A DNA stretch of 64,000 bases from the NCBI GenBank assembly GCA_044344255.1, contig JBIJDH010000002.1:263893-327892 (forward strand), read 5' to 3'. This document shows positions 1 to 64,000 of this stretch, piece by piece (within the stretch, counting starts at the first letter, position 1; every line of letters starts with the position of its first letter). A model generated the notes under the pieces. The model made no database searches. It worked only from the letters and a program-made list of their open reading frames with translations, and was not told the DNA's origin. A program made the translations under genes and the position numbers. This DNA is from Myxococcota bacterium (lineage in GTDB: Bacteria; Myxococcota_A; UBA796; UBA2385).

Positions 1-2695
1 CGTCGAGGAGGGTGCGGCCGCTCGAGAGGTCGCCGACCTCGATGGCCAGTCGGGCCTGGTTGAGCGTACAGACGGCGAGCACCATGGGGTCGCGGTGGCG
101 GGGCTGGATGGCCCGACAGCGGGCGGCGGCCTCGGCGGCGTCTTCGCGCTCGCCCAGGTACAGTCTGGCGATCGAGAGGTTCGCCAACATGGCGGACTGT
201 CCACGTGCGAAGCCCGCCTGCTCGCAGCGGGTCGCGAGGTCGGAGCACAGCTCGGCCGCCTCGCGGAAGCGCCCGCAATAGACGAGGCCCGCCGAGAGCG
301 TGGTGCCTGCGTTCACCTCGAGCTGGGTGAGGCGGTGGTGGGTGGGCACGAGGCTGGTCGTGCCCTGCAGCCGCTCCTCGCGCAGCCCGGCCTCGCGGGC
401 GAGCACCAGGGCCTGCCGACACTCGACCACGGCCTCCTCGAATTCACCCCCGCCGAGGCGGGCCAACGCCACCTCCCGCAGCATGGCGGAGGCGATCGAG
501 GGGAAGGTGTGGGCGAGCGCGGTCGCCCAGCGCAGCCCGGTGGCGATGGCGTGTTCGCGGCGCCCATGGCGGGCGTCATAGATGATGAGGAGGTGGGCGG
601 CGAGGCCGCGCTGCTCGGCGGAGGCGGCGCGGGACTGGAGGTCACGGAGGTCTTGATCGCGCACCCGGCCGGGACGGATGTCGAGGTCGACGAAGAGGCG
701 CGCGTAGGCGATGACGAAGTCGTCATCGGCGCCGCAGGTGAGGTCGCGGAGCTGGAGCCAGCGGTCGACCTCGGCGGGGTTTCCGCGGTCGAGCTCGAGG
801 CGGATCGCCGCTTGGAACATCGCGGCGTCCGCGGTGCCGGCGCGCAGCCCGTGGTGGAGCACCCGCAGCGCGGCGTCGGGCTCGCGGTGGGCCTTGGACC
901 AGGCGCGGGCGGCGTTGGCGTGCAGATCGGGGCGACGGGCGGCGGCCGCGAGGGCCAGGCGGCGGGTGCCGCGATCGGCGAAGGCCAGCCGCGCCGAGGC
1001 CCCGGAGGCGGTGTGCTCGGTCACCTCGGTGACCTCGTCGTGGAGGGTCGTCTCTTCACCGTCCAGGTCGGCGTCTGTGAAGCGGAGCTCGAGGTGACCC
1101 TCGTGCAGCAGCGTCTGGACGTCGGGGCTGAGCTGGTTGGCCACCACCCGCGGGAAGGGCTCATCGAGCACGGCGAGGGGGACGAGGCCGGGGTGGAGGA
1201 CCTCGGCGGGGCCGCGCTGACCGCGCCAATGGGCGAGGGCTCGCCAGGCGCGGGCGCAGCTCTGGAGCGGGCTCTCGGCGAGGCCGTCGGTGGCCCCCTC
1301 GCTCACGGGCCAGACCCCCGGGGGCAGGATGCCGGGCAGCACCTCCCGCTCGATGGTGGCGCTCCAGAGGGGAGGGGAGAGCTGGCGGAGGCCGGCGACG
1401 GGCCGGCTGGCGGTGGCCCAGACCAGCACCCCCTCGGGGGCCTGCTGGCAGAGCGTGCCGACGATCGCCGCGCTGCCGATGTCGGCCTGGTCGAGGTCCC
1501 AGAAGATCACCGCGATCGGCGCCTTGCGCTTGAGCAGGCGGCCGAGGGCCTGCCCGACGGCGACCGGATCGGGGGGCCAGGCCTCGGGCTGGGGCACAGG
1601 GACGGGCAGATCGGGCCAGACCGCGTGCAGCAGGCCGGCCTCGGCGCCGGCGAGGGCGCGCCGGGCGGCGGGGTCGCGCTCGATGAAGAGCTCGGCGAGG
1701 ATGTCGCGGATGGCGCCGAAGGGGCGGTCCTGGGCGCACTGGCCGGCGACGGAGCGGTAGCCCTTGCGGAACCACTGCCAGCGGGCCTCTTGGACCATGC
1801 GGCGGCGACCGGTGCCGGCCCGGCCGGTGACCACGGCGCTCCCGGTGAGCAGGCGGCTCGGATCCCCCGACCAGGCCGGGGGCGACGGCCACTCGGCAGA
1901 GCTCAGGGGGAGGCCCAAGGCGACCGCCTGCAGCAGCGCCTCCACCTCGTCGGCGTCGGGGCGCTCCGCGGGGTCGAGGCTGAGCATCCGATCGACGATC
2001 TCGGCGAGCGGGAGCGGCACCTCAGGGCCCAGCAGGGCGAGGGAGCTCCGCGGCCGGCCGACCTTCCAGCGCGCGGCGGGCACGCCAGTGAGGGCCTCGT
2101 GCAGCGTCACGCCGAGGGCGTAGAGGTCGACCCGATGGTCGTGGGCCATCCGCAGGCGCTGCTCGGGGGCCATGTAGGCGGCGGTGCCCATGAAGTCGCC
2201 GGTTCGATCGGGGGCCGAGCCGAAGCGGGCGGTGCCGAAGTCGAGGACCGTGGGCTGGCCGCCCTCGTCGACCATGATGTTGGCGGGCTTGATGTCGCGG
2301 TGGGAGAGGCCGAGGCGGTGGATCCCCGAGAGGGCGCGGGCCACGCCGGAGCCCGCGGCGGCGAGGCGGAAGACCCGCTCGACGAGGTCGGCGCTGCGCT
2401 GGACGTGGCGGTCGAAGAGGTCACCGTGGGCGATGTCCATGGTGAAGAAGACGAAGCCCTGATCAGAGCCCGCGTCGAGGACCCGGACCACGCAGGGGAT
2501 CCGCAGCGTGCGCAGCTTCTCGAATTCCTGACGGAAGCGGATCTCGTCGGCCTCGTCCTGGTGCTCCCGCACCTTGATCGCCACCTCGCTGCCGCGGTGG
2601 TCGACCGCCATCCAGACCTCACCGTCGGCCCCCACGCCGAGGCGGCGGACGATCCGGTAGTTCCGGAGCACCATCCCGGGCGTGAGCGAGCGCAT
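1..2695 (-). CDS. Ser/Thr protein kinase with C-terminal NTPase/TPR-like region, partial (3' end runs past window start)
   Basis: Reverse-strand translation from the ATG (cat at 2693-2695) gives MRSLTPGMVLRNYRIVRRLGVGADGEVW..HRDIKPANIMV..DFGTARF..YMAPEQ (Hanks kinase motifs). The frame stays open down to coordinate 1, so the track lists no complete ORF. The plus-strand ORF 95..3259 is its antisense shadow. Confidence 0.85.
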   Translation of the reverse strand, partial: MRSLTPGMVLRNYRIVRRLGVGADGEVWMAVDHRGSEVAIKVREHQDEADEIRFRQEFEKLRTLRIPCVVRVLDAGSDQGFVFFTMDIAHGDLFDRHVQRSADLVERVFRLAAAGSGVARALSGIHRLGLSHRDIKPANIMVDEGGQPTVLDFGTARFGSAPDRTGDFMGTAAYMAPEQRLRMAHDHRVDLYALGVTLHEALTGVPAARWKVGRPRSSLALLGPEVPLPLAEIVDRMLSLDPAERPDADEVEALLQAVALGLPLSSAEWPSPPAWSGDPSRLLTGSAVVTGRAGTGRRRMVQEARWQWFRKGYRSVAGQCAQDRPFGAIRDILAELFIERDPAARRALAGAEAGLLHAVWPDLPVPVPQPEAWPPDPVAVGQALGRLLKRKAPIAVIFWDLDQADIGSAAIVGTLCQQAPEGVLVWATASRPVAGLRQLSPPLWSATIEREVLPGILPPGVWPVSEGATDGLAESPLQSCARAWRALAHWRGQRGPAEVLHPGLVPLAVLDEPFPRVVANQLSPDVQTLLHEGHLELRFTDADLDGEETTLHDEVTEVTEHTASGASARLAFADRGTRRLALAAAARRPDLHANAARAWSKAHREPDAALRVLHHGLRAGTADAAMFQAAIRLELDRGNPAEVDRWLQLRDLTCGADDDFVIAYARLFVDLDIRPGRVRDQDLRDLQSRAASAEQRGLAAHLLIIYDARHGRREHAIATGLRWATALAHTFPSIASAMLREVALARLGGGEFEEAVVECRQALVLAREAGLREERLQGTTSLVPTHHRLTQLEVNAGTTLSAGLVYCGRFREAAELCSDLATRCEQAGFARGQSAMLANLSIARLYLGEREDAAEAAARCRAIQPRHRDPMVLAVCTLNQARLAIEVGDLSSGRTLLD

Positions 2696-2698
2696 GGC

Positions 2699-4270
2699 TC
2701 AGGCGTCCTCGACGAGGCGGCGGGCGATGAGGGTGCCCGCGGCCATCGTCGTGAGCTGAGGGTTCACCCCGAGGCTGGTGGGGTAGACGCTGGCGTCGGC
2801 GATGAGGAGGTCTCGCACGGCGTGGGAGCGGCCGCGGGAGTCCACGACGCTCGAGGCAGGGTCCCGCCCCATTCGGCAGGAGCTCTGCGGGTGAGCGGAG
2901 TAGAGCGCGAAGTCGGTCGTGGCGCGGCTTCGGAGCGCGGTGACGAAGCTCTCGAGGCTCGTGTGGCGGCCGATGCCGTGGATGGGGCCCGTGAGCTCCC
3001 GCGCCCCGCCGGCGAGGAGCACCTTGGCGGCCAGCACCATGCCCTCGCGGATGCGCTCGACGTCGGAGGGCAGCAGATCGTAGGTGACGTCGGCCTGCCC
3101 GTTGGGGAAGGCTCTCACCCGGCCGGTGCTCTCGTCGGAGATCATCACGATGAGCCCACAGAGCTGGGGCAGCAGCGCGAGGCCCTCGCTGAGCCGGGGG
3201 CCTACCATCCCCAGCGTCGCGAGGCAGACCTCAGGCGGCGCCGTGAACGTATGGGGTAGGACGCCGGGGATCGAGGGATCGGTGAAGTAGGCCCCCTGCG
3301 AGGCCCCGCGCCAGAGGTGGATCTGCTCGTCGGCGATGCCGTAGACGGCGTTGCCGGGGTGGACATGCAGGCCCTCCCCCACCGGGCCCATGCCCTCGGC
3401 GATTCCGGAGGTCCAGAGCAGGCGCGGGGTGCCGATGCCGCCCGCCGAGAGGATGACCTTGTCTGCTCGAACCTCGATCTCTCCGCCCCGCTCGTTCGTC
3501 TCGGGGTGGACGGCGTGCCCGCGCACGCCGATCGCGCGGCCCCCCTCCACCATCACCTCGGTGATCTTGGCCTCGGCCTGGATCAGCGCGCCGTGCTCGA
3601 CCGCCGTGGGGAGAAAGGTAAGGTTTGTACTGGCCTTTCCGCCAGATGGGCAGCCGTAGTTGCAGACGCCGCAGCCTCGGCACCCGGGCGTGCTGCGGGG
3701 CGCGAGGCCGCCCTTGAGGCCGAGGGCCTGGATGCCGCGGACGATGAGGGCGTTGTTCTTACCCTGGACCGCCTCGGTGGTGATGTGGACGCCGACGATG
3801 GGCTCCACCTCGGCGTAGAGGGCGGCGAGCGAGGCGGGCCCCCAGCGGGGATCATCGAGGAGCTCGGCCCAGCCGTGGAGCACCTCGTCGGGCGTACGGA
3901 AGCTCAGCGCCGAGTTGATGAGGGTGCCGCCGCCGACGCCGCGCCCGGCCGCGATGGGGAAGCCCACCGGGCCGCGCCCGATGATGAGGCCCCCCTCCTG
4001 CATGTGGTGGCGCGCCGTGTGGCCCTGGCTCTTCTTGAAGTGGCTCTGGGCGGGCCCCTCTTCGAGCAGCACCACCTTCTTCCCCGCGAGGGCGAGCACC
4101 CGGGCCGCCGCGGCGCCGCCGGGGCCAGTGCCGACGATGACCACGTCGGCCTGCAGCCGCCGCCCGGCGCCGATCTCGGCGAAGCCGTCGGCCGGGGCGG
4201 CGGGGAAGATGACCCCCGGATCGGGCGCCGGGTACTCCGGAACCCGCAGCGTGGCGGCGGGCTCGCTCAT
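2699..4270 (-). CDS. GMC family oxidoreductase (FAD-dependent)
   Basis: 523 aa with N-terminal VIVGTGPGG FAD-binding fingerprint and GMC-like length and C-terminus. Overlaps the upstream subunit-3 gene by 4 nt. Confidence 0.88.
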   Translation of the reverse strand: MSEPAATLRVPEYPAPDPGVIFPAAPADGFAEIGAGRRLQADVVIVGTGPGGAAAARVLALAGKKVVLLEEGPAQSHFKKSQGHTARHHMQEGGLIIGRGPVGFPIAAGRGVGGGTLINSALSFRTPDEVLHGWAELLDDPRWGPASLAALYAEVEPIVGVHITTEAVQGKNNALIVRGIQALGLKGGLAPRSTPGCRGCGVCNYGCPSGGKASTNLTFLPTAVEHGALIQAEAKITEVMVEGGRAIGVRGHAVHPETNERGGEIEVRADKVILSAGGIGTPRLLWTSGIAEGMGPVGEGLHVHPGNAVYGIADEQIHLWRGASQGAYFTDPSIPGVLPHTFTAPPEVCLATLGMVGPRLSEGLALLPQLCGLIVMISDESTGRVRAFPNGQADVTYDLLPSDVERIREGMVLAAKVLLAGGARELTGPIHGIGRHTSLESFVTALRSRATTDFALYSAHPQSSCRMGRDPASSVVDSRGRSHAVRDLLIADASVYPTSLGVNPQLTTMAAGTLIARRLVEDA

Positions 4271-4773
4271 TCGCCGAAGCCGCAGCCGTGCATCACGGCG
4301 AAGTAGGGCGAGACGGCGGGGTGGGCGGAGTAGCCCATGCCGGTCAGCGTCACGAGGCCCATCGCCGCGGAGCGCAGCTCGGGGTTGTCGTGCGCGAGCC
4401 AGCTCGCCAACAGGGCGGCGCGGTCGGCCACCGGCAGGGCGCTGAAGGGGTGGCCCTCGGTGGGGAGGGTGGCGGCGTCGATGGCGTGGAGGCCGGTGCG
4501 GACGAGGGTGCGGAGGGCGGGCTCGAGGCCGGTGAGCAGGGCGTCGAGGAAGTGGTCGATCGAGAGGTCAGCGCCCCCCACGGGGATGGCGGCGGTGGCC
4601 GGCCACGCGGCCTCGGAGAAGGCTCGGATGAAGCCGGCTTCGGGGCCCGAGAGGTGGGTGTAGCCGGCTGCGGCGGGCTGGTCCCACCAATGGGCGACCA
4701 CCCCCGCTCCGGCCGCGAGGAGCGCGGTGGAGGTGAGCGTCGCGCTGATCAGGAGCTGGCGGCGCGTGAGCAT
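4267..4773 (-). CDS. gluconate 2-dehydrogenase subunit 3 family protein (Tat-secreted partner of GMC oxidoreductases)
   Basis: 168 aa with twin-arginine signal MLTRRQLLISATLTS..A. Typical small subunit translationally coupled to the GMC gene. Confidence 0.8.
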   Translation of the reverse strand: MLTRRQLLISATLTSTALLAAGAGVVAHWWDQPAAAGYTHLSGPEAGFIRAFSEAAWPATAAIPVGGADLSIDHFLDALLTGLEPALRTLVRTGLHAIDAATLPTEGHPFSALPVADRAALLASWLAHDNPELRSAAMGLVTLTGMGYSAHPAVSPYFAVMHGCGFGE

Positions 4774-4959
4774 GGCCGAGGGTATCGCAGCTCGGAGGCG
4801 GGGGCATGGGGCGGGCTGATGAAGGGTCCCCTGCGGTGCGCGGGCCTACGCCGCCCCGCCGGGCGCGAGGGGGACAGGCCGCGAGGGGGAGGATAGGCCC
4901 GGGTCGGCTACCCGAACGCCGCGCGCGGTGAGCTCGAAGCAGGGGAGTCTCGAATCTGG

Positions 4960-5970
4960 TTGCTCTACCCGCTCCTCTTCCTGATCACCCTGCTCGGCGC
5001 GGGGGGAGTGGCCACCTATGTGGTGGTGGAGCGGATGGGGCGCCGGGCGCGGCAGCTCGGCTCGAAGGCGCAGAACGAGAAGCAGATCGCGATGGGCGGC
5101 TACCCCGTCTGGAAGACGGGGGACGACCTCCTCCGCTACCCCACCCGCCTCGCCGAGCTCGAGCACAAGCTGCAGCTGAGCCTTCGGGCGGTCGACGAGC
5201 AGGTCGACCACCTCCACGCTCGGCGCGACCGCATCGCCGCCAAGGACGATCGCAGCGAGCTGATGGGCCGCTACGAGGTCGACGCCGCCATGCTCAGCCG
5301 CCGGGTGGAGCGCATGCGGCGGGTGTTGGCCCTGGTCTGGCGCACCCGCTCCGTGCTCCTGCTGCGGGCCCACGTCGCCATCACCGCCCGCGCCCGCCCC
5401 GTCCTGGAGCGCCTCCCCGAGGGGGAGATCCCGCACGGCCGCCTCGGCGCGGCGGCGGCGGCCTATGAGGACGCCGCCGGGCGTGTGCGTCGCTTCGTGA
5501 TCGAGGTCGAGGGCCGGATGGCCGACCTCCACGTCTGCCTGCCGAGCCCGCCCGCCGCGGCCGACGTCTCCGACGCAGACCGCGCCCAGGTGGACGAGGA
5601 GATGGAGCGGGCCCGGCACACCTACGCCGAGCTCGAGAACCGGATGGACCGCCTCGCCGACACCCTCTCCTACCTCTCCGACCGCTGCCGCACCCGGCAG
5701 GTGGTCGAGGGCACGCCGGTCTCGCTCGAGGCCGAGCCCGGCACCGAGGGGCTCGTGGACGACCTCAACGGCGCCCTCGGCGCGCTCAACGACCTCGCGG
5801 AGCTCGGAGACCGTGCCTTGGCGGACACGGCGATGGACAACCTCGCCGAGGACATCTCCCAGCTCGAGCGGGCCGGCCTCGAGGCCCAGGCGGAGGCCGA
5901 CGCCACGCTGGAGGTGGAGCGCCTGCTCGAGCAGTTCCCGCAGCGCAGCCGGGGCCCCGCGGCTCCCTGA
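4960..5970 (+). CDS. hypothetical membrane-anchored coiled-coil protein
   Basis: 336 aa with an N-terminal hydrophobic helix (LYPLLFLITLLGAGGVATYVVV) followed by an Arg/Glu-rich helical region. High GC3 throughout. Confidence 0.5.
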   Translation: MLYPLLFLITLLGAGGVATYVVVERMGRRARQLGSKAQNEKQIAMGGYPVWKTGDDLLRYPTRLAELEHKLQLSLRAVDEQVDHLHARRDRIAAKDDRSELMGRYEVDAAMLSRRVERMRRVLALVWRTRSVLLLRAHVAITARARPVLERLPEGEIPHGRLGAAAAAYEDAAGRVRRFVIEVEGRMADLHVCLPSPPAAADVSDADRAQVDEEMERARHTYAELENRMDRLADTLSYLSDRCRTRQVVEGTPVSLEAEPGTEGLVDDLNGALGALNDLAELGDRALADTAMDNLAEDISQLERAGLEAQAEADATLEVERLLEQFPQRSRGPAAP

Positions 5971-5998
5971 GCGAGGGGACGACGGCCGGCGGTGTGGC

Positions 5999-7189
5999 TC
6001 AGGGGCCCTCGGGGGCGTCTGGCGCGCCCGGGAGCTGCACCCGGTCGAGGGCCCACAGGAGCAGCGGTCCGATCAGCAGAGGCCCGCTCAGCACCGCGGC
6101 GGCCCCGGCGGCGCCGATGTCGACCGCGATCCGCCCGCCGAGGAGCGGGCCCACGGCGAGGCCCACGGAGTAGGCGAAGTTCTGGTAGGCGAAGGCCGAG
6201 CCGTACGCGGGCGGGCTCCGCGCGGCGGCGAGGGCGCTGAGCTCGGTCAGGGCGACGGAGAAGAGCGGCGTGGAGGCGACGCCCAGGGCCGCGAGGGCGA
6301 GGCCGGTCCCCAGCACGGTGGTGGTCCAGCCGAGCGAGAAGGCGGCCGCCGCGCTCAGGAGCAGCCCGAAGGTGGTGGCGGCCCGACGCTGCGCGGCGGT
6401 GACCGTATACCGACCCACGATGGGGAAGAGCAGGGAGCTCGCCAACATCGCGCCCCCGAAGAGCAGGCCCAGGCTCTGCGGATCGGCTCCGGCGATGCGG
6501 GAGAGGCGGAGCGGCAGGATGGGCTCGAACCAGGACAGGGCCAACGCGCCGATGAAGGTGAGGGTGAAGATCCGCAGCCCAGCTCGCAGATCGCGAGAGG
6601 GGCCGGGGCCATCCGCCAGCGAGGCCGGGGCCTCGTCGCGGATCAGCAGGAGGCGCGCGAGCCCGTCGAGCAGGGAGAGCACCGCCGCGAAGATGAAGGG
6701 CGCCCCGGGCCCGCCCACCGCGAAGAGCCACCCGCCGACAGCCGGCCCCGCCAGCGTGCCGATGCCCATCACGGCGAGCACCTGCCCGAAGGCCACGCCT
6801 CGCTCCTCGGGCGGGTGGGTGGAGGCGACGAGGGTGAGCCCCGCCGTCCAGGAGACCGCAGCGGCGAGTCCCTGGAGCGCGCGGGCGGCGATGAGGAGCT
6901 CGATCGAGCCCCCCCGGGCGAAGAGCAGGCAGGACAGCGCCAGCGCGACCGAGCCCAGCAGCAGGGGGCTCCGGTTTCCCACCCGGTCGACCCACTTGCC
7001 CACGAAGGGCAGCGCGACGAGCACCGCCACCGCGTAGACCGAGAGCACCAGGCCAGCGTCGGCCTCCGTCGCGGCGGGGCCGAGCAACGAGGGCAGGATG
7101 GGCACCACCATCCCGTAGAGCAGCATGTCCGTCGTCACCGCGAGGGCGGCGACGAGCAGGGCGGCGCGCGGTCGGGAGAGGGGCGTCAG
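5999..7189 (-). CDS. MFS transporter (start codon uncertain)
   Basis: The C-terminal ~390 aa of track ORF 5999..8221 are multi-TM MFS-like (..AALLVAALAVTTDMLLYGMVVPILP.. D-T-x-V-like motif after TM1). The first ATG (7126) would cut into TM1. In-frame CTG at 7189 or GTG at 7285 are the alternatives. The upstream 340 aa of the track ORF are antisense to the thioesterase gene. Confidence 0.75.
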   Translation of the reverse strand: MTPLSRPRAALLVAALAVTTDMLLYGMVVPILPSLLGPAATEADAGLVLSVYAVAVLVALPFVGKWVDRVGNRSPLLLGSVALALSCLLFARGGSIELLIAARALQGLAAAVSWTAGLTLVASTHPPEERGVAFGQVLAVMGIGTLAGPAVGGWLFAVGGPGAPFIFAAVLSLLDGLARLLLIRDEAPASLADGPGPSRDLRAGLRIFTLTFIGALALSWFEPILPLRLSRIAGADPQSLGLLFGGAMLASSLLFPIVGRYTVTAAQRRAATTFGLLLSAAAAFSLGWTTTVLGTGLALAALGVASTPLFSVALTELSALAAARSPPAYGSAFAYQNFAYSVGLAVGPLLGGRIAVDIGAAGAAAVLSGPLLIGPLLLWALDRVQLPGAPDAPEGP

Positions 7190-7306
7190 GGCGGCTCCGC
7201 CGAGAGGGGGAGAGGGGGAGAGGGGCGGAGCCCTAACCGGCCGCTCGCGCGCGTCGGCGCCGGGGCCGGTTAGCGGGACGCCCCGGAGCTGGAGTGGGGT
7301 GAGCGA

Positions 7307-8167
7307 ATGACGCACGATGTCCTGAACCTCCCGGTCGGCCCGCCCGCCGATTCGCCCTCCGCTGAGGCCCCGCCGGCCTTCTCGGAGATCGTCTCCCTCC
7401 GCTCGATCGGCCCCCACCGGTACAGCGGCCGCGTGCCCGAGGGCTGGGGGCAGGGCCGCACCACCTACGGCGGGCTGCTCAGCGCGCTGCTCTGTCGGGC
7501 CGCCGGGGCGGAGGCCGCGAGCCCCGACCGCGCCCTGCGCTCCCTCACCTGTGAGCTCTTCGGGGGCGTGATCGCCGGGCCTGTCGAGCTCGAGACGGAG
7601 CTGCTGCGCGCCGGGACCGGCCTCAGCACCGTCGCTGCGCGGCTCTCTCAGGGCGGAGAGCTCTGCGCGCACCTCGTCGGGAACTTCGGCAAGCGGCGCG
7701 AGGTGGGCCTGGAGTGGGTCGAGCTGAAGCCGCCGCTGTTGCCACCGGTCTCTGCGCTCGAGGCCTGGACCCTCGGCCCCCCGATCGCCCCGGAGTTCAC
7801 CCAGCGACTGGAGTATTGGAGCGCGGGGGCGCCGCCGTACCAGGGCGAGGGGCCCGTCACCACCAGCGGCTGGATCCGCCTCCGCGAGCCGGGCGACCAG
7901 GCCGACGCCGCCTGGATCTGCGGCCTCATCGACGCCTGGTGGCCCGGCATGGCCCAGCGCTTCACCGCGCCGCGCCCCTCGGCCACCATCACCTTCACGC
8001 TCGCGCTCCCGGGCGGCCACGAGTCGCTCGACCCGCGGGCGCCGCTGGCCTACCGAGGCGAGGCCGTCGCCCTCCGCCACGGCTACGCCGTAGAGACCCG
8101 GGAGCTCTGGACCGCCGACGGCCAGCTCGTCGCCCTCAACCAGCAGACGATGGCGCTGCTGCGCTGA
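7307..8167 (+). CDS. acyl-CoA thioesterase (TesB-like, double hotdog)
   Basis: 286 aa with ..RTTYGGLLSALL.. and second-half ..ITFTLALP.. features typical of thioesterase II family proteins. Confidence 0.75.
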   Translation: MTHDVLNLPVGPPADSPSAEAPPAFSEIVSLRSIGPHRYSGRVPEGWGQGRTTYGGLLSALLCRAAGAEAASPDRALRSLTCELFGGVIAGPVELETELLRAGTGLSTVAARLSQGGELCAHLVGNFGKRREVGLEWVELKPPLLPPVSALEAWTLGPPIAPEFTQRLEYWSAGAPPYQGEGPVTTSGWIRLREPGDQADAAWICGLIDAWWPGMAQRFTAPRPSATITFTLALPGGHESLDPRAPLAYRGEAVALRHGYAVETRELWTADGQLVALNQQTMALLR

Positions 8168-8211
8168 CGAGCGGGCCGGCGAGGGGCCCCCGAACCGGCT
8201 ACCCTCCCCCC

Positions 8212-8382
8212 ATGGCCGCAACGCAGTCCCTCCGCACCCTCCTCCGCGCGCTGGCCCGTCGGCTGCTCCCCGGCGCCGGCCCCGGTGCGGTCCACAAGAA
8301 CCCGATCGAGCGGTGGGTCGCCGAGGAGATCACCGCGCGGGTGCCCACCAACAAGAGCGGGAACAACGCCTCGGTGCGGTAG
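8212..8382 (+). CDS. small hypothetical protein (56 aa)
   Basis: ATG-initiated frame MAATQSLRTLLRALARRLLPGAGPGAVHKNPIERWVAEEITARVPTNKSGNNASVR with strongly GC3-biased codons, in the 260-bp gap upstream of rarA. No recognisable SD. Confidence 0.25.
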   Translation: MAATQSLRTLLRALARRLLPGAGPGAVHKNPIERWVAEEITARVPTNKSGNNASVR

Positions 8383-8426
8383 CCCGCCCTCCGTCGCCGC
8401 CCCCGCCCACCTCCGCTGAGACCCCG

Positions 8427-9731
8427 ATGCCGCCTGCCTCCACCGCGCGCGCCCCGCTCGAGGCGCCGCCGGCCGCCTCCGCCCCCCTCGCCGAGCGGAT
8501 GCGCCCGCGGCAGCTCGATGAGGTGGTGGGCCAGCAGCACCTCGTCGGCCCCGATGCCCCCTTCCGGCGGGCGCTCGAGGCCGGGCGCTTACGCTCGGTG
8601 CTGATCTGGGGCCCGCCCGGCAGCGGCAAGACCACGCTCGCTCGCTGTATCGCCGCCACCGGCCGCTTCCGCTTCGTGCAGCTCTCGGCCGTGCTCGCGG
8701 GGGTGGCCGAGCTCCGCGAGCTGCTCGCCCAGGACATGCCCCTCGATCGGCGCCGGGTGCTGCTCTTCGTCGATGAGATCCACCGCTGGAACAAGGCCCA
8801 GCAGGACGCCCTGCTGCCGCATGTCGAGTCGGGTCGCCTGCTGCTCGTCGGCGCCACGACGGAGAACCCGGCCTTCCACCTCGTGCCGGCCCTCCGCTCG
8901 CGCACCGAGCTCCTCACGCTGGTCGCCCTCAGCCCGGACGACCTGCGCGCCCTGCTCGAGCGGGCCCTGGCTGACCCCGAGCGCGGCCTCGGTGACCGGG
9001 GCCTGACCGCCGAGGAGGGCCTGCTGGAGCGCATCGCCCACGCGGCCGACGGGGACGCCCGCCGCGCCCTCGGCCTGCTTGAGGGGCTGGCCGACCGCGG
9101 CGCCCTCACGGCCGCGGCCCTGTCCGAGCTCGGCCAGACCATCCTCCACGATCGCGACGGGGACGCCCACTACGACGTGGTCTCTGCCTTCATCAAGTCG
9201 ATGCGGGGCTCCTCGGCCGACGGCGCGCTGTACTGGATGGCCCGGATGCTCGAGGGCGGGGAGGACCCCGTGTTCGTCGCCCGCCGCCTCGTCATCTTCG
9301 CGGCGGAGGACGTGGGCAACGCGGATCCGCGCGCGCTCCAGGTGGCGGTGGCGGGGATGGAGGGCGTGCGGCTGATCGGCATGCCCGAGGCCCGCATCCT
9401 CCTCGGTCAGGTCTGCACCTACCTGGCCACGGCGCCGAAGAGCAACGCCGCCTACAAGGCCATCGACGCCGCGATCGCCTCGGTGCGCGGCCGCGGCGCG
9501 CTGCCGGTGCCCCTCCACCTCCGCAACGCGCCCACCGCGCTGGCCCGATCGATGGGGCACGGCGCCGCCTACCGCTACCCCCACGACCACCCTGACCACA
9601 TCGTCGAGCAGCAGCACCTGCCCGACGCCCTCGTCGGGGTGCGCTTCTACAGCCCCACCGACCAGGGCTACGAGAAGACCGTCGGGGAGCGCCTCGCCTG
9701 GTGGGAGGGCCGCCTTCGGGCCCGGCGGTGA
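8427..9731 (+). CDS. rarA: replication-associated recombination protein A (AAA ATPase RarA/MgsA)
   Basis: Walker A GPPGSGKTTLA, Walker B LLFVDEIHRW, RarA-type C-terminal domain. Start at internal Met 39 of the track ORF (MPPAST..) gives a typical ~435 aa length. Confidence 0.88.
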   Translation: MPPASTARAPLEAPPAASAPLAERMRPRQLDEVVGQQHLVGPDAPFRRALEAGRLRSVLIWGPPGSGKTTLARCIAATGRFRFVQLSAVLAGVAELRELLAQDMPLDRRRVLLFVDEIHRWNKAQQDALLPHVESGRLLLVGATTENPAFHLVPALRSRTELLTLVALSPDDLRALLERALADPERGLGDRGLTAEEGLLERIAHAADGDARRALGLLEGLADRGALTAAALSELGQTILHDRDGDAHYDVVSAFIKSMRGSSADGALYWMARMLEGGEDPVFVARRLVIFAAEDVGNADPRALQVAVAGMEGVRLIGMPEARILLGQVCTYLATAPKSNAAYKAIDAAIASVRGRGALPVPLHLRNAPTALARSMGHGAAYRYPHDHPDHIVEQQHLPDALVGVRFYSPTDQGYEKTVGERLAWWEGRLRARR

Positions 9732-9826
9732 CCGCGCGCAGGCCGCCCGCGATCGGCGAGGCGGTCGAGGCGGGCGGGGCGGATACGGGAGGAGACCCCA
9801 CCGGTGCGGGCTACCCAGGAGTGAAC

Positions 9827-10660
9827 ATGTCGGATCGGATCCCCGAGCGCGGCGAGGCCGAGGGCCGCGTCCACCTCGAGCTCAAGGAGGGCACCGCCGA
9901 GCTCTGGCTGGACCGCCCGGCCCGCCGCAACGCCCTCGACTGGACCATGTGGCTGCGCCTCGACGCGCTCTTGCAGGAGGCGGCCCTCGCCCGGCCGCGG
10001 GCCCTCGTGCTGCGCGGCGAGGGGCCGAACTTCTGCTCGGGGATGGACCTCAAGCCCGACAACCCCATCGCGGGGCGCGCCCTCGCCGCGATCCTCGGGC
10101 AGGACGTGGAGGCCGCCCGCGGCATCTTGCACGACCTCAAGGCCATCCTGGCCCGCCTCGCCGCCTTCCCAGCCCCCACCATCGCCGCCATCGAGGGGGT
10201 CTGCGTGGGCGGCGGCCTCGAGCTCGCCCTCTGCTGCGACGTGCGTATCGCGGCCACCGACGCCCGCTTCGCGCTCCCTGAGGTCCGAATCGGCATGATC
10301 CCCGACCTCGGCGGCACGGCGCGAGCCTCGCGGCTGATCGGGCGGGGGCGCGCCGTCCTGCTCATCTGCGGCGGCGCGCCGATCTACGGCGAAGAAGCCC
10401 ACCGCTTCGGCCTCGTCGACCGCCTCGTCCCCACCGGCGGGGCGCGGACCTCCGCCCTCGCCCTCGCCGCCGACATCCGTCGCGGTGGGCCGATCGCCGT
10501 CAGCCTCGCGCTCGACACGCTGCGCGCCACCGGGGAGCTCCCCCTGGAGGACGCGCTCGAGCAGGAGACGGAGGCCGGCGCGCAGGCCATCGCGTCCGGG
10601 GAGGGCCAGGAGGGGCTCACCGCCTGGATCGAGCGGCGGGAGCCCCGCTGGGAAGCCTGA
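9827..10660 (+). CDS. enoyl-CoA hydratase/isomerase family protein
   Basis: Crotonase fold motifs (..RPARRNAL.., CSGMDL, IAAIEGVCVGGGLELAL..). Start at Met 43 of the track ORF, preceded by GGGAGGAG. Confidence 0.85.
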   Translation: MSDRIPERGEAEGRVHLELKEGTAELWLDRPARRNALDWTMWLRLDALLQEAALARPRALVLRGEGPNFCSGMDLKPDNPIAGRALAAILGQDVEAARGILHDLKAILARLAAFPAPTIAAIEGVCVGGGLELALCCDVRIAATDARFALPEVRIGMIPDLGGTARASRLIGRGRAVLLICGGAPIYGEEAHRFGLVDRLVPTGGARTSALALAADIRRGGPIAVSLALDTLRATGELPLEDALEQETEAGAQAIASGEGQEGLTAWIERREPRWEA

Positions 10661-10669
10661 GGGCGGGGA

Positions 10670-11848
10670 TCAGGGCAGGGCGAGGGCCCCCTCGTCCACC
10701 CGCTCGACCTTCTTCACCGACTTGTCGGTGAGCTCCTTCACGGTGGCCTCGGCCCAGGTCTGGTAGGCCTTCTCGTCCTCGAAGGGCTCGGCCGGCACCT
10801 TGTAGACGATGTGCTCTTCGGCCTTGCAGCTCGAGGCGAGGTCGAGCGACCAGCGGCCCTTCACGTTGTCGCGGATCTTCTGCTCGAACTGATCCCCCCA
10901 GGTGTTGCCCTTCTCCCAGACCTGGGCGACGTGGATGCGCTGGGAGGTCTTGTCCTTCTTGCAGGTGGCCGTCTCGGAGACGACGGCGCCCCACATCAGG
11001 CGGCCCTCCTTGTTGGCGGCCTTCTTGTGGTACACGCCGGCGAGCTTGTCGGCGGCGGCCTCGTCGCCGAGCGAGCTCAAGGTGAGGCGGGCCTGCTCGA
11101 CGGCCTTCCGCTTGAGGTGAGGGGCGGCCTCGACGATCGCGGCCACCGCGGCCGCGGAGGCCTTCGGATCCGCCCCGGAAGGAGAGCCCACGCCAGCGGC
11201 GTCGGGGAAGGCGTTGACCACGTTGGACTGCACCTCGGCGTCCTCGACCTTGAGCAGGAGCTGCTTGAGGCGGGGGACGGCCTCGCCGCCGGCGCTGCGG
11301 GCGTAGGTCTCGAGCACGCTGAAGAAGCGGCTCTTGTCGTTCTGGGGCCCCTTCTCGAGCTCGGTCCACAGGATGTCCTGAACCGCGGGGACGTGGCAGG
11401 AGGCGAGCGCGCGGTACCAGCGCTGGTCCCAGAACTCCTGCGGCTTCGCCTTGGCCCGGTCGACGAAGAAGGACTGCATCGCAGGGTCGTCGTTACACTT
11501 CTCGCCAAAGCCCTTGATGGCGGAGGCGCGATCGTCGGACTGCAGCTTCTCGACCCACAAGGAGGCCGCCCCTGCGGCGCCGATGTCGACGGCCTTGACG
11601 GCGGCGGCGAGGCCGCTCGTGTTGAAGGCCATCTTGGGGAAGGCGTTGTTGGCGAGCTTGCCTGCGGCCTGGGGGTTGCAGTCCGCGAGCTCCATGAACA
11701 GGGGGGCGATCTCCGCGCCCTCTGCGAGGCCGAGCTTCTGACCGAGGGACTTGGCGTCACAGGCGGCGGCGGCCGCGGGGGTGCCGGCGGAGGCGGGCAT
11801 CACCGCGCTGAGCGAGAGGAGGCCGAGGGAGATGAGGAGAGTGGGCAT
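10670..11848 (-). CDS. secreted hypothetical protein (Lys-rich)
   Basis: 392 aa with cleavable signal peptide MPTLLISLGLLSLSAVMPASA. Unusually Lys/Glu-rich for this genome. No recognised catalytic motif. Confidence 0.7.
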   Translation of the reverse strand: MPTLLISLGLLSLSAVMPASAGTPAAAAACDAKSLGQKLGLAEGAEIAPLFMELADCNPQAAGKLANNAFPKMAFNTSGLAAAVKAVDIGAAGAASLWVEKLQSDDRASAIKGFGEKCNDDPAMQSFFVDRAKAKPQEFWDQRWYRALASCHVPAVQDILWTELEKGPQNDKSRFFSVLETYARSAGGEAVPRLKQLLLKVEDAEVQSNVVNAFPDAAGVGSPSGADPKASAAAVAAIVEAAPHLKRKAVEQARLTLSSLGDEAAADKLAGVYHKKAANKEGRLMWGAVVSETATCKKDKTSQRIHVAQVWEKGNTWGDQFEQKIRDNVKGRWSLDLASSCKAEEHIVYKVPAEPFEDEKAYQTWAEATVKELTDKSVKKVERVDEGALALP

Positions 11849-12047
11849 CGAATTCAGCTCCGAGGGCGGGGCGGAGTAACGAACCCCCGCGCTCCGTCAA
11901 CACCGCACCGCCGCTTCGCATCACCGATCCTGACAGGCCCTTCGCAGACGGCGCTTGCGGGCGCCCCCCGGCGGTGTGATTCTGGGGGCGCTTGGAGTCG
12001 ACCATGCCGCTGCCCTGCTCTATGAATTGTTCGCCGAAGTTTCCCGA

Positions 12048-12107
12048 GAAGATGTCTGTTGTGAAGATGTCTGTTGAGACGATGTCTGCGGAGAGGGTGT
12101 CGGCCGG
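12048..12107 (+). repeat. 4 tandem ~15-bp units (GAAGATGTCTGTTGT / GAAGATGTCTGTTGA / GACGATGTCTGCGGA / degenerate) spanning the lipoprotein start
   Basis: Read directly. Each of the first three units carries an in-frame ATG preceded by GA(A/C)G. Confidence 0.8.
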
Positions 12108-12978
12108 CGCGCCATGGGGTGGGCGCCCGCTGGTGCTGCTCGCGGCGCTGGCGATCGCCTGTGGCCCCACGTTCACGAGCTCCTCCGGCAAGTCTGTCTC
12201 CGGCTCGGGCGACGGCACCGAAGGGGAGGCGGAGGGTCAGGACACCGGCGAGGGGGAGGGCACCCCCGAGGACACTGGCCCCACCCAGGAGGAGCTCGAC
12301 CTCGAGTGGGACGGCGCCCGCCTGGAGATCCTCTCGCCCCACTCCGGTGACTTCATCCCCTTGGGAGAGACGGCGGGCTTCGAGGCCGTCGTCTACGACG
12401 CCGCCGGGGAGGCCACCTCCTTCACTGACATCACCTGGACGAGCGACATCGACGCCGCCTGGGCCCCCACGGGCGCCTTGTTCGAGGACAGCACGCTCGG
12501 CGTGGGCGAGCACGCGCTCACCGCCACCGCGCTCCTCCCGAATGGGGACCGCCTCGCCTACGCCGTGGGCGGGGTGCTGGTGCAGGCCGAAGACGCGGGC
12601 ACCTACGCCGGTGACCTCAAGGTTGACCTCACGCTCAGCTACGGCGGCACCGACTACCCCGCCTCCTGCATCGGGTCGGCCACGATCATCGTCGATGTCT
12701 ACGGCGAGGCCGCGACCGGCGAGGCCGGCTGCACGCTGTCGCTGCTCGGCTACGAGCTCGACGCCTCGCACACCTTCGACTACACGCTGGTCGACGGTGA
12801 CGTCAGCGGGGACTCCAGCGTGAACCTCTACTTCACCGAGTACGCCTTCGACACCGTCGGCACCATCGGCGATGGAGCCCTCCTCACCACCTGGGCCGAC
12901 AGCCCCTTCGATGGCATGACGATCGAGGGCGAGCTCGACGTGGTGCGCCTCACGCGCGACACCGAGGCCGGCGGCTGA
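12082..12978 (+). CDS. lipoprotein, hypothetical
   Basis: Signal peptide plus lipobox (..RPLVLLAALAIAC G). Start set at the third in-frame ATG because codons upstream (aat tgt ttt tct gtt) have non-genomic low GC3 and form tandem repeats. The track ORF begins at 11992. Confidence 0.65.
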   Translation: MSAERVSAGAPWGGRPLVLLAALAIACGPTFTSSSGKSVSGSGDGTEGEAEGQDTGEGEGTPEDTGPTQEELDLEWDGARLEILSPHSGDFIPLGETAGFEAVVYDAAGEATSFTDITWTSDIDAAWAPTGALFEDSTLGVGEHALTATALLPNGDRLAYAVGGVLVQAEDAGTYAGDLKVDLTLSYGGTDYPASCIGSATIIVDVYGEAATGEAGCTLSLLGYELDASHTFDYTLVDGDVSGDSSVNLYFTEYAFDTVGTIGDGALLTTWADSPFDGMTIEGELDVVRLTRDTEAGG

Positions 12979-12987
12979 GCACGGCGC

Positions 12988-13596
12988 GTGGGCTCGCTCG
13001 CCGGTCGCCTTCGGCCCCCGCTCGTCGGGATAGCCCTCCTGCTCGGGGGCTGCGCGAGCCCGCGGCTGCTCCGGATGGAGAACGACCTGCTGGCCGAGCA
13101 GAGCGCGGCGCTCCGCGGCGAGGTGGAGGCCTGCCGGGGCGCCTCGCCCCCCGCCGACTTCGCGGCCGTCGTCACCCTCGACCTGATCCGCGGCTACCTC
13201 GCCCGCGTCGGCTTCGACGAGGTGCGGGTGGGTCCGGGCGAGCTGCTCACCTTCACGGTGCAGGGCCAGAACACCGTCTTTGACGTCGCGGTGCAGCTCT
13301 TCCACGAGGAGCACGTGCTCTTCCTGTCGACGCACCGCTACCTCAGCCTGGAGGCCGCGAGCAGCTCCGGCAACATGGTGCTCCTGCTCACGCAGCTCGT
13401 CTCGCTCAATTACGACATGCTGCTCGGGAAGTTCCAATTGAACCCGCGCACCGGCGACATCGCGCTCTCGGTCGAGCTCTACCTCGACGACGGGCTCGGT
13501 TACCGAAGCTTTCGCACCGCCCTGGCCCACCTCGTTCGCACCGCCGATGACCGCTACCCCGAGCTCCGCCGCGCCGCGCGGGGAGAGGGCCTGTGA
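12988..13596 (+). CDS. YbjN-like lipoprotein (putative)
   Basis: GTG start. Lipoprotein signal LVGIALLLGGC. The middle region resembles the YbjN/T3SS-chaperone-like fold (weak, from sequence pattern only). Confidence 0.55.
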   Translation: MGSLAGRLRPPLVGIALLLGGCASPRLLRMENDLLAEQSAALRGEVEACRGASPPADFAAVVTLDLIRGYLARVGFDEVRVGPGELLTFTVQGQNTVFDVAVQLFHEEHVLFLSTHRYLSLEAASSSGNMVLLLTQLVSLNYDMLLGKFQLNPRTGDIALSVELYLDDGLGYRSFRTALAHLVRTADDRYPELRRAARGEGL

Positions 13597-13617
13597 TCAG
13601 TCCGCCTTGAGGATCCC

Positions 13618-15009
13618 ATGCACGCCGCCTGCGTCACCCCGCTCTACCTCCTCGGCCTCATGCTGGCCGGCCCCGACCGCCCGGCCTCGATCGGCTATGT
13701 GGACAGTGAGGCCTTCCCGATCCGCTGTCACTGGTCGGAGGAGTCTGAAGAGGACAAGTGTTCAGACGTGCTCGAGTCGGCGGAGCTCGCTTGGCAGGTG
13801 CAGGTGGTGGACGGCGGCTTCAACGAGCCGATGGGTGATGACGACGGTATCCTCGACATCTACCTCACGACCGACGGCACCGGCGGCGGCGCTTACACCC
13901 TCGGCACCTATGAGGACGACGACGGCGGCGATGACCGCAAGGGCTGCTCCAGCTACATCGCCATCGACTCCAGCATCTCCCGCGGTGCGCTCCCCTCTTT
14001 CGTCGTGCACGAATTCCAGCACGTGACCCAGTACGCGACCGACTTCCTCGAGCCCACGCTGCCGATCTGGGAGGCCGTCGCCGCCTCGGCAGAACAGTGG
14101 ACGGTCGAGAGCCTCGAGGTGGCCGGTTACTATGTCAAGGACTTCCAGCGCGAGCCCTGGCTCGGCATCCTCGGTGACTCCTACGAGCTCAGCTACTACT
14201 CGCTCTACGAGTACGGGGCGGCCGTCTGGATCCTCCACCTCGACGCCAACTGGGGCGATGAAAACGGCGCCGCCGCGCGAGACCTCTGGGAGGCCGCCGC
14301 CCAGAACGACTGGAACAACGAGCCCGACGTGCTCGACGCCTACGACGCCGTCACCGGCGATTGGAAGGCCGCCCTCGTCGACCTGAGCATCCAGCGGGCG
14401 CGCATCGGCACCGACCTCGCGCCGAATTGGACCGCCGCGCTCGATGAGTCGCGGATGGCGGTCAGCGTCGACCAGGACATCGACGCCGCCTCGCTCCCCG
14501 TGACCGCAGAGAGCATCGACGGGCCGGTGCCCACCGGCGTGGCCTACTTCCAGGTCGACAACCTCACGGAGGGGGAGCCCGTCACCTTCACGGTCACCTC
14601 CGACGCAAACACCACCTGGGGGCTGGTGGTGGTCGAAGGCGAGCGGGACGGCAGCGCGATGGGCCAGGGCCTCGAGTGGACCCCGGAGGCGAGCTCTCTG
14701 CTCGTGGGCGTGCTGAGCTTCGGCAAGGACGGCTTCGACGCCGACGCCCGGCTGAATCAAGCCAGCTTCACCCTTGAGATCTCGGGGGCCGAGGAGGGCG
14801 ACTCGGGTGACACCGGCGAGACCGACGATGGATCGGGGGACGGCGGCGGTGGAGGCGGCGGTGGCGGTGCCGGTGGCGGGAAGGGCTGCGGCTGCGCGAG
14901 CCCCTCAGGCGCGACCCCCTTCGGCGGCACGGTGCAGCCCGGGCTGCTCGGCCTCCTGCTCGCCGGGCTCGCGCTCCGGCGGCGGGCCCGCGACGACGAC
15001 CGGGCCTGA
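13618..15009 (+). CDS. HExxH zinc-metallopeptidase-like surface protein with MYXO-CTERM sorting signal
   Basis: VVHEFQHV zinc-binding motif. C-terminus is a Gly-rich linker followed by GCGCASP.., a hydrophobic helix (LLGLLLAGLAL) and RRRAR, which is the architecture of the Myxococcales MYXO-CTERM domain. Confidence 0.75.
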   Translation: MHAACVTPLYLLGLMLAGPDRPASIGYVDSEAFPIRCHWSEESEEDKCSDVLESAELAWQVQVVDGGFNEPMGDDDGILDIYLTTDGTGGGAYTLGTYEDDDGGDDRKGCSSYIAIDSSISRGALPSFVVHEFQHVTQYATDFLEPTLPIWEAVAASAEQWTVESLEVAGYYVKDFQREPWLGILGDSYELSYYSLYEYGAAVWILHLDANWGDENGAAARDLWEAAAQNDWNNEPDVLDAYDAVTGDWKAALVDLSIQRARIGTDLAPNWTAALDESRMAVSVDQDIDAASLPVTAESIDGPVPTGVAYFQVDNLTEGEPVTFTVTSDANTTWGLVVVEGERDGSAMGQGLEWTPEASSLLVGVLSFGKDGFDADARLNQASFTLEISGAEEGDSGDTGETDDGSGDGGGGGGGGGAGGGKGCGCASPSGATPFGGTVQPGLLGLLLAGLALRRRARDDDRA

Positions 15010-15017
15010 GTCGCCTC

Positions 15018-15863
15018 ATGCGCGCGCTGATCACAGGGGCGCAGGGGCGGCTCGCCGCCCGCTTCATCGAGCGGATGGGCGTCACAGACGAGCTGCTCGC
15101 CCTCTCGCCGGTCCCCGTGGCGCATCTCGGCGTGCCCTGCGCCGTTGGGGAGATCGACACGCCCGGCCTGATGGAGGCGCTGGCGCCGGGCTGCGAGACC
15201 CTCGTCCACTTCGCCCCCGACGCTCTCCGCACGATCGAGTCGCCCGAGGCCCGGGAGGCCGCCACGCGACGGCTGCTCGAGGCCGCGGTGCGGGTGGGGA
15301 TCCGTCGCCTCGTCTACGTCAGCTCGGCCTGGGCCCCCGAGGCGGGGGACGCGGCCGCCGAGGCCCTCGCCCTCGCGGGCGGCCCCCTGCGCGGCGTCCT
15401 GCTGCAGACCCCGCTCCTCCTCGGCCCCGATGACGCCTGGGGCCACGCCGCCGGGCTCCTTCGCTGGGCCCTCGACCCCACCCTCCCGGCGCTCTCGGTG
15501 GCTGAGGCGGAGCGCCCGATCAGCTTCATCGACGAGCGAGACCTCCAGGGCGCCCTCGAGGCGGCGCTCCACCGCGGCCAGGCGGGTCGCTGTTACCCCC
15601 TCGCGGGGGGGCTGGCGGGCTGGTCGGCGCTGCGGGACCGCTGTCGTTGGCTGGCGGCGACCGCCGAGCCGGAGGCCGCCTTGCGCTTGCACGGGCCGGT
15701 CGACCTCCGCTATGGGCAAGTGGGCCTCGACCCCGACGACCGGGAGGCCCGCCGCGACCTCGGCTGGTGGAACCGCGACCCCGACCGCAGTCTCGACGAC
15801 GCCGTCCGGGCCTGGCTCCGCCGGGAGGCGACCGTCTCGCTTACAGGCTCCGCGGATCCGTGA
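15018..15863 (+). CDS. NAD-dependent epimerase/dehydratase-like protein
   Basis: N-terminal Rossmann-like MRALITGAQGRLA. 281 aa. 3' end overlaps the convergent aconitase-family gene by about 23 nt. Confidence 0.5.
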   Translation: MRALITGAQGRLAARFIERMGVTDELLALSPVPVAHLGVPCAVGEIDTPGLMEALAPGCETLVHFAPDALRTIESPEAREAATRRLLEAAVRVGIRRLVYVSSAWAPEAGDAAAEALALAGGPLRGVLLQTPLLLGPDDAWGHAAGLLRWALDPTLPALSVAEAERPISFIDERDLQGALEAALHRGQAGRCYPLAGGLAGWSALRDRCRWLAATAEPEAALRLHGPVDLRYGQVGLDPDDREARRDLGWWNRDPDRSLDDAVRAWLRREATVSLTGSADP

Positions 15864-17766
15864 GCTTTCCGGTGACGGCGCTGGCCGCCGCGACGGCCGG
15901 GCTCACGAGGTAGACCGGGCCGGGGCCGCCCATGCGGCGATCGAAGTTCCGGTTGGTGGTGCTGGCGGTGACCTCGCCTGCGAGGGGGATCCCCGGCCCG
16001 TTGCCGATGCAGCTCCCGCAGCCGGGCTCGCTGACGACCGCGCCCTTGGCCCGGAAGAGGGCGAGCAGGCCCTGGGCCTCGGCGGCCTCGGCCACGGCGG
16101 TGGAGGAGGGGGTGACCGTGACCCGCACGCCCGCGTGGATGTGGCGCTCGCGCAGCACGTCGGCGGCGGCGCGCAGATCGGAGAGTGAGCCCCCGGTGCA
16201 GCTCGCGATGACGACGTTGTGGATCGCGACCTCCCCGGCCTCCGAGAGGGCCACGCGGTTGCGGGAGTCGCCCGGCGTGGCCACCGTCAAGGGGACCAGG
16301 TCGAGATCGACCTCGATCACGCGCTCGTAGTGGGCCCCCTCGTCGGGGTAGACCATCCGCTCGGCGTAGTCGTGGCCGCGCTGGGCCTTGAGGAACTCGA
16401 AGAGGGGGGCGCAGGGCTCGACCACGCCGGTCATCAGCCCACCCTCGACGGTCATGTTGGTGATGACCGACAGCTCGTCGACGTTCCACTGGTCGAGCCC
16501 GGGGCCGCCGAGCTGGATGACGCAGGTGTCGGTGGGGCCGCTCCGCCAATGCTCCTCGCGGAAGTAGGGGTCACCGATGAGGTGCAGCACGAGGTCTTTG
16601 GGGGAGAGGACCCCGCGGGCGCTGCCGCGCACCAGGACGCGCACCACCTTCGGCACCGTGACGGGGATGAGGCCCGTGCGCAGCGAGAAGGACATCGCGG
16701 TGGAGCCCACCCCGAAGGCGAAGGCGTTGAGCACGCCCGCGGTGGGGGTGTGGGAGTCGGTGAGGATGACGATGTCGCCGGGGCGGGCGTAGTCCTCGAC
16801 CACGATGCGGTGGCAGACGCCGGCGGGGTAGGGCCGACCGGGCCCGTGGACGCGGAGCCCGTGCTGCTCGGCGGCGTCGAACATCTCGCGGGCGAGCTGG
16901 CGGGCCGGCTCGAGGCGGGCCTTCTTGACCGAGGCGGGCACGGTGGCGTGATCGATGAGGACGAAGTGGTCCTCGAAGCAGGCCACCTGATCGGGATCGT
17001 GCACCGGCGCGGCGCCGAAGGCCTCTGTGTAGAGTGCCATGCACATGCCGGCCGTGTATTCGTGCATGCCCCGGAAGCCGGCGCGGCAGAGGACCTGATC
17101 GCCCGGGCCCACCGCGCCGAGGCCGAAGGTGGGGCCCGCCTCGCCGCGGCCGGTCCAGGCGGCGGCGGCGATGATCTTCTCGACCGCGTTCATCGGCCGC
17201 GAAACGACCGCGGTGTCGTACCAGGGCACGGTCTCGCCAGCGAGCCAGGCCATGCCGTACTGGAGCAGACCCCCGGCCTCCGACACCTGCCGGAAGAAGG
17301 GGGGGAGCGCGTCGTAGAACTCCGTGATGTCGACGTCCTGGCCGCCCTTCAGGCGGTCGAGCACGCCGAAGTCCGTGGTGAAGGGCATCCCCCCGTAGAC
17401 CATGTTCTCCTGGAAGATGCGCTGGAAGCTGTGGGCCACCACGAGCTCGATGCCGGCGCCCTGGTGCGCCACCACGGCGACCTCGCGGCTGGAGCCCGAG
17501 CCATAGGCGTCGCCGCCGACGATGACCTGAAAGCCACCCTCCTGGACAGACTCCTTCTTCACCGTCTCTTTGAAGTTCTCGAGGAAGTAGGGGCCCAGGA
17601 TGGGGGGCGTGTAGCCGAGGGTGCAGGCCGCCCCGGAGATCATGGCGTCGGTGTTGACGCCGTAGGTCAACGCCTCCCCGCCGTAGTCCAAGTCGGCGCC
17701 AGCGAGCTGCGCGCGGAGGGGTGCCTGATCATCGGTCAAGTAGAGGATGCGGCCCTTGAGCTTCAT
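15841..17766 (-). CDS. aconitase family protein (LeuD-like swivel domain N-terminal to LeuC-like catalytic domain)
   Basis: 641 aa from MKLKGRILYLTDDQ. Swivel-domain motifs (GDAYGSGSSRE..) precede a catalytic domain carrying the Fe-S ligand cysteines (..SCTGGS.., ..GCGSCIGN..) and TTNRNFDRRMG. The upstream 148 aa of the track ORF are an antisense artefact. Confidence 0.85.
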   Translation of the reverse strand: MKLKGRILYLTDDQAPLRAQLAGADLDYGGEALTYGVNTDAMISGAACTLGYTPPILGPYFLENFKETVKKESVQEGGFQVIVGGDAYGSGSSREVAVVAHQGAGIELVVAHSFQRIFQENMVYGGMPFTTDFGVLDRLKGGQDVDITEFYDALPPFFRQVSEAGGLLQYGMAWLAGETVPWYDTAVVSRPMNAVEKIIAAAAWTGRGEAGPTFGLGAVGPGDQVLCRAGFRGMHEYTAGMCMALYTEAFGAAPVHDPDQVACFEDHFVLIDHATVPASVKKARLEPARQLAREMFDAAEQHGLRVHGPGRPYPAGVCHRIVVEDYARPGDIVILTDSHTPTAGVLNAFAFGVGSTAMSFSLRTGLIPVTVPKVVRVLVRGSARGVLSPKDLVLHLIGDPYFREEHWRSGPTDTCVIQLGGPGLDQWNVDELSVITNMTVEGGLMTGVVEPCAPLFEFLKAQRGHDYAERMVYPDEGAHYERVIEVDLDLVPLTVATPGDSRNRVALSEAGEVAIHNVVIASCTGGSLSDLRAAADVLRERHIHAGVRVTVTPSSTAVAEAAEAQGLLALFRAKGAVVSEPGCGSCIGNGPGIPLAGEVTASTTNRNFDRRMGGPGPVYLVSPAVAAASAVTGKLTDPRSL

Positions 17767-17792
17767 ACGGCGGTCTCCAGGAGGCCGGCCGA

Positions 17793-18715
<923 letters not shown>

Positions 18716-18719
<4 letters not shown>

Positions 18720-19489
18720 TCGAGCTCCAGCACCACGGGTGCGTGATCGGAGGTCTTCTCGAGCTTGCGGGTGGCGCGATCGATCTCCACCGACCGGACC
18801 CGGGCGAGCACGCTCCGGCTCACGAGGTGGTGGTCGATGCGCATGCCGAAGCCGCGCTGGAAGCCGCCGCCGCGGTAGTCCCACCAGGTGTGGGCGTAGC
18901 GGCCGCTCTCGTCGCCGTGGAGGTGGCGCCAGGCGTCGGTGAGGCCGAGGTCGAGCAGGGACTGGAAGCGCCGCCGCTCGGGCTCGCTGCAGAGCACCTT
19001 GTCCTTCCAGGCGACAGGGTCCCAGACGTCGCGGTCGTCGGGGGCGATGTTGAAGTCTCCGCAGACCACGAGGGCGTCGTCGGCCGGGGTGTCTGTCGGG
19101 AGCCAGGCCTGGAGGGCGTCGAGCCACTCGAGCTTGTAGGCGTACTTCTCCGAGCCTACCTCTTGGCCGTTCACGACGTAGAGGTTGACCACCCGAACCC
19201 CGCCGGTGGTGGCGGCGATGCCGCGGGCCTGCGGATCGCCGGCGAGGGGCACCCCGGTGACGACGTGGCTGAGCGGGGTTCGGGAGGCGATGGCCACGCC
19301 GTTGTAGGTCTTTTGGCCCGAGAGCACGACGTTGTAGCCGGCCTCGTCAAAGACCTCGTGGGGGAACTGCTCCTCGACACACTTGAGCTCTTGGAGGCAG
19401 AGCACGTCGGGCTTGTGGGTGGCCAGCCACTCCGGCAGGAGGTGGAGGCGGGCCCGGATCGAGTTGATGTTCCACGTCGTGATGCGCAT
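18716..19489 (-). CDS. xth: exodeoxyribonuclease III
   Basis: 257 aa with MRITTWNINSIRAR.., ..LCLQELK.. and ..DFNIAPDD.. (EEP nuclease family). Confidence 0.92.
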
Positions 19490-19589
19490 CGGGCCGCCTT
19501 AACCGGGGGCCCCGCGCCCGCGCACGGCCCTTGCCCGACGGCCCCCCCTCTTGTAAGGTCGGCCCCCCACAGGCACCTCCGGCGGATGG

Positions 19590-22489
19590 ATGCGCGACCG
19601 ATTCATGAACAACCGAGCCCTTCAACCTCAGCTCCCTTCGCTGCGGGTGGCTTCGGCGCCTGCGCCTCGCCGCCGGCGGCGCCCTCCCGTCTGGGGGAAG
19701 CTGCTGTTGATGGCCACCCTGTTGATCACCGCCCTGCCGGCCTGGGCCGCCGAGACGGTCGGGCAGATCATTGGCACCGTGCTCGATGATCAGGGCCTCC
19801 CCGTGCCGGGCTCGGTGGTCAACACCACCTCGGCGGCCCTCCAGGGAGCGCGGAGCGCCGACACCGACGGAGAGGGTCGCTTCCAGTTCGTGGCGCTCCC
19901 TCCGGGCGAGTATCGCGTGACGGTCGCCAAGCCCGGCTTCAATGACTACGCCGGCCTCATCTCGGTGGGCGCCGGCCGGAACTCGATCCTCAACGTCTCG
20001 CTGAAGGCGGCGGTCGCCCAGGCGGAGATGGTGGTCGAGGACGACGCGCCCACGATCGACGTCACGAGCGCCCGCTCCGGGCTGTCCCTCTCTCAAGAGC
20101 AGCTCCGCGACATCCCGAGCGCAGGCCGTGACTACCAGTCGGCCACGACGATGGCCGCAGGCGTGGTCGACAACGGGACGGGCAACAACAACGTCCGTGG
20201 ATCCCTCTCGTACGGGAACCAGTACTACCTGGACGGTGTGAACATCACCGATCCGATCACGAACACCTTCTCGATGAACATGAACTACGACGCCATCGCC
20301 GAAGTTCAGGTCATCACCGGTGGGATGGACGCCGAGTACGGCCGCTCGATGGGCGGCGCGGTCAACGTGGTCACGCGCTCGGGCGGAAACGAATTCGAGG
20401 GCGACTTCCAGCTGCTCTACAGCAGCACCGCCACCCGGGTCTACAAGAAGCTCCCGGAGGAGGAGGGTGTCCCCGTCCCCGAGCGGGCCTCCGAGAGCGC
20501 CGCCGTCAACCTCGGCGGGCCAATCGTGAAGGACCGCCTCTGGTTCTTCACGAGCGTGCAGGTAAACTATAGCCTGTACACGCCCGCGATGACCAAGGAA
20601 GTTCGCGACGAATTTCCCGCCGAGTTCACTTCTCAGGATGGGGGGAGCACGGTCTACGACATCCCCACCCAGAAGTGGACCAGCGTGTACTGGTTCGGCA
20701 AGCTCACCTACTCGCCGAACCCGAACCACCGGATCATCGCTCACGCTCAGGGTGACCCCACCAACATCGACAACTCGACCGCCAGCATCTACACCCTGTC
20801 GAATGACGAGGTCTGGTGGAGGCAGGGCGGGTGGCTGAGCTCGGTCCAGCACGTCTGGACGCCGGCGGCCTCGGTCATCGTCGATACGCAGCTCTCTTAC
20901 TCGACGAGCTACATCAACACACAGCCGATGCAGTGGAAGGACTGCAAGAGTTACGACGCCGACGGCGCCTGTGAGGATGACTTCGCCGCCGAGTACGGGG
21001 CCTGGCAGTCGAGCTCCGGCTACAGCTATGGGCCCTTTCCTTACGCCAGCTACTCGAGCCGCCAGCGGTATTCCCTCGTGAGCTCGATCACGAAGTTCTT
21101 CGAGCTCTGGGGCCGACACCAGGTGAAGGCCGGCGTGCAGGGAGACCTGCTCCGCACGTCGTCGATCAACCCCGGCCTCGAGGATGGTATCCCCTACTAT
21201 GAGCCCGGCGCCGGCGGTGTGGGGGACCTCGCGGGTTACCAGCCCTCCTTCCTCCTCCGGTACGACACGAACCTCGAGGCCGAGCAGGGTGGCGGCATCG
21301 CCAGCGTCTACCTCCAAGATGCCTGGCAGCCGATCGATCGCCTCACGCTGCGCCCCGGCGCCCGCCTCGACTACAGCAGCTTCAGCAACAACGTGGGCGA
21401 GGAGGTCTTCTCGGCCCTCACCGTGGCGCCCCGCGTCGGCGCCGCCTACGACCTCACGGGTGACGGTCGCACCTCGACCCACGCCTTCTATGGGCGCTTC
21501 TACGACAGCGGCTTCCTCGAGATCCCCGACATCCTGTCCCGCGGCCTCAGCGGCTACGGGTATTACAATTGGGACGCCGAGGCCGAAGACTGGGAGACGG
21601 AGCCGAACCTGTCGGTCGCCTCGACCTTCCTCGTCCACGAGGATCTCGTCCCGCCGCACTCCGACGAATTTGACCTCGGCTTCAGCCGCGACTTCGGCAA
21701 CGGCTGGGCCGGTGACCTCACCTGGACCTACGAGGTCAGCCGCAACCTCTTCGAGGACGACGAGGTCAACCTCATCTGGAACGCGGATGGCACCGAGATC
21801 ATCGGCTCCCGCGACGGCACCGGCGAGACCTACTACCGCCTGCGCACCCCCGACGAGGCCTTCACCAAGTACACCTCGCTCGAGTTCGCCGTGAACCGCG
21901 ACTATGGCGACGGCTGGACCCTCTTCTCCTCCTACACCTGGAGCCGCGCCTGGGGCCGCACCCGCGACGACATCAGTCAGGGGCTGGCCTCGGCCTCCTT
22001 TGATATCGGCCCCCAGCAGGAGTTTGAAGAGGGCCTGATGCCCTATGACACGCCGCACTCGGTGAAGGTGGCCGGCTCCTATCGAGACCCAGACACCATC
22101 GCGATCGGCGACAAGTCGGCCCTCGGCTGGCTCTTCGGCTGGAACTACATGCTGAGCTCGGGCACGCCCTATCGGCCGGTCTATTACCAGCCGACCTATC
22201 AGGACTGGATCAATTACAAGGAGCCCCTGAACGGCGACTATCGCCTCCCGGCCTACTCCCGCCTCGACGCCAAGGTGGGCGTCTCCTTCCAGCGCGGCCA
22301 GACCAACTGGGATGTGACCGCCGAGTGTTTTAACGTGCTGAACGACCGAACCGTCACCTCTGTGTGGACCCTCGCCGACAACCCGGACGGCACGCCCCAG
22401 ACCGACGAAGACGGCAACATCCGCCTCGGTCAGCCCGACGGGCGTCAGTCTCCTCGATACTTCCAGCTCGGCCTCCGGGGGGAATTCTG

Positions 22490-22490
<1 letters not shown>
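19590..22490 (+). CDS. TonB-dependent receptor (carboxypeptidase-regulatory-like domain + plug + barrel)
   Basis: 966 aa with a long Arg-rich signal, a CarbopepD-like N-terminal domain (RFQFVALPPGEYRVTV), a plug region and a C-terminal aromatic residue (..LGLRGEF). Start could alternatively be Met 6. Confidence 0.85.
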
Positions 22491-24200
<1,710 letters not shown>

Positions 24201-24202
<2 letters not shown>

Positions 24203-24242
24203 GGGGCATCAGCCGAGGGGCATCAGCCGAGGGACATCAGCC
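24201..24242. terminator. 3 tandem 14-bp units GAGGGGCATCAGCC between convergent genes, with GAGGG(G/A)-N7-CCCCTC hairpin potential (possible bidirectional terminator)
   Basis: Read directly. Units begin 1 nt after the lipoprotein stop and overlap the last codons of ttcA. Confidence 0.4.
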
Positions 24243-25020
24243 CCTCGTCTGTCCCCTTGGCGCCGCCTTCGCCGAGACGGGCGAGGAGCTCGGCGTCGAG
24301 GAGGTGGCTCGGCACCACCTTGCCGAGGGCGGCGAAGAGGTTTCCGGGGACGTTGTCGTTCTCGGCGGTGAGCTCGGCGACGAGCCGCTTGACCCGCTTC
24401 CGCTGGAGGTGCTCCTGGCTGCCGCAGAGGTCACAGGGGATGATGGGGAAGGCCTGCTCGGCGGCGTAGGTGATGAGGTCCTCCTCCCGCACATAAGCGA
24501 GCGGGCGGATGACCACGTTGCGCCCGTCGTCGGAGACGAGGCGCGGCGGCATCGAGGAGATGCGCCCGGAGTAGAAGAGGTTGAGGAGGAGGGTCTCCAC
24601 CATGTCGTCGCGGTGGTGGCCGAGGGCGATCTTGGTGCAGCCGAGCTCCACGGCGGCATTGTAGAGGATCCCGCGGCGGAGGCGGGAGCAGAGCGAGCAG
24701 AAGGTCTTTCCGACCGGGATCTTCTCCTGCACGATCGAGTAGGTGTCCTGCTTGAGCATCCGCACCTCGACCGCCTGCGCGCGGAGCCAGGCCTCGAGGC
24801 GGTCGGCCGGGAAGCCGGGGTGGCCCTGGTCGAGGTTCACGGCGACGAGCGAGAAGGGAAAGGGCGCCCGCGCCTGGATTTTTTGCAGCAGGCGCAGCAT
24901 GGCGAAGGAGTCTTTGCCGCCGGAGACGCAGACCATCACGCGGTCATCGGGCTCGATGAGCCGGAAGTCGGCGCTGGCCCGCGCGACCTCGGCGGTGAGC
25001 TTGTGTTCCAGGCGATTCAC
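24223..25020 (-). CDS. ttcA: tRNA 2-thiocytidine(32) synthetase TtcA
   Basis: PP-loop SGGKDS and the paired CxxC motifs (CSLCSRLRRG.., ..PCDLCGSQ) typical of TtcA. GTG start at Val 65 of the track ORF. Confidence 0.85.
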   Translation of the reverse strand: MNRLEHKLTAEVARASADFRLIEPDDRVMVCVSGGKDSFAMLRLLQKIQARAPFPFSLVAVNLDQGHPGFPADRLEAWLRAQAVEVRMLKQDTYSIVQEKIPVGKTFCSLCSRLRRGILYNAAVELGCTKIALGHHRDDMVETLLLNLFYSGRISSMPPRLVSDDGRNVVIRPLAYVREEDLITYAAEQAFPIIPCDLCGSQEHLQRKRVKRLVAELTAENDNVPGNLFAALGKVVPSHLLDAELLARLGEGGAKGTDEGLMSLG

Positions 25021-25040
25021 GTGTGCTCCAGGCGGTTCAT
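25001..25040. repeat. 20-bp tandem duplication (TTGTGTTCCAGGCGATTCAC / GTGTGCTCCAGGCGGTTCAT, 3 mismatches) at the ttcA start
   Basis: Read directly. The distal copy supplies an ATG whose frame stops after 7 codons (TGA overlapping the ttcA GTG). Confidence 0.7.
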
Positions 25041-25180
25041 GGGGGCCCCCGGCGGGCGTCCAGCACCTACCCGCGGCGCGGGGCTGGCGCCAAGCCGGGC
25101 GTCGCGCCGTGTCGAAGGCCGGCGGCCGCGCTACGGGGCCCGGAGACGTCTCGTGTTCTCTGTCGAAGGAGGAGAGGCCC

Positions 25181-26128
25181 ATGTCGGCCATCCAGGTCCG
25201 GGAGCTCCACAAGTCCTACGGCAATCATGTCGCCTTGCGCGGCATCAGCTTCGAGGTGAACGAGGGCGAGGTGGTCGGCTTCCTTGGGCCCAACGGGGCG
25301 GGCAAGAGCACGGCGATGAAGATCATCACCGGATTCCTCGCGCCCTCGGGGGGCTCGGCGGCCATCCAGGGCCACGACGTGCTGCTCTCACCCATCGAGG
25401 CCCGAGGAAAGATCGGCTACCTCCCGGAGAACGCTCCGATCTATCCGGACATGGTGGTGCGCGACTTCCTCGAGTATGTCGGGCGGGTGCGCGGGCTGGG
25501 GCGCGCCGAGCGCGCGACCGCCATCGAGCGGGTGGCCGATCAGTGCGGCATCCCCGATCGCCTCGGCCAGCGGGTGGGGGAGCTCTCCAAGGGCTACCGC
25601 CAGCGGGTCGGGCTCGCGCAGGCCCTCATCCACAGCCCGCCCATCCTCATCCTCGATGAGCCCACCACCGGCCTCGACCCCAACCAGATCGTCGAGATCC
25701 GCAACCTCATCCGAGAGATCGGCCGCCACAAGACCGTGGTGCTGTCCACCCACATCCTCTCCGAGGTCCAGGCCACCTGTGACCGCGTGGTGATCATCAA
25801 CCGGGGCACGCTGGTGGCGGACGGCGCCACCGATGAGGTCACCACCCGCACCCGCGGCGGTCAGCTCCTCCAGCTCACCCTCGCGCCGGGCAAGGTGGCG
25901 CCCTCGGCCGAGGCCGTCGCCGTGGCGCTGGCCCACGTGAGCGGCGTGGAGCGGGTCAAGGCCATCGAGGCCGCCACATCGGAGCAGTACGCCTTCGAGG
26001 TGCTGGCCAGCGTGGATGTGCGCGCCGAGCTCTTCCGCCTCGCGGTGGATCAAGGGCTCGTGCTGCTGGAGATGTCGCGCGAGAAGTCCAACCTCGAGGA
26101 GGTCTTCCGACGGCTCACCCAGCGCTGA
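25181..26128 (+). CDS. ABC transporter ATP-binding protein (ABC-2/GldA-like)
   Basis: Walker A GPNGAGKST, signature LSKGYRQRVGLAQAL, Walker B ILILDEPTTGLD. Preceded by GAAGGAGGAG. No permease gene adjacent. Confidence 0.9.
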   Translation: MSAIQVRELHKSYGNHVALRGISFEVNEGEVVGFLGPNGAGKSTAMKIITGFLAPSGGSAAIQGHDVLLSPIEARGKIGYLPENAPIYPDMVVRDFLEYVGRVRGLGRAERATAIERVADQCGIPDRLGQRVGELSKGYRQRVGLAQALIHSPPILILDEPTTGLDPNQIVEIRNLIREIGRHKTVVLSTHILSEVQATCDRVVIINRGTLVADGATDEVTTRTRGGQLLQLTLAPGKVAPSAEAVAVALAHVSGVERVKAIEAATSEQYAFEVLASVDVRAELFRLAVDQGLVLLEMSREKSNLEEVFRRLTQR

Positions 26129-27071
26129 CGGCGATCAACATCTTGATCGCCACCCCGGCCAGGCCGAGCAGCAAGATCAGGCCGATGATCAAGCCGTAGG
26201 GCGGCTTTCGACGCATATCGACCACCGGCGCCGGGCGAGAGACCTGCGGAGGCGGAGCGGCGGGTGTCGGTGCGGGCAGGCTCGGCTGCTCGGGCGGCGT
26301 CGTCGGCTCCCCAACCTCCGCGGCGGCGTCCGCGGCGCTGAGACCGGCGTCGGTGCGCTTCCAGCCTCCGCGGGCGGCGCGGGAGGCCACGGGGGCCTGA
26401 ACGCGGTCCGAGACGGTGAGCACGACGGCGAACTCGGGGTGATCGGCGAGTCGAGTGAAGGCCGCCGTGCCCGGGACGCGCACGCGCTCGTCCCCCGTCA
26501 GGCGCCCGAGGTACAGCATCTCCCGCAGCGTGACCCGGTCATAGGGGCCTTGGATGCTGTCTCCTTGCGCGAGCTGGAGCTCGAAGGCGGCGGGGAGCGC
26601 GGGCTCGTGGATCGGGCCCAGCGGCGCCTCGGCGGCGACGACCGGCGCAGCACCCTCGGTGGCGCCCATCGGCGGAGGGTTGGGTGGGGGGCTGGGCGGG
26701 AGGGACAGGGCCGGCGCCGGGGAGGGGTCTCTCTGCGGGGGGAGGGAGGCGGGGAGGCCCCCTACCGGCTTGGACAGGTTGATGCTCCGCACCCGCGGCG
26801 GCGGCGCGGCGGGATCGGCGGCGCGAGGCGCCGTGGAGAGGGAGCGGGGCGAGGGCGGCGGCGGGAGCACCGCTGGGCGGGCCACGATGGTGGCGGCCTC
26901 ATCGGCCAGCTCGTCGGGGTACGCCGGGGCGGGGGTGGGCGAGAGGCCATCGGCGTCGGGGTCATCGATGTCGCCCACCGACCGCGAGAGACCACAGCGG
27001 CCGCAGGAGGCCGGCAGGACGCCCCGCACGGGGACCAAGGGTTCCCCACACTTCGGACATGGGTTCATCAT
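26115..27071 (-). CDS. zinc-ribbon / Pro-rich / DUF4339(GYF-like) domain protein with C-terminal TM helix
   Basis: Starts MMNPCPKCGEPL..CGRCG (two CxxC pairs). Long Pro-rich linker. A ..GPYDRVTLREMLYLGRLTGDERVRVPG.. module. C-terminal helix LIIGLILLLGLAGVAI. Confidence 0.6.
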   Translation of the reverse strand: MMNPCPKCGEPLVPVRGVLPASCGRCGLSRSVGDIDDPDADGLSPTPAPAYPDELADEAATIVARPAVLPPPPSPRSLSTAPRAADPAAPPPRVRSINLSKPVGGLPASLPPQRDPSPAPALSLPPSPPPNPPPMGATEGAAPVVAAEAPLGPIHEPALPAAFELQLAQGDSIQGPYDRVTLREMLYLGRLTGDERVRVPGTAAFTRLADHPEFAVVLTVSDRVQAPVASRAARGGWKRTDAGLSAADAAAEVGEPTTPPEQPSLPAPTPAAPPPQVSRPAPVVDMRRKPPYGLIIGLILLLGLAGVAIKMLIAVSAG

Positions 27072-27114
27072 CGGCGGAATGTAGCACCCCGACGGATGGG
27101 ATACCCGCACCGTC

Positions 27115-29088
27115 ATGTCCGCCGATCCCCCGAAGAGCCCTCGCAGTCCAGACCTCCGGGCCGCGTCCGGGCGCGCCCCGAACGCCAAGGGGGCGGCGGC
27201 GCCCGCGCTGCGGGAGGGCGCTCCGGACGCACGAGAGCACCGGATCATCGGCACCGCCGGGCACATCGATCATGGCAAGACCAGCCTCATCCGGGCCCTC
27301 ACCGGGGTGGACCTCGACGCGTCTCCCGAGGAGAAGGCACGGGGCATCACGATCAGCCTCGGCTTCACCCACAAGCGCCTGCCGTCGGGGCGCCAGGCCT
27401 CCTTCATCGACGTGCCGGGTCATGAGCGGCTCGTCCGCACGATGATCGCCGGCGCGACGGGGCTCGACGCCGTGATGCTCTGTGTGTCGGCGGTGGAGGG
27501 CGTCATGCCCCAGACCCGCGAACACCTGGCGATCCTCGGCCTGTTGGGCATTGAGCGTGGCCTTGTCGCCCTGACCATGACCGATCTCGCTGATCCCGAC
27601 ACCCTCGCCCTCGCTCGGATGGACGTCGAAGAGGCGGTGGCGGGCACCTTCCTCGAGGGGGCGCCCATCCTCGAGACCTCCGCCGGCCCCGAGCCCACGG
27701 GGCTGGACGCCCTCCTCCTCGCCCTCGACGACCTCCCTCCCCGGGCCGCCGCGCAGGAGGGCCCCTTCCGCCTCCCGGTTGACCGCGCCTTCGTGCGCAG
27801 GGGCTTTGGCACGGTGGTCACCGGGACCGCGCGCAGCGGCGCGCTGAGCGACGGTGAGGAGGTGGAGGTCCTGCCTGCGGGGATCCGCTGCCGCGTGCGC
27901 GGGATCCAGGTGCACGGCGAGCGCTGGTCGGGCACCCGGGCCGGCCTCCGCACCGCCCTCAACCTGAGCGGGGTCGAGCGGGATGACCTCGAGCGCGGCA
28001 TGGTCGTCGTGCGCCCCGGCAGCCTGGTCGCCGGCAGCGTGGTCGACGCCCGCTATCAGCACCTCCCTGGGGCGCCCCTCCTCGAAGACGGCGACCGAGT
28101 GCGGATCCTCGTCGGGACCGCCGAGGAGATGGCCGTCGTGACCGTGATCGGCCTCGAGGGAGATCGGGCCGAGGAGGCGGCAGATCCGGGAGCGCTGGCC
28201 GTGTTCGGCGGAGAGGTCGCGTGGCTGCAGCTCCGCCTCGACGGCCCGATCGTCACCCTGCCCGGGGATCGGTTCGTCCTCCGCCGAGAGTCCCCCGTCG
28301 AGACGCTGGGCGGCGGCCTGATCCTCGATCCCTGGGCCCCCCGCGCGCGCCGTCGAGACCGATTGGCCACTCGGGAGGCCCTGCGCGCGCTCCACGGCGG
28401 TGATCGGATGGTCTTGCTCGAGCGGGCAGGGGACGCCGGGCTCGACGCCGCCGGGCTCGTGGCCCGACAGGTCCGAGGTGGCGTGGAGCTCGGCGACCGT
28501 CACCTCCACCCCGCTCGGGTGCGCCTCCTTGAAGCCACGCTGCTGGCCGCGCTCTCGGCCTGGCATCGCGCGCGGCCCCTCCTCCCGGGCGCGCCTCGGC
28601 GCGAGCTCCACGGCGCCGAGCTGCCGCAGCTCAGCGAGCGCGCCTTTGACGCCCTCGTGGCGGGGCTCGCCGCGTCGGGGCAGGTGGCCCTGGAGGGCCC
28701 ACGCCTGCGCTTGCCCGACTTTCAGGTCACGCTCGACGCGGGCCAGCGCGCCCGCACGGCGGCGATCGAGGCGGAGCTCCAGGCCGCGGGCCTCGAGGGC
28801 CCGAAGGCCGGTGAGCTCCTGGGGCGAGAGCCCGATCTGGTCTTCCTCCTCCTCGAGGCGGGCACGGCGGTCCGGGTGGGGGAGCACATCCTCCACGCCG
28901 CCGCCCTGACCGGGCTCGAGGCCGCCGTGCTCGCCTTCTTCGCCGGTCACGAGGAGCTCAGCCCCATCGACTTCAAGGAGCTGACCGGCCTCAGCCGCAA
29001 GCACGCCATCCCCCTCCTCGAGTGGCTGGACGCGCGGCGGATCACCCTGCGTCGGGGCGACGGGCGGGTCCGTTTCGTCTTGTCTTGA
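27115..29088 (+). CDS. selB: selenocysteine-specific translation elongation factor
   Basis: GTP-binding domain ([16 protein letters not shown]) followed by the winged-helix mRNA-binding extension that distinguishes SelB from EF-Tu. 657 aa. Confidence 0.9.
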
Positions 29089-29165
29089 GCCTTCCGCCGC
29101 TTCGGGGCCCCGCGGGGGACCGCGGCTCGTCGGTTGGGTTAGGCCTCCCGCCTCGGAGGTCTTCC

Positions 29166-30416
29166 GTGTCTGAACTGAGCGCGCCGCCCCTCGCCCCTGT
29201 CGCCGTAGACGATCTTGGCACCGCCAACAGCGAGCTCCTCATCGGCCTCGCAGACCAGTACGGCGCCCACAACTACCACCCGCTGCCGATCGTGGTGACG
29301 CGGGCCCTCGGCTGCTGGGTGCAGGACCCCTCCGGGCGCCGCTACCTCGACATGCTGTCGAGCTACTCGGCCCTGAACCAGGGGCACCGTCACCCGAAGA
29401 TCATCGGCGCCCTCAAAGACCAGGCCGACCGGGTGACCCTGACGAGCCGGGCCTTCCACAATGATCAGCTCGGCCCCTTCCTCCAGAAGCTCTGCGAGGT
29501 CACCGGCTTCCCCCGCGTGCTGCCGATGAACTCGGGGGCCGAGGCGGTGGAGACGGGCATCAAGGCCTGCCGAAAGTGGGGCTACAAGGTCAAGGGGATC
29601 CCTCACGACCAGGCCGAGATCATCGTCTGTGCCGACAACTTCCACGGCCGCACCACCACGATCGTGAGCTTCTCCACCGAGGCACAGTACCGGGACGGCT
29701 TCGGCCCCTTCACGCCGGGCTTCAAGGTCATCCCCTTCGGGGACGCCGACGCGTTGGAGGCCGCGATCACGCCGAACACGGCCGCCTTCCTGGTCGAGCC
29801 CATCCAGGCCGAGGCGGGCATCTTGATGCCGGCCCCGGGCTACCTCTCGCGGGTCCGGGAGATCTGCACCCGTCACAACGTGCTGTTCTTCGCCGACGAG
29901 ATCCAGACCGGCCTCGGGCGCACGGGCCAGATGTTCGCCTGCGACGCCGAGGGCGTGAAGCCCGACTGCATGTCCCTCGGCAAGGCCCTGGGCGGCGGCG
30001 TCTTGCCGGTGAGCGCCTTCGTGGCGACCGACGAGGTGATGGCGGTCTTCCACCCGGGAGATCACGGCTCCACCTTCGGCGGGAACCCCTTGGCGGCCGC
30101 GGTCGCTCGCGCCTCGCTCGAGGTGCTGACCGACGAGCACCTCGCCGCTCGCGCGGCGGAGCTCGGGGGCTACCTGATGGGCCAGCTCCGAGAGATCAAC
30201 TCCCCCCACGTCCGCGAGATCCGCGGCGCGGGCTTGCTGGTCGGCATCGACATCCGCGCCGAGAGCGGCAAGGCGCGCCCCTTCTGCGAGCGGCTGATGG
30301 AGCGCGGGGTGCTCTGTAAGGAGACCCACGATCAGGTCATCCGCCTCGCGCCGCCCCTCGTCATCGAGCGTGACGAGATCGACTGGGCGGTCGAGCAGCT
30401 CCGAGCCGTGCTCTGA
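29166..30416 (+). CDS. rocD: ornithine aminotransferase (class-III PLP aminotransferase)
   Basis: GTG start after GGAGG. Class III aminotransferase motifs (..[13 protein letters not shown].., PLP-lysine region ..LGKALGGG..). Strong OAT-like pattern. Confidence 0.9.
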
Positions 30417-30417
30417 C

Positions 30418-31191
30418 GTGACCACACCTTACAAAGCACCCTTCGTCTGGGACCTCCGGCTCACCCACGAGGGGGGCCGCTCGCTTCGCATCGAGCGGCG
30501 GGGGCGCGGCTTCCGCTTTGATCCCCACAGCGCGCCGATCCCGACCGAGGTCTCGGTGTTGACCGGTCCGTGGGCCACCAGCCTCGACGCGATGTCGTCG
30601 GCGGTGCGATCGGCCTCGCAGCCCACCCTCGTGGCGGAGGGAGAGCTGAGGGCCTTTCTGGAGGGGCAGGGGCCGGTAATGGCGGTCAAGGCGCCCTGCT
30701 CGCTCGACGGCGTACAGGTGTCGCTGCGGGAGGCCCCGGTGCCGCCCGATGAGCCCTTGGCGTCGCGGGCTCAGCAGGCGCTCCGGCCCGTCCGCGCGGT
30801 CGCTCACCTGCTCGCGCGGTCCCGACGGCCCCGCTCGGCCCCCCAAGCGGTGGAGCTCCGCTTCCCCTCCGGTCGTCGGCTGGTTCACCTCGGCCTCGCG
30901 CTCCACGAAGGCACGCCGGCGGACTGGATCGAGGGCGTGGTCCGCGAGTGGGGGGCACCGGACTGGCTGGTGCTCGGCGCGGCTTATGGTCAGGAGTCGG
31001 CCGCGGCCGCGCTCCTCCCTCGCCTCGGCGCCGGCAAGGTGCTCGTGACCGACCTCGTCGGCGATGAGCGCCGGGAGCGCGGTCTCCCGGCTCGCCTGCT
31101 CACGCCGATGGTGGATGAGCTTCGACGGGGCGGCATCGACGCCTATGTCTTCGTGCACGGCGCCTCGATGCGCTTCGAGGACGGCGCGTGA
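30418..31191 (+). CDS. hypothetical protein (degenerate MBL-fold-like)
   Basis: GTG 2 nt after the rocD stop. The pattern ..LRLTHEGGRSLRIERRGRGFRFDPH.. and C-terminal ..DAYVFVHGASMRF resemble an MBL-fold hydrolase lacking the HxHxDH motif. Confidence 0.45.
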   Translation: MTTPYKAPFVWDLRLTHEGGRSLRIERRGRGFRFDPHSAPIPTEVSVLTGPWATSLDAMSSAVRSASQPTLVAEGELRAFLEGQGPVMAVKAPCSLDGVQVSLREAPVPPDEPLASRAQQALRPVRAVAHLLARSRRPRSAPQAVELRFPSGRRLVHLGLALHEGTPADWIEGVVREWGAPDWLVLGAAYGQESAAAALLPRLGAGKVLVTDLVGDERRERGLPARLLTPMVDELRRGGIDAYVFVHGASMRFEDGA

Positions 31192-31324
31192 CCGCGTCGG
31201 GCCCGCGCCCGCTCTTCGGCCCGATTCCGCGGACGCGATCGTGTCGACGCGGGTTGTCTGCAATCTCCCTCGTCCCCGGACGTAGTCTCCGCTCCACCAC
31301 CGCCCACCCCCTCAGGAGGGAACC

Positions 31325-32677
31325 GTGAGCATCTGGAACACGCTCAAGACACACGCCAAGGCGCAGCTCCTCGACGTCATCCAGTGGATGGAAGACGATC
31401 GGAGCACGATCGTCTACCGCTTCCCCGTCTTCAACCAGGCGATCCAGGATGGAGGCAAGCTGGTGGTCCGCGAAGGGCAAGCGGCGGTCTTCGTCAGCGA
31501 AGGCAAGATGTCGGAGGTCTTCGGCCCGGGGACGTACGAGATCTCCTCGCGCACGAAGTCGATCGTCGGCTTCTTCGAGAGCATCAAGTACGGGCTCAAC
31601 TACCCCTACAAGGGTGACATCTTCTTCGTCAGCACGCGCCGCTTCACCGACCAGAAGTGGGGCACGGCCAACCCGATCATGCTGTCGGACCCTCAGATTG
31701 GCCCCGTCCGCATCCGCGCCTTCGGCGTCTACGCCTACCGGGTCTCCGATCCGGCCGCTTTGCTGCGCGAGCTCGTGGGGAACCAGGGGCTCTTCACCAC
31801 CGAAGAGATCAGCGGCCAATTCAAGCGCAAGCTCGTGAGCATGTTCGCCGACGCCGTCGGCGAGTCGAAGATGCCCGTGCTGCAGCTCGCGAGCCAGTAC
31901 TCCGAGATCGGCGACGCGATCCGCGAGAAGATCTCCCCCAAGTTCGAGGCGGACTACGGGTTTCAGCTCGTGGACTTCGTCGTCGAGAACATCTCCCTCC
32001 CCCCGGAGGTGGAGAAGATGCTCGACAAGCGGACGAGCATGGGCCTGATCGGCGACATGGGTGCCTTCACCCAGTTCCAGGCGGCGAACGCCATCGAGGC
32101 CGCGGCGGCCCGCCCGGGCGCCGCCAACCCGATGATGGACGCCGGCATGGGCCTCGCGATGGGCGGCATGATGGGCCAGCAGATGATGAATTCCCAGGCT
32201 CGCCCTGGGCAGTTCAACGCCGCCCCCGCGTACCCCGCCGCGCCGCCGCCGCCCCCGGGCCCCGCGCTGCTCCACTACAACGGGCCGGCCGGGCAGGGGC
32301 AGTTCAGCCCGGCTGACGTCGCCCAGAAGGTGGCCGCGAACCGCGGCGCCCCGCACCACCTCTGGGCGCCGGGCTGGCCGGCTTGGAAGGGCTGGGCCGA
32401 GGTGCCGGAGGTGGTGGCGCTCGTGCCCCCCGCCGCGCCCCCCGCGCCGCCGCCGCCGGGCGCCGCCGCGCTGTGGCACTACCACGGGGCCGAAGGGCAG
32501 CTGGAGCTGCCGGCCGCCGCCATCGCCCAGCGCGTGCTGGCCAACCCCAGCGGCCGCCACCTCGTCTGGAAGGCGGGGCTCCCGGGCTGGCAAGAGGCCA
32601 GCCAGGTGGGCGAGATCATGAGCGCGGGCGTGCCGATGCCGCCGCCGCCGCCGCCGTTCCCGCCGCCCCTCGGCTGA
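31325..32677 (+). CDS. SPFH/band-7 domain protein with two C-terminal DUF4339(GYF-like) modules
   Basis: GTG start after GGAGGGAA. N-terminal SPFH-like domain, then a Pro-rich linker and two repeats of ..LHYNGPAGQGQFSPADVAQKVAANRGAPHHLWAPGWPAWKGWAEVPEV.. / ..WHYHGAEGQLELPAAAIAQRVLANPSGRHLVWKAGLPGWQEASQV.. Confidence 0.8.
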   Translation: MSIWNTLKTHAKAQLLDVIQWMEDDRSTIVYRFPVFNQAIQDGGKLVVREGQAAVFVSEGKMSEVFGPGTYEISSRTKSIVGFFESIKYGLNYPYKGDIFFVSTRRFTDQKWGTANPIMLSDPQIGPVRIRAFGVYAYRVSDPAALLRELVGNQGLFTTEEISGQFKRKLVSMFADAVGESKMPVLQLASQYSEIGDAIREKISPKFEADYGFQLVDFVVENISLPPEVEKMLDKRTSMGLIGDMGAFTQFQAANAIEAAAARPGAANPMMDAGMGLAMGGMMGQQMMNSQARPGQFNAAPAYPAAPPPPPGPALLHYNGPAGQGQFSPADVAQKVAANRGAPHHLWAPGWPAWKGWAEVPEVVALVPPAAPPAPPPPGAAALWHYHGAEGQLELPAAAIAQRVLANPSGRHLVWKAGLPGWQEASQVGEIMSAGVPMPPPPPPFPPPLG

Positions 32678-32684
32678 AGCGGGC

Positions 32685-33974
32685 GTGTCCCGCCAACCCT
32701 GGGACCGCGGCACGGCGCAGGCCCTCCCGTCGAGCGAGGTGACCCACCTGCACCTGCTGCGGCACGGGCGGGTGGACACCGGAGGTCGGCGCCTCGCTTA
32801 CGGGCACGCCGACTACCCGCTCTCGCCGGAGGGGCGGGCGCAAGGGGAGGCCCTGGTCGGGCTGGTGGAGCGGGAGATCCAGGGGGCGGACGGGGTGATC
32901 TCGTCGGACCTCTCCCGTTGTACGGAGGTGGCCCGCCCGCTCGCCGAGCGGCTGGGCTTGCCGCTGCTCGTCACCCCAGCGCTGCGAGAGCAGGCGATGG
33001 GGAGCTGGGAGGGCCGGAGCTGGGAGGACCTCACCGCCGAAGATGTGAGCGGAGTGCGCGCCTTCTGGAGTGACTACGCGCGCGCGCGGCCGCCGGGCGG
33101 CGAGAACCTCGAAGACCTCGAGCGCCGGGTCGATGCCTTCTTTGAAGAGCGCTGGGCCGACCTGCGGGGCCGCCGCTGGCTCGTGGTGGCGCATGTGGGC
33201 GTCATCCGCGTGATCCTCACGCGCCAGCTCGGGCTGCCCGTGGGGGAGGCGCTGCGCTTCACGCCGCTCCCTGGCACCCACACCTGGCTCCTGCTCGCAG
33301 AGGCAGGGGCGGTGCTCCAAGTGCTCGGGGAGCGGCCGCGCCCGATGGACGCTGGGGCGGCGGGGGAGCCGCGCCGCGCCTCGGTGATCGCGCCGCGAGG
33401 GGCTCGCCCTCGGGTCGCCCTCTCCGGGAGCGCCGGCACGGGCAAGACCACCCTCGCGATGGCCCTCGCGCAGCACCTCGACCTGCCCTACATCCCCGAG
33501 GGGATGCGGCGCCGCATCGAGGGGGGGCTCGACCTGCACGCCCTCGATCACGGCGGGCTCCGTCGGCTGGTCCTGGCGCTCTGGGAGGAGCAGGTGGAAG
33601 CCGAGGAGGCCTGCCTCCGCGACCACGGCGGCTTCGTCTCAGACCGCTCCCCCCTTGACTATGCGGCGTTCTGGCTGCTCTACCGCTTCACGGATGACAC
33701 GACCGCGACGGAGCGGCTGTTCGAGGCGGTGGCCGAGCGGCTCGACCGGCTCGACCGCGTCGTGCTCCTCCCCTGGGGGGTGCTGCCGCTCCAAGCCGAC
33801 GGGGTTCGGTCCACGAACCCTTGGGTGCAGCGGCACTTTCAAGCCTTGGTGGAGGGCCTGCTCCAGCGGCAGCTCGATCCCCGCCGCCTCGCGTCGCTGC
33901 CCGACTTGCAGAGCCTCGACCACCGCCTCGCCTGGGTGATCGACCACCTCGAGGAGGCCGGCACCCGGGGATGA
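32685..33974 (+). CDS. histidine phosphatase (PGAM-like) domain fused to P-loop AAA_28/NadR-like ATPase domain
   Basis: N-terminal ..THLHLLRHGRV.. (RHG phosphatase motif). C-terminal ..LSGSAGTGKTTLAMAL.. Walker A with NadR/RNK-like context. GTG start. An alternative GTG lies at 32739. Confidence 0.7.
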   Translation: MSRQPWDRGTAQALPSSEVTHLHLLRHGRVDTGGRRLAYGHADYPLSPEGRAQGEALVGLVEREIQGADGVISSDLSRCTEVARPLAERLGLPLLVTPALREQAMGSWEGRSWEDLTAEDVSGVRAFWSDYARARPPGGENLEDLERRVDAFFEERWADLRGRRWLVVAHVGVIRVILTRQLGLPVGEALRFTPLPGTHTWLLLAEAGAVLQVLGERPRPMDAGAAGEPRRASVIAPRGARPRVALSGSAGTGKTTLAMALAQHLDLPYIPEGMRRRIEGGLDLHALDHGGLRRLVLALWEEQVEAEEACLRDHGGFVSDRSPLDYAAFWLLYRFTDDTTATERLFEAVAERLDRLDRVVLLPWGVLPLQADGVRSTNPWVQRHFQALVEGLLQRQLDPRRLASLPDLQSLDHRLAWVIDHLEEAGTRG

Positions 33975-33991
33975 GGACGGCCGCCACAGGC

Positions 33992-35266
33992 TCAGCGCGC
34001 GTGCGCCCCGCGGGGGCGGAGGGGGAAGCGCAGCCAGGTGATCATCGCGGCGATGATCGCGGCCACAGCGACGCCGATGAAGACCTGGCGGAGCCCGGCC
34101 TCGAGGTTCGGGACGCCGGAGAAGTCGGCGGCGCCGGGGCGGATGCCCGCGAGCCAGCCGAAGGCCGGGCCGGCGATCGAGGCCCCGACGGTGCGGAAGA
34201 AGAGGCCGAGCGACGTGGCGAGGCCCCGCAGATCGGGGGGCGCGTACTCTTGGGCGGAGACCGTGAAGGACGCGATGGTCGCCCCCATGCCCAGGCCGAA
34301 GAGGATGAGGCCGAGCCGGCTCGCGGTGTCGAAGGCGGCGAGGGAGGCGCCGAGGGCAACGATCAAGGTGCCGGCCCACACGATGGGCCCGAAGCCGGTG
34401 CGGCGGACCAGCCGGCCGGCGACGTTGGAGGCGAGGGTCCAGGCGACCGACAGGGGGATGACCGCCAGGCCGGCGTCCATCGGGCTGCCGCCGTGGACGG
34501 CTTGGATCCAGAGCGGGAGGTACCCGATGACGCCGAAGAGGCCGGCGCCGAGCGCGATCCCGGCCAGGGCGATCGTCTGCTGGACCGGGCTCTGGTAGAG
34601 GCGGCGGAGCGCGCCGGGCCCGCCCGACTCGCCCGACTCAACCGAGGCGGCGACGCTCGGCCCGCGACGGGGCAGGTAGAGGGCGACCAGGGCGCCGGTA
34701 AGGAGACAGAACGGTAGATTCAACCAGAAGATCCACCGCCAACCGAGGCTCGCCGTCACCCATCCGCCCGTGGCCGGCCCGACCAGGGAGGAGAGCCCCC
34801 AGACGAGGGAGAAGAGCCCTTGCATCCGGGTCCGCTGCTCAATTGGGTAGAGGTCGCCGAAGATCGTGATCGGCAGCGGGACGAGGGCCCCCGCGCCGAG
34901 GCCCTGGGCGGCCCGGCCGAGGAGCAGCGCCTCCATCGAGCCCGCGGCGCCGCAGAGCAGCGTGCCGAAGGCGAAGAGGCCGAGGCCGACGAGGTAGGTG
35001 TCGCGGCGGCCCCAGCGGTCGGAGAGGCGACCGTAGGCCGGCATCGTCACGGTCTCGACGGCCATGTAGGCGGTGAAGACCCATGGGTAGAGGCCCGCTC
35101 CGCCGAGGTCGCCCACCACCGAGGGCATGGCGGGGCTCACCACCATCACCTCGAGGCTGGCGATGAAGGTGCCGAGCAGCACCGCGCCGGTCACGAGCCG
35201 GCGGTGGGCGGCGGGTAGGGAGGTGAGGGGAGCGGAGGCGGGCGCGGGCACCGGCGCGGAGGACAT
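33992..35266 (-). CDS. MFS transporter
   Basis: 424 aa, 12 predicted TM segments, MFS motif ..GRLSDRWGRR.. Confidence 0.88.
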   Translation of the reverse strand: MSSAPVPAPASAPLTSLPAAHRRLVTGAVLLGTFIASLEVMVVSPAMPSVVGDLGGAGLYPWVFTAYMAVETVTMPAYGRLSDRWGRRDTYLVGLGLFAFGTLLCGAAGSMEALLLGRAAQGLGAGALVPLPITIFGDLYPIEQRTRMQGLFSLVWGLSSLVGPATGGWVTASLGWRWIFWLNLPFCLLTGALVALYLPRRGPSVAASVESGESGGPGALRRLYQSPVQQTIALAGIALGAGLFGVIGYLPLWIQAVHGGSPMDAGLAVIPLSVAWTLASNVAGRLVRRTGFGPIVWAGTLIVALGASLAAFDTASRLGLILFGLGMGATIASFTVSAQEYAPPDLRGLATSLGLFFRTVGASIAGPAFGWLAGIRPGAADFSGVPNLEAGLRQVFIGVAVAAIIAAMITWLRFPLRPRGAHAR

Positions 35267-35322
35267 GCGGGCCCGGCTACCTCGCTGCGCTCACGCTGTC
35301 GGCCTGGGACCCAGGCGGCCGC

Positions 35323-35793
35323 TCACTTGGCGGCGAGCAGCTCGGCGGAGGAGAGCGAGACCTCGAGGGCCTGCTGGCGACAGCGGGGCAGGCGGGCGCA
35401 GCGGAGGCACTGCCGGTCGCGCTTCTCGGGGAGGTCTGCGAGAGAGCGACGCTCGAAGCCCACGCCCTCGTAGAGGGCCGGGTCGTCGGTGAGCACGAAG
35501 GCGCGGTCGACGCCCATCGCGCGGGCCTCGTCCAGAACATTGAGCAGCAGCGTCTGCTCGACGTCGGTGCGGTGCGCGGCGAGGGCGCCCACCTCCGCCA
35601 GGTAGGTGTCGACCAGCGAGACCGACGCCACGCCCACGACCACACCATCCTCGATGGCCAGCGTGTAGTCGCGCAGACGCTCGACGATCTGCCGGGCCGT
35701 GCGGGGGAGCAGGCGGAGCGACAGGACGTGGGGCTCGAGCAACGCCACGATGGACGGGACGTCGGCGACGGTGGGCTTGCGGAGATAGTGCAT
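35323..35793 (-). CDS. GNAT family N-acetyltransferase
   Basis: 156 aa. Acetyl-CoA-binding-like ..VVGVASVSL.. / ..RAMGVDRAFVLTD.. pattern. Confidence 0.75.
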   Translation of the reverse strand: MHYLRKPTVADVPSIVALLEPHVLSLRLLPRTARQIVERLRDYTLAIEDGVVVGVASVSLVDTYLAEVGALAAHRTDVEQTLLLNVLDEARAMGVDRAFVLTDDPALYEGVGFERRSLADLPEKRDRQCLRCARLPRCRQQALEVSLSSAELLAAK

Positions 35794-35901
35794 GGGCGTC
35801 CCTCAGACCCCATCTTTATGCACCGAAATGAATGAATTTGCAAGGTCTGGGGGTATTTCGGGCCAACAAAGCTGATTAGATACGCTTCATTGGTCGCAAT
35901 T
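35794..35901 (-). promoter_or_regulatory. AT-rich intergenic island (putative promoter region of the GNAT gene)
   Basis: ..caccgaaatgaatgaatttgcaaggtctgggggtatttcgggccaacaaagctgattagatacgcttcattggtcgcaatttcatatacc.. stands out sharply against the GC-rich surroundings. Confidence 0.4.
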
Positions 35902-37257
35902 TCATATACCGTCGCCCTCGTCGCCAGCGGGCGATCGGCCGCTGACCCTCCGCTCGAGCCGGCGGGCCCCGCGGTGCGCGAGGGAGAGCAGGCGCCAGGT
36001 GGGGCTCGCGCGCCAGCGGGAGCGCTCGTCTCGAAGGCGTGCGATCTCGATGAGCAGTGGATCTTCATCGAGGATCGCCGCACGGTGTGGGGCCTCGATC
36101 CAGGCCCGCAGCGGCGCCAGCAGCGGCTGAGGCGCGTAGCGGCGCTCGAAGTGGGCGGCGGCCGCGGCGGCTGAGCCGGGCCCCGCGGCGTCGGCGCGCT
36201 GGAGCAGGGCGTCGCGGAGGGCCAATGGATCGCGGGGGGGCACGACGATCAAGTGCGGCGCTGCGTCATCGACGAGCTCGGTCAGGCCGGTGGTGAGCCC
36301 GTCGAGGCCGAGCCAAGCGAAGAGCAGCAAGCGGGTCCGGCTGCCGAGGCGCGGCTCGGGGCCCGGCCGGTCGAGCGAGAGGCCGACGTGGGCGCGGCCG
36401 AGCAGGCCCGGCAGGGCGGCGTTGCTCACCCATGGCTGGAGCTCGACCCTCCCTGGCCAGCGGGCGGCCCAGCGGCTGAAGCGCGCCCAGCGGTCGCCGC
36501 TGAGGCCGGGCACCGGCCCGCCGAGGGCGAGCAGGGAGATGCGGCGGTCCGCTGCGAGCGCGTGATCGAGGCCCTCGATGAGGGTCTCGTCGTCGAACCA
36601 GGGGTTCATGGCCCCGGCGAGCGCGAGGCAGAGCGGGTCTCCGGGGTGGCGCGGGCGGGGAGGGAGCCGAGGGTGAGGGAAGTCGAAGGCGATGGGGACG
36701 CTGTGGACGCCCACCTGCGGCCCTGCGAGCCCGCGCCGCCCGACCGCCCCCAGCGCCCCCAGCGCCGCGTCGGCCTGGCGGGTCGACACGGTGGAGATCG
36801 CATCGGCGCGCCGATACACGAGGAGGGCGGCGGAGGCGGCGGCCGCCCTGCGCTCGGTCGAGAGGGGGCCGTGGTCGGCCAGGGCCTGCAGCTCGGCGAA
36901 AGGATCACCCGGGAGGTCGGCCCAGACAGGCCGGCCGTCGGCGACGAGGCAGGCGAGGCGGCCGGGGTTGTACGGCCCGGCTGACACGATGACGTCGGCC
37001 CCCTCGGCGGCGGCGCGGCCCTGCTCGATCCAGCCCGGCCCCTCCTCCACGATCTCGAGGGTGCCCTCCCACCCACGGAGGGGGGGGCCTTGGCGCTCGC
37101 CGAGCAGGAGGGTGCGGAGCGCGCACACCCCTACGCCGTGGCCCACCGTCCGGAGCCCAGCCTCGAAGTGCGCAGTTCGAAGCTGGGCGAAGCCCGTGTG
37201 GCGCTCGTCTTGTCCTGGGCGCGGGCCGCGGCCGATCAGCAACACCCGCCGCGTCAC
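35902..37257 (-). CDS. hypothetical protein (glycosyltransferase-like, weak)
   Basis: 451 aa, immediately downstream of the Wzt-like ABC ATPase on the same strand. No decisive motif visible. Confidence 0.45.
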   Translation of the reverse strand: MTRRVLLIGRGPRPGQDERHTGFAQLRTAHFEAGLRTVGHGVGVCALRTLLLGERQGPPLRGWEGTLEIVEEGPGWIEQGRAAAEGADVIVSAGPYNPGRLACLVADGRPVWADLPGDPFAELQALADHGPLSTERRAAAASAALLVYRRADAISTVSTRQADAALGALGAVGRRGLAGPQVGVHSVPIAFDFPHPRLPPRPRHPGDPLCLALAGAMNPWFDDETLIEGLDHALAADRRISLLALGGPVPGLSGDRWARFSRWAARWPGRVELQPWVSNAALPGLLGRAHVGLSLDRPGPEPRLGSRTRLLLFAWLGLDGLTTGLTELVDDAAPHLIVVPPRDPLALRDALLQRADAAGPGSAAAAAAHFERRYAPQPLLAPLRAWIEAPHRAAILDEDPLLIEIARLRDERSRWRASPTWRLLSLAHRGARRLERRVSGRSPAGDEGDGI

Positions 37258-37276
37258 GGGAGCCCCGCGCGCCTGC

Positions 37277-38710
37277 TCATGCGTCGCCCTTGACGTGGGC
37301 GATCAGGCCCCAGGCGTGGTCGAGCAGGACGGTGCCGTGGTCCTCCACCTCGGCCACGACCTCGAAGTCGTAGAGCTGGTTGTGCCAGACATGGGGCTTG
37401 AGGTGCCCCTTGTCGAAGACCGCGACGCTCAGGCGATAGCGCCCGCTGAGCAGCGGGAGGCGGCGCCAGCGGATGAAGAAGGTGTAGATCCCGTGGTAGG
37501 TGCCGCCCAGCACTCGGTCGTAGCGGGAGTTGGGCCCGTGGATGTACACCCCGTCCGAGCGGAAGAGGGCCACGCCGAAGATGGGGTCCGGCACGGGCTC
37601 CGTGGTGCGGAAGGTGACGGCCACCACGAGATCGTCGCCGGTGCGGAAGCGCTGGCGGGGCCGGGCATCGCCGTCCAGCACCTGCACCCGGTGGATGCGG
37701 ACCTCGCCGGAGCCCTGGACGACGGGCACGTCGCCGTCGGTGACGTCGTAGGGGGTGGTCTCGACGGACTCCGCCCACATCGCCTCCGCGTCGGGGAGCG
37801 CCGTGGCCTCGAGGATCGCGGCCTTGAGGACGGGGTCGTCCACGGTGGCGGTGAAGGCGACGGGCGCGATCGAACGCGGCGCCGCGGCGGGCATCGGGTG
37901 GAGGCGGCGGAGGCTTGGGCCGGCGGCGCGCTCCCGCTCGATGTCCATGTACCGATCGACCACCTCGCGGGCCGGGCCGAGGGCCCGCACCTTCCCGCCG
38001 TCGAGCCAGAGGGCCTCGTCGCAGAGGTTTCGCACCGAGTGGAGGTCGTGGCTGACGAGGATGATGGTGCGGCCCGCGGTGAGGAACTCCTCGATCTTGC
38101 GGATGCAGCGGCGCTGGAAGTACTGGTCGCCGACCGCGAGCACCTCGTCGACCAGGAAGACGTCGCTGTCGCTGTGGGCGGCGATGGCGAAGCCGAGGCG
38201 GAGGTTCATGCCTGCGGAGTAGGTGCGCACCGGGTAGTCGATGAAGTCACCGAGCTCGGCGAATTGGATGATGGCGGGGATGCGGTCATCGATCGCGTCC
38301 TCGGGCATGCCGAGCAGCGAGCAGTTGAGCCGGATGTTCTCCCGCCCCGTGAAGTCCTGGTGGAAGCCGAGGCCGAGGTCGAGGAGGGTCGAGAGGGTGG
38401 CGCGGATCTCCAGCCAGCCCTCGGACGGCCTTGTGATGCCGCCGATCAGCTTGAGGAGCGTCGACTTCCCGGCGCCGTTGGGCCCGATGACGCCGAAGCT
38501 CCGCCCTCGTCGGACATCGAAGTTGACATCTCGCAACGCCCAATGTTCGGAGTGGTGGCTGCGGTTGCCGAGGAATTCGTAGAGCCTGCCTCGGTCGTTC
38601 CGGTAGATGTCGAAGCGCTTGCCGAGGTCTCGGGCGGCGACCACCACCTCGGTGTCGTGCTCGTCGCCGGGCTCTTCGATGCTGGAGGGGGGCGCGGGGG
38701 AGCTGCTCAT
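37277..38710 (-). CDS. ABC transporter ATP-binding protein, Wzt/TagH-like (polysaccharide export type) with C-terminal beta-rich extension
   Basis: Walker A GPNGAGKSTLL, signature YSAGMNLRLGFA, Walker B VFLVDEVLAVGD. About 200 aa of C-terminal extension, as in Wzt O-antigen-binding domains. Start at Met 38 of the track ORF. Confidence 0.85.
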   Translation of the reverse strand: MSSSPAPPSSIEEPGDEHDTEVVVAARDLGKRFDIYRNDRGRLYEFLGNRSHHSEHWALRDVNFDVRRGRSFGVIGPNGAGKSTLLKLIGGITRPSEGWLEIRATLSTLLDLGLGFHQDFTGRENIRLNCSLLGMPEDAIDDRIPAIIQFAELGDFIDYPVRTYSAGMNLRLGFAIAAHSDSDVFLVDEVLAVGDQYFQRRCIRKIEEFLTAGRTIILVSHDLHSVRNLCDEALWLDGGKVRALGPAREVVDRYMDIERERAAGPSLRRLHPMPAAAPRSIAPVAFTATVDDPVLKAAILEATALPDAEAMWAESVETTPYDVTDGDVPVVQGSGEVRIHRVQVLDGDARPRQRFRTGDDLVVAVTFRTTEPVPDPIFGVALFRSDGVYIHGPNSRYDRVLGGTYHGIYTFFIRWRRLPLLSGRYRLSVAVFDKGHLKPHVWHNQLYDFEVVAEVEDHGTVLLDHAWGLIAHVKGDA

Positions 38711-38759
38711 CGCCCGCGCATCGTACCATCCCAGCGACGGCGGTGCTAAGCTGCGCCGC

Positions 38760-39419
38760 ATGTTGCCCACCCGTCGTGCTCCCGTCGCCGCCGCGGCCCT
38801 CCGCTTGGGGGGCGCGCTCATCGGGGTTGCTCACGTGGGGGTCGCTCTCGTGGGGGTCGGCTGCGTCGATCCGATAGACGAGGTGCCCATTGTCGCCCAG
38901 TCCTGGTGCGCCGAACAGCGGGTCGAGCGGGTCGCCTGCGTCCTCGACGGCGACACCTTTGACTTCGGCACCTGCACGGGCAACGAAGACGACAAGGTGC
39001 GGATGCTCGGGGTGGACGCCCCAGAGATCTCGCACAATTCCACTGAGGTGGCCGACTGTTACGGCGACGAGTCGGCCGAATTCATGACCGAGATTGTAAA
39101 TGGTCGCGATGTCGAGCTGCAGTTCGACGTTGAGTGCACCGATATCTATGGTCGCAACCTCGCTTGGGTCATGCTCAAGGGGGATCAGGGCGACCCCCTG
39201 TACGAGACGTTGGTGAGCCTCAACGGCCTCGGCATCCAGACAGACGGCACCTTCGAGGTGCTGGCCAACGAGCTGTCGGTCCGCCTCGGCTACTCCACCG
39301 TCTTCGAGGGGGACATCGCCGAGAACGTCCGCTATGCGACCCGAATGGACGAAGCGATGGCCCTGGCTGAGGCGGAGCTCCGTGGGCTGTGGTCCCCCGA
39401 GACCTGTGACGGCCCTTGA
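38760..39419 (+). CDS. secreted thermonuclease (SNase-like)
   Basis: Signal/lipoprotein-like N-terminus (LGGALIGVAHVGVALVGVGC). SNase fold motifs ..VLDGDTFDF.. and ..VRMLGVDAPE... Start at Met 52 of the track ORF. Confidence 0.78.
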   Translation: MLPTRRAPVAAAALRLGGALIGVAHVGVALVGVGCVDPIDEVPIVAQSWCAEQRVERVACVLDGDTFDFGTCTGNEDDKVRMLGVDAPEISHNSTEVADCYGDESAEFMTEIVNGRDVELQFDVECTDIYGRNLAWVMLKGDQGDPLYETLVSLNGLGIQTDGTFEVLANELSVRLGYSTVFEGDIAENVRYATRMDEAMALAEAELRGLWSPETCDGP

Positions 39420-40255
39420 TGAGCTCAAACTTCCAGGCCAGCGGCCTCTTGGATGCTCTCGAGGCCGTCTTTCGGTGGCGTCAAGAGCAGGAGTCGGAGC
39501 TCCGTAACGGCAGCGTCCGCTTGCTGGACGAGGAGCGCCAGCTCCACCGTCAGCTGGAGGAGGTCGCTCGCCAGATCGAGGAGATCCGCGGGCGCAGCCA
39601 GGCCCTCGAGGACCGCCTCACCGCCCTCGACGAAGAGGAGGCCGAGCGGGCCCGCGTCGCGGTGGGGGAGGGCCTTCTCGCCGACCGGCAGCTGATCATC
39701 GACCGCGCCGGCCGCCTGCAGCGGGCTCGCGCCGCGAACGCCACCCGAAACCGAACGTCGCTGGCCGGCAGCGCCCAGGTCGCGCTGATTGACGTCGACC
39801 TCTCGCCGATCACCGTCGTCGCGGGCATCGAGCGCTCCCTGGAGGGCACGATGGCGCTGGAGATCGTGGTGCCGGTCCCGTTTACGGTCTACTCGCATTG
39901 GAAACAGCACAGCGATGACCTCTGCGCGCGCTTCGCGTGGCGGATGGTCGGTGCGATGACACACACCCTCGCGGCGACGGGCCTCTCGGACGCTCCGGTG
40001 CGCTTCGCCGATCGATCGGGCTGCCTCTCGGTCCAAGTCTGGGTTGGCGGACGAGTCGAAGAGCAGCCGCTGCGAGATGCTCTCTCGTCGATCTTCGATC
40101 ATGTCTATGACGCCGCGGCCGAGCTCCGCGAGGCTGGGCTTGAGCTCCACGCGGCCTGGCTCGACCCCGACATCCTCGCCCCGCGGGAGGTGAGAGCGCA
40201 GGACCTGAGAGAGAAGGCCTTGAGCACGAGGGAGGCCCGCCGTGGTGGCGACTGA
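39416..40255 (+). CDS. hypothetical protein (coiled-coil N-terminus)
   Basis: ATG overlaps the nuclease stop (TGATG). 279 aa. No known motif. Confidence 0.55.
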   Translation: MMSSNFQASGLLDALEAVFRWRQEQESELRNGSVRLLDEERQLHRQLEEVARQIEEIRGRSQALEDRLTALDEEEAERARVAVGEGLLADRQLIIDRAGRLQRARAANATRNRTSLAGSAQVALIDVDLSPITVVAGIERSLEGTMALEIVVPVPFTVYSHWKQHSDDLCARFAWRMVGAMTHTLAATGLSDAPVRFADRSGCLSVQVWVGGRVEEQPLRDALSSIFDHVYDAAAELREAGLELHAAWLDPDILAPREVRAQDLREKALSTREARRGGD

Positions 40256-40745
40256 AGATACAGAGCGTCGCCTCGTCTGCGACGTCGCGGCCGAATTGGA
40301 GCTGCACCCCTTTGATCTCGTCCGGGCGGCGACCAACATCGGCGTCATGGGCCCCTCGTTCACCTTCGGGGAGGAGGAGCTCCGGAGCCTCATCGCCGAG
40401 CTTGGGATCGAGCCGTGGTGGGCTGCGGACGAGGCCGCGGCGTGGCCGACCACCGAGCCCGAGCGTGGCGTCGCGCTCGGGCGCGCCCTGGCGTGGAAGC
40501 TGGTCGCGCTGAAGCCCACAGAGTCGCAGCCCACTCGTGCCGACAACCTGTACCGAGGGGTCGGATCAGACGACAGGCGCCGCCTCCGCAAGCTGATCAA
40601 CGACCTGATCCGCCACGGGGTGCTGTCCAGCATGGCCACCCCGCGCGGGATAGAGGTTTTCCTGCGCTCGGAGGGGCTGGATTTGCTGGAGCAGCTGGCC
40701 GATGAGGCGTCCCCTCCGGAACTCTTCGCGGAGCTCGGCCGATGA
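40242..40745 (+). CDS. hypothetical protein
   Basis: 167 aa. Overlaps the upstream gene by 14 nt and the downstream gene by 4 nt (operon context). Confidence 0.5.
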   Translation: MVATEDTERRLVCDVAAELELHPFDLVRAATNIGVMGPSFTFGEEELRSLIAELGIEPWWAADEAAAWPTTEPERGVALGRALAWKLVALKPTESQPTRADNLYRGVGSDDRRRLRKLINDLIRHGVLSSMATPRGIEVFLRSEGLDLLEQLADEASPPELFAELGR

Positions 40746-42322
40746 ACGATCCACAGCCTCCAAGGGGCTCCCGCCTCTTTCACGCAGATCCGGGCCTCCT
40801 CCTGCTCGACGAAGACGTCACGATGGGGTCGATGGGCGCCGCGGACGATCCGTTCGCGGCCGAGCCGATCCTGAACGGGAGCTGGTCGGCCGCTGGGGAG
40901 CGGCTTCGCGTGCACCGCGAGCCGCTGCGCGTGGTGGTGGGCGCCAACGCGGAGGGTGGGCGGCCCGCGGCACAGGCGGGAGAGCCGCTGCGCGTGGGCC
41001 CAGCCGCGCACGGCTCCCTCGATCCGATCGCCGTTCGCCTGGAGAGCGCGCCCACGAACCCCTCGTTCGGGGAGGCCGGCACGGCTCGACGCGCCGCTGA
41101 CTGGGCTCGCTCGACGTCTCCATCCTCGGCTGCGCCGCACGCCCTGGCGCGGAGCCCTGTCTGGGACGCCTCCGCTCTGGGCGATGAGGAGGAGAGCGAG
41201 AACGAGCCGGTGGAGGGCCCCCATGTCATTGACGACGTCTCGGGCGAGATCGTCTCCCCGCTCCGCTTCGGCATTCGGCCCGACCTCCGCGCCGCGCCGC
41301 GGCCGCCCACCTCCGTTCGGGTCCCCTGGCGGAGCTCGTCGGGAGATCAGGAGATCGAGGGGGAAGAAGAGGCGTCGGGGGAGGTCCTTCCCGTCCGACG
41401 CTCGCCCCACGACGCCGGAGCGTCGGGCGAGGCGGGCGCTGAGGACGCTGAGGACGCTGAGGACGCTGAGGGCGCTGAGGGCGCTGGCGCCGAGTCTTTG
41501 CAGGTCCCCGCCTTTGGTTCCCACGAAAATGATTCGCTTGATCCTGGCGCTCCGCCGGCTTGGGGGGCCCAGCTGGAGCCCCTGCCTTGGGAGTCGGGCG
41601 AGGCTGGGGCCGACGCTTGGGGCGAGAAGCTCCCTTTGGAGCAGGACCTCGAGGGTGAGGATCCCACGGGTCAGATCGCCGGTGGCTCGCCAGCCGGGGA
41701 GCGAGGGGCCGCCGCTCAGCCGGCCGCTCGCAGCGCCGGGGGGCTGCCTCCGCTCGCCCAGGTTGGGATGGGGGCGCTCCTTGTCCTCCTCGTCGCGGTC
41801 GTGGTGGTCCAGCTGATCGAGCCCCCCGAAGGGCGCGCCGGTCGCGGGGGCGCGGCCCGGCATCGTACGGCGTTGACCGGGGATGAGGCATCCGGCGCTT
41901 ATGCCGTGGATGGCTCGGCCCCGGTCGCGGGTGCCGACGGAGGGGTGGCCAAGGCCGATGTCGATGCTGACGCCAATGGCGAGGTCGATGCCGAAGCCAA
42001 GGTCGATGTGAACGCAGGCGGCGCGCCCGAGCCGCAGGGATCGGTCTCGGAGTGGCTGCCCTCCGACGACGCCAGTCGTCGCCAACGCCTCTCAAACCTC
42101 GATCACCAAGGCCTGCTCGAAATTGTCACCGATCGTCCGGCGCGTGTCTGGGTGGGAGACCGCGAGATCGGCACCACGCCCCTCTCTCCGGTGGCCCTCC
42201 CGCAGGGCACCTACGACGTGAAGGTGATGCCGGTTGGCGGCGGGCGCGCCGTCTTCGAGGGCCGGGTTCGGGTGGATGCGAGTCGTGTGCGGCAGATCAA
42301 TTTTGAGATCGCTGAACGCTGA
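40742..42322 (+). CDS. PEGA-domain membrane protein with acidic low-complexity region
   Basis: Single TM (GALLVLLVAVVVVQLI) and C-terminal PEGA-like domain (..RVWVGDREIGTTPLSPVALPQGTYDVKVMP..). Acidic AEDAEDAEDAEGAEG repeat encoded by 9-bp tandem repeats. Confidence 0.65.
   Translation: MNDPQPPRGSRLFHADPGLLLLDEDVTMGSMGAADDPFAAEPILNGSWSAAGERLRVHREPLRVVVGANAEGGRPAAQAGEPLRVGPAAHGSLDPIAVRLESAPTNPSFGEAGTARRAADWARSTSPSSAAPHALARSPVWDASALGDEEESENEPVEGPHVIDDVSGEIVSPLRFGIRPDLRAAPRPPTSVRVPWRSSSGDQEIEGEEEASGEVLPVRRSPHDAGASGEAGAEDAEDAEDAEGAEGAGAESLQVPAFGSHENDSLDPGAPPAWGAQLEPLPWESGEAGADAWGEKLPLEQDLEGEDPTGQIAGGSPAGERGAAAQPAARSAGGLPPLAQVGMGALLVLLVAVVVVQLIEPPEGRAGRGGAARHRTALTGDEASGAYAVDGSAPVAGADGGVAKADVDADANGEVDAEAKVDVNAGGAPEPQGSVSEWLPSDDASRRQRLSNLDHQGLLEIVTDRPARVWVGDREIGTTPLSPVALPQGTYDVKVMPVGGGRAVFEGRVRVDASRVRQINFEIAER
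41438..41482 (+). repeat. (GCTGAGGAC)x3 + (GCTGAGGGC)x2 9-bp tandem repeat encoding AEDAEDAEDAEGAEG
   Basis: Read directly. Confidence 0.85.
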
Positions 42323-42405
42323 GGCTTGTTCGGCGCTCGGCCACTGCGTCCCCGTCGCGGTAATATGGCCCTCCGACTCCTCTTCGACTCCTGCCCGGAT
42401 CGCCG

Positions 42406-43392
42406 ATGGCCCCGCAGCGAACTGCCTCCCTCCTCGGCCGCGCTACCTCGTTGCGCGACACCGCGTGGAGGTGGCTCCCCGCCGTGGTCGGAGTGCTGGT
42501 CTCCCCGTTCGGACTGGTCTCCAGCGTGTGGGCCGGGTGGTATCCAGCGCCGGCGGAGCTCCGCCCGCCTTCGCCCCGGTTGGTCGCCGAGGACGTAGCG
42601 GACGCGCTCTCCTTTGGCCCCTGCGTGGACGACCCTGTCGCGTTCGGCCGAAGAGATGGCCCCTGTGCGGATCAGCGCACCATCTTTGTCGATTTCGAGG
42701 CGCTGTCCCTCGACGCGCGTCGCGGCGGCGAGTGGATCTCGTACGACTTCGCCTCCGTCATCCGTCCGCTCCGCGCCGCGGAGCTGGCTGATGAGGGTGA
42801 GCTGTCCCTCGCGGTTCGGCTCGTCGTGAGCGAGGTCGGCGCCGACCGCCTGCTGAAGAACCAGTACGGGCTCGCTGAGGCCGTGGGCATCCTCTACACC
42901 GTCGAGAACCGGATGACGGACCCGGTGCAGAACCCGGAGAACGTCGATCGTGCCCCTGACTTTCCGGGCTGCGGCCCAAGAGGGGGCTTCTGGGCCTGCG
43001 CGAACGCTGAGCAGTACCTTGGCATGGCCACTTGGCGGGCCCTCGATCCGGGCTCCCGATATCGTCCCGAGCTGCTGGAGCGGGCTGTGGACGTGGCCGT
43101 GCTCGCCTGGTACCTGCAGCGGCGGGGCTTCGTCCCCGACATCACCGAGGGCGCCACCAACTATGTCCATCGGTGCGGTGGCGCTGCATACGGTGAGCCC
43201 ACCTGGCGCTGCGACGGCCACGTCGGTCGGCCTCGCTGGGACGACATCCGGGGGGCCGATCCGCACACCGGGCCCCTCGTCTTCAAGGCGCCGACGGTCT
43301 ATCAGGACCGGCACGGCTTCTACGGCCTCCGGGAGTCCATGGTGGTGGACTATGAGCCCGTCCCCGTGGCGGTCTCCGACGCCAGCGAGTGA
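42406..43392 (+). CDS. cell wall hydrolase (SleB/Hydrolase_2 family)
   Basis: ..LLKNQYGLAEAVGILYTVENRM.. and ..YLQRRGFVPDITEGATNYVHRCGG.. match the cortex-lytic/cell-wall hydrolase family pattern. Confidence 0.7.
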   Translation: MAPQRTASLLGRATSLRDTAWRWLPAVVGVLVSPFGLVSSVWAGWYPAPAELRPPSPRLVAEDVADALSFGPCVDDPVAFGRRDGPCADQRTIFVDFEALSLDARRGGEWISYDFASVIRPLRAAELADEGELSLAVRLVVSEVGADRLLKNQYGLAEAVGILYTVENRMTDPVQNPENVDRAPDFPGCGPRGGFWACANAEQYLGMATWRALDPGSRYRPELLERAVDVAVLAWYLQRRGFVPDITEGATNYVHRCGGAAYGEPTWRCDGHVGRPRWDDIRGADPHTGPLVFKAPTVYQDRHGFYGLRESMVVDYEPVPVAVSDASE

Positions 43393-43432
43393 GCGCCGCG
43401 GGGCCCTGAAGTAGCCGGCAGTGGCTGGCCGC

Positions 43433-44848
43433 TCAAGGTCCGGACTTCTTGGCCTTGGTCGCCGCGAGGTTGGAGCGCGCCCGCGCGGTGGTCTCGGCCA
43501 GGGTGCTCCCCAATCGCCGGAGGTCGGCCTCGGGCACGTCGCGGGGATCGATCGCGTAGAGGTTTGGCATGCCAGCCTTGCCCTTGACGGGGATCGGCGG
43601 CAACCGACGGGCGGGGATGGCGTCGCCCAGGGCGTTGAAGGTCGGCTCGCTCACGATGATGCTGGTGCCCACGGAGCGGTTGAGCGACTCCAGGCGGGCG
43701 GCGAAGTTGACGGTGTCACCGATGCAGGTGAACTCCATCCGCTCGAGCGAGCCGATGTTGCCGGCCACCACGGGCCCAGTGGCGATGCCGACGCCGATGT
43801 TCAGCGGGGGGCGGCCGCTCTCCTCGGTGCCCATGCGGGCGTTCAGGGCCTCGACCGCGCGGATCATCTCCAGCGCGACGACGACCGCGCGGAGCTCCTG
43901 CTGCTCCAGGTCGAAGGGGACCCCGAAGACCGCCATGAGCCCGTCGCCCAGGAATTTGTCCAAGGTCCCCCCGTAGCGGAAGACGATGGCCACCATCTCG
44001 GTGAAGTAATCGTTCAGCAGCTTCACGATCTCTTCGGGCTCGGTGGACTCGGCCAGCGGCGTGAAATTCCGGATGTCGGAGAAGAGGATGGTGGCGTGCC
44101 GCCGTGAGCCGCCGAGGCGGAAGCCGGCCTCGTCGGCGGTGACGAGCTCGGCGAGGTCAGGGGAGAGGTACTTGGCCAGCCGCTCTCGCTGACGCTCGAC
44201 CTCGGCGCGCTGCATGGACTCCTGCTCGGCCCGGACGAGGAGCCCCTTGGAAACGAAGGCGATGACGCCGGCGAGGAGCGCGGGCAGGGTCAGGAAGGCG
44301 ATTCGCATCAGCTCGTCGCCAATGTTGATCTCGTTCTTTCCGTAGACAGAGACGGGGCTCACGGGGATGAGATGGCCGACCACCACGTAGGCAAGCACGC
44401 CCGATCCGAGGATCACCGTCACCAACGCGGAGTACATACAGGCGGGTACGCTGTACCGGAGACCCGACATCACGTTGAACAGAACGAGGGCCAAGGGGAA
44501 GAACGACTGATAGTACTCGATGGCGCCGGCGTGATTGGCCTCTGCAGCGAAGATCGCGGCGTGAAAGGTGGCCAAATCGACGAAGATGCTCACGTACTTC
44601 AGCCAGCCCATGTACTCGTCGCGGTGAGCGCGAAAATAGGCAAGCAACGCGACGCTGTACAAGACGAGGACAGAGGACTGCCCAATGAAGACCAAGTTGG
44701 CGAAGAGGGTGTTGATGCCCCACATCGTCGCAACCATTCCACCGGTGAGAATGCCGAGCACGAGGCGAATCCAGGCGACCTGGCGTTCGCCTCGCATCTC
44801 CGCGCTCCGGAGAATTTCCTGAATCTGATCGAGATTGTTCACACGCAT
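43433..44848 (-). CDS. membrane-bound class III adenylate/guanylate cyclase
   Basis: About 6 N-terminal TM helices, then a CHD catalytic domain (..ATILFSDIRNFTPLAE.., ..FLGDGLMAVFG.., ..TCIGDTVNFAARLE..). Confidence 0.9.
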   Translation of the reverse strand: MRVNNLDQIQEILRSAEMRGERQVAWIRLVLGILTGGMVATMWGINTLFANLVFIGQSSVLVLYSVALLAYFRAHRDEYMGWLKYVSIFVDLATFHAAIFAAEANHAGAIEYYQSFFPLALVLFNVMSGLRYSVPACMYSALVTVILGSGVLAYVVVGHLIPVSPVSVYGKNEINIGDELMRIAFLTLPALLAGVIAFVSKGLLVRAEQESMQRAEVERQRERLAKYLSPDLAELVTADEAGFRLGGSRRHATILFSDIRNFTPLAESTEPEEIVKLLNDYFTEMVAIVFRYGGTLDKFLGDGLMAVFGVPFDLEQQELRAVVVALEMIRAVEALNARMGTEESGRPPLNIGVGIATGPVVAGNIGSLERMEFTCIGDTVNFAARLESLNRSVGTSIIVSEPTFNALGDAIPARRLPPIPVKGKAGMPNLYAIDPRDVPEADLRRLGSTLAETTARARSNLAATKAKKSGP

Positions 44849-46515
44849 GGGGGGAGTGGCTTCTCCGGTGCTGGCAGCGGTCGGAGGCTCATGGCTCGGA
44901 CGCAGAGGGCGGTGGTGACCTCAACGCTCCGATAGTACACGATATTATCCAAGGACTTCCCTGGCATCCGGTAGAAGTCTTCGGCCGCCCAGGAGCCGTC
45001 TGGGTGCTGTGCGCCAGAGAGGTATCTCCGCGCGGCTCCCGCCACCAGGGCTGCCGTGGGGTCCGAAGCCAGCGACTCCAGGGCGAAGGCCGTCTTCATC
45101 GGTGATCCGAAGCTGCCGTCGGCGCGCTGCTCCTTCGCCCACGCCTCCCGGTCGAGCTGACGCCGGGCGGTGACCGCGGCCTCGAGCTCGGGGGTGACCA
45201 GCCCGGCGGGGAGCCGATCGACCACACGATGGAAGATCAGTCGGGCGTACGGCGCCGAGTAGAAGAGGTCTCCGTGCTCCGGCTCGTCATCGAATTGCCG
45301 AAGCAGGAGGGCGAGGTTGGCCTCGATGAGCCGCGCGTGTCCGGGCGGGTCCCAGGCCAGCAGGCCGAGGAGGAGGTGCCCCCGGACCGTCGCGCAGCGA
45401 TCGAAGGGCCAGCTTCGAATTGGCTCGTCGAGCGTCGGCCGACCGTCCGGCCAGCGGGTGAACCAGACGGGCGTGGCCCCTGCGGGATCGACGTTCGGCG
45501 CCAGCAGCCGCAGCCAACCCTCGACGCGCGCCGTCGGCCGATCGGGCAGCAGGGCCGCGACGGACAGCATCATCCCGAGAGAGTCGGCGTCGGGTGGAAT
45601 GCCCTGCCAGGAGCCGTACCAGCGCAGGTTGTCGGGCTCAGCGGCCTCGAAGGCGCGGAGGAGGCTGGCGGGGCGACGGGCGCCTGCCTCCCAAAGGGCG
45701 AGGAGCACGAGCGAGGCGGGGAAGATCTGCTCCACAAGCGGCTCGTCGTGGAGGCCGAGACCCCAACGCTGCACCTCCCAGGCGCCGGTGAGCATGGGGT
45801 CGCGGTCGAGGAAGGCGATGGCCTCCTCGATGTCGCGCCGAAGGTCGCCCGATGTGGGCTCTCGACGAGGCGGCCGCCAGAGGCAGGCGAGGGCGTGGAG
45901 AGCTGCGATGGTTTCGACGCGGTCGAGGGCCGCGCGCACCTCTTCCGCCCAGCGGCGGAGGGGGGGGGCCCAAGCTGCATCAAAGGGGAGGTTGAGCAGC
46001 CCCAAGATCGAAGGCTCGAGCGCAGCTCGCAGCTCAGCGCGACCGGCGGCGAGGAGGCCTCGGAGAGCGTACACGGCCGTGGCGGAGGTCCGCTCGTCGG
46101 AGAGGCGACCCCGCAGCGCAGGCCAGATCGAAGTGCCCTTAAGGAGGAGCAGAAGTGAACGAGCGGCAGGGGACAGGAGGTCGGGCGGAGTTGGGCTCCA
46201 CCACTGATCCCACCAGGCACGGCCAATATCGTCGAGGCGCGCGGCCACCTCCAGCCAAGACAGCGCCGCGTCCAGGTCGTCGTCGTCGCGGCCCTCACCG
46301 TCCGTCGGCAGGAGCTGGAGGCCAAAGTTGATCAGGGCCCGCCGTTCACCAGCGGCCCCCATGGCCGACGCGGCTCGGAGCAGGCCCCGGAGAGCAGGCC
46401 TCCGTGCGAGCAGCTCGACCCAGGCATCCGCGGCGCGGAGGGGATCGGCGTCCACGAGACCGGACGTGGGATCCGCGGGAACGTAGGGCGTTCTGAGCGG
46501 TGGGCTCCCCACCAC
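44839..46515 (-). CDS. prenyltransferase/squalene-oxidase (alpha/alpha-toroid) repeat protein
   Basis: 558 aa with QW-like repeats (..AKEQRADGSFGSP.., ..GAQHPDGSWAAEDFY..). Overlaps the cyclase gene by 10 nt. Start is 50 bp downstream of the small peptide gene. Confidence 0.65.
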   Translation of the reverse strand: MVGSPPLRTPYVPADPTSGLVDADPLRAADAWVELLARRPALRGLLRAASAMGAAGERRALINFGLQLLPTDGEGRDDDDLDAALSWLEVAARLDDIGRAWWDQWWSPTPPDLLSPAARSLLLLLKGTSIWPALRGRLSDERTSATAVYALRGLLAAGRAELRAALEPSILGLLNLPFDAAWAPPLRRWAEEVRAALDRVETIAALHALACLWRPPRREPTSGDLRRDIEEAIAFLDRDPMLTGAWEVQRWGLGLHDEPLVEQIFPASLVLLALWEAGARRPASLLRAFEAAEPDNLRWYGSWQGIPPDADSLGMMLSVAALLPDRPTARVEGWLRLLAPNVDPAGATPVWFTRWPDGRPTLDEPIRSWPFDRCATVRGHLLLGLLAWDPPGHARLIEANLALLLRQFDDEPEHGDLFYSAPYARLIFHRVVDRLPAGLVTPELEAAVTARRQLDREAWAKEQRADGSFGSPMKTAFALESLASDPTAALVAGAARRYLSGAQHPDGSWAAEDFYRMPGKSLDNIVYYRSVEVTTALCVRAMSLRPLPAPEKPLPPCV

Positions 46516-46565
46516 GACCAGCTTTGGCCAGTCGGGCGGGGAGCCGTCTCGCTCCGGGGATCGGC

Positions 46566-46796
46566 TCAGCTCGCGGCTCGCCGGTCAGCGAAGGCAGCGT
46601 CGAGGTTCGCGGCGGCGGCTTCGGCAGCAGCGGGATCCATGCCCTTGAGCTGCCCCATGATCTCGGGGCTCACCTCGTAGCCCTCGGCGGCGATCGTCGC
46701 CTCGGGGTCCGTCAAGAGGCGGCGTCGGAAGTCGGGATCGATCACCGCGCGACCGATCAGCGAATCAGTACCCTTCTCAGAGGAATTCTTACCCAT
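46566..46796 (-). CDS. small helical peptide, NHLP/Nif11-leader-like (76 aa)
   Basis: MGKNSSEKGTDSLIGRAVIDPDFRRRLLTDPEATIAAEGYEVSPEIMGQ.. parallels the LI-K-A--D--F---LL--P-A-I--E-G---PE helix pattern of NHLP/Nif11-type leader peptides. First 11 codons are unusually low-GC. Reading frame is open and GC3-rich thereafter. Confidence 0.5.
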   Translation of the reverse strand: MGKNSSEKGTDSLIGRAVIDPDFRRRLLTDPEATIAAEGYEVSPEIMGQLKGMDPAAAEAAAANLDAAFADRRAAS

Positions 46797-47109
46797 GTCT
46801 CAAGTCCATTGGTGTTTTGGGTTTGGGTTGGCTGCTGTCGGGAGCTGGGAGCGGGGCGCGATCCGTGCAGGGTGATGAGCCGGATCCCTCAAAGGGTGCC
46901 GGGCGGCTTGCAAGGGACCACGATTCTGGTAAGGTCGCGCAATTAGGCGGCTTATCGAGACAGACCGGCTCGGGTGCCTCGGCCAAGCGACTGCGATTTG
47001 TGGGTCACCCGAGGGGGGGGGCGGTTGACCGCCGCCCACGGTTGAGGAGGGTCACTTTTCCTGCTAACGTGAAGTTTTAGCAACGCCCAATGCAAGGTTC
47101 GAGGATCTC
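46797..47109. promoter_or_regulatory. 313-bp divergent intergenic region between the leader-like peptide gene and the RRE-M50 gene
   Basis: Contains a G9 run followed by the near-palindrome GGCGGTTGACCGCC, an AT-richer segment (cttttcctgctaacgtgaagttttagcaacgcccaatgcaagg) with GCTAA/TTAGC inverted repeat, and the motif CTGGTAAGGTCGCG. Confidence 0.4.
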
Positions 47110-48342
47110 GTGCAACCCAATGAGCGCCCCGCGCGCGCCGGGCTCCAGCTGTTGATCCGCAAGTCGGACGACGCGGGGGCGGGCTACGAGATCCGAACCG
47201 TACACAGTAGTCAGGCGTTTCTGCGAATGCGCCCAGTAAGGGCAGCGATCCGTGCGGTAGAAGAGAACGTCGTCGACGAGGCGGCGGGGAAGGTGCACGT
47301 CCTCCGGCTGGAGGGTGCAGGCTTGGTCACGGCGCAATACTTGAGGTTGAACGAGCGGGAGCGCTTTATCTGGCAGCACGTGGATGGTGACCACACCATC
47401 CAGGACATCGCCGCTGCGCTCTTCTTTCGGTTTGGTTCACTGGACGTGCGGGACATACGTAGCTTCCTCCATCGTGCCCGACAGGCTGGGCTGATCGCGA
47501 TGCAGGCGGAGACCCCTCTTCGGCAGCGTGCGGTGGCTCGGGGGGGAGCGTTGGGCCGGCTCTTGGACCGCCTCCCTCGGCTGGAGCGGCGCTGGCGCGA
47601 TGTGGACGCCGGTTTCGCCCGCGCTCACGTCCTCTTCGGGTGGCTGCTGTCTCGACCCGCGAACGTGCTCTTGGCGGTGCTCGCCGGTGCGGGAGCGGCC
47701 GTCTATGCCCGTTATCGATTCTCTGGACAGCTGGGTGAGGCGGCCTGGCCATTCTTTGTCGATATCGCCCTTTGGATTGTGATCCTCCTGACCTCCATGG
47801 CCCTCCACGAGCTGGCCCACGGTCTGCTCACCAAAGCACATGGACGGAAGGTGAAGGCCGTTGGTATGGAGCTCCTTGACTCGATCGTTCCGAGTTTCTA
47901 CGTAGACATCACCGACATGTGGATGTCCACTCAGCTTGGACGAATCGAGGTCACGCTCGCGGGTCCCTGTACCAACCTCCTCCTCGGTGGGCTGGCGGCC
48001 CTGACCGCGGGCGCCGCCCAGGCCTTGGGGGCCCCGGCCGCGCTCGGTGAGGTGCTCTCGCTGTGTGCGGACGCAAATTATGCACTTGCTATCTACACAC
48101 TTTGGCCGTTCTTCGGTCTTCGAGAAGACGGCTACGAGCTGCTGACCGACGTCCTCCGCGTGCCGGCGCTGCGGCCGCGGGCGGTGCACGTCCTCCGTGA
48201 GTGGGCCGATCGCAGCCTCCCGCGTGAGCCTGACCTCCATCTTCGAGGGGCGGCGGTGATCTACCTCGCGGGGGTGCTGGCCACCTGGATCGGGCTCCTG
48301 GTGGCGTTCCTCACCGTCGTCTCTCGGTTCGTCGGGGGCTGA
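47110..48342 (+). CDS. PqqD-like RiPP-recognition-element domain fused to site-2 protease (peptidase M50) membrane domain
   Basis: Residues ~75-140 (YLRLNERERFIWQHVDGDHTIQDIAAALFFRFGSLDVRDIRSFLHRARQAGLI) follow the PqqD consensus (LNE-t-a-iw-l-DG--t---I---l---f-----DV--FL). Downstream TM region carries HELAHG (HExxH) plus a ..PFFGLREDGYELL.. LDG-like motif, as in M50B proteases. Confidence 0.72.
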   Translation: MQPNERPARAGLQLLIRKSDDAGAGYEIRTVHSSQAFLRMRPVRAAIRAVEENVVDEAAGKVHVLRLEGAGLVTAQYLRLNERERFIWQHVDGDHTIQDIAAALFFRFGSLDVRDIRSFLHRARQAGLIAMQAETPLRQRAVARGGALGRLLDRLPRLERRWRDVDAGFARAHVLFGWLLSRPANVLLAVLAGAGAAVYARYRFSGQLGEAAWPFFVDIALWIVILLTSMALHELAHGLLTKAHGRKVKAVGMELLDSIVPSFYVDITDMWMSTQLGRIEVTLAGPCTNLLLGGLAALTAGAAQALGAPAALGEVLSLCADANYALAIYTLWPFFGLREDGYELLTDVLRVPALRPRAVHVLREWADRSLPREPDLHLRGAAVIYLAGVLATWIGLLVAFLTVVSRFVGG

Positions 48343-51300
48343 GGTCACCCTCGGAGGCCGGCGATCTTGCTTGGAGCGGGAGGTTGTCGGTGGTGTCCTC
48401 CTCTTCGGCCGCATGGGTGCGGGCGGCGGATGGGACCTCGGGGGTCCAACGACCGCGCAGGCGCGCGTGCCCCCAAGCGTCGCCGTCCTGGTCGGCCTCT
48501 TTGCAGCGCCGCTCGAGGTCGGGGATTGGGCGGTTCGACTTCAGGGCCAGACCGTACAAGAGCCGCTGAAGGTGGACCAGGTTGTATCGGTGCGCCACGA
48601 CGAGCTCTGCGCTGATGTCGCCCGGGAGGGCCACTTCGAGGCGGAGGCGAGCTTCGGCGAGCCGGATGCGGAGGAGCAAGGCGTCGTGCGGATCCTCGAG
48701 GTCGGCAGTGTCGAGGCTGCCGATCACGGCCGCCGCGCCCTCCCGATCTCCGATCAAGGTGAGCGCAAGCCCGATCTCTCCGTGGAGCATCGGCGAGGCC
48801 ACGGGATCGAGCCACTCTGCGGGCACTGACCCGCGGCGATCGAGCCAGACCGAGAGGGCCTCCCGATCCCCGTAGGTCGCGGCGGAGAAGAGCCCCGCCC
48901 GCAACACCTGCACTGCGACCGCCCGGCCCGGGCGCCGGCGAAGCAGGGCCCAGGCGGCCTGGAGCGAGGCACGGGACCCCTCCGGGTGGCCCACGATCGC
49001 CTGAACCACGCTCAGATCGGCGAGGACGCCGCAATGGAGCTCGGGGTCGTCCAGGCGATCGGACAGGGCCGCGGCGGCCTCAAGGCGACTCAGCGCCAGC
49101 CGGATCTGCCCTTGACGGAGGTGGATGAGGCCCATCAAGTGCTGAGCGCCCACCTTGCCGCGGCTGTCCCGCTTCCCCGCGCTATGGGTGAGCAGGTCGC
49201 GGATCGGGCGCTCGGCCTCGGCCCACCGACAGAGCGCGACGGTGATCGTCGCCTCCATCCACGCGAGGTCAAACCTTCGCGGGGTCGGCGCGGCGGCTGA
49301 GGTGGTGAAGCGCTGCGCCTCCCTGAGGTCGCGGTCGGCGTCGTTCCATCGGCCGAGGCCGGCCTGTGCGCGGGCCAGGAGTACGGCCCATCGCAGGGCC
49401 CCCTCCGCCCGGCCCTCGAGCTCGTCGGCGGTGATGGCGTCTGTGAAGCCGGCGCGCGCTTCGTCGGCGCAGGCCGCGTAGCGGCCCTGGCGCAGGGCGC
49501 AGCGAGCGGACTCCATGCGCGCGCTGTGGCGCTCGGCGAGCGTGGCGGCCACCTCAGCGGCGCGGGCGGCGTGCGCGAGACAATCGGCGTCGCGACCGAG
49601 CTGAAAGGCAATTCGGGCCCGGGTGATCTCGATTCGATGGCGCAATGGGCCCGAGCCGGGAGCGGCTCCGCTGGGTCGGGCCAGCCAGGCCGAGGCGTCC
49701 GCGGGGCCGTGCTCGAGCAGCGCTTGCTCCGCCTCGGTCACGGCGGTCTCCCACGCGACGTCCCCGCGGTGCTCTCGCGGCGCCGCCGGGGTCCTGGGCG
49801 CCTGCCGCTCGGCCCAGGCGCGGGCGAGGCGCACCAGCGCCGCCGGGTTGCCGGCGAGCTCTCCCGAGTGGGACCAAGCGAGCTCCGGTCCTGCGTCGTC
49901 GATCATCGAGCGGGCCATCTCGGCGAGCTGGCCGGGGGTGAGCGATCTCAGCGCGATCCGCTCAGCGGGCAATCGGATGCGATCGGGCTGGTGGCTGGCC
50001 AGCACGAGCATGGCGTTGCCGTGGAGCGCGGCGAGATCGGCGGGGTCGACGCGCTCCGCGTCGTCGATGGCGATGAGCAAGGGGCGCTGCGCGACCGCCC
50101 GCCGCACCACCCGGCCCGTGGCTGCTTGGAGGCGGCTGATGGCCGAGCGCACCTGGTGAGTGGGCCCCTCTTCCTCGTCGTCGTCCTCGGGCTCTCCCTG
50201 GTTGAGCGAGGGGACGGCCTCGAACAAGAAGCCGCGATCGTCGCCGAGCAGGTGGCGACGGGTGGCGATGGGGATGAGGGGCCCCACGAGGGCCTCCAGC
50301 ACCGCGGAGAGGATGTCGGGGCGGCCGGAGAGCAGGACCTGTCGGCCTCCGCGCAGCAACACCTCGCCCCGCAGCTCGGAGAGGGCGCGGCTCAGCCCGA
50401 TCCCGGGCGGTCCGTGGACGATGACCGTGGCTCGCTCTGCGTTGAGGGTGCGATCTCGCAGCAGGCGGAGCGGCCCCCGATCGCCCACCCACCGCGAGGT
50501 CAGCGCCCGCGGGCGCCAGGGCAGGGGCTGGGCAGGCTCTCCGGCGGCGCGGCAGAGGACCCACGCGACCTCGCGGGCGGAGCGCGGTCGGTCCGCGGGC
50601 GCCTTCTCCAAGAGCCGCTCCACCAAGGCGACGACCTCTGGCGGTGCGCTGGGAGCGAGGTCGGCCAGCGGGGGCGGCGTGGCGGTGCAGACCGCCAAGA
50701 CGAGGTGTGCGAGGTCCGGCCCTGCGAAGGGGGGCTGCCCCGTGAGCAGCTCGTAGATGACGACCCCGAGCGCGAAGAGGTCAGCGCGAGAGTCCACCTC
50801 CATCCCGGTGAGCTGCTCGGGGGCCATGTACCGTGGGGTGCCGGTGATGGGGCCGGAGATGGGGTCACCGGGGCGCAGGTCGATCCGGCGGGAGAAGCCG
50901 AAGTCGATCAGGCACAGGCGACCGACCGCATCCACGAGGATGTTGTCGGGCTTGACGTCCTGGTGCACGAAGCCAGCCTCGTGCACGGCGGCGAGGCCGA
51001 GCGCGAGCTCACCAGAGAGGTGGAGGATGGCCTTGAGGCGGGCCCCTGCGGGCTGGTCTTCGAGCCATCGGGTGAGCGTGCGCCCCTCGACCAGCTCCAT
51101 CGCGAGCCAGGCCCAGTCTCCCTCCTCGCCGCCGCCGAGCAGCGTCACGACCCGAGGATCTGAGACCGCGCTGAGGGCGGTGACCTCGCTCGTGAGGCGA
51201 TGGAAGAAGCGCGACTGGCTGCGGTGAACCAGCTTCACGGCCGCGAGCACGCCGGCCCGCTCCGCGCGGACCACCTCGCCCGCCGCGCCCTGGCCGAGGC

Positions 51301-51373
51301 GCTCAAGCAGCGTGAAGCCCCCGATCTGGGTGAGCGGCAGGGCGTCGAGGCGGTGGTTCGTCGGCTCAGACAT
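48311..51373 (-). CDS. Ser/Thr protein kinase fused to NTPase and TPR-like repeat region
   Basis: Start at Met 47 of the track ORF. Kinase motifs GQGAAGEV, HQDVKPDNIL, DFG, PRYMAPE. Then a P-loop-like region (..VIVHGPPGIGLSR..) and about 500 aa of helical repeats. 3' end overlaps the convergent M50 gene by 32 nt. Confidence 0.88.
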   Translation of the reverse strand: MSEPTNHRLDALPLTQIGGFTLLERLGQGAAGEVVRAERAGVLAAVKLVHRSQSRFFHRLTSEVTALSAVSDPRVVTLLGGGEEGDWAWLAMELVEGRTLTRWLEDQPAGARLKAILHLSGELALGLAAVHEAGFVHQDVKPDNILVDAVGRLCLIDFGFSRRIDLRPGDPISGPITGTPRYMAPEQLTGMEVDSRADLFALGVVIYELLTGQPPFAGPDLAHLVLAVCTATPPPLADLAPSAPPEVVALVERLLEKAPADRPRSAREVAWVLCRAAGEPAQPLPWRPRALTSRWVGDRGPLRLLRDRTLNAERATVIVHGPPGIGLSRALSELRGEVLLRGGRQVLLSGRPDILSAVLEALVGPLIPIATRRHLLGDDRGFLFEAVPSLNQGEPEDDDEEEGPTHQVRSAISRLQAATGRVVRRAVAQRPLLIAIDDAERVDPADLAALHGNAMLVLASHQPDRIRLPAERIALRSLTPGQLAEMARSMIDDAGPELAWSHSGELAGNPAALVRLARAWAERQAPRTPAAPREHRGDVAWETAVTEAEQALLEHGPADASAWLARPSGAAPGSGPLRHRIEITRARIAFQLGRDADCLAHAARAAEVAATLAERHSARMESARCALRQGRYAACADEARAGFTDAITADELEGRAEGALRWAVLLARAQAGLGRWNDADRDLREAQRFTTSAAAPTPRRFDLAWMEATITVALCRWAEAERPIRDLLTHSAGKRDSRGKVGAQHLMGLIHLRQGQIRLALSRLEAAAALSDRLDDPELHCGVLADLSVVQAIVGHPEGSRASLQAAWALLRRRPGRAVAVQVLRAGLFSAATYGDREALSVWLDRRGSVPAEWLDPVASPMLHGEIGLALTLIGDREGAAAVIGSLDTADLEDPHDALLLRIRLAEARLRLEVALPGDISAELVVAHRYNLVHLQRLLYGLALKSNRPIPDLERRCKEADQDGDAWGHARLRGRWTPEVPSAARTHAAEEEDTTDNLPLQARSPASEGDLSPRRTERRR

Positions 51374-51425
51374 CCACGACCAGATAACGGGGAGCATGAC
51401 CGGCGCCCTCTCTTCGCGACTACAC

Positions 51426-52289
51426 ATGCTCTCACCGCTCCGGTCGGTCAGGGCTTCGCGGGTGAAGCCCGGTGGGGGCTGTGCAGCCCTCTGGCCGCTC
51501 CTGCTCGCCACGGCCTGCTCCGCGCCGCCGGTTGCCCGTGATCGGGACCGCTACCTCGCCGTCCTCGCTGATCCTGAGCTTGAGCCGAGCGTAGGCCTCG
51601 GCGCTTGCGCGGAGATCTCGGATGATGACCTGCGCGGCGACTGCGGGCTGGCCGTGGTCAGCGCCGAGGCGCGTCGGAGGGGAGGAGCGCCCGAGCGCTG
51701 GTGTGGAGAGGTGGAGGCCGGACCGTGGCGGGACGAGTGCTACTTCGTCGCCGCCGAGGCGCATCGTAAGCGGGGGCGCGAGCAGAGCGCGGCCTGGCTC
51801 TGCGGGCAAGCGGGTCGCTTTGTGGACGACTGCGGGCAGCACCTCTGGCAGACCGCGGTGTACTCTCTCGTCCACAACAACGGCCCCGACGGGATCTCCG
51901 CCGCGCTCCCCCGCGCTCGACAGCTGTACGCACGATGGCTGCCCTTGCTCGGGGAGACCACCGACTTCAAGGTCCGCTTTTGGGAGCGCTACTATCAAAA
52001 CGGCTTCGAGGGACTCGGGACGCTCGATCTGCGGTGGTGTGACCGGCTCGACCTCGAGGAAGACCGACGGCGCTGCGTCGCCGCGGCGGTGAAGCTCTAC
52101 GACCGAGAGCTGGGCCCAGGGATTCAGCGGGGAAGAGTCAATCTGTGCGCCGAGCGCTTGACCTCCGGGGAGCTCCAGGACTGGGTCCACGCCGTCCCGG
52201 ACCCCCGCTTCGACGCCGCCGTCGACCGTCGCCGCGTGGAGCTCTGCGGCGGCGACACGACCCCTCCTCCGCCGGCCCCGCCGCCTTGA
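51426..52289 (+). CDS. Cys-rich lipoprotein, hypothetical
   Basis: Signal ..MLSPLRSVRASRVKPGGGCAALWPLLLATAC SAPP. Many conserved-looking Cys and Trp. Start is Met 39 of the track ORF (Met 29 also possible). Confidence 0.5.
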   Translation: MLSPLRSVRASRVKPGGGCAALWPLLLATACSAPPVARDRDRYLAVLADPELEPSVGLGACAEISDDDLRGDCGLAVVSAEARRRGGAPERWCGEVEAGPWRDECYFVAAEAHRKRGREQSAAWLCGQAGRFVDDCGQHLWQTAVYSLVHNNGPDGISAALPRARQLYARWLPLLGETTDFKVRFWERYYQNGFEGLGTLDLRWCDRLDLEEDRRRCVAAAVKLYDRELGPGIQRGRVNLCAERLTSGELQDWVHAVPDPRFDAAVDRRRVELCGGDTTPPPPAPPP

Positions 52290-53018
52290 TCAGCGGAGGT
52301 GGGCCCCGAGCTCGACGCCGGCCTGTACGAGCCACCACTCCTCGAGCGCCGTGGGGTCGAGCCCGCTCCGCTGGGTCGCCCAGCTGGCGCGGAGGAGCAG
52401 GTCCGCGAAGCTGCGATCGGTCACCCGGCGACGAAGCCCGGCCTCAAAGCTGAGGGTGGGGAGCGCCAGCGGCCCACCGTGGTAGGCGTCGAGGTCGAGG
52501 CGGCCGAAGCCGAGCCCGAAGTCGGGGCTGAAGGGGGCGGAGGGGTCACCGCGCAGCACGCCCAACACGCCGTAGTGGATGTAGTCGATGGCGATCTCTT
52601 CGGTGGCCTCCGCCTCGGCGCCAGAGGTGGGGTTGGTCGCCTCCCCGCTTGGCTCCAGCGCCACCTGTCCGGGCCAGACCGAGGTGGCCCCCCAGAGGCT
52701 GAGCCCGAGGCGGGGGCCGCTCGCTGCGCGGCTGACCGCGAAGGCGTCGTAGCGGAACATCAGCGCGCCGTGGACCCCGGACTCCGGCCAGGGGCCTGCG
52801 AGGGTGCCCGCGAGGTAGCCGAGGGCGAGGTCGGCCCCGAAGGGGGGCGGATCGTCGGGAGTGGGCGCCTGGTCGCGCCGATCCGGGGTGGAGGGCGGCG
52901 GCGCTGGGGGCGGCGGGAAGGTGATCGGCCCCTCGGCCCAGCCCTCCGAGGCGGCGCCGATCATGGCTCCGCAGAGGAGGGCGAGGCGCGAGGCGAGCGG
53001 GCCGAGGCGGGAGTTCAT
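52290..53018 (-). CDS. secreted beta-rich protein (possible outer-membrane barrel)
   Basis: Start Met 240 of the track ORF, overlapping the GHMP kinase stop (ATGA). Signal MNSRLGPLASRLALLCGAMIGAASEGWA, then alternating hydrophobic pattern. Confidence 0.5.
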   Translation of the reverse strand: MNSRLGPLASRLALLCGAMIGAASEGWAEGPITFPPPPAPPPSTPDRRDQAPTPDDPPPFGADLALGYLAGTLAGPWPESGVHGALMFRYDAFAVSRAASGPRLGLSLWGATSVWPGQVALEPSGEATNPTSGAEAEATEEIAIDYIHYGVLGVLRGDPSAPFSPDFGLGFGRLDLDAYHGGPLALPTLSFEAGLRRRVTDRSFADLLLRASWATQRSGLDPTALEEWWLVQAGVELGAHLR

Positions 53019-54019
53019 GAGGGCCCCGTGAGGGCCGACCAGGCCGAGAGGCCCGCCAGCCCGAGGTGATGGATGGCGGCGCGGGCGCTCTCCTCGTCGG
53101 GGAAGAGCGCGATCACGGAGCCGTCTCCGCCAGCGCCGGAGAACTTGGCCCCCAGAGAGCCCGACTCTCGGAGGGCGCGACAGGTCCGGATGAGCTCGGG
53201 GGCGCGGAGCTCCGGGACGACGGCGGCCATGTCTTCGTAGGCCTCTTGGGCGGTGTTCATCGCCACACCGAGGCGCTCGGGCTCCCCCTGCTCGAGGGCG
53301 CCGGCGGCAGCCTCGGCGAGGCTGGCGAAGAGGGCGAGGCCCTCCCGCACCGCGCGCACCGCCTCGGGGTGGAGGGGGGCGCGGAGGTCGTCCTCGTGGT
53401 GCCGATGCAGCGCGCTGAGGATGGCGCCAGTGTTCCTCGGCGCCTTGAAGGCCGCGAGCACAAAGTGGAAGTCGTGAGCGGGCCGGACGCGCCGGAGCGG
53501 CGCCGTGCCTTCGCGCCACTGCAAGAAGACCGGGGAGCCGGCGACGCAGGCGAGGGGGTCGAGGCGCCCGCACTCCACGCCGAGCAGGTCGTGCTCCAGG
53601 CGAAAGGCGAGCTCGGCCAGCTCCTCGGCGTCGAGCACGCAGCCCGCGTGTCGGGAGAGGGCGTCGAGCACGGCGAGGCTGAAGGCCGCGGACGAGGAGA
53701 AGCCTCGGCCAGGCGGCAGGGTGGAGTACACCCACAGCAAGGCGGGAGGGAGGACCAGCCCCCGCTGGTGGAGGAGCGCGGCGGCGGCGGGCACGAAGCG
53801 GAGCGCGCCGCCCGCGCGGTCGATCCGCCCGCGGATAGGCCAGCGGCCCTCTTGCAGCTCCCCGTCGAGCGCGGTGCGGACGCGCAGGTCTCGCTCCGCC
53901 TCCTCCACGGTCACCTGGACGCTCAGGGGCAGGGGGATGGCGAGGCTGGCGCCGCCCGCCCAGTCACAATGCTCTCCGATCAAGCAGGCTCGACCTGGAT
54001 ATCGAACCGTCAGCGACAT
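53015..54019 (-). CDS. GHMP kinase family protein
   Basis: ..LPPGRGFSSSAAFSLAVLDAL.. phosphate-binding motif and N-terminal ..GRACLIGEHCDWAGG.. typical of GHMP kinases. Confidence 0.85.
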   Translation of the reverse strand: MSLTVRYPGRACLIGEHCDWAGGASLAIPLPLSVQVTVEEAERDLRVRTALDGELQEGRWPIRGRIDRAGGALRFVPAAAALLHQRGLVLPPALLWVYSTLPPGRGFSSSAAFSLAVLDALSRHAGCVLDAEELAELAFRLEHDLLGVECGRLDPLACVAGSPVFLQWREGTAPLRRVRPAHDFHFVLAAFKAPRNTGAILSALHRHHEDDLRAPLHPEAVRAVREGLALFASLAEAAAGALEQGEPERLGVAMNTAQEAYEDMAAVVPELRAPELIRTCRALRESGSLGAKFSGAGGDGSVIALFPDEESARAAIHHLGLAGLSAWSALTGPS

Positions 54020-54058
54020 CTGTGGGTCCGCATGGCAGGGATCAAGCGCTCCGGGGCC

Positions 54059-54304
54059 CTAATAGCACTCTCGCGCGCCGTACTCGTGCCGCAGCTCGCG
54101 ACACTCCCGGAGCTCGGCGCGGCTGGGATCATCGAGCTCCTTTACGCACTGCTCGACGTTGGCCCAACCCTCTTCGGCGAACTCGGTCTCCCAGGTGGTG
54201 CCACACTCCTTCACCCAGCGGTCGAGCGACTGGCACATGTCGACACAAGGGCGCTCACAGCCGGAGGTGCCGAGGGCCGCGAGGAGGGAGAGGGTAGGTC
54301 GCAT
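54059..54304 (-). CDS. small Cys-rich lipoprotein (81 aa)
   Basis: MRPTLSLLAALGTSGC lipobox, then 8 Cys in 65 residues. Lies between the PilZ-protein and GHMP-kinase genes on the same strand. Confidence 0.45.
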   Translation of the reverse strand: MRPTLSLLAALGTSGCERPCVDMCQSLDRWVKECGTTWETEFAEEGWANVEQCVKELDDPSRAELRECRELRHEYGARECY

Positions 54305-54333
54305 CTCGGCAGTCTACCCCGGTTGGTGCCAGC

Positions 54334-56115
54334 TCAGGCGCCGGCTTCCTCGGTCGGAGGTGAGAGGGCGCTCGGCATCGAGGCGAGCTGCATGGACAGC
54401 CAGAGGCGGTTGAGGGACTCCGCCTCGCGCACGGTCAACGAATTGAAGGCGCAGCCCGCCCGACGAAGCTCGGGGAGGTCGGGGAGGGCCTTCGTGTACC
54501 GAACCACCGCCGCGACGCGGACTTGATGGTTACGGAAGCGGATGTCGAAGACGAGGGGTGTCCCCACCTCCACGCTGGCGGGCAACAGCAGGCTGCAGCC
54601 GCCGAGCGAGAGGTTGGAGAGGTGGACCTTCTCGCTCCCGTCGCCGTTCGGCCAGGGGAGACGGGGAGAGATCGTGGACCAGAGCTCCAAAGAGCCCACA
54701 GCGCGAAAGCTGGCGCGGCGATCGGAGCGGCCAAGGTAGACGATGTCCTCGACGCGGGCCTCGCGCTCCGCCGTCACGAGGCCGGGGAGCGTCACCGGCA
54801 GCCGGGCGCCGATGATGCGGCGAAGGTTCTCGGCGTAGATGCTACGGATGCGCATCGGCGGCCGGATCAGGTGGCAGACGTCGGTGGGGTCGGTCTCGTG
54901 GGAGATCCGCTCGCGGACCTCGTCCACCTCGATCGCCGGCTCGTCGGCCTCCACGTGTCCCGTGCCGTCCAGGCGCAACACCCGGAGCTCGTCCCCGTGC
55001 ATCACGAGCTGGGCCCGCTCGAAGCAGGAGCGCCCAACATGCTTCCAGACGCTGGCGACGAAGTCTGGGCGCTGCTGGCGGCGGGCGAGGCGCCCCAAGG
55101 TGAGGGGGTCGGTGCAGACGCCCCCCGGCTCGCTGGGGGGATCGTCCACGAGGGTCATGGGCAGGAGGCGCTCGGCGATCTGGTCGAATTCGCCGAGCGC
55201 GTCGTCCATCAGGAAGGAGTGTCGCTCACTTCGGGTCTCCAAGGTGAGGTGATCGCGCTCGGCCCCTTCGACGGCCACCCTCCGTACGGTGGACCAAGGG
55301 ACCTCCCTCGCCTCACCTTCATGGACGAGCCCAGTGAGCCCGTGGACGGCGAAGTGAAAGCCATGATCGGTCATCAGCATCTTGCCGGTCTGCTGAACGG
55401 GCCCTCGGGTCACGCCGATGTCGATCAGCCGCAGGCCGCTCGAGCGGAGCGGCCGCTGGGCGCCGACGCCCATGGCGACGAGGGCTCCGAACACCGGCCA
55501 CACCAGGGCGCCCTCCAGCCGCACCTCGCCCGCGGGGGTGGAGATGACGAGGAGGCGACCGGCGTGCAGGAGGGTCGTGTGGGAGATGTCCCGGTGCGCG
55601 ACGGACCACTCCGCGCGGTTCAGCAGCAGGCGCTCAAGGCCGCTCGGTCGGAAGCGGAGGCCGTCGGTGGTGAGCCTCAGCTCGCCGGCGGTCGACATGA
55701 GGCCGTCGGTGGAGCGGGTGGCGGAGCCGCAGATGAGCAGGCGCCCCGGGGCTTCGGAGGCTGGCTGCGAGAGCAGCACCTGGAGGAGCGAGACGGCGAT
55801 TGCGTCGTTGTACTTGCTGACCAGCTTTCGGCGCTCCGAGCCCGCGTGGACGACCAGGTTTCGGTCGACTCCGACCATCTGGAGGTGGTCCAGGGATTGG
55901 AGAGGGAGCGCCCAGCCGCCCCGCGTGGCCGGCTCGAATTTGACCTCGCCACTTTCGACCGAGATAAAGCCGCGGCGAGACAACAGGCCGGTGTTGTCGA
56001 GCACCGCGAAGCGCAGGGGCGGGGCCCCCGCTCCGCCACCGAGCGTCTGCTCGGGAGCGCCGGCGTGGGCGGCCGTCGAGGGCAGAGCGGATGGCGCTGA
56101 AGCGACGGCGGGCAC
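54334..56115 (-). CDS. multidomain protein with C-terminal PilZ domain
   Basis: C-terminal ..EKVHLSNLSLGGCSLLLPASVEVGTPLVFDIRF..VRVAAVVRYT.. matches the PilZ c-di-GMP-binding fold pattern. N-terminal 450 aa unassigned. Confidence 0.65.
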   Translation of the reverse strand: MPAVASAPSALPSTAAHAGAPEQTLGGGAGAPPLRFAVLDNTGLLSRRGFISVESGEVKFEPATRGGWALPLQSLDHLQMVGVDRNLVVHAGSERRKLVSKYNDAIAVSLLQVLLSQPASEAPGRLLICGSATRSTDGLMSTAGELRLTTDGLRFRPSGLERLLLNRAEWSVAHRDISHTTLLHAGRLLVISTPAGEVRLEGALVWPVFGALVAMGVGAQRPLRSSGLRLIDIGVTRGPVQQTGKMLMTDHGFHFAVHGLTGLVHEGEAREVPWSTVRRVAVEGAERDHLTLETRSERHSFLMDDALGEFDQIAERLLPMTLVDDPPSEPGGVCTDPLTLGRLARRQQRPDFVASVWKHVGRSCFERAQLVMHGDELRVLRLDGTGHVEADEPAIEVDEVRERISHETDPTDVCHLIRPPMRIRSIYAENLRRIIGARLPVTLPGLVTAEREARVEDIVYLGRSDRRASFRAVGSLELWSTISPRLPWPNGDGSEKVHLSNLSLGGCSLLLPASVEVGTPLVFDIRFRNHQVRVAAVVRYTKALPDLPELRRAGCAFNSLTVREAESLNRLWLSMQLASMPSALSPPTEEAGA

Positions 56116-56350
56116 GGTGATCCTCGGGGGCAGCGGGGAGCGGTCAGCGGGAGGGACGAGGTTTAGTCTCCAATACCCCGGCGTGTGGCCGTCGTCTTTG
56201 CCAGTCGTTCGTCCACTTGTAACGAAGTGTAACGCTGGTCGGAGGCGTGACGCAGGCTCGTTCGGTCGCGCCGGTGCGCGGGGGCTGGCCCGAGGGATCG
56301 AGCGGCCGGGCGGCGGACCTGGGGCTACACTTGGGACCTCGGAGGACGGA

Positions 56351-57244
56351 ATGGGGTCGAGACACGCAGCCGGTCAGCAGTCGCTCTTGCTGTGGGGGCT
56401 CCTCGGGCTCCTCGGGCTCCCCGGCTGCTCGGGCAAGGGCGAGGGAGAGGACACGGGCGACAGCGCGCCCGCGCTCGGCCAATGGACCGACGTGGGGCTC
56501 GGCTCCGAACATAGCTGCGCGCTCAGCCGGGTGGGCGACGTCATCTGCTGGGGGAGCGCAGACCAGGAGCAGACCAAGGTCCCGCGGGGGCGGGAGTTCT
56601 CGGGGCTTGGCGTCACGAGCACCTGGAATTGCGGCGTTGAACTCGACGGGGAGGCGGAGTGTTGGGGTGCGGTGCCCGACGAGGTCAACCGCAACGGCAC
56701 CCCGGCGGGCCCCCTCTCGGGGATCATCGGCGGCGCGGCTTCTCTCTGCGCGCTTGACGCCTCGGGGGCGGCGGTCTGTTGGGGCGGGCTCAGCGAGGGC
56801 TCCGCCGGGCCCTACGAGCAGCTCGGGGCGGCCTCCGACGTCGCCTGCGGCCGCTCCTCGGCGGGCTCGCTCACCTGCTGGGGCAACCCCTCCTCGCCGT
56901 TGATGGACTTCCCGACGGGCACCTTCCAGGACTTCTCGATCTGGTCGACCCACGGCTGCGGGCTCCACGAAAACGGGAAGGTCGAGTGTTGGGGCTACGA
57001 CGCGGATGGCCGCCTCGACGCCCCGGACGCCGAGTTCACGCGGGTCGTGGTGGGGAGCAGCCAGAGCTGCGCCCTCGCGGCGAGCGGTGAGATGACCTGT
57101 TGGGGCAAGGCTGCCGCGCCCGTCGCCGGCGCCTGGTCGGAGATCGCCCTCGGCGTGTCTCATGGCTGCGGGGTCACCGCCGACAACGCGCTCTCCTGTT
57201 GGGGTACAAATTCCCACGGCGACACCGTCCCGCCGACCGAGTGA
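56351..57244 (+). CDS. RCC1-repeat lipoprotein
   Basis: Lipobox LLGLLGLPGC, then at least 6 repeats of the ..H(S/G)C(A/G)L..G...CWG.. type (HSCALSRVGDVICWGS, NCGVELDGEAECWGA, ..). Start is Met 312 of the track ORF. Confidence 0.75.
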   Translation: MGSRHAAGQQSLLLWGLLGLLGLPGCSGKGEGEDTGDSAPALGQWTDVGLGSEHSCALSRVGDVICWGSADQEQTKVPRGREFSGLGVTSTWNCGVELDGEAECWGAVPDEVNRNGTPAGPLSGIIGGAASLCALDASGAAVCWGGLSEGSAGPYEQLGAASDVACGRSSAGSLTCWGNPSSPLMDFPTGTFQDFSIWSTHGCGLHENGKVECWGYDADGRLDAPDAEFTRVVVGSSQSCALAASGEMTCWGKAAAPVAGAWSEIALGVSHGCGVTADNALSCWGTNSHGDTVPPTE

Positions 57245-57291
57245 TCGGCTATCTACGCCCGCGACGTCCACCTGGGTTCGGAGCCCCCTGC

Positions 57292-58032
57292 ATGCGCCCC
57301 ACCGTTGAATTTCCGCCCCCCGCCGCGGCCTCCTCCGCGGGGCGCCCTTCGGCCCCCGTCTACGGGGCGCTCCTGGCCGTGATCCTCGGCGGGGGGTTGA
57401 TCAACTCCCCTGCGGCCGTCGCCGCCAAGAAGGCGGCCGCCGCCAAGAAGAGCGAGGTCCCCACCGAGATCCTGCCCGGTGGGGCGCCCTCGCTCACCGA
57501 CACTGTTGGCTACCTCACCCGCTCCGTCTCCCAATTTCCGAGCAAGGTCCGCCCGTGTAAAGCCGCTTCGACCTTGGAGATCAGCCCGGAGGGAGCGGTC
57601 AAGCTCACCACCCTGCGGCAGACCTACTGTGAAGACAGCCTCGTGGTGGTCCACCTTCAGGACCTTGACGCCAGCACGGTGCGGACGGTGTGGACCCCCG
57701 CCCCGGCGCTGATCGTCGGCTGCAAGGCGGGGGCCACCTGTGCCACGGTCAGCGTCCGGCGGAAGTCGCTCACCCCCGCGGGGTGGATCCTGCGCGACAC
57801 CGACTGGGTGCCCGGGGTGCTGGAGACGATGCCGGCGCGGCAGGCGCAGCTCGAGATCGCGCTCGACGCCGACGCCCACACCCAGGAGCGCCTCGCCAAC
57901 GGCCTCCGCTACTTGATCACGACGGCCGCGGCGGCCCCGGAGTTCCAGCTCCCGGCGGATCCCTTTGTGACCGCACCGGTCGCCGCGAGTGAAGAGGTTG
58001 CGCCGGCCGAGCCGGGCGTCGCCGCTCCCTGA
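57292..58032 (+). CDS. secreted hypothetical protein
   Basis: Start Met 65 of the track ORF. Signal-like LLAVILGGGLINSPAAVAA. No known motif. Confidence 0.5.
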   Translation: MRPTVEFPPPAAASSAGRPSAPVYGALLAVILGGGLINSPAAVAAKKAAAAKKSEVPTEILPGGAPSLTDTVGYLTRSVSQFPSKVRPCKAASTLEISPEGAVKLTTLRQTYCEDSLVVVHLQDLDASTVRTVWTPAPALIVGCKAGATCATVSVRRKSLTPAGWILRDTDWVPGVLETMPARQAQLEIALDADAHTQERLANGLRYLITTAAAAPEFQLPADPFVTAPVAASEEVAPAEPGVAAP

Positions 58033-58077
58033 GGGCCCTCGAAACACGAAGCTCCCGGGTGCGGCAGATCGGTGGGG

Positions 58078-58584
58078 TCAATCGCCGCGGCGGTCGCCCG
58101 TGCCCGGCGCCGGCTTCGGAGCTGCGGGGGGGTGGTTCTTTCGTCCGCCGCGACCGGTGACGCCGGCGATACGATCGAGGATGCCATTGACGAAGGACTT
58201 GCTCTCCTTGTCGCCGAAGCGCTTGGCGAGCTCGACGGCCTCGTTGATGCTGACGCTGGCTGGCACTTCGGGGCAGGTGAGCAGCTCGTAAGCGGCGAGT
58301 CGCAGGATGTTTCGATCGACCACCGGCATGCGGACGAGGCGCCAGTTTTGGCTGGCACCCTCGATGAGGGGATCGACCTCGGCCCGCCGCTTCTCGACGC
58401 CGAGCACCAGCGACTCGGCGAATTCAATCTCATCGGGCTCGGCCGGGCGCGGCGCCTCGACCACCCCCTCCAGATCGAGCTGGCCGGCCCAGAGGGCGCG
58501 CAGGGCCTCCCGACCGGTGGTGCCGGCGAGGTCTACCTGAAAGAGGGCTTGGAGGGCGAATTCGCGAGCGCGGCGACGGGCCAT
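58078..58584 (-). CDS. nusB: transcription antitermination factor NusB
   Basis: MARRRAREFALQALFQVDL.. is the canonical NusB N-terminus. Located downstream of ribH as in many bacteria. Confidence 0.92.
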   Translation of the reverse strand: MARRRAREFALQALFQVDLAGTTGREALRALWAGQLDLEGVVEAPRPAEPDEIEFAESLVLGVEKRRAEVDPLIEGASQNWRLVRMPVVDRNILRLAAYELLTCPEVPASVSINEAVELAKRFGDKESKSFVNGILDRIAGVTGRGGRKNHPPAAPKPAPGTGDRRGD

Positions 58585-58585
58585 T

Positions 58586-59062
58586 TCAGCGGCCGCCCAG
58601 GTTCTGGAGGAGGCCGACCATCTCGAGGGCGGCGAGCGCGGCCTCTACGCCCTTGTTTCCCATCTTGGTGCCGGCCCGCTCGATGGCCTGCTCGATGCTC
58701 TCGGTGGTGAGCACGCCGAAGGTGACGGGGACGCCGGTGTCGAGCATCACGGAGGCGAGGCCCTTCGTGACCTCCCCGGCCACATAGTCGAAGTGGGGGG
58801 TGCCTCCGCGGATCACACAGCCGAGGCCGATGATGGCGTCGAACTGGCCCGACTTGGCGAGGCGGCTGACGATGAGGGGCATCTCGTAGGCGCCCGGCAC
58901 CCAGACCACCGTGGCGCGAGCCTCGATGTCGACGCCGTGGCGGCGCAGGCAGTCGAGGGCGCCGTCCAAGAGGCGGCTGGTGATCAGATCGTTGAAGCGG
59001 GAGACGACGAGGGCAAAGCGGCCGCCGGTATCGGTCAGGCCAGCTTCGATGACACGAGGCAT
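58586..59062 (-). CDS. ribH: 6,7-dimethyl-8-ribityllumazine synthase
   Basis: 158 aa. ..[38 protein letters not shown].. lumazine synthase signature. Confidence 0.95.
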
Positions 59063-59100
59063 GAGGGCTCGCTGGGCTCAGAAGGGGAGGGGGCCCCGCG

Positions 59101-60348
59101 CTAAGAGGCGGAGGGCTCGGAGGGGACGGAGACCGCGGTCTCCGGGAGGATGTGGCCGAGGGAGACGCGCCGCTCGCGGAGGAAGGCCGCGTTCTGGGCG
59201 GAGGCCGGGACCGTGAGCGGCACCCGCTCGGAGACCTCGAGGCCGTAGCCCTCGAGCCCGACGATCTTCCGGGGGTTGTTGGTCATCAGACGCAGCCTGC
59301 GGACGCCGAGGTCGACCAGCATCTGCGCGCCCATACCCATCTCGCGGAGCTCTCCGCCGCCGGCGTCTCCGGCCTTGGCGTCGGTCACCCCGAGGTGCGA
59401 GCGGACGCGGGCGATGAGGGCCTCGCCCTGAGCCACCGCGCCGACGTGCATGTAGAGGAGGACGCCCCCCTCGTCTCGGATGCGCTCGAGCGCGACGTCG
59501 AGCTGCGCCCCGCAGTCACAGGTGAGCGAGCCGAAGACATCACCCGTCGGACAGAAGGCCTGGACACGCGTGAGCACGGGCTCGTCGGCCTGGAGCGGGC
59601 CCCGCCAGAGCGCGAGATGGAGGCTCCCGTCGGTGGCGGTGCGGTACAGCCGCGCCTCGAGGCCGTCGAGGCTGCGGGTGCGGAGAGGGGCGTCAACTAC
59701 CCGCTCGACGAGCACCTCGTGGCGCATCCGATAGCGGATGATGTCGGCGACCGTGACGACCCGGATCTGGTGCTTCTCGCCGAAGCGGAGCAGATCGGGG
59801 AGGCGGGACATGGTCCCGTCGTCGTTCATGACCTCGCAGATCACGCCGGAGGGGTTGAGCCCGGCGAGGCGGGCGAGATCCACCGAGCCTTCGGTCTGCC
59901 CCGTGCGTACGAGCACGCCGCCATCCCGCGCCCGCAGGGGGAAGACGTGGCCCGGGGTGACGAGGTCTTGCGGGCCCTTGGCGGGGTCGATCGCCACGCG
60001 GATGGTGTGGGCGCGATCCGCGGCGCTGATGCCGGTGCTCACGCCCTCTCGCGCCTCGATGGAGACGGTGAAGGCGGTGCCGTAGGGGCTCTGGTTGTTG
60101 GTGGCCATCATCGGGAGCTGAAGGTGGCGCACCCGGTCGCCGAGCATCGAGAGGCAGATCAGGCCGCGGCCGTGAGTGGCCATGAAGTTGATGGCCTCTG
60201 GCGTGACCGCCTCGGCGGCCATCGTGAGATCGCCCTCATTCTCGCGGTCTTCGTCATCAACGAGGATGACCATTCGGCCGGCGCGGATGTCTTCGATCGC
60301 GTACTCGACCCGCTTGATGGGGTCCGTGTCCAACACCACGAAGCTCAT
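59101..60348 (-). CDS. ribBA: bifunctional 3,4-dihydroxy-2-butanone-4-phosphate synthase / GTP cyclohydrolase II
   Basis: DHBP synthase N-terminus (..RENEGDL..) and GTP cyclohydrolase II zinc motif (CDCGAQ). Start at Met 15 of the track ORF. Confidence 0.95.
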
Positions 60349-60386
60349 GATCTTGTCTCTCCTGTGCTGGATCCAGCTGCACCCGA

Positions 60387-61118
60387 TCAACCGCCGCCCG
60401 ACCTGGATGGCGCGCGGCCGTATCCGAGGTCACGCAGGCGCGCCTCCGTCAGCGAGGCGCTCGGGTGCGCGCTGGGGCTGCTGTCGTCGCCGCCCCCCAT
60501 CAGGCGCTCCACGTAACGAGCGAGGGTGTCGACCTCCAGGTTCACCGAATCCCCAGCGCGGCGCTCGCCCAGGGTGGTGTGGCCGGCTGTGAAGGGGATG
60601 ATGTTGATCCGGAAGCTCGTGCCGCGGACCTCGTTGACCGTCAGGCTCACCCCGTCCACGGTGATCGAGCCCTTGCGGGCGATGTACCGGCACAGCGCCG
60701 CGCCCGCGTCGATCTCGATGATCACGCTCTCGCTCGCAGGGGTGATCCGCTCCACGCGGCCGAGACCATCGACGTGACCGCTGACGAGGTGCCCGTCGAG
60801 GCGGTCTCCCATGCGGAGCGCCCGCTCGAGGTGCACCTTCGCGCCGATCGACAGCGTACCGAGGGTGGTCAAGGAGAGGGTCTCGGCGCCGGCGACCACG
60901 GTGAAGGTGGAGGGCGGAGAGAGGGCCTCGACGGTGAGGCAGGCCCCCATCACCGCGATGGAGTCGCCGAGGCCGATCCGCTCGCGATCGGCGGTGCCGA
61001 TGCCCGCCGCCCCGGCCGGCGCGACCGAGAGCCGGGTGCGAATGTCGATGGCTCGCCCCGATCCGCGGGGTCTTACGCCGACGATGTGGCCGATGTCCTC
61101 GATGATCCCGCTGAACAT
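60387..61118 (-). CDS. ribE: riboflavin synthase
   Basis: [10 protein letters not shown].. start and internal duplicated lumazine-binding repeats (..GDSIAVNGVCLTV.. type). Confidence 0.92.
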
Positions 61119-62222
61119 TCAGGGCTCCAGGACGAGCTCGAGGTCATCGCCCCGCCGATGCAGGTCGATGAAGCGGAGGCGCGGCGCCTCGGCGAGGGCG
61201 AAGGGCGGGCCGCCGAGCCAGCCGGGGCCGCCCACGAGCAGCTTCGGAGAGAGGAAGAGGTGCACCCGATCGACGAGGCCGGCGGAGAGGAAGCTGCGGT
61301 GCACCGCGCCGCCGCCCTCGACGAGGAGGTTGTGGACGCCGCGCGCGAGCAGGCCGCGCATCAGCTCGTCGAGGTCGAGGCCGCCGGGACCGGCGCGCAC
61401 GCGCAGCAGATCGGCGGGCAGCGCGGGGTCGATGGCGCCTTCCCCACAGACGATGAGGGGGCGGCGGCCCGCGCCGAACACCCGAGCGGAGGGGGGCACG
61501 CGGAGGTCGCGGTCGAGCAGGACGGGCAACGCGTCTCGGCCGCCGGAGATGCGGGTGTTGAGCGAAGGATCATCGGCGAGCAGGGTGCCCGTGCCCACAA
61601 GGACGGCGTCGTTCTGGTCGCGGAGGCGATGGCCCGCCTCGCGCGCCTCGGGGCCGGTGATCCAGCGGCTCTCGCCGGCGGCGGAGGCGATACGACCATC
61701 GAGGGTGGCGGCGGCCTTGAGGGTCACGAAGGGGCGGTGCAGCTCCTTGGCTCGGAGGTAGGCCACGTTGAGGGCCCGGCAGTCCGCGCCGCCCAGGCCC
61801 ACCTCGACCTCTATGCCGGCCTCGCGCAGGATCTCGATGCCCCGGCCGCGCATCCGCTCATCGGGATCGACCATGCCCACCACCACCCGCTGGACGCCGC
61901 TGCGCAGGAGCGCGTCCGTACAAGGGGGGGTGCGTCCGTGGTGGCAGCAGGGCTCGAGGTTCACGTACATCGTGGCCCCGGGCGCCCGCCCGCCGACGGC
62001 GCGGAGCGCGTCGACCTCGGCGTGGGCAGCGCCGGGCGCGCGGTGCCAGCCTTCGGCGATCACCCGCCCAGACTGGACGATCACCGCGCCCACCATCGGA
62101 TTCGGGGCGGTCCGGCCGCGCGCCCGGGCGGCCAGCGCCAGGGCCTGAGCCATGTAGCGGGCCGTATCGGGCTCGCGCGGAGCGGCCTGGGGCGCCGGAT
62201 CAGAGGTGAGGGGGCCGCTCAT
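61119..62222 (-). CDS. ribD: bifunctional diaminohydroxyphosphoribosylaminopyrimidine deaminase / 5-amino-6-(5-phosphoribosylamino)uracil reductase
   Basis: CMP/dCMP deaminase zinc motifs (HAEVDAL, PCCHHGRTPPC) and a reductase domain. Start at Met 13, overlapping the nrdR stop (ATGA). Confidence 0.92.
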   Translation of the reverse strand: MSGPLTSDPAPQAAPREPDTARYMAQALALAARARGRTAPNPMVGAVIVQSGRVIAEGWHRAPGAAHAEVDALRAVGGRAPGATMYVNLEPCCHHGRTPPCTDALLRSGVQRVVVGMVDPDERMRGRGIEILREAGIEVEVGLGGADCRALNVAYLRAKELHRPFVTLKAAATLDGRIASAAGESRWITGPEAREAGHRLRDQNDAVLVGTGTLLADDPSLNTRISGGRDALPVLLDRDLRVPPSARVFGAGRRPLIVCGEGAIDPALPADLLRVRAGPGGLDLDELMRGLLARGVHNLLVEGGGAVHRSFLSAGLVDRVHLFLSPKLLVGGPGWLGGPPFALAEAPRLRFIDLHRRGDDLELVLEP

Positions 62223-62689
62223 CCGCGCTGCGGCCCAGGAGCCGCCTCCGCGAGCCAAGGCTGGAGCAAGGTCAGGAACTCGTCGGGTGAGCCCACCTCC
62301 TGATAGACGCTGGCGAAGCGCAGCCAGGCGACACGGTCCAGGAGCTGCAGCTCGCGGAGCACGAGGCGGCCAATCTCTGCAGCGTGGACCTCGGGCTGGG
62401 TGCCGGCCAGCAGCGCCTGCTCGACCCGATCGGCCGCGACCTCAATCTGGTCGGCCGAGACAGGGCGCTTCCGGCAGGCGAGCTGGAGGCCGCCGAGGAC
62501 CTTGTCCCGGTTGAAGGGCTCGCGCGAGCTGTCCTTCTTGACGATCAGCAGGGGCCGCTGCTCGACGCGCTCATGGGTGGTGAAGCGGAAGGAGCAGACG
62601 AGGCACTGGCGCCGCCGCCGGATGCCATCTCCCGACTGTCGGGTGTCGAGCACCCGCGTCTCCGGGTGATGGCATTGGGGACAATTCAC
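62219..62689 (-). CDS. nrdR: transcriptional repressor NrdR
   Basis: [22 protein letters not shown] zinc ribbon plus ATP-cone. 156 aa. Confidence 0.95.
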
Positions 62690-64000
62690 GCCGAGGGCCC
62701 TGCGAGCTCGGCGCCGTGGCTGGGGAGGCTGGCCTCGCCGAGCTCGGGATAGAGCGGGAAGCGGCGGCAGAGCTCGGTCACCGACACCCGAACCCGAGCC
62801 TGGATCGCCTTGTCCGCCGGGGCGCGGAGGATGTCGGCCATCCAGTCGGCGATCTGAGCGGCCTCGGCCGTGCCCATCCCGCGCGTGGTCATCGCCGGGG
62901 TGCCGACCCGCACGCCGGAGGTGACCATCGGCGGCCGCTTCTCTCCGGGGACAGTGTTCTTGTTGACGGTGATGCCCACCGCGCCGAGGGCCTGCTCGCC
63001 CTCCTTGCCGCTCACCGGCTCGTTGGAGAGATCGATGAGCATGAGGTGGTTGTCGGTGCCGCCGCTCACGAGCGACAGGCCGCGCGCCATCAGCCGGTCG
63101 GCCATCGCGCGGGCGTTGTCGATCACCGCCTGCTGGTAGACCCGGAAGGACGGCTGCAGCGCCTCCTTGAACGCGACCGCCTTGGCGGCGATCACGTGCA
63201 TCAGCGGGCCACCCTGGGTCCCGGGGAAGACCGCGGAGTTGATGCTCTTCATCCGGTCGCGCTCGGCGAGGATCATGCCGCCGCGAGGGCCGCGCAGCGT
63301 CTTGTGCGTCGTCGTGGTGACGATGTGGCAGTGCGGGAAGGGGTTCGGGTGCAGGCCGGCGACCACGAGGCCGGCGATGTGAGCGATGTCGGCCATCAGC
63401 ACGGCGCCGACCTCGTCGGCGATCGCGCGGAAGGCTGCGAAGTCGATCAGGCGGGGGTAGGCGCTGGCGCCACAGACGATGAGCTTCGGTCGCTCGCGCA
63501 GGGTGAGCGCGCGCACCTCGTCCATGTCGATGCGGCCGTCGGCCTTCACGTGGTAGTGAACCGGCCGGTAGAGCAGGCCTGAGCTGTTGACCGGAGAGCC
63601 GTGGGTGAGGTGGCCGCCGTTGGAGAGGTCCAAGCCGAGGAAGGTGTCGCCCGGCTTCAGAACCGAGAGAAAAGCGGCGGAATTCGCCTGGGCACCCGCG
63701 TGCGGCTGGACGTTGACCCCGATGTCGAAGCCCGGGACGTCGAAGAGCTGGCGGGCGCGGTCCCGGGCGAGCCGCTCGACGACGTCCACGTGCTCGCAGC
63801 CGCCGTAGTAGCGGGCGCCGGGGAGCCCCTCGGCGTACTTGTTGGTGAGCGGAGATCCGAGGGCCTCGATCACGGCCAATGAGGCGTGGTTCTCGGAGGC
63901 GATGAGCTCGAGGTCGAGCTGTTGGCGCCCGATCTCGGCCATCATCGCGGCGAGGACTTCGGGATCGGCGGCGGAGAGGTGGGGGTAGAGGTGAGGGGAC
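62686..64000 (-). CDS. glyA: serine hydroxymethyltransferase, partial (5' end beyond window)
   Basis: ..[34 protein letters not shown] (PLP-Lys motif). Frame stays open to position 64000 (..[17 protein letters not shown]), so the true start lies past the window end. Confidence 0.93.

Follow-up and report, generated by a model that had tools for sequence, protein, structure and literature searches.

The locus examined here raises two questions: whether a small helical peptide, a repeat-containing enzyme, a membrane adenylate cyclase, and a divergently encoded protease belong to a single pathway, and, if they do, what that pathway makes and why an adenylate cyclase should be part of it. The four genes lie in a 64,000-nucleotide stretch of DNA from a Myxococcota bacterium (the window), and an initial annotation had taken them for a RiPP-like peptide-maturation cassette. 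Our tentative answer, to which we give a probability of roughly 0.45, is that the cassette is a myxobacterial variant of terpene-decorated ribosomal peptide systems that has been coupled to cAMP signaling.

Gene layout and conservation of the neighborhood

All four genes were recovered with the positions and spacings first described for them (Table 1). The stop codon of the peptide gene is followed after 50 nt by the GTG start of the enzyme gene at 46515, the enzyme and adenylate cyclase genes overlap by 10 nt, and 313 bp separate this operon from the protease gene, which in turn overlaps convergently, by 32 nt, with a kinase/NTPase/TPR gene. Public gene calls differ at two starts, placing that of the enzyme at an ATG at 46362 (507 aa rather than the 558 aa obtained from the GTG) and that of the protease 20 codons later than the ORF beginning at 47110. 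The spacer 3′ of the peptide gene is predicted to form a stable stem-loop (71-nt stretch, −38.3 kcal/mol, z = −3.44, with 0 of 200 shuffles equally stable), which is followed by no T-run and is not kept in those related loci whose spacer measures 4 to 5 nt. A promoter scan found no sigma-70-type consensus in the 313-bp divergent region, a result that is uninformative for such an organism.

Table 1. Coordinates of the cassette genes and of features within and beside them, counted from the first nucleotide of the window
Feature	Position	Strand	Remarks
Membrane class III adenylate cyclase gene (predicted)	43433-44848	−	ORF call
Two-domain terpene-cyclase-like enzyme gene	44839-46515	−	558 aa from GTG; ORF call
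Single-domain class II terpene-cyclase-like alpha/alpha barrel	44887-45852	−	Enzyme residues 222-543
D309-A-D311-S, family block PPDxD[D/S]LG	45580-45591	−	Putative counterpart of the DxDD general-acid motif
N-terminal helical domain	45880-46431	−	Enzyme residues 29-212
Stem-loop, ~18 bp, in spacer 3′ of peptide gene	46505-46543	−	3′ arm spans the GTG at 46515
Small peptide gene	46566-46796	−	76 aa; ORF call
Divergent intergenic region	46797-47109		313 bp, peptide operon versus protease gene
RRE-M50 protease gene	47110-48342	+	ORF call; divergent from peptide gene
PqqD match in protease	47332-47496	+	Residues 75-129
HELAH motif in protease	47806-47820	+	Residues 233-237
Kinase/NTPase/TPR gene	48311-51511	−	ORF call

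This layout is more than a chance assembly, because the order of peptide, cyclase-like enzyme, and membrane adenylate cyclase recurs in 10 further independent loci at 33 to 68% protein identity. All three genes keep their order and strand in L002, L004, L005, L007, L008, L009, L011, L012, and L014, while L010 and L013 hold the enzyme and the adenylate cyclase and are cut at the peptide side. The RRE-M50 gene is found in five related loci (L002, L007, L008, L009, and L011), in the same divergent position and at 40 to 45% identity. The three core genes travel together in soil myxobacteria.

No other neighbor in the window is conserved with the cassette, nor is any exporter. The window flanks consist of housekeeping or unrelated genes, among which we saw none for isoprenoid supply, an exporter, YcaO, LanM, or radical SAM enzymes, in keeping with the absence of an exporter and of YcaO/LanM/rSAM enzymes remarked on at the outset. 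The kinase/NTPase/TPR protein, which had been put forward as a regulator of the system, does show the convergent overlap with the protease gene but is not conserved with the cassette; we reject it as a component, as no homologue stands beside the cassette in the other membrane-cyclase loci.

The initial annotation had named three observations that would speak against its proposal: free-standing homologues of the peptide, failure of the RRE-like region to match PqqD models, and loss of synteny. What we found is the reverse in each case, as the peptide's close homologues are without exception found linked to cassette neighbors, the protease scores 28.0 bits against a PqqD cut-off of 23.4, and the neighborhood is conserved across the 10 independent loci. 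The case for a conserved RiPP-like peptide-maturation cassette is thereby strengthened, and the adenylate cyclase, which recurs with the peptide and the enzyme in related loci, belongs to it.

The peptide and the protease

The N-terminal part of the peptide had been likened to NHLP/Nif11 leaders. That likeness is upheld by PF14407 (Frankia_peptide; 60 bits, cut-off 48) and by NF038399 (the Os1348 family of the NHLP clan, named after Os1348; 70.1 bits, cut-off 40), both of which the peptide passes, but not by the NHLP leader family TIGR03793 (23.2 bits, below its cut-off of 50.9). Judged by its sequence, then, the peptide is a member of the NHLP clan through NF038399 rather than through TIGR03793. 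It is also the most conserved of the four cassette proteins, being 48 to 68% identical over nearly its full length to the peptides of nine related loci. The domain match extends to residue 68 of 76, a 7-residue tail is conserved and the length is fixed, and the C terminus reads ...AAFADRRAAS. There is no Gly-Gly site and no variable core, no Trp or Cys occurs in the window's 76-aa peptide, and its 10 close homologues likewise contain no Trp. Full-length conservation of this kind sets the peptide apart both from ordinary RiPP precursors and from polymorphic pheromones.

For the protease, the proposed fusion of a PqqD-like RRE to an M50 protease with an HExxH and a downstream Asp-Gly motif is borne out. 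Both Pfam models score above their gathering thresholds (Peptidase_M50 with 28.8 bits against 27.2), and the motifs read HELAH and, at residues 337-340, REDG.

The terpene-cyclase-like enzyme

Searched alone with Pfam and NCBIfam, the 558-aa protein gave no usable match, and it could be identified only through a profile of its homologues together with a structure model (AlphaFold; pLDDT 87.9, pTM 0.88). A word-indexed search returned 6 homologous matches, and the family comprises 228 representatives at 50% clustering. The protein combines QW-type repeats with a terpene-cyclase fold, and its cyclase domain matches MstE-type single-domain terpene cyclases. The alpha/alpha toroid with squalene-cyclase-like repeats that had been described from the sequence is thus present, but the suggested likeness to LanC or to the protein prenyltransferase beta subunit is not sustained, as the fold is that of a single-domain class II terpene cyclase. 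We rejected both identities on the structural comparison: the top matches are all class II terpene cyclases, and neither LanC nor prenyltransferase beta appears among the best 60.

These observations weigh heavily on the idea that the toroid protein modifies the peptide directly, forming thioethers or transferring prenyl groups in the manner of LanC or prenyltransferase beta, which would make the cassette an entirely new RiPP class. An alpha/alpha toroid encoded beside a leader-like peptide and a protease with an RRE is the arrangement that invites this idea. Besides the structural matches, however, the enzyme has no invariant His that could complete a Cys-Cys-His or Asp-Cys-His zinc triad, and lanthionine formation is impossible on a peptide that lacks Cys. 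We regard direct modification as very improbable.

The MstE-type fold speaks for the terpene-decorated peptide that we favor, as does the invariance of D309 and D311 across 65 family members. Many of these members read DxDD; the third Asp of that motif is Ser in the window enzyme and Asp in many relatives. The block PPDxD[D/S]LG may correspond to the catalytic motif, judging from the place it takes in the model, where an inner helix begins. The remaining invariant residues of the enzyme are C374, D506, and G507.

What is left in the N-terminal helical domain is a degenerate portion of a trans-isoprenyl-diphosphate-synthase-like (P) domain, namely its C-terminal half, the only part of P proteins that the helical domain matches. 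No conserved Asp-rich motif is present in it.

The prenyltransferase question

Complete P proteins are encoded elsewhere in the family. Eight related loci carry a stand-alone, polyprenyl-synthase-like P gene directly upstream of the peptide gene, and in four related loci the position of the divergent spacer holds a stand-alone P gene of ~310 aa. In distant family members, a genuine PF00348 domain with DDxxD lies ahead of the same cyclase domain. By sequence, the stand-alone P proteins had no significant match in PDB or Pfam; only profile-profile comparison linked them, as homologues, to the PF00348-bearing fused domain (hhalign 97.8%, E 1e-12). The 64-kb window contains no P homologue at E < 0.01, and L002 is likewise without a P gene, so that on the explanation we favor the transferase would, in the case of the window, have to be supplied from another place in the genome, unless this step is bypassed.

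The missing transferase lends some weight to a different reading, in which the substrate of the cyclase-like enzyme is a free isoprenoid lipid, the adenylate cyclase senses that lipid, and the peptide is an unmodified escort, regulator, or protease substrate. The window and L002 retain all four genes intact without a prenyltransferase despite having diverged to 35 to 66% identity; the Trp-free peptide behaves as a conserved small protein, and Os1348 crystallizes as a folded dimer; and MstE and 8PAJ-type enzymes use small molecules. We nevertheless consider this reading distinctly unlikely. An RRE fused to the protease points to recognition of a leader peptide, eight loci have the P gene directly ahead of the peptide gene, and in the related L001 cluster a peptide ending in Cys is encoded beside an HFCD flavoprotein, a peptide-tailoring enzyme. 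Moreover, the published cyclase domains of this type work on prenyl groups that are already attached to a peptide.

The membrane adenylate cyclase

The product of the third core gene matches PF00211 with 94.6 bits. Its catalytic domain (residues 251-427) follows a helical linker, ahead of which a simple hydropathy scan finds five clear segments and one weaker one (residues 24-199). On these features it is classed as a membrane class III adenylate cyclase with about six predicted helices. Its closest solved relatives are the bacterial adenylate cyclases 6fht, 2w01, and 3r5g, and the Rv1625c/Cya structure 7yzi aligns from residue 181, in the last helix, onward. Catalytic residues were found at D258, D302, K298, N381, and R385, and the substrate-defining pair appears from the sequence to be Lys-Thr, not Lys-Asp.

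Across 11 loci the protein is 46 to 55% identical, membrane part included, and the membrane part is conserved as strongly as the catalytic domain (E 1e-45 to 1e-66). No named family was detected for the membrane domain; a word-indexed search gave a single match and is too insensitive to judge whether the domain occurs outside such cassettes. A membrane sensor domain might have been shared with the histidine kinase of the cyanobacterial-type relatives, but BLASTP found no similarity between the two membrane domains.

The conservation of the membrane part also bears on a more conventional explanation, in which the predicted chemistry is the same but its product is an ordinary exported metabolite, for instance an antibiotic lipopeptide, and the adenylate cyclase is a regulator that answers an unrelated cue. 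A contribution to antibiotic activity is reported for Os1348, the only protein of the peptide's family to have been studied (PMC7726476); NHLP-type clusters with kinase/cyclase regulators are known (TIGR03903 by name); and kinase-cyclase fusions replace the membrane cyclase in L001, L020, and L037. TIGR03903 itself, the TOMM system kinase/cyclase fusion, gives 40.1 bits for the window's adenylate cyclase and 84.1 bits for its kinase, both below the cut-off of 705.75. This explanation deserves to be taken seriously, but we think it unlikely, given that no exporter is conserved with the cassette, that the peptide has no variable core, and that the adenylate cyclase is translationally coupled to the enzyme and as conserved in its membrane domain as in its catalytic domain.

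We also considered whether the cassette is a Pycsar-like anti-phage system, with the adenylate cyclase making a cyclic nucleotide alarm. The PADLOC PycC models do match the adenylate cyclase (best score, 97 bits), but at the level of the generic class III model, and no effector carrying a cNMP-binding domain is encoded beside it in the window. PADLOC gave no match for the peptide, the enzyme, or the protease, and the flanks are housekeeping in character. On these grounds the defense-system reading was rejected, and we assign it next to no probability.

Proposed function of the cassette

We return, then, to a terpene-decorated ribosomal peptide coupled to cAMP. A polyprenyl-synthase-like transferase would attach an isoprenoid to the peptide, probably in or close to the C-terminal tail with its fixed length, and the cyclase-like domain would then use D311 to protonate and cyclize the isoprenoid. 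The M50 protease may bind the helical, leader-like part of the peptide through its RRE and cleave what would by then be a membrane-seeking product. With less assurance, we suggest that the co-translated adenylate cyclase could detect the lipopeptide within the membrane through its helical domain and turn it into a cAMP signal. By analogy, this last step would parallel ComX, ComQ, and ComP, with cAMP taking the place of phosphorylation.

The 10-nt gene overlap, the conserved membrane part, and the presence of cNMP-binding proteins in the related clusters L005 and L006, one of them fused to an HExxH protease, are all consistent with a link to cAMP. Several observations count against the proposal as a whole: the prenyltransferase is absent from the 64-kb window, the peptide and its 10 homologues are Trp-free, the peptide is conserved throughout, the third Asp of DxDD is Ser, no exporter is conserved, and in sequence the membrane domain of the adenylate cyclase is unlike that of the cyanobacterial kinase. 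Because the precursor lacks Trp, the only known acceptor residue, the attachment chemistry would have to be new.

The cyanobacterial-type relatives combine a 35- to 40-aa ORF with a fused enzyme and a polytopic histidine kinase, and one of them adds a LuxR-type regulator. The family is thus paired repeatedly with a membrane sensor, which is the adenylate cyclase in this cassette and a histidine kinase in those relatives, and this suggests that its peptides are signals and not antibiotics. That the cyclized-isoprenoid peptide, or the terpenoid itself, is the native ligand of the adenylate cyclase membrane domain is a more specific idea that we hold to be doubtful. Its appeal lies in the genetics: through overlapping genes, and over deep divergence, a membrane cyclase of bacteria has stayed tied to a pathway whose predicted product is a membrane-seeking terpenoid peptide, and the cassette thereby offers a concrete ligand candidate for the membrane anchor. 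If the idea is correct, the circuit would be a ComX-like autoinducer system with a cAMP output.

Comparison with known systems

The initial annotation had stated that no described RiPP class uses such an enzyme, a view that is now out of date. In 2024, Hubrich et al. described ribosomal peptides matured by a prenyltransferase-cyclase (PC) whose cyclase domain is MstE-like (summarized in PMC13290415), and RRE-type M50 proteases are known from daptides. The fused maturases NctPC and ChrPC are reported to prenylate and then cyclize on ribosomal peptides, and the characterized transferases all target Trp (PMC13290415). The cassette has in common with PC terpene-RiPPs an MstE-like single-domain class II cyclase beside a precursor with an NHLP-type helical leader, as well as a trans-isoprenyl-diphosphate-synthase-like transferase partner, which distant family members carry as a fusion and eight related loci encode as a protein of its own. 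It differs in that the window has no transferase gene, only a degenerate half-domain fused to the cyclase; in that its precursor has neither Trp nor a variable core; in its RRE-M50 protease; and in the membrane adenylate cyclase that forms its invariant, overlapping third gene. The cassette would thus extend the terpene-cyclase type of ribosomal peptide into myxobacteria with a split maturase. The Trp-free, fixed-length precursor, the split maturase, and the obligatory cAMP output would be new relative to the PC systems, the chemistry and the ligand sensing being what we infer.

Individual components also have known counterparts. MstE (6SBB) and the Archangium gephyra single-domain cyclase (8PAJ) are 18 to 21% identical to the window enzyme; they stand alone and use small-molecule isoprenoid substrates, whereas the window enzyme has an additional helical domain at its N terminus and occurs in fixed linkage with a peptide gene. 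The OS3 cluster of Pseudomonas sp. Os17 (Os1348-Os1351) contains the same small-protein family and also an HExxH peptidase, but its partners are a GNAT, a soluble HExxH protein, and a SagB-type dehydrogenase, with neither a terpene cyclase nor an adenylate cyclase (PMC7726476). The best NCBIfam match of the protease is the daptide intramembrane metalloprotease NF041824 (87.7 bits, cut-off 300), aligned over residues 75-397 with the N-terminal recognition region included; the window protease is a relative and not a member, and no daptide tailoring enzymes are present. With the YydH/LiaK epipeptide protease (NF058609) it shares the M50-type HExxH intramembrane protease. Its best named relatives, as far as sequence comparison indicates, are therefore the RiPP maturation proteases of daptides and epipeptides.

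The layout follows the same logic as ComQ-ComX-ComP-ComA of Bacillus, with genes for a small peptide, for a modifying enzyme of the polyprenyl-synthase-like kind, and for a polytopic sensor in the membrane lined up in a row, and the cyanobacterial-type relatives resemble it further in their histidine kinase and LuxR-type regulator. In ECOD, the ComX domain is grouped with the Frankia_peptide and NHLP domains (PMC12353581). Nevertheless, the output of the cassette is a class III adenylate cyclase and not a histidine kinase, a terpene cyclase domain has been added, and the peptide is Trp-free and conserved rather than polymorphic, so that only the logic of gene order is common to both.

A close parallel for the output module is provided by the six-helix cyclases of the Rv1625c/Cya type. 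In them, as in the adenylate cyclase of the window, the class III catalytic domain and the helical linker ahead of it come after N-terminal helices, of which about six are predicted for the window protein. The membrane anchors of such cyclases have been proposed to be orphan receptors (PMC4821796, PMC9433096, PMC12414865), and what they sense has been an open question for decades (PMC12414865, PMC4821796). The window differs from Rv1625c/Cya in placing a candidate ligand pathway in the same operon as the adenylate cyclase, which, if the proposed sensing is real, would make this the first ligand-receptor pair to be defined genetically for the membrane anchor of an adenylate cyclase.

Conservation of the gene block

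The initial annotation had proposed a candidate RiPP-like cassette, and all five of its ORFs were found at the coordinates and spacings it gave. The open reading frames of 15 loci around closer relatives of the cyclase-like enzyme were searched with the window proteins; the order peptide, enzyme, and membrane cyclase recurs in 9 of these loci, 5 of which also carry the RRE-M50 protease gene. The kinase/NTPase/TPR regulator, which the initial annotation had placed next to the protease gene, does not recur in the related loci, nor does any other neighbor of the window's cassette. By their record titles, most of these loci belong to Myxococcota-type genomes. Identity to the window proteins is 48 to 68% for the peptide, 46 to 55% for the adenylate cyclase, 40 to 45% for the protease, and 33 to 39% for the enzyme.

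Features discussed in the text, with coordinates in the window unless a locus is named, and the related loci that share them
Feature	Coordinates (strand)	Related loci
Peptide gene	46566-46796 (-)	
Enzyme gene	44839-46515 (-)	
Adenylate cyclase gene	43433-44848 (-)	
Peptide, enzyme, and membrane cyclase, order and strand kept		L002, L004, L005, L007, L008, L009, L011, L012, L014
Enzyme and cyclase only, locus cut at peptide side		L010, L013
Divergent RRE-M50 protease gene	47110-48342 (+)	L002, L007, L008, L009, L011
Stand-alone P gene upstream of peptide gene		L004, L005, L007, L008, L009, L011, L012, L014
Stem-loop	46505-46543 (-)	
Ser/Thr kinase with AAA_16 and TPR	48311-51511 (-)	
ORFs of 886 aa (-), 328 aa (+), and 526 aa (+)	39425-43392	
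Housekeeping flank	53015-63945	
cNMP-binding protein and halogenase homologue	L005 7303-9541	
Protease-cNMP-binding fusion gene	L006 3445-5100	
Larger cluster, Sorangium sp. So ce269 (CP150321.1)	L001 69-16038	
Cyanobacterial-type fused enzymes with flanking genes	L016 9804-13418; L017; L082 5742-10895; L019 2759-7998	

The G+C content of the cassette (43500-48000) is 0.62 to 0.68, compared with 0.70 to 0.75 in the flanks, which may reflect acquisition or merely the effect of membrane-protein genes. The kinase gene shares 32 nt with the 3' end of the protease gene, and its product resembles a TOMM kinase/cyclase fusion without the cyclase domain; the likeness may be coincidental, because the sole TIGR03903 match (84 bits) is confined to the kinase domain. 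Downstream of the adenylate cyclase, the large 886-aa and 328-aa ORFs match no family and lack counterparts among the related loci, and an overlapping 526-aa ORF has a weak PEGA match. Housekeeping genes make up the flanks of the window; the stretch at 53015-63945 encodes a galactokinase-like GHMP kinase, a 593-aa PilZ-domain protein, ribBA, ribD, and serine hydroxymethyltransferase.

The enzyme and its transferase partner

By itself, the 558-aa protein has no family match in Pfam or NCBIfam. An exhaustive search gave 228 representatives of its family, conserved mainly over residues 225 to 543, and a 65-member profile matched squalene-hopene cyclase (E 7e-22) and, across the entire domain, the single-domain cyclase 8PAK (E 5e-12). 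The N-terminal part of the profile matched polyprenyl synthase by way of some members, and in distant members the N-terminal domain is a genuine PF00348 domain with DDxxD (52 bits in one of them, P0063). Conservation in the family is highest in the block PPDxD[D/S]LG, in which D309 and D311 are invariant (65/65 sequences); many members have DxDD, and the window enzyme has DADS. From its position, where an inner helix begins, we infer that this block corresponds to the general-acid motif known from class II cyclases. The LanC-like reading of the toroid enzyme in the initial annotation is contradicted by both fold and residues.

A shorter, 507-aa version of the enzyme gene is plausible, since the public annotations of two identical contigs place its start at ATG 46362 and since the 3′ arm of a stable stem-loop (~18 bp, z −3.44), directly 3′ of the peptide gene, overlies the GTG at 46515. 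The stem-loop, which is not kept in related loci having 4- to 5-nt spacers, may set the peptide/enzyme transcript ratio or may signal an enzyme start at ATG 46362.

In eight related loci a P gene of ~300 to 320 aa lies immediately upstream of the peptide gene, and L001 and L006 have one as well. Its product was not recognized in Pfam and PDB sequence searches. In profile alignment, its homology to the N-domains of fused enzymes that bear PF00348 is clear (hhalign 97.8%, E 1e-12), and its motifs YLHVRxxDDLLDEG and HQLFxDxxDxxKDL align to the first and second Asp-rich regions, which makes P a stand-alone polyprenyl-synthase-like protein. The P gene is absent from the window, with no homologue within its 64 kb, and from L002. 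In both, the protease gene directly adjoins the peptide gene, and all four cassette genes are intact although deeply diverged.

Peptide, protease, and adenylate cyclase

The 76-aa peptide scores above the curated cut-offs of NF038399 (Os1348 family NHLP clan protein; NCBIfam, 70.1 bits versus a cut-off of 40) and PF14407 (Frankia_peptide; Pfam, 60 versus 48) but below that of the NHLP leader model TIGR03793 (23 versus 50.9). The 11 peptides compared, from the window and related loci, are conserved over their whole length, have neither a Gly-Gly site nor a variable core, and contain no Trp; their tail is a fixed 7 residues after a conserved AAF, ending mostly in Ser, Thr, or Cys.

The predicted fusion of a PqqD-like N terminus to an M50 metalloprotease was confirmed: PqqD (residues 75 to 129) scores 28.0 bits against a cut-off of 23.4, Peptidase_M50 scores 28.8 against 27.2, and HELAH (233-237) and REDG (337-340) are present. 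Among named families, the one closest to this protease is the daptide intramembrane metalloprotease, at 87.7 bits, far under that family's cut-off of 300. The membrane class III adenylate cyclase call likewise agrees with a PF00211 match (94.6 bits) and ~six hydrophobic helices, followed by a helical linker; the protein retains the metal, transition-state, and Lys residues. Among solved structures, bacterial adenylate cyclases are nearest to it, with Rv1625c/Cya aligning from the last helix on. A Pycsar-like defense system is a rival reading of the cassette, but the cyclase match is generic and there is no effector.

A tie to second-messenger signaling

The system is tied to second-messenger signaling by more than adjacency. 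The enzyme and adenylate cyclase genes overlap by 10 nt, and conservation between loci extends to the cyclase's membrane part (E 1e-45 to 1e-66). In L005, one operon encodes a 165-aa cNMP-binding protein together with the P protein, peptide, enzyme, and adenylate cyclase; in L006, a soluble metalloprotease (HExxH, here HELAH) with a fused C-terminal cyclic-nucleotide-binding domain is encoded between the P and peptide genes, which suggests cAMP control of peptide processing there. Kinase-cyclase fusions adjoin the enzyme gene in L001, L020, and L037.

The L005 operon also encodes a WelO5-like Fe/2OG halogenase homologue. The larger Sorangium cluster encodes a weakly related 80-aa peptide with a C-terminal Cys, an HFCD flavoprotein, a stand-alone P protein, two P450s, the enzyme, and a 1363-aa kinase-cyclase-AAA_16 fusion.

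Cyanobacterial-type relatives carry true polyprenyl_synt-class II cyclase fusions, preceded by a 35- to 40-aa ORF (alike in three loci) and flanked by polytopic membrane histidine kinases, with a GerE/LuxR-type response regulator in addition in L082; none of their small ORFs contains Trp. This layout resembles comX-comQ-comP-comA, and ECOD groups the ComX domain with the Frankia_peptide and NHLP domains (PMC12353581). There is no detectable relationship between the membrane domain of the adenylate cyclase and those of these kinases. Adenylate cyclase anchors have been proposed as orphan receptors for lipophilic ligands (PMC4821796, PMC12414865), and the membrane adenylate cyclase link is the feature of the cassette that most deserves experiment.

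Proposed pathway and relation to known systems

Gene-block conservation, folds, and motifs are direct observations; the pathway that most likely connects them is drawn from precedent. The P protein would attach a prenyl group to the small protein, probably in the tail, and the cyclase-like domain would then cyclize that group. RRE-M50 would bind the helical part of the peptide and cleave it at the membrane, and, on weaker grounds, the adenylate cyclase might sense the product via its membrane helices and raise cAMP. The main weaknesses of this model are the missing transferase in the window and the Trp-free peptide; further points against it are the unusually uniform conservation of the peptide and the absence of an exporter. 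Among its rivals, one takes a free isoprenoid as the enzyme's substrate and gives the small protein a partner role instead, and another takes the product as an ordinary exported metabolite and the adenylate cyclase as merely a regulator.

Fused prenyltransferase-cyclase (PC) maturases of ribosomal peptides are described in a 2026 review summarizing Hubrich et al. (Chem 2024). According to that summary, NctPC and ChrPC place a C10-C20 prenyl group on Trp, after which the cyclase domain cyclizes the chain; the transferase domain is ABBA-type in NctPC and trans-isoprenyl-diphosphate-synthase-like in ChrPC, and the NctPC cyclase domain is said to resemble MstE (PMC13290415). The product is named steromaze in a further account (PMC13647313). 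The RiPP-like reading is supported in outline, whereas the claim that the class is entirely undescribed fails, since PC maturases were already described.

The window's cassette shares with PC systems the cyclase fold and an NHLP-clan precursor, and, via its relatives, the transferase type. It differs in that the transferase is split off, and absent in this window; a dead half-domain remains attached to the cyclase; the peptides lack the Trp acceptor (11/11); the peptide is uniform end to end, without a Gly-Gly site or variable core; and the operon invariably includes an overlapping membrane adenylate cyclase gene. These five differences keep us from placing the cassette inside the described PC class. 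The finding is real and nontrivial, and we regard the cassette as a variant related to PC-matured peptides rather than a member of that class.

Follow-up and report, generated by a model that had tools for sequence, protein, structure and literature searches.

RRE domains serve as a class-independent marker of RiPP gene clusters. The joining of such a domain to a site-2 protease (S2P) is already known from daptide biosynthesis, in which MpaP, described by Ren et al. as "an RRE-dependent intramembrane peptidase", takes off the daptide leader (Ren et al. 2023, Nat Commun 14:1624). The same study defined daptide precursors by an ELExMEAP motif together with a C-terminal Thr that does not vary, found that the daptide decarboxylase acts strictly on Thr, and named DapP models (Actino_/Bacill_DapP_RRE) from actinobacteria and bacilli. 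NHLP leaders adopt a fold of their own, and experiments show that they dock on RRE domains (PMC12455567). Other proteases that invite comparison are SpoIVFB of Bacillus subtilis, an S2P that cleaves Pro-sigmaK (PDB 8VJL); the epipeptide metalloprotease YydH/LiaK (NF058609; KEGG "putative peptide zinc metalloprotease protein"), which processes a RiPP precursor; and TmcP, a DUF3267 TMcin leader peptidase of the S2P clan (bioRxiv 2026.05.31.729130).

An RRE-S2P fusion is encoded in the window analysed here, by which we mean the whole 64-kb stretch of DNA from a Myxococcota bacterium. The first-pass annotation recognised the fusion and could match it to no established family, a claim that is contradicted by the work of Ren et al., by the family model NF041824, by the JGI name of the protein ("putative peptide zinc metalloprotease protein") and by the large number of homologues. 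It is the signalling-linked branch of the family, to which the present protease belongs, that is undescribed.

The protease and its known relatives

The protease gene and its landmarks are as follows.

47110-48342, plus strand: RRE-S2P fusion gene, 410 aa, comprising an N-terminal beta extension, a winged-helix domain of the RRE/PqqD type and an M50 site-2 protease core of five helices
47248-47505, plus strand: RRE (PqqD-like) domain, approximately residues 47-132
47806-47820, plus strand: HExxH zinc-binding/catalytic motif H233-E-L-A-H237, at the cytoplasmic end of the TM helix of residues 215-243
48127-48132, plus strand: third zinc ligand D340-G341, inside a WPFFGLREDGY motif

Profile searches and fold comparison agree that the gene is a true fusion of an RRE/PqqD peptide-recognition domain and a site-2 membrane metalloprotease. 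The RRE domain matches PF05402 at 28.0 bits (cut-off 23.4), and the M50 part exceeds the curated threshold of its family HMM and has the S2P core fold, with the Pfam scores of both domains barely over threshold. Strands at residues 47-57, 60-69 and 76-81 are followed in the RRE domain by helices at 82-90, 97-108 and 113-125, which is the three-stranded sheet and three helices of a winged helix-turn-helix fold, and residues D92 and G93 are invariant. The PqqD-like identity first proposed for this region is thus borne out by both profile and fold, and a CBS or cNMP domain is excluded.

In the membrane part, H233-ELA-H237 lies inside the predicted helix of residues 215-243 and aligns with the HELGH of mjS2P; the two histidines are nearly invariant in one homologue alignment and invariant across the wider family. 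Alignment to mjS2P also makes D340-G341 the counterpart of Asp148 in the motif NLIPAFPMDGG. Within LWPFFGLRED340G341, residues P333, D340 and G341 are invariant among homologues, and D340-G341 is retained in the wider family. The proposed M50 protease, with HExxH in a TM helix and GLREDG downstream, therefore stands on both the mjS2P alignment and conservation. The predicted topology, in which the loops facing the RRE are rich in K/R and HExxH sits at the cytoplasmic end of TM2, places the RRE and the HExxH motif together on the cytoplasmic side of the membrane, a check that the first-pass annotation had proposed. Judged by its sequence, the protein is a cytoplasm-facing RRE-S2P fusion and, by its predicted catalytic residues, a putative zinc protease.

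The best NCBIfam match of the protease is NF041824, "daptide biosynthesis intramembrane metalloprotease", which aligns with residues 75-397, including both domains, with a score of 87.7 bits where the equivalog cut-off is 300. Like MpaP and DapP, with which it is homologous over both domains, the protein joins an RRE at its N-terminus to a site-2 protease of family M50, and its gene adjoins a small precursor-like ORF; the presumed logic in each case is that the RRE holds the leader while the S2P cuts. Unlike them, it has an extra beta extension at its N-terminus (residues 1-46), its partner is a folded NHLP-clan protein that lacks a hydrophobic core and the ELExMEAP motif, and its clade is found in Myxococcota, Rokubacteria and Binatia and has cNMP-binding and FHA domains as linked or fused partners. 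The remaining daptide enzymes, DapB (DUF-RRE), DapC (Fe-ADH), DapD (aminotransferase) and DapM (methyltransferase), are absent near the protease and among the recurrent neighbours at 80 related loci. A plain daptide peptidase identity was dropped because the HMM score falls under the cut-off, the daptide enzymes are missing and the precursor family is different. Sequence comparison thus puts the protease, with its MpaP/DapP architecture, in a separate and uncharacterised clade. Homologues of the protease were collected by exhaustive HMMER search, which gave 3,320 homologous representative clusters, and by a genome scan; word-indexed searches returned little besides the query itself.

The other known proteases are more distant in their arrangement. 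SpoIVFB carries a C-terminal CBS domain where the present protease has an N-terminal RRE, nucleotide input is here proposed to come through a cNMP-binding domain, either separate or fused, and the candidate substrate is a 76-aa NHLP-like protein rather than a sigma factor. YydH/LiaK is likewise an M50-type membrane metalloprotease, but its model NF058609 scores 34.3 bits on the protease against an equivalog cut-off of 225, with a match confined to the HExxH region (residues 222-292), and neither a radical-SAM epimerase nor a YydIJ transporter is encoded nearby. The JGI name of the protease is a transferred YydH/LiaK name. TmcP also uses an S2P-clan protease for site-specific leader removal, but it has no RRE and only four TM helices, and its peptide substrate is membrane-integrated. 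P0152-type M50 proteins, which have HlyD/BSH domains, were set aside as a different class.

The divergent small protein and its operon

Upstream of the protease lie a divergent operon and the region that separates the two.

46797-47109, no strand assigned: 313-nt intergenic region that separates the protease gene from the small-protein operon
46566-46796, minus strand: 76-aa NHLP-clan small protein (Os1348 / Frankia_peptide family), divergent from the protease gene; putative RRE ligand and substrate
44839-46362, minus strand: terpene-cyclase-like protein (p558), 507 aa, or 558 aa if the start is the GTG at 46515
43433-44848, minus strand: membrane-anchored class III adenylate/guanylate cyclase, 471 aa (Guanylate_cyc, 94.6 bits)

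The 313-nt region presumably holds the promoters of both the protease gene and the small-protein operon. It contains a perfect palindrome, GGCGGT-TG-ACCGCC, at 47020-47033, and no match to sigma-70 promoter or terminator consensus was found within its limits. The divergent precursor-like gene, together with the link to cyclic-nucleotide signalling (see below), is context that the first-pass annotation did not contain.

The small protein resembles the leaders of NHLP/Nif11-type RiPPs (the TIGR03793 clan, NF038399 and PF14407) in passing the cut-offs of two of their models, with 70.1 bits on NF038399 (cut-off 40) and 60 bits on PF14407 (cut-off 48); on TIGR03793, the model of the canonical NHLP precursor, it scores 23.2 bits, which is under the cut-off of 50.9. 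The NHLP-domain model spans residues 11-68 of the 76, so that almost no core is left. The protein differs from such leaders in that its sequence lacks a Gly-Gly leader cleavage motif, in that there is no C39-peptidase ABC exporter or hypervariable core, and in being single-copy, with one copy in the window and likewise one small ORF per related locus. What it amounts to is roughly a leader domain with a conserved basic tail (R-R/K-A-A-x or R-R-x-A-T), and at related loci this C-terminal tail is conserved to the same degree as the N-terminus. The window's protein is polar and Ala-rich, has no transmembrane or strongly hydrophobic segment and ends in ...ADRRAAS, with Ser as the last residue; in the Rokubacteria-type proteins the terminal residue is an invariant Thr. 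The lack of a hydrophobic segment is unusual for an S2P substrate. Pro-sigmaK, the substrate of SpoIVFB, offers a precedent for an S2P substrate of this kind.

A homologue of the small protein directly adjoins the protease gene in 56 of the 80 related loci, and the loci with an adjacent NHLP-clan ORF span Myxococcota, Rokubacteria/Methylomirabilota, Binatia and others; such a homologue is also found at L086, where the genes were called independently. At the other 24 loci the RRE is kept and no small ORF was detected next to the protease, for which reason the RRE may bind another ligand there. We infer that the 76-aa protein is most likely the ligand of the RRE and the substrate of the protease. 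Leader-guided cleavage of a peptide, as suggested in the first-pass annotation, would accordingly be the best-supported mechanism by analogy with the daptide precedent, the adjacent NHLP-family ORF and the docking of NHLP leaders on RRE domains (PMC12455567).

The p558 gene belongs to the same operon as the small-protein gene. The protein has no Pfam match and reaches only 13 bits on TIGR01787; its C-terminal 300 or so residues form a single-domain alpha/alpha barrel of the class II terpene-cyclase type in a predicted model of moderate quality, made from an alignment of six homologues. An invariant PPD258-A-D260-S-L-G motif is found in the homologues, and its D258-A-D260-S portion is a candidate counterpart of the catalytic DxDD (or DxDTT) general-acid motif. 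Among the related loci this component is restricted to Myxococcota. Of culturable bacteria, Polyangium fumosum DSM 14668 carries the cassette, and a p558 homologue occurs in Sorangium sp. So ce269. The cyclase gene, which at its start shares 10 nt with the end of the gene upstream, encodes a protein with a 6-TM N-terminal domain in its translation. Its orthologues (324-547 bits) are present in 10 of 13 Myxococcota loci, and the contigs of the remaining three end upstream; outside Myxococcota there is one weak match (110 bits), and most related loci have no cyclase. As read from these predicted proteins, two components have been added to the cassette in Myxococcota, namely a class III cyclase in the membrane and a terpene-cyclase-like protein of class II.

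Several nearby genes were considered as parts of the cassette and dropped. The STK at 48311-51511 has a homologue in only one of the 80 loci, about 8 kb off; the FHA fusions of the relatives (see below) keep a speculative kinase link with it. Upstream ORFs of 328 and 526 aa show no conservation alongside the protease, and the recurrent neighbours in Rokubacteria (DAHP synthase, a VTT-domain protein, ThrRS, amidohydrolase, FA desaturase and SBP) reflect lineage synteny rather than parts of the system. The flanks in relatives consist of conserved housekeeping genes, including those for DAHP synthase, ThrRS, thymidylate kinase, DNA pol III delta' and MetRS. Across the 80 related loci, no modifying enzyme, exporter or immunity gene is conserved in the core cassette, nor is an anti-sigma/sigma pair or other membrane substrate candidate.

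Cyclic-nucleotide and FHA partners

The distribution of the fusion and its neighbours in other genomes, a check proposed with the first-pass annotation, brought out both the frequent NHLP-clan ORF and a second, more constant partner. A stand-alone cNMP-binding protein (63-91 bits) adjoins the protease in all 80 related loci. When the phosphate-binding cassette was scored, in these stand-alone partners only, the canonical FGE...PRSAT form proved to be retained in 64 of 67 partners from outside Myxococcota; the Myxococcota partners have lost the phosphate-binding arginine and look degenerate. Fusions are also common, with one to three cNMP-binding domains joined to the RRE-M50 core in 62 of the 150 closest representatives and FHA domains in 12 of the 150. 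The cNMP-binding protein is thus a universal neighbour or fusion partner of the relatives, yet it is not the N-terminal domain of the protease itself. A profile search across the 64 kb found no cNMP-binding partner in the window. Because of this absence, and because the Myxococcota copies are degenerate, gating by cyclic nucleotides may not apply to the window's organism. In the literature we found nothing that ties PqqD metalloproteases to cNMP or site-2 proteases to cNMP or FHA, and nothing on RRE-Finder with M50 or on Franean1_4349.

Proposed mechanism, alternatives and significance

On balance we think it probable, if by no means assured, that the protease is an RRE-guided S2P of a signalling-wired clade that cuts the 76-aa protein, and that it does not serve natural-product tailoring. 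The folded NHLP-like N-terminal part of the small protein (46566-46796) would dock on the RRE, and docking would set the conserved, non-hydrophobic C-terminal tail (...DP-AAAEAAAANLDAAFADRRAAS) into the H233/H237/D340 active site, where it would be cut at the inner face of the membrane; the predicted position of the cut is close to the conserved Asp/Asn-Pro at residues 53-54 or in the RRAAS tail. Outside Myxococcota, cAMP or cGMP would probably gate the cut by way of a cNMP-binding domain, whether adjacent or fused, and in some relatives the gating signal would probably be phospho-threonine, read through FHA domains. The direct basis for this model consists of domain identities, folds, catalytic residues, predicted topology, gene co-occurrence and fusions; from these we infer the small protein as substrate, the position of the cut, whether the signal runs towards or away from the cyclase, and what the physiological output is. 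Because the clade travels with the NHLP-like protein and with cyclic-nucleotide signalling parts, the window's copy resembles a switch based on regulated proteolysis more than a pathway for making an antibiotic.

One could instead suppose a minimal RiPP cluster, in which the 76-aa protein is a true precursor and the RRE-S2P removes its NHLP leader as in daptides, releasing a short C-terminal product that is possibly tailored by the terpene-cyclase-like protein. Genuine RiPPs do draw on the NHLP clan, homology between the protease and the daptide leader peptidase extends over both domains, the Myxococcota operon includes an alpha/alpha barrel that resembles an enzyme and bears a DxD(S) motif, and the last residue of the Rokubacteria-type small proteins is an invariant Thr, a trait they share with daptide precursors. 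In the window, however, the peptide has Ser as its last residue, and the daptide decarboxylase acts strictly on Thr; a hypervariable core is absent, conservation of the tail equals that of the leader, and each locus has a single copy. Moreover, exporter, immunity gene and tailoring enzyme are unconserved, no DapB/C/D/M homologues are seen, the loci of relatives are flanked by housekeeping genes, and both the universal partner (a cNMP-binding protein) and the fused domains (cNMP and FHA) belong to signalling; the RiPP cluster is a possibility to which we give a minor share. The narrower proposal that the protease is a plain DapP/MpaP orthologue with its partner genes elsewhere draws on NF041824 being the best NCBIfam match over both domains, but the score lies far under the cut-off, the DUF-RRE, Fe-ADH, aminotransferase and methyltransferase are absent near the protease and at the 80 related loci, and the adjacent peptide is of another family, with neither ELExMEAP motif nor C-terminal Thr, which leaves the proposal barely credible.

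It is also conceivable, though unlikely, that the small protein sits on the RRE as an adaptor, pseudo-substrate or regulator that controls access to the protease, and that the true substrate is a membrane protein encoded elsewhere, for example the membrane cyclase of the cassette or an anti-sigma factor. The small protein lacks a hydrophobic segment, whereas S2P substrates of the classical kind span the membrane or associate with it; its conservation runs over the full length as in a folded protein, 24 of the 80 loci have the RRE without an adjacent small ORF, and the Myxococcota cassette conserves a cyclase with six TM helices. Yet in every characterised case an RRE recruits a peptide that is later processed, neither an anti-sigma/sigma pair nor another membrane candidate is conserved across the loci, and the cyclase is missing from the core cassette outside Myxococcota. 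Finally, the cyclase reaches 97 bits on PycC models, and in relatives the neighbouring CNB proteins match Pycsar TIR effectors over their CNB part, at 30-39 bits, as might be expected of a Pycsar-like anti-phage module in which the cyclase answers infection by making a cyclic nucleotide, the cNMP-binding protein senses it and the membrane protease is the effector. These matches are generic, at the fold level of class III cyclases and CNB domains, and the protease, small protein and terpene-cyclase-like protein match no PADLOC model; most loci lack a cyclase, the window lacks a CNB protein, the window's cyclase carries a 6-TM N-terminal domain, and the flanks of relatives are housekeeping genes rather than defence islands. 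An anti-phage role is therefore very improbable.

The preferred reading, in which the RRE guides cleavage of the small protein as part of a signalling cassette, leads to a broader and more tentative one, which we regard as plausible but short of probable: that these loci represent an unrecognised form of bacterial signalling, in which cNMP-gated and phospho-threonine-gated (FHA) intramembrane proteolysis uses RiPP-type machinery as a regulatory switch, with an RRE that passes a folded NHLP-like protein on to the S2P. In Myxococcota this switch would have been rewired, with a terpene-cyclase-like protein and an adenylate cyclase of the membrane as its new connections. Should the mechanism proposed above be right, cyclic-nucleotide input would join the short list of modes of S2P regulation (PDZ domains and CBS/ATP), and work on S2P substrate delivery would have a defined soluble substrate. 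The RRE marker and the NHLP-family precursor would cause this clade to be flagged as a RiPP cluster, though its partners are signalling parts, and genome miners would be warned that a large family includes non-biosynthetic members, as the many closest relatives with fused cNMP domains would indicate. RRE/NHLP recognition pairs would then have a role outside secondary metabolism, and for the window itself, four formerly "hypothetical" genes can be annotated as one cassette.

The protease, its topology and its family

The first-pass annotation had described a PqqD-like RRE fused to an M50 site-2 protease, and this observation is borne out. It corresponds to a real ORF that contains every sequence string quoted there (aa 80-129, 233-238 and 336-341), and the suggested domain scan returns both domains over their Pfam cut-offs: PqqD (aa 75-129) scores 28.0 bits against 23.4, and Peptidase_M50 (aa 223-305) 28.8 bits against 27.2.

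47110-48342 (+): RRE-S2P ORF, 410 aa, GTG start
about aa 182-202, 215-243, 275-305, 310-331 and 376-409: TM helices
aa 250-266: beta-hairpin
aa 340-366: amphipathic helices

These Pfam scores are marginal, but the structural evidence for the domains is solid. PbtF, TglI and LynD are named alongside the domain evidence. A protease-family profile aligns to mjS2P (3B4R; E 2.5e-5); the aligned stretch starts at HELAHG/HELGHS, takes in the beta-hairpin (YVDITD) and AGP helix, and reaches WPF..ED340G/IPAFPMDG. This last pairing identifies D340 as the third zinc ligand. In the topology derived from hydropathy and a structure model, Lys/Arg-rich stretches (aa 140-180, 238-262 and 340-385) share one side of the membrane with the N-terminal domain. 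TM2 ends on this side with the HExxH, and D340 follows just after TM4. By the positive-inside rule, the RRE and the active site would both face the cytoplasm.

Leader-guided cleavage by an arrangement without an established family was the interpretation originally offered, and it is partly supported: the topology check proposed with it comes out in its favor, but the claim about the family falls. NF041824, the NCBIfam equivalog model of the daptide leader peptidase DapP/MpaP (Ren et al. 2023), describes just this RRE plus M50 arrangement, 3,320 homologous clusters (841 at E ≤ 1e-10), the majority of which align over RRE and M50 together, came out of an exhaustive HMMER search covering 1.84 billion representatives, and JGI already names the window protein "putative peptide zinc metalloprotease protein". 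The architecture is thus known, while no description of the clade or of its signalling context turned up in the literature searched. A different M50 architecture occurs at L085:3998-11158. The 715-aa M50 protein there contains a HlyD-like barrel-sandwich-hybrid domain and has two further HlyD-like genes and a SecA-like ATPase on its flanks, and apparently represents a separate, export-linked class of "peptide zinc metalloprotease".

A cNMP-binding partner

With the help of an orthologue alignment, eighty loci were retrieved from one-genome-per-species contigs of Myxococcota (including Polyangium fumosum DSM 14668), Rokubacteria/Methylomirabilota, Binatia and others. A cNMP-binding homologue (CNB) adjoins the protease gene in all 80. 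Rokubacteria-type loci have it upstream of the protease gene and Polyangium has it downstream on the same strand; in L005, L012 and L033, the three closest relatives, it is downstream and convergent. In non-Myxococcota loci it fills a constant gap of ~550 nt between a small ORF and the protease gene, encoding a ~150-170-aa protein that scores 63-91 bits on Pfam cNMP_binding (four representatives). Furthermore, the domain is often fused to the protease itself.

Domain architectures of the 150 closest representatives (fused cNMP-binding domains in 62, FHA domains in 12)
RRE-M50 only: 82
RRE-M50-cNMP×2: 23
cNMP×2-RRE-M50: 20
cNMP-RRE-M50: 10
FHA×3-cNMP×3-RRE-M50: 6
FHA-RRE-M50: 5
cNMP×3-RRE-M50: 2
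FHA-RRE-M50-cNMP×2: 1
RRE-M50 matched in two stretches (protein P0051): 1

Adjacency in every one of these genomes together with frequent fusion is strong evidence that the protease and the cNMP-binding protein are functionally linked, a link for which no description was found in the literature searched. The canonical phosphate-binding cassette (GEMSL..PRSAT) is kept in 64 of 67 CNB partners outside Myxococcota. The phosphate-binding Arg is lost from all 13 Myxococcota partners (L005-L015, L033, L072), which read GELDVIDDQSASAN or GELSLIDNRPAAGN, with DDQSASAN or NRPAAGN where others have PRSAT. The ligand site may thus have degenerated or been put to another use in the very lineage whose cassette acquired a cyclase.

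The small NHLP-like protein

46566-46796 (-): 76-aa NHLP-like ORF, divergent, 313 nt upstream of the protease gene

This protein matches Pfam Frankia_peptide (60 bits, cut-off 48) and the NCBIfam "Os1348 family NHLP clan protein" (70.1 bits, cut-off 40). A homologue, always single-copy, directly adjoins the protease gene in 56 of the 80 loci; no small ORF was detectable there in the other 24, and in 11 of these a fatty-acid desaturase gene takes its place upstream. Myxococcota small ORFs are divergent from the protease and end in ...R(R/K)AA-S/A/F/G. Those outside Myxococcota lie on the protease strand and immediately precede the cNMP gene (e.g. L055:9187-9447), with the invariant C-terminus ...(R/K)R(V/W/L/R)(A/S)-T, the final Thr after (R/K)R-x-(A/S) being shared by Rokubacteria, Binatia and others (L016-L084). 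An independent gene call with precomputed Pfam matches gives the same order at L086: Frankia_peptide (72 aa), protease (399 aa), cNMP_binding (167 aa). The conserved basic tail of the non-Myxococcota proteins might serve for cleavage, as a degron or as a phospho-site, and a (D/N/T/S)-Pro conserved in both clades ~23 residues before the C-terminus is a candidate helix-breaking cleavage determinant. A possible operator, the perfect palindrome GGCGGT-TG-ACCGCC (47020-47033) with a G9 run before it, sits in the intergenic region that separates the protease gene from the divergent small-protein operon.

Experiments have shown that NHLP leaders, which are folded, bind RRE domains by way of helix alpha1 and of a strand added to the RRE sheet (PMC12455567); a pairing of the small protein with the RRE is therefore mechanistically plausible. 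A minimal RiPP cluster is nevertheless an unlikely reading. Conservation in the last 15 alignment columns of the small protein is close to that in the first 35 (entropy 1.33 vs 1.25 outside Myxococcota and 1.23 vs 0.92 inside the group), it has neither a Gly-Gly motif nor a hydrophobic segment, and it departs from the conserved-leader/hypervariable-core pattern of RiPP precursors. Slightly less probable again is that the small protein serves as an adaptor or pseudo-substrate, the real substrate being another membrane protein. That the protease is a true DapP orthologue has almost no probability. Daptide precursors share the invariant C-terminal Thr with the non-Myxococcota small proteins, which have no daptide enzymes nearby, and NF041824 covers both domains (aa 75-397), yet at 87.7 bits against a cut-off of 300. 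No DapB/C/D/M-type gene occurs in the window neighbourhood or among recurrent neighbours of the 80 loci, and the peptide beside the window protease belongs to a different family from that of daptide systems; daptide peptidase identity was rejected on these grounds.

The Myxococcota cassette and a proposed regulatory cleavage

43433-44848: membrane class III cyclase, 471 aa, Guanylate_cyc 94.6 bits
44839-46362 (-): class II terpene-cyclase-like protein, stand-alone and single-domain, DADS where DxDD is expected
48311-51511 (-): Ser/Thr kinase, 1066 aa, AAA_16 and TPR domains, 32-nt convergent overlap with the protease 3' end

Myxococcota loci have gained two genes, both present in the small-protein operon of the window. 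The cyclase has orthologues (324-547 bits) in 10 of 13 Myxococcota loci. Direct reading finds FSDIRNFT, KFLGDG and FTCIGDTVNFAAR, which we take to supply the metal-binding Asp residues, the Lys/Thr pair for the substrate and the Asn/Arg; in a class III cyclase, this set would point to active adenylate cyclase function. The terpene-cyclase-like protein, with a ~200-aa helical N-terminal region, is limited to Myxococcota (homologues in Sorangium and Polyangium) and makes an odd operon mix with genes for a peptide and a cyclase.

No CNB homologue was found within the window's 64 kb (best E 2.2), so cNMP gating may not apply to this organism. The position that the CNB gene holds in the three closest relatives is taken by the convergent kinase gene, which is not conserved in relatives; kinase input is conceivable given the phospho-Thr-binding FHA domains in 12 of the 150 closest family members. 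A few kb downstream are genes for a GHMP kinase (53015-54019, -) and a 593-aa PilZ-domain protein of the c-di-GMP receptor type (54334-56115, -), which with the cyclase and kinase make the region rich in signalling genes. A 526-aa ORF (40742-42322, +) without a Pfam match carries a short acidic tandem repeat, AEDAEDAEDAEGAEGAG, and low-complexity stretches, and is not conserved beside the protease in relatives. Pycsar-like defence is highly improbable: PADLOC gives generic fold matches only, and the flanks in relatives are housekeeping genes.

The reading we favor, at somewhat better than even odds, is RRE-guided S2P cleavage of the small protein as a regulatory step that was ancestrally cNMP-gated. 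The closest functional analogue, in line with a fold match, would be SpoIVFB, which has a nucleotide-sensing cytoplasmic domain and cleaves Pro-sigmaK, a non-transmembrane substrate. The small protein would dock on the RRE by its folded N-terminal part, and its conserved, non-hydrophobic tail would enter the cytoplasm-facing active site and be cut, in a regulatory step rather than natural-product maturation. Gating would ancestrally have been by cNMP, and by pThr/FHA in some relatives; in Myxococcota, cleavage would be coupled, in either direction, to the membrane cyclase.
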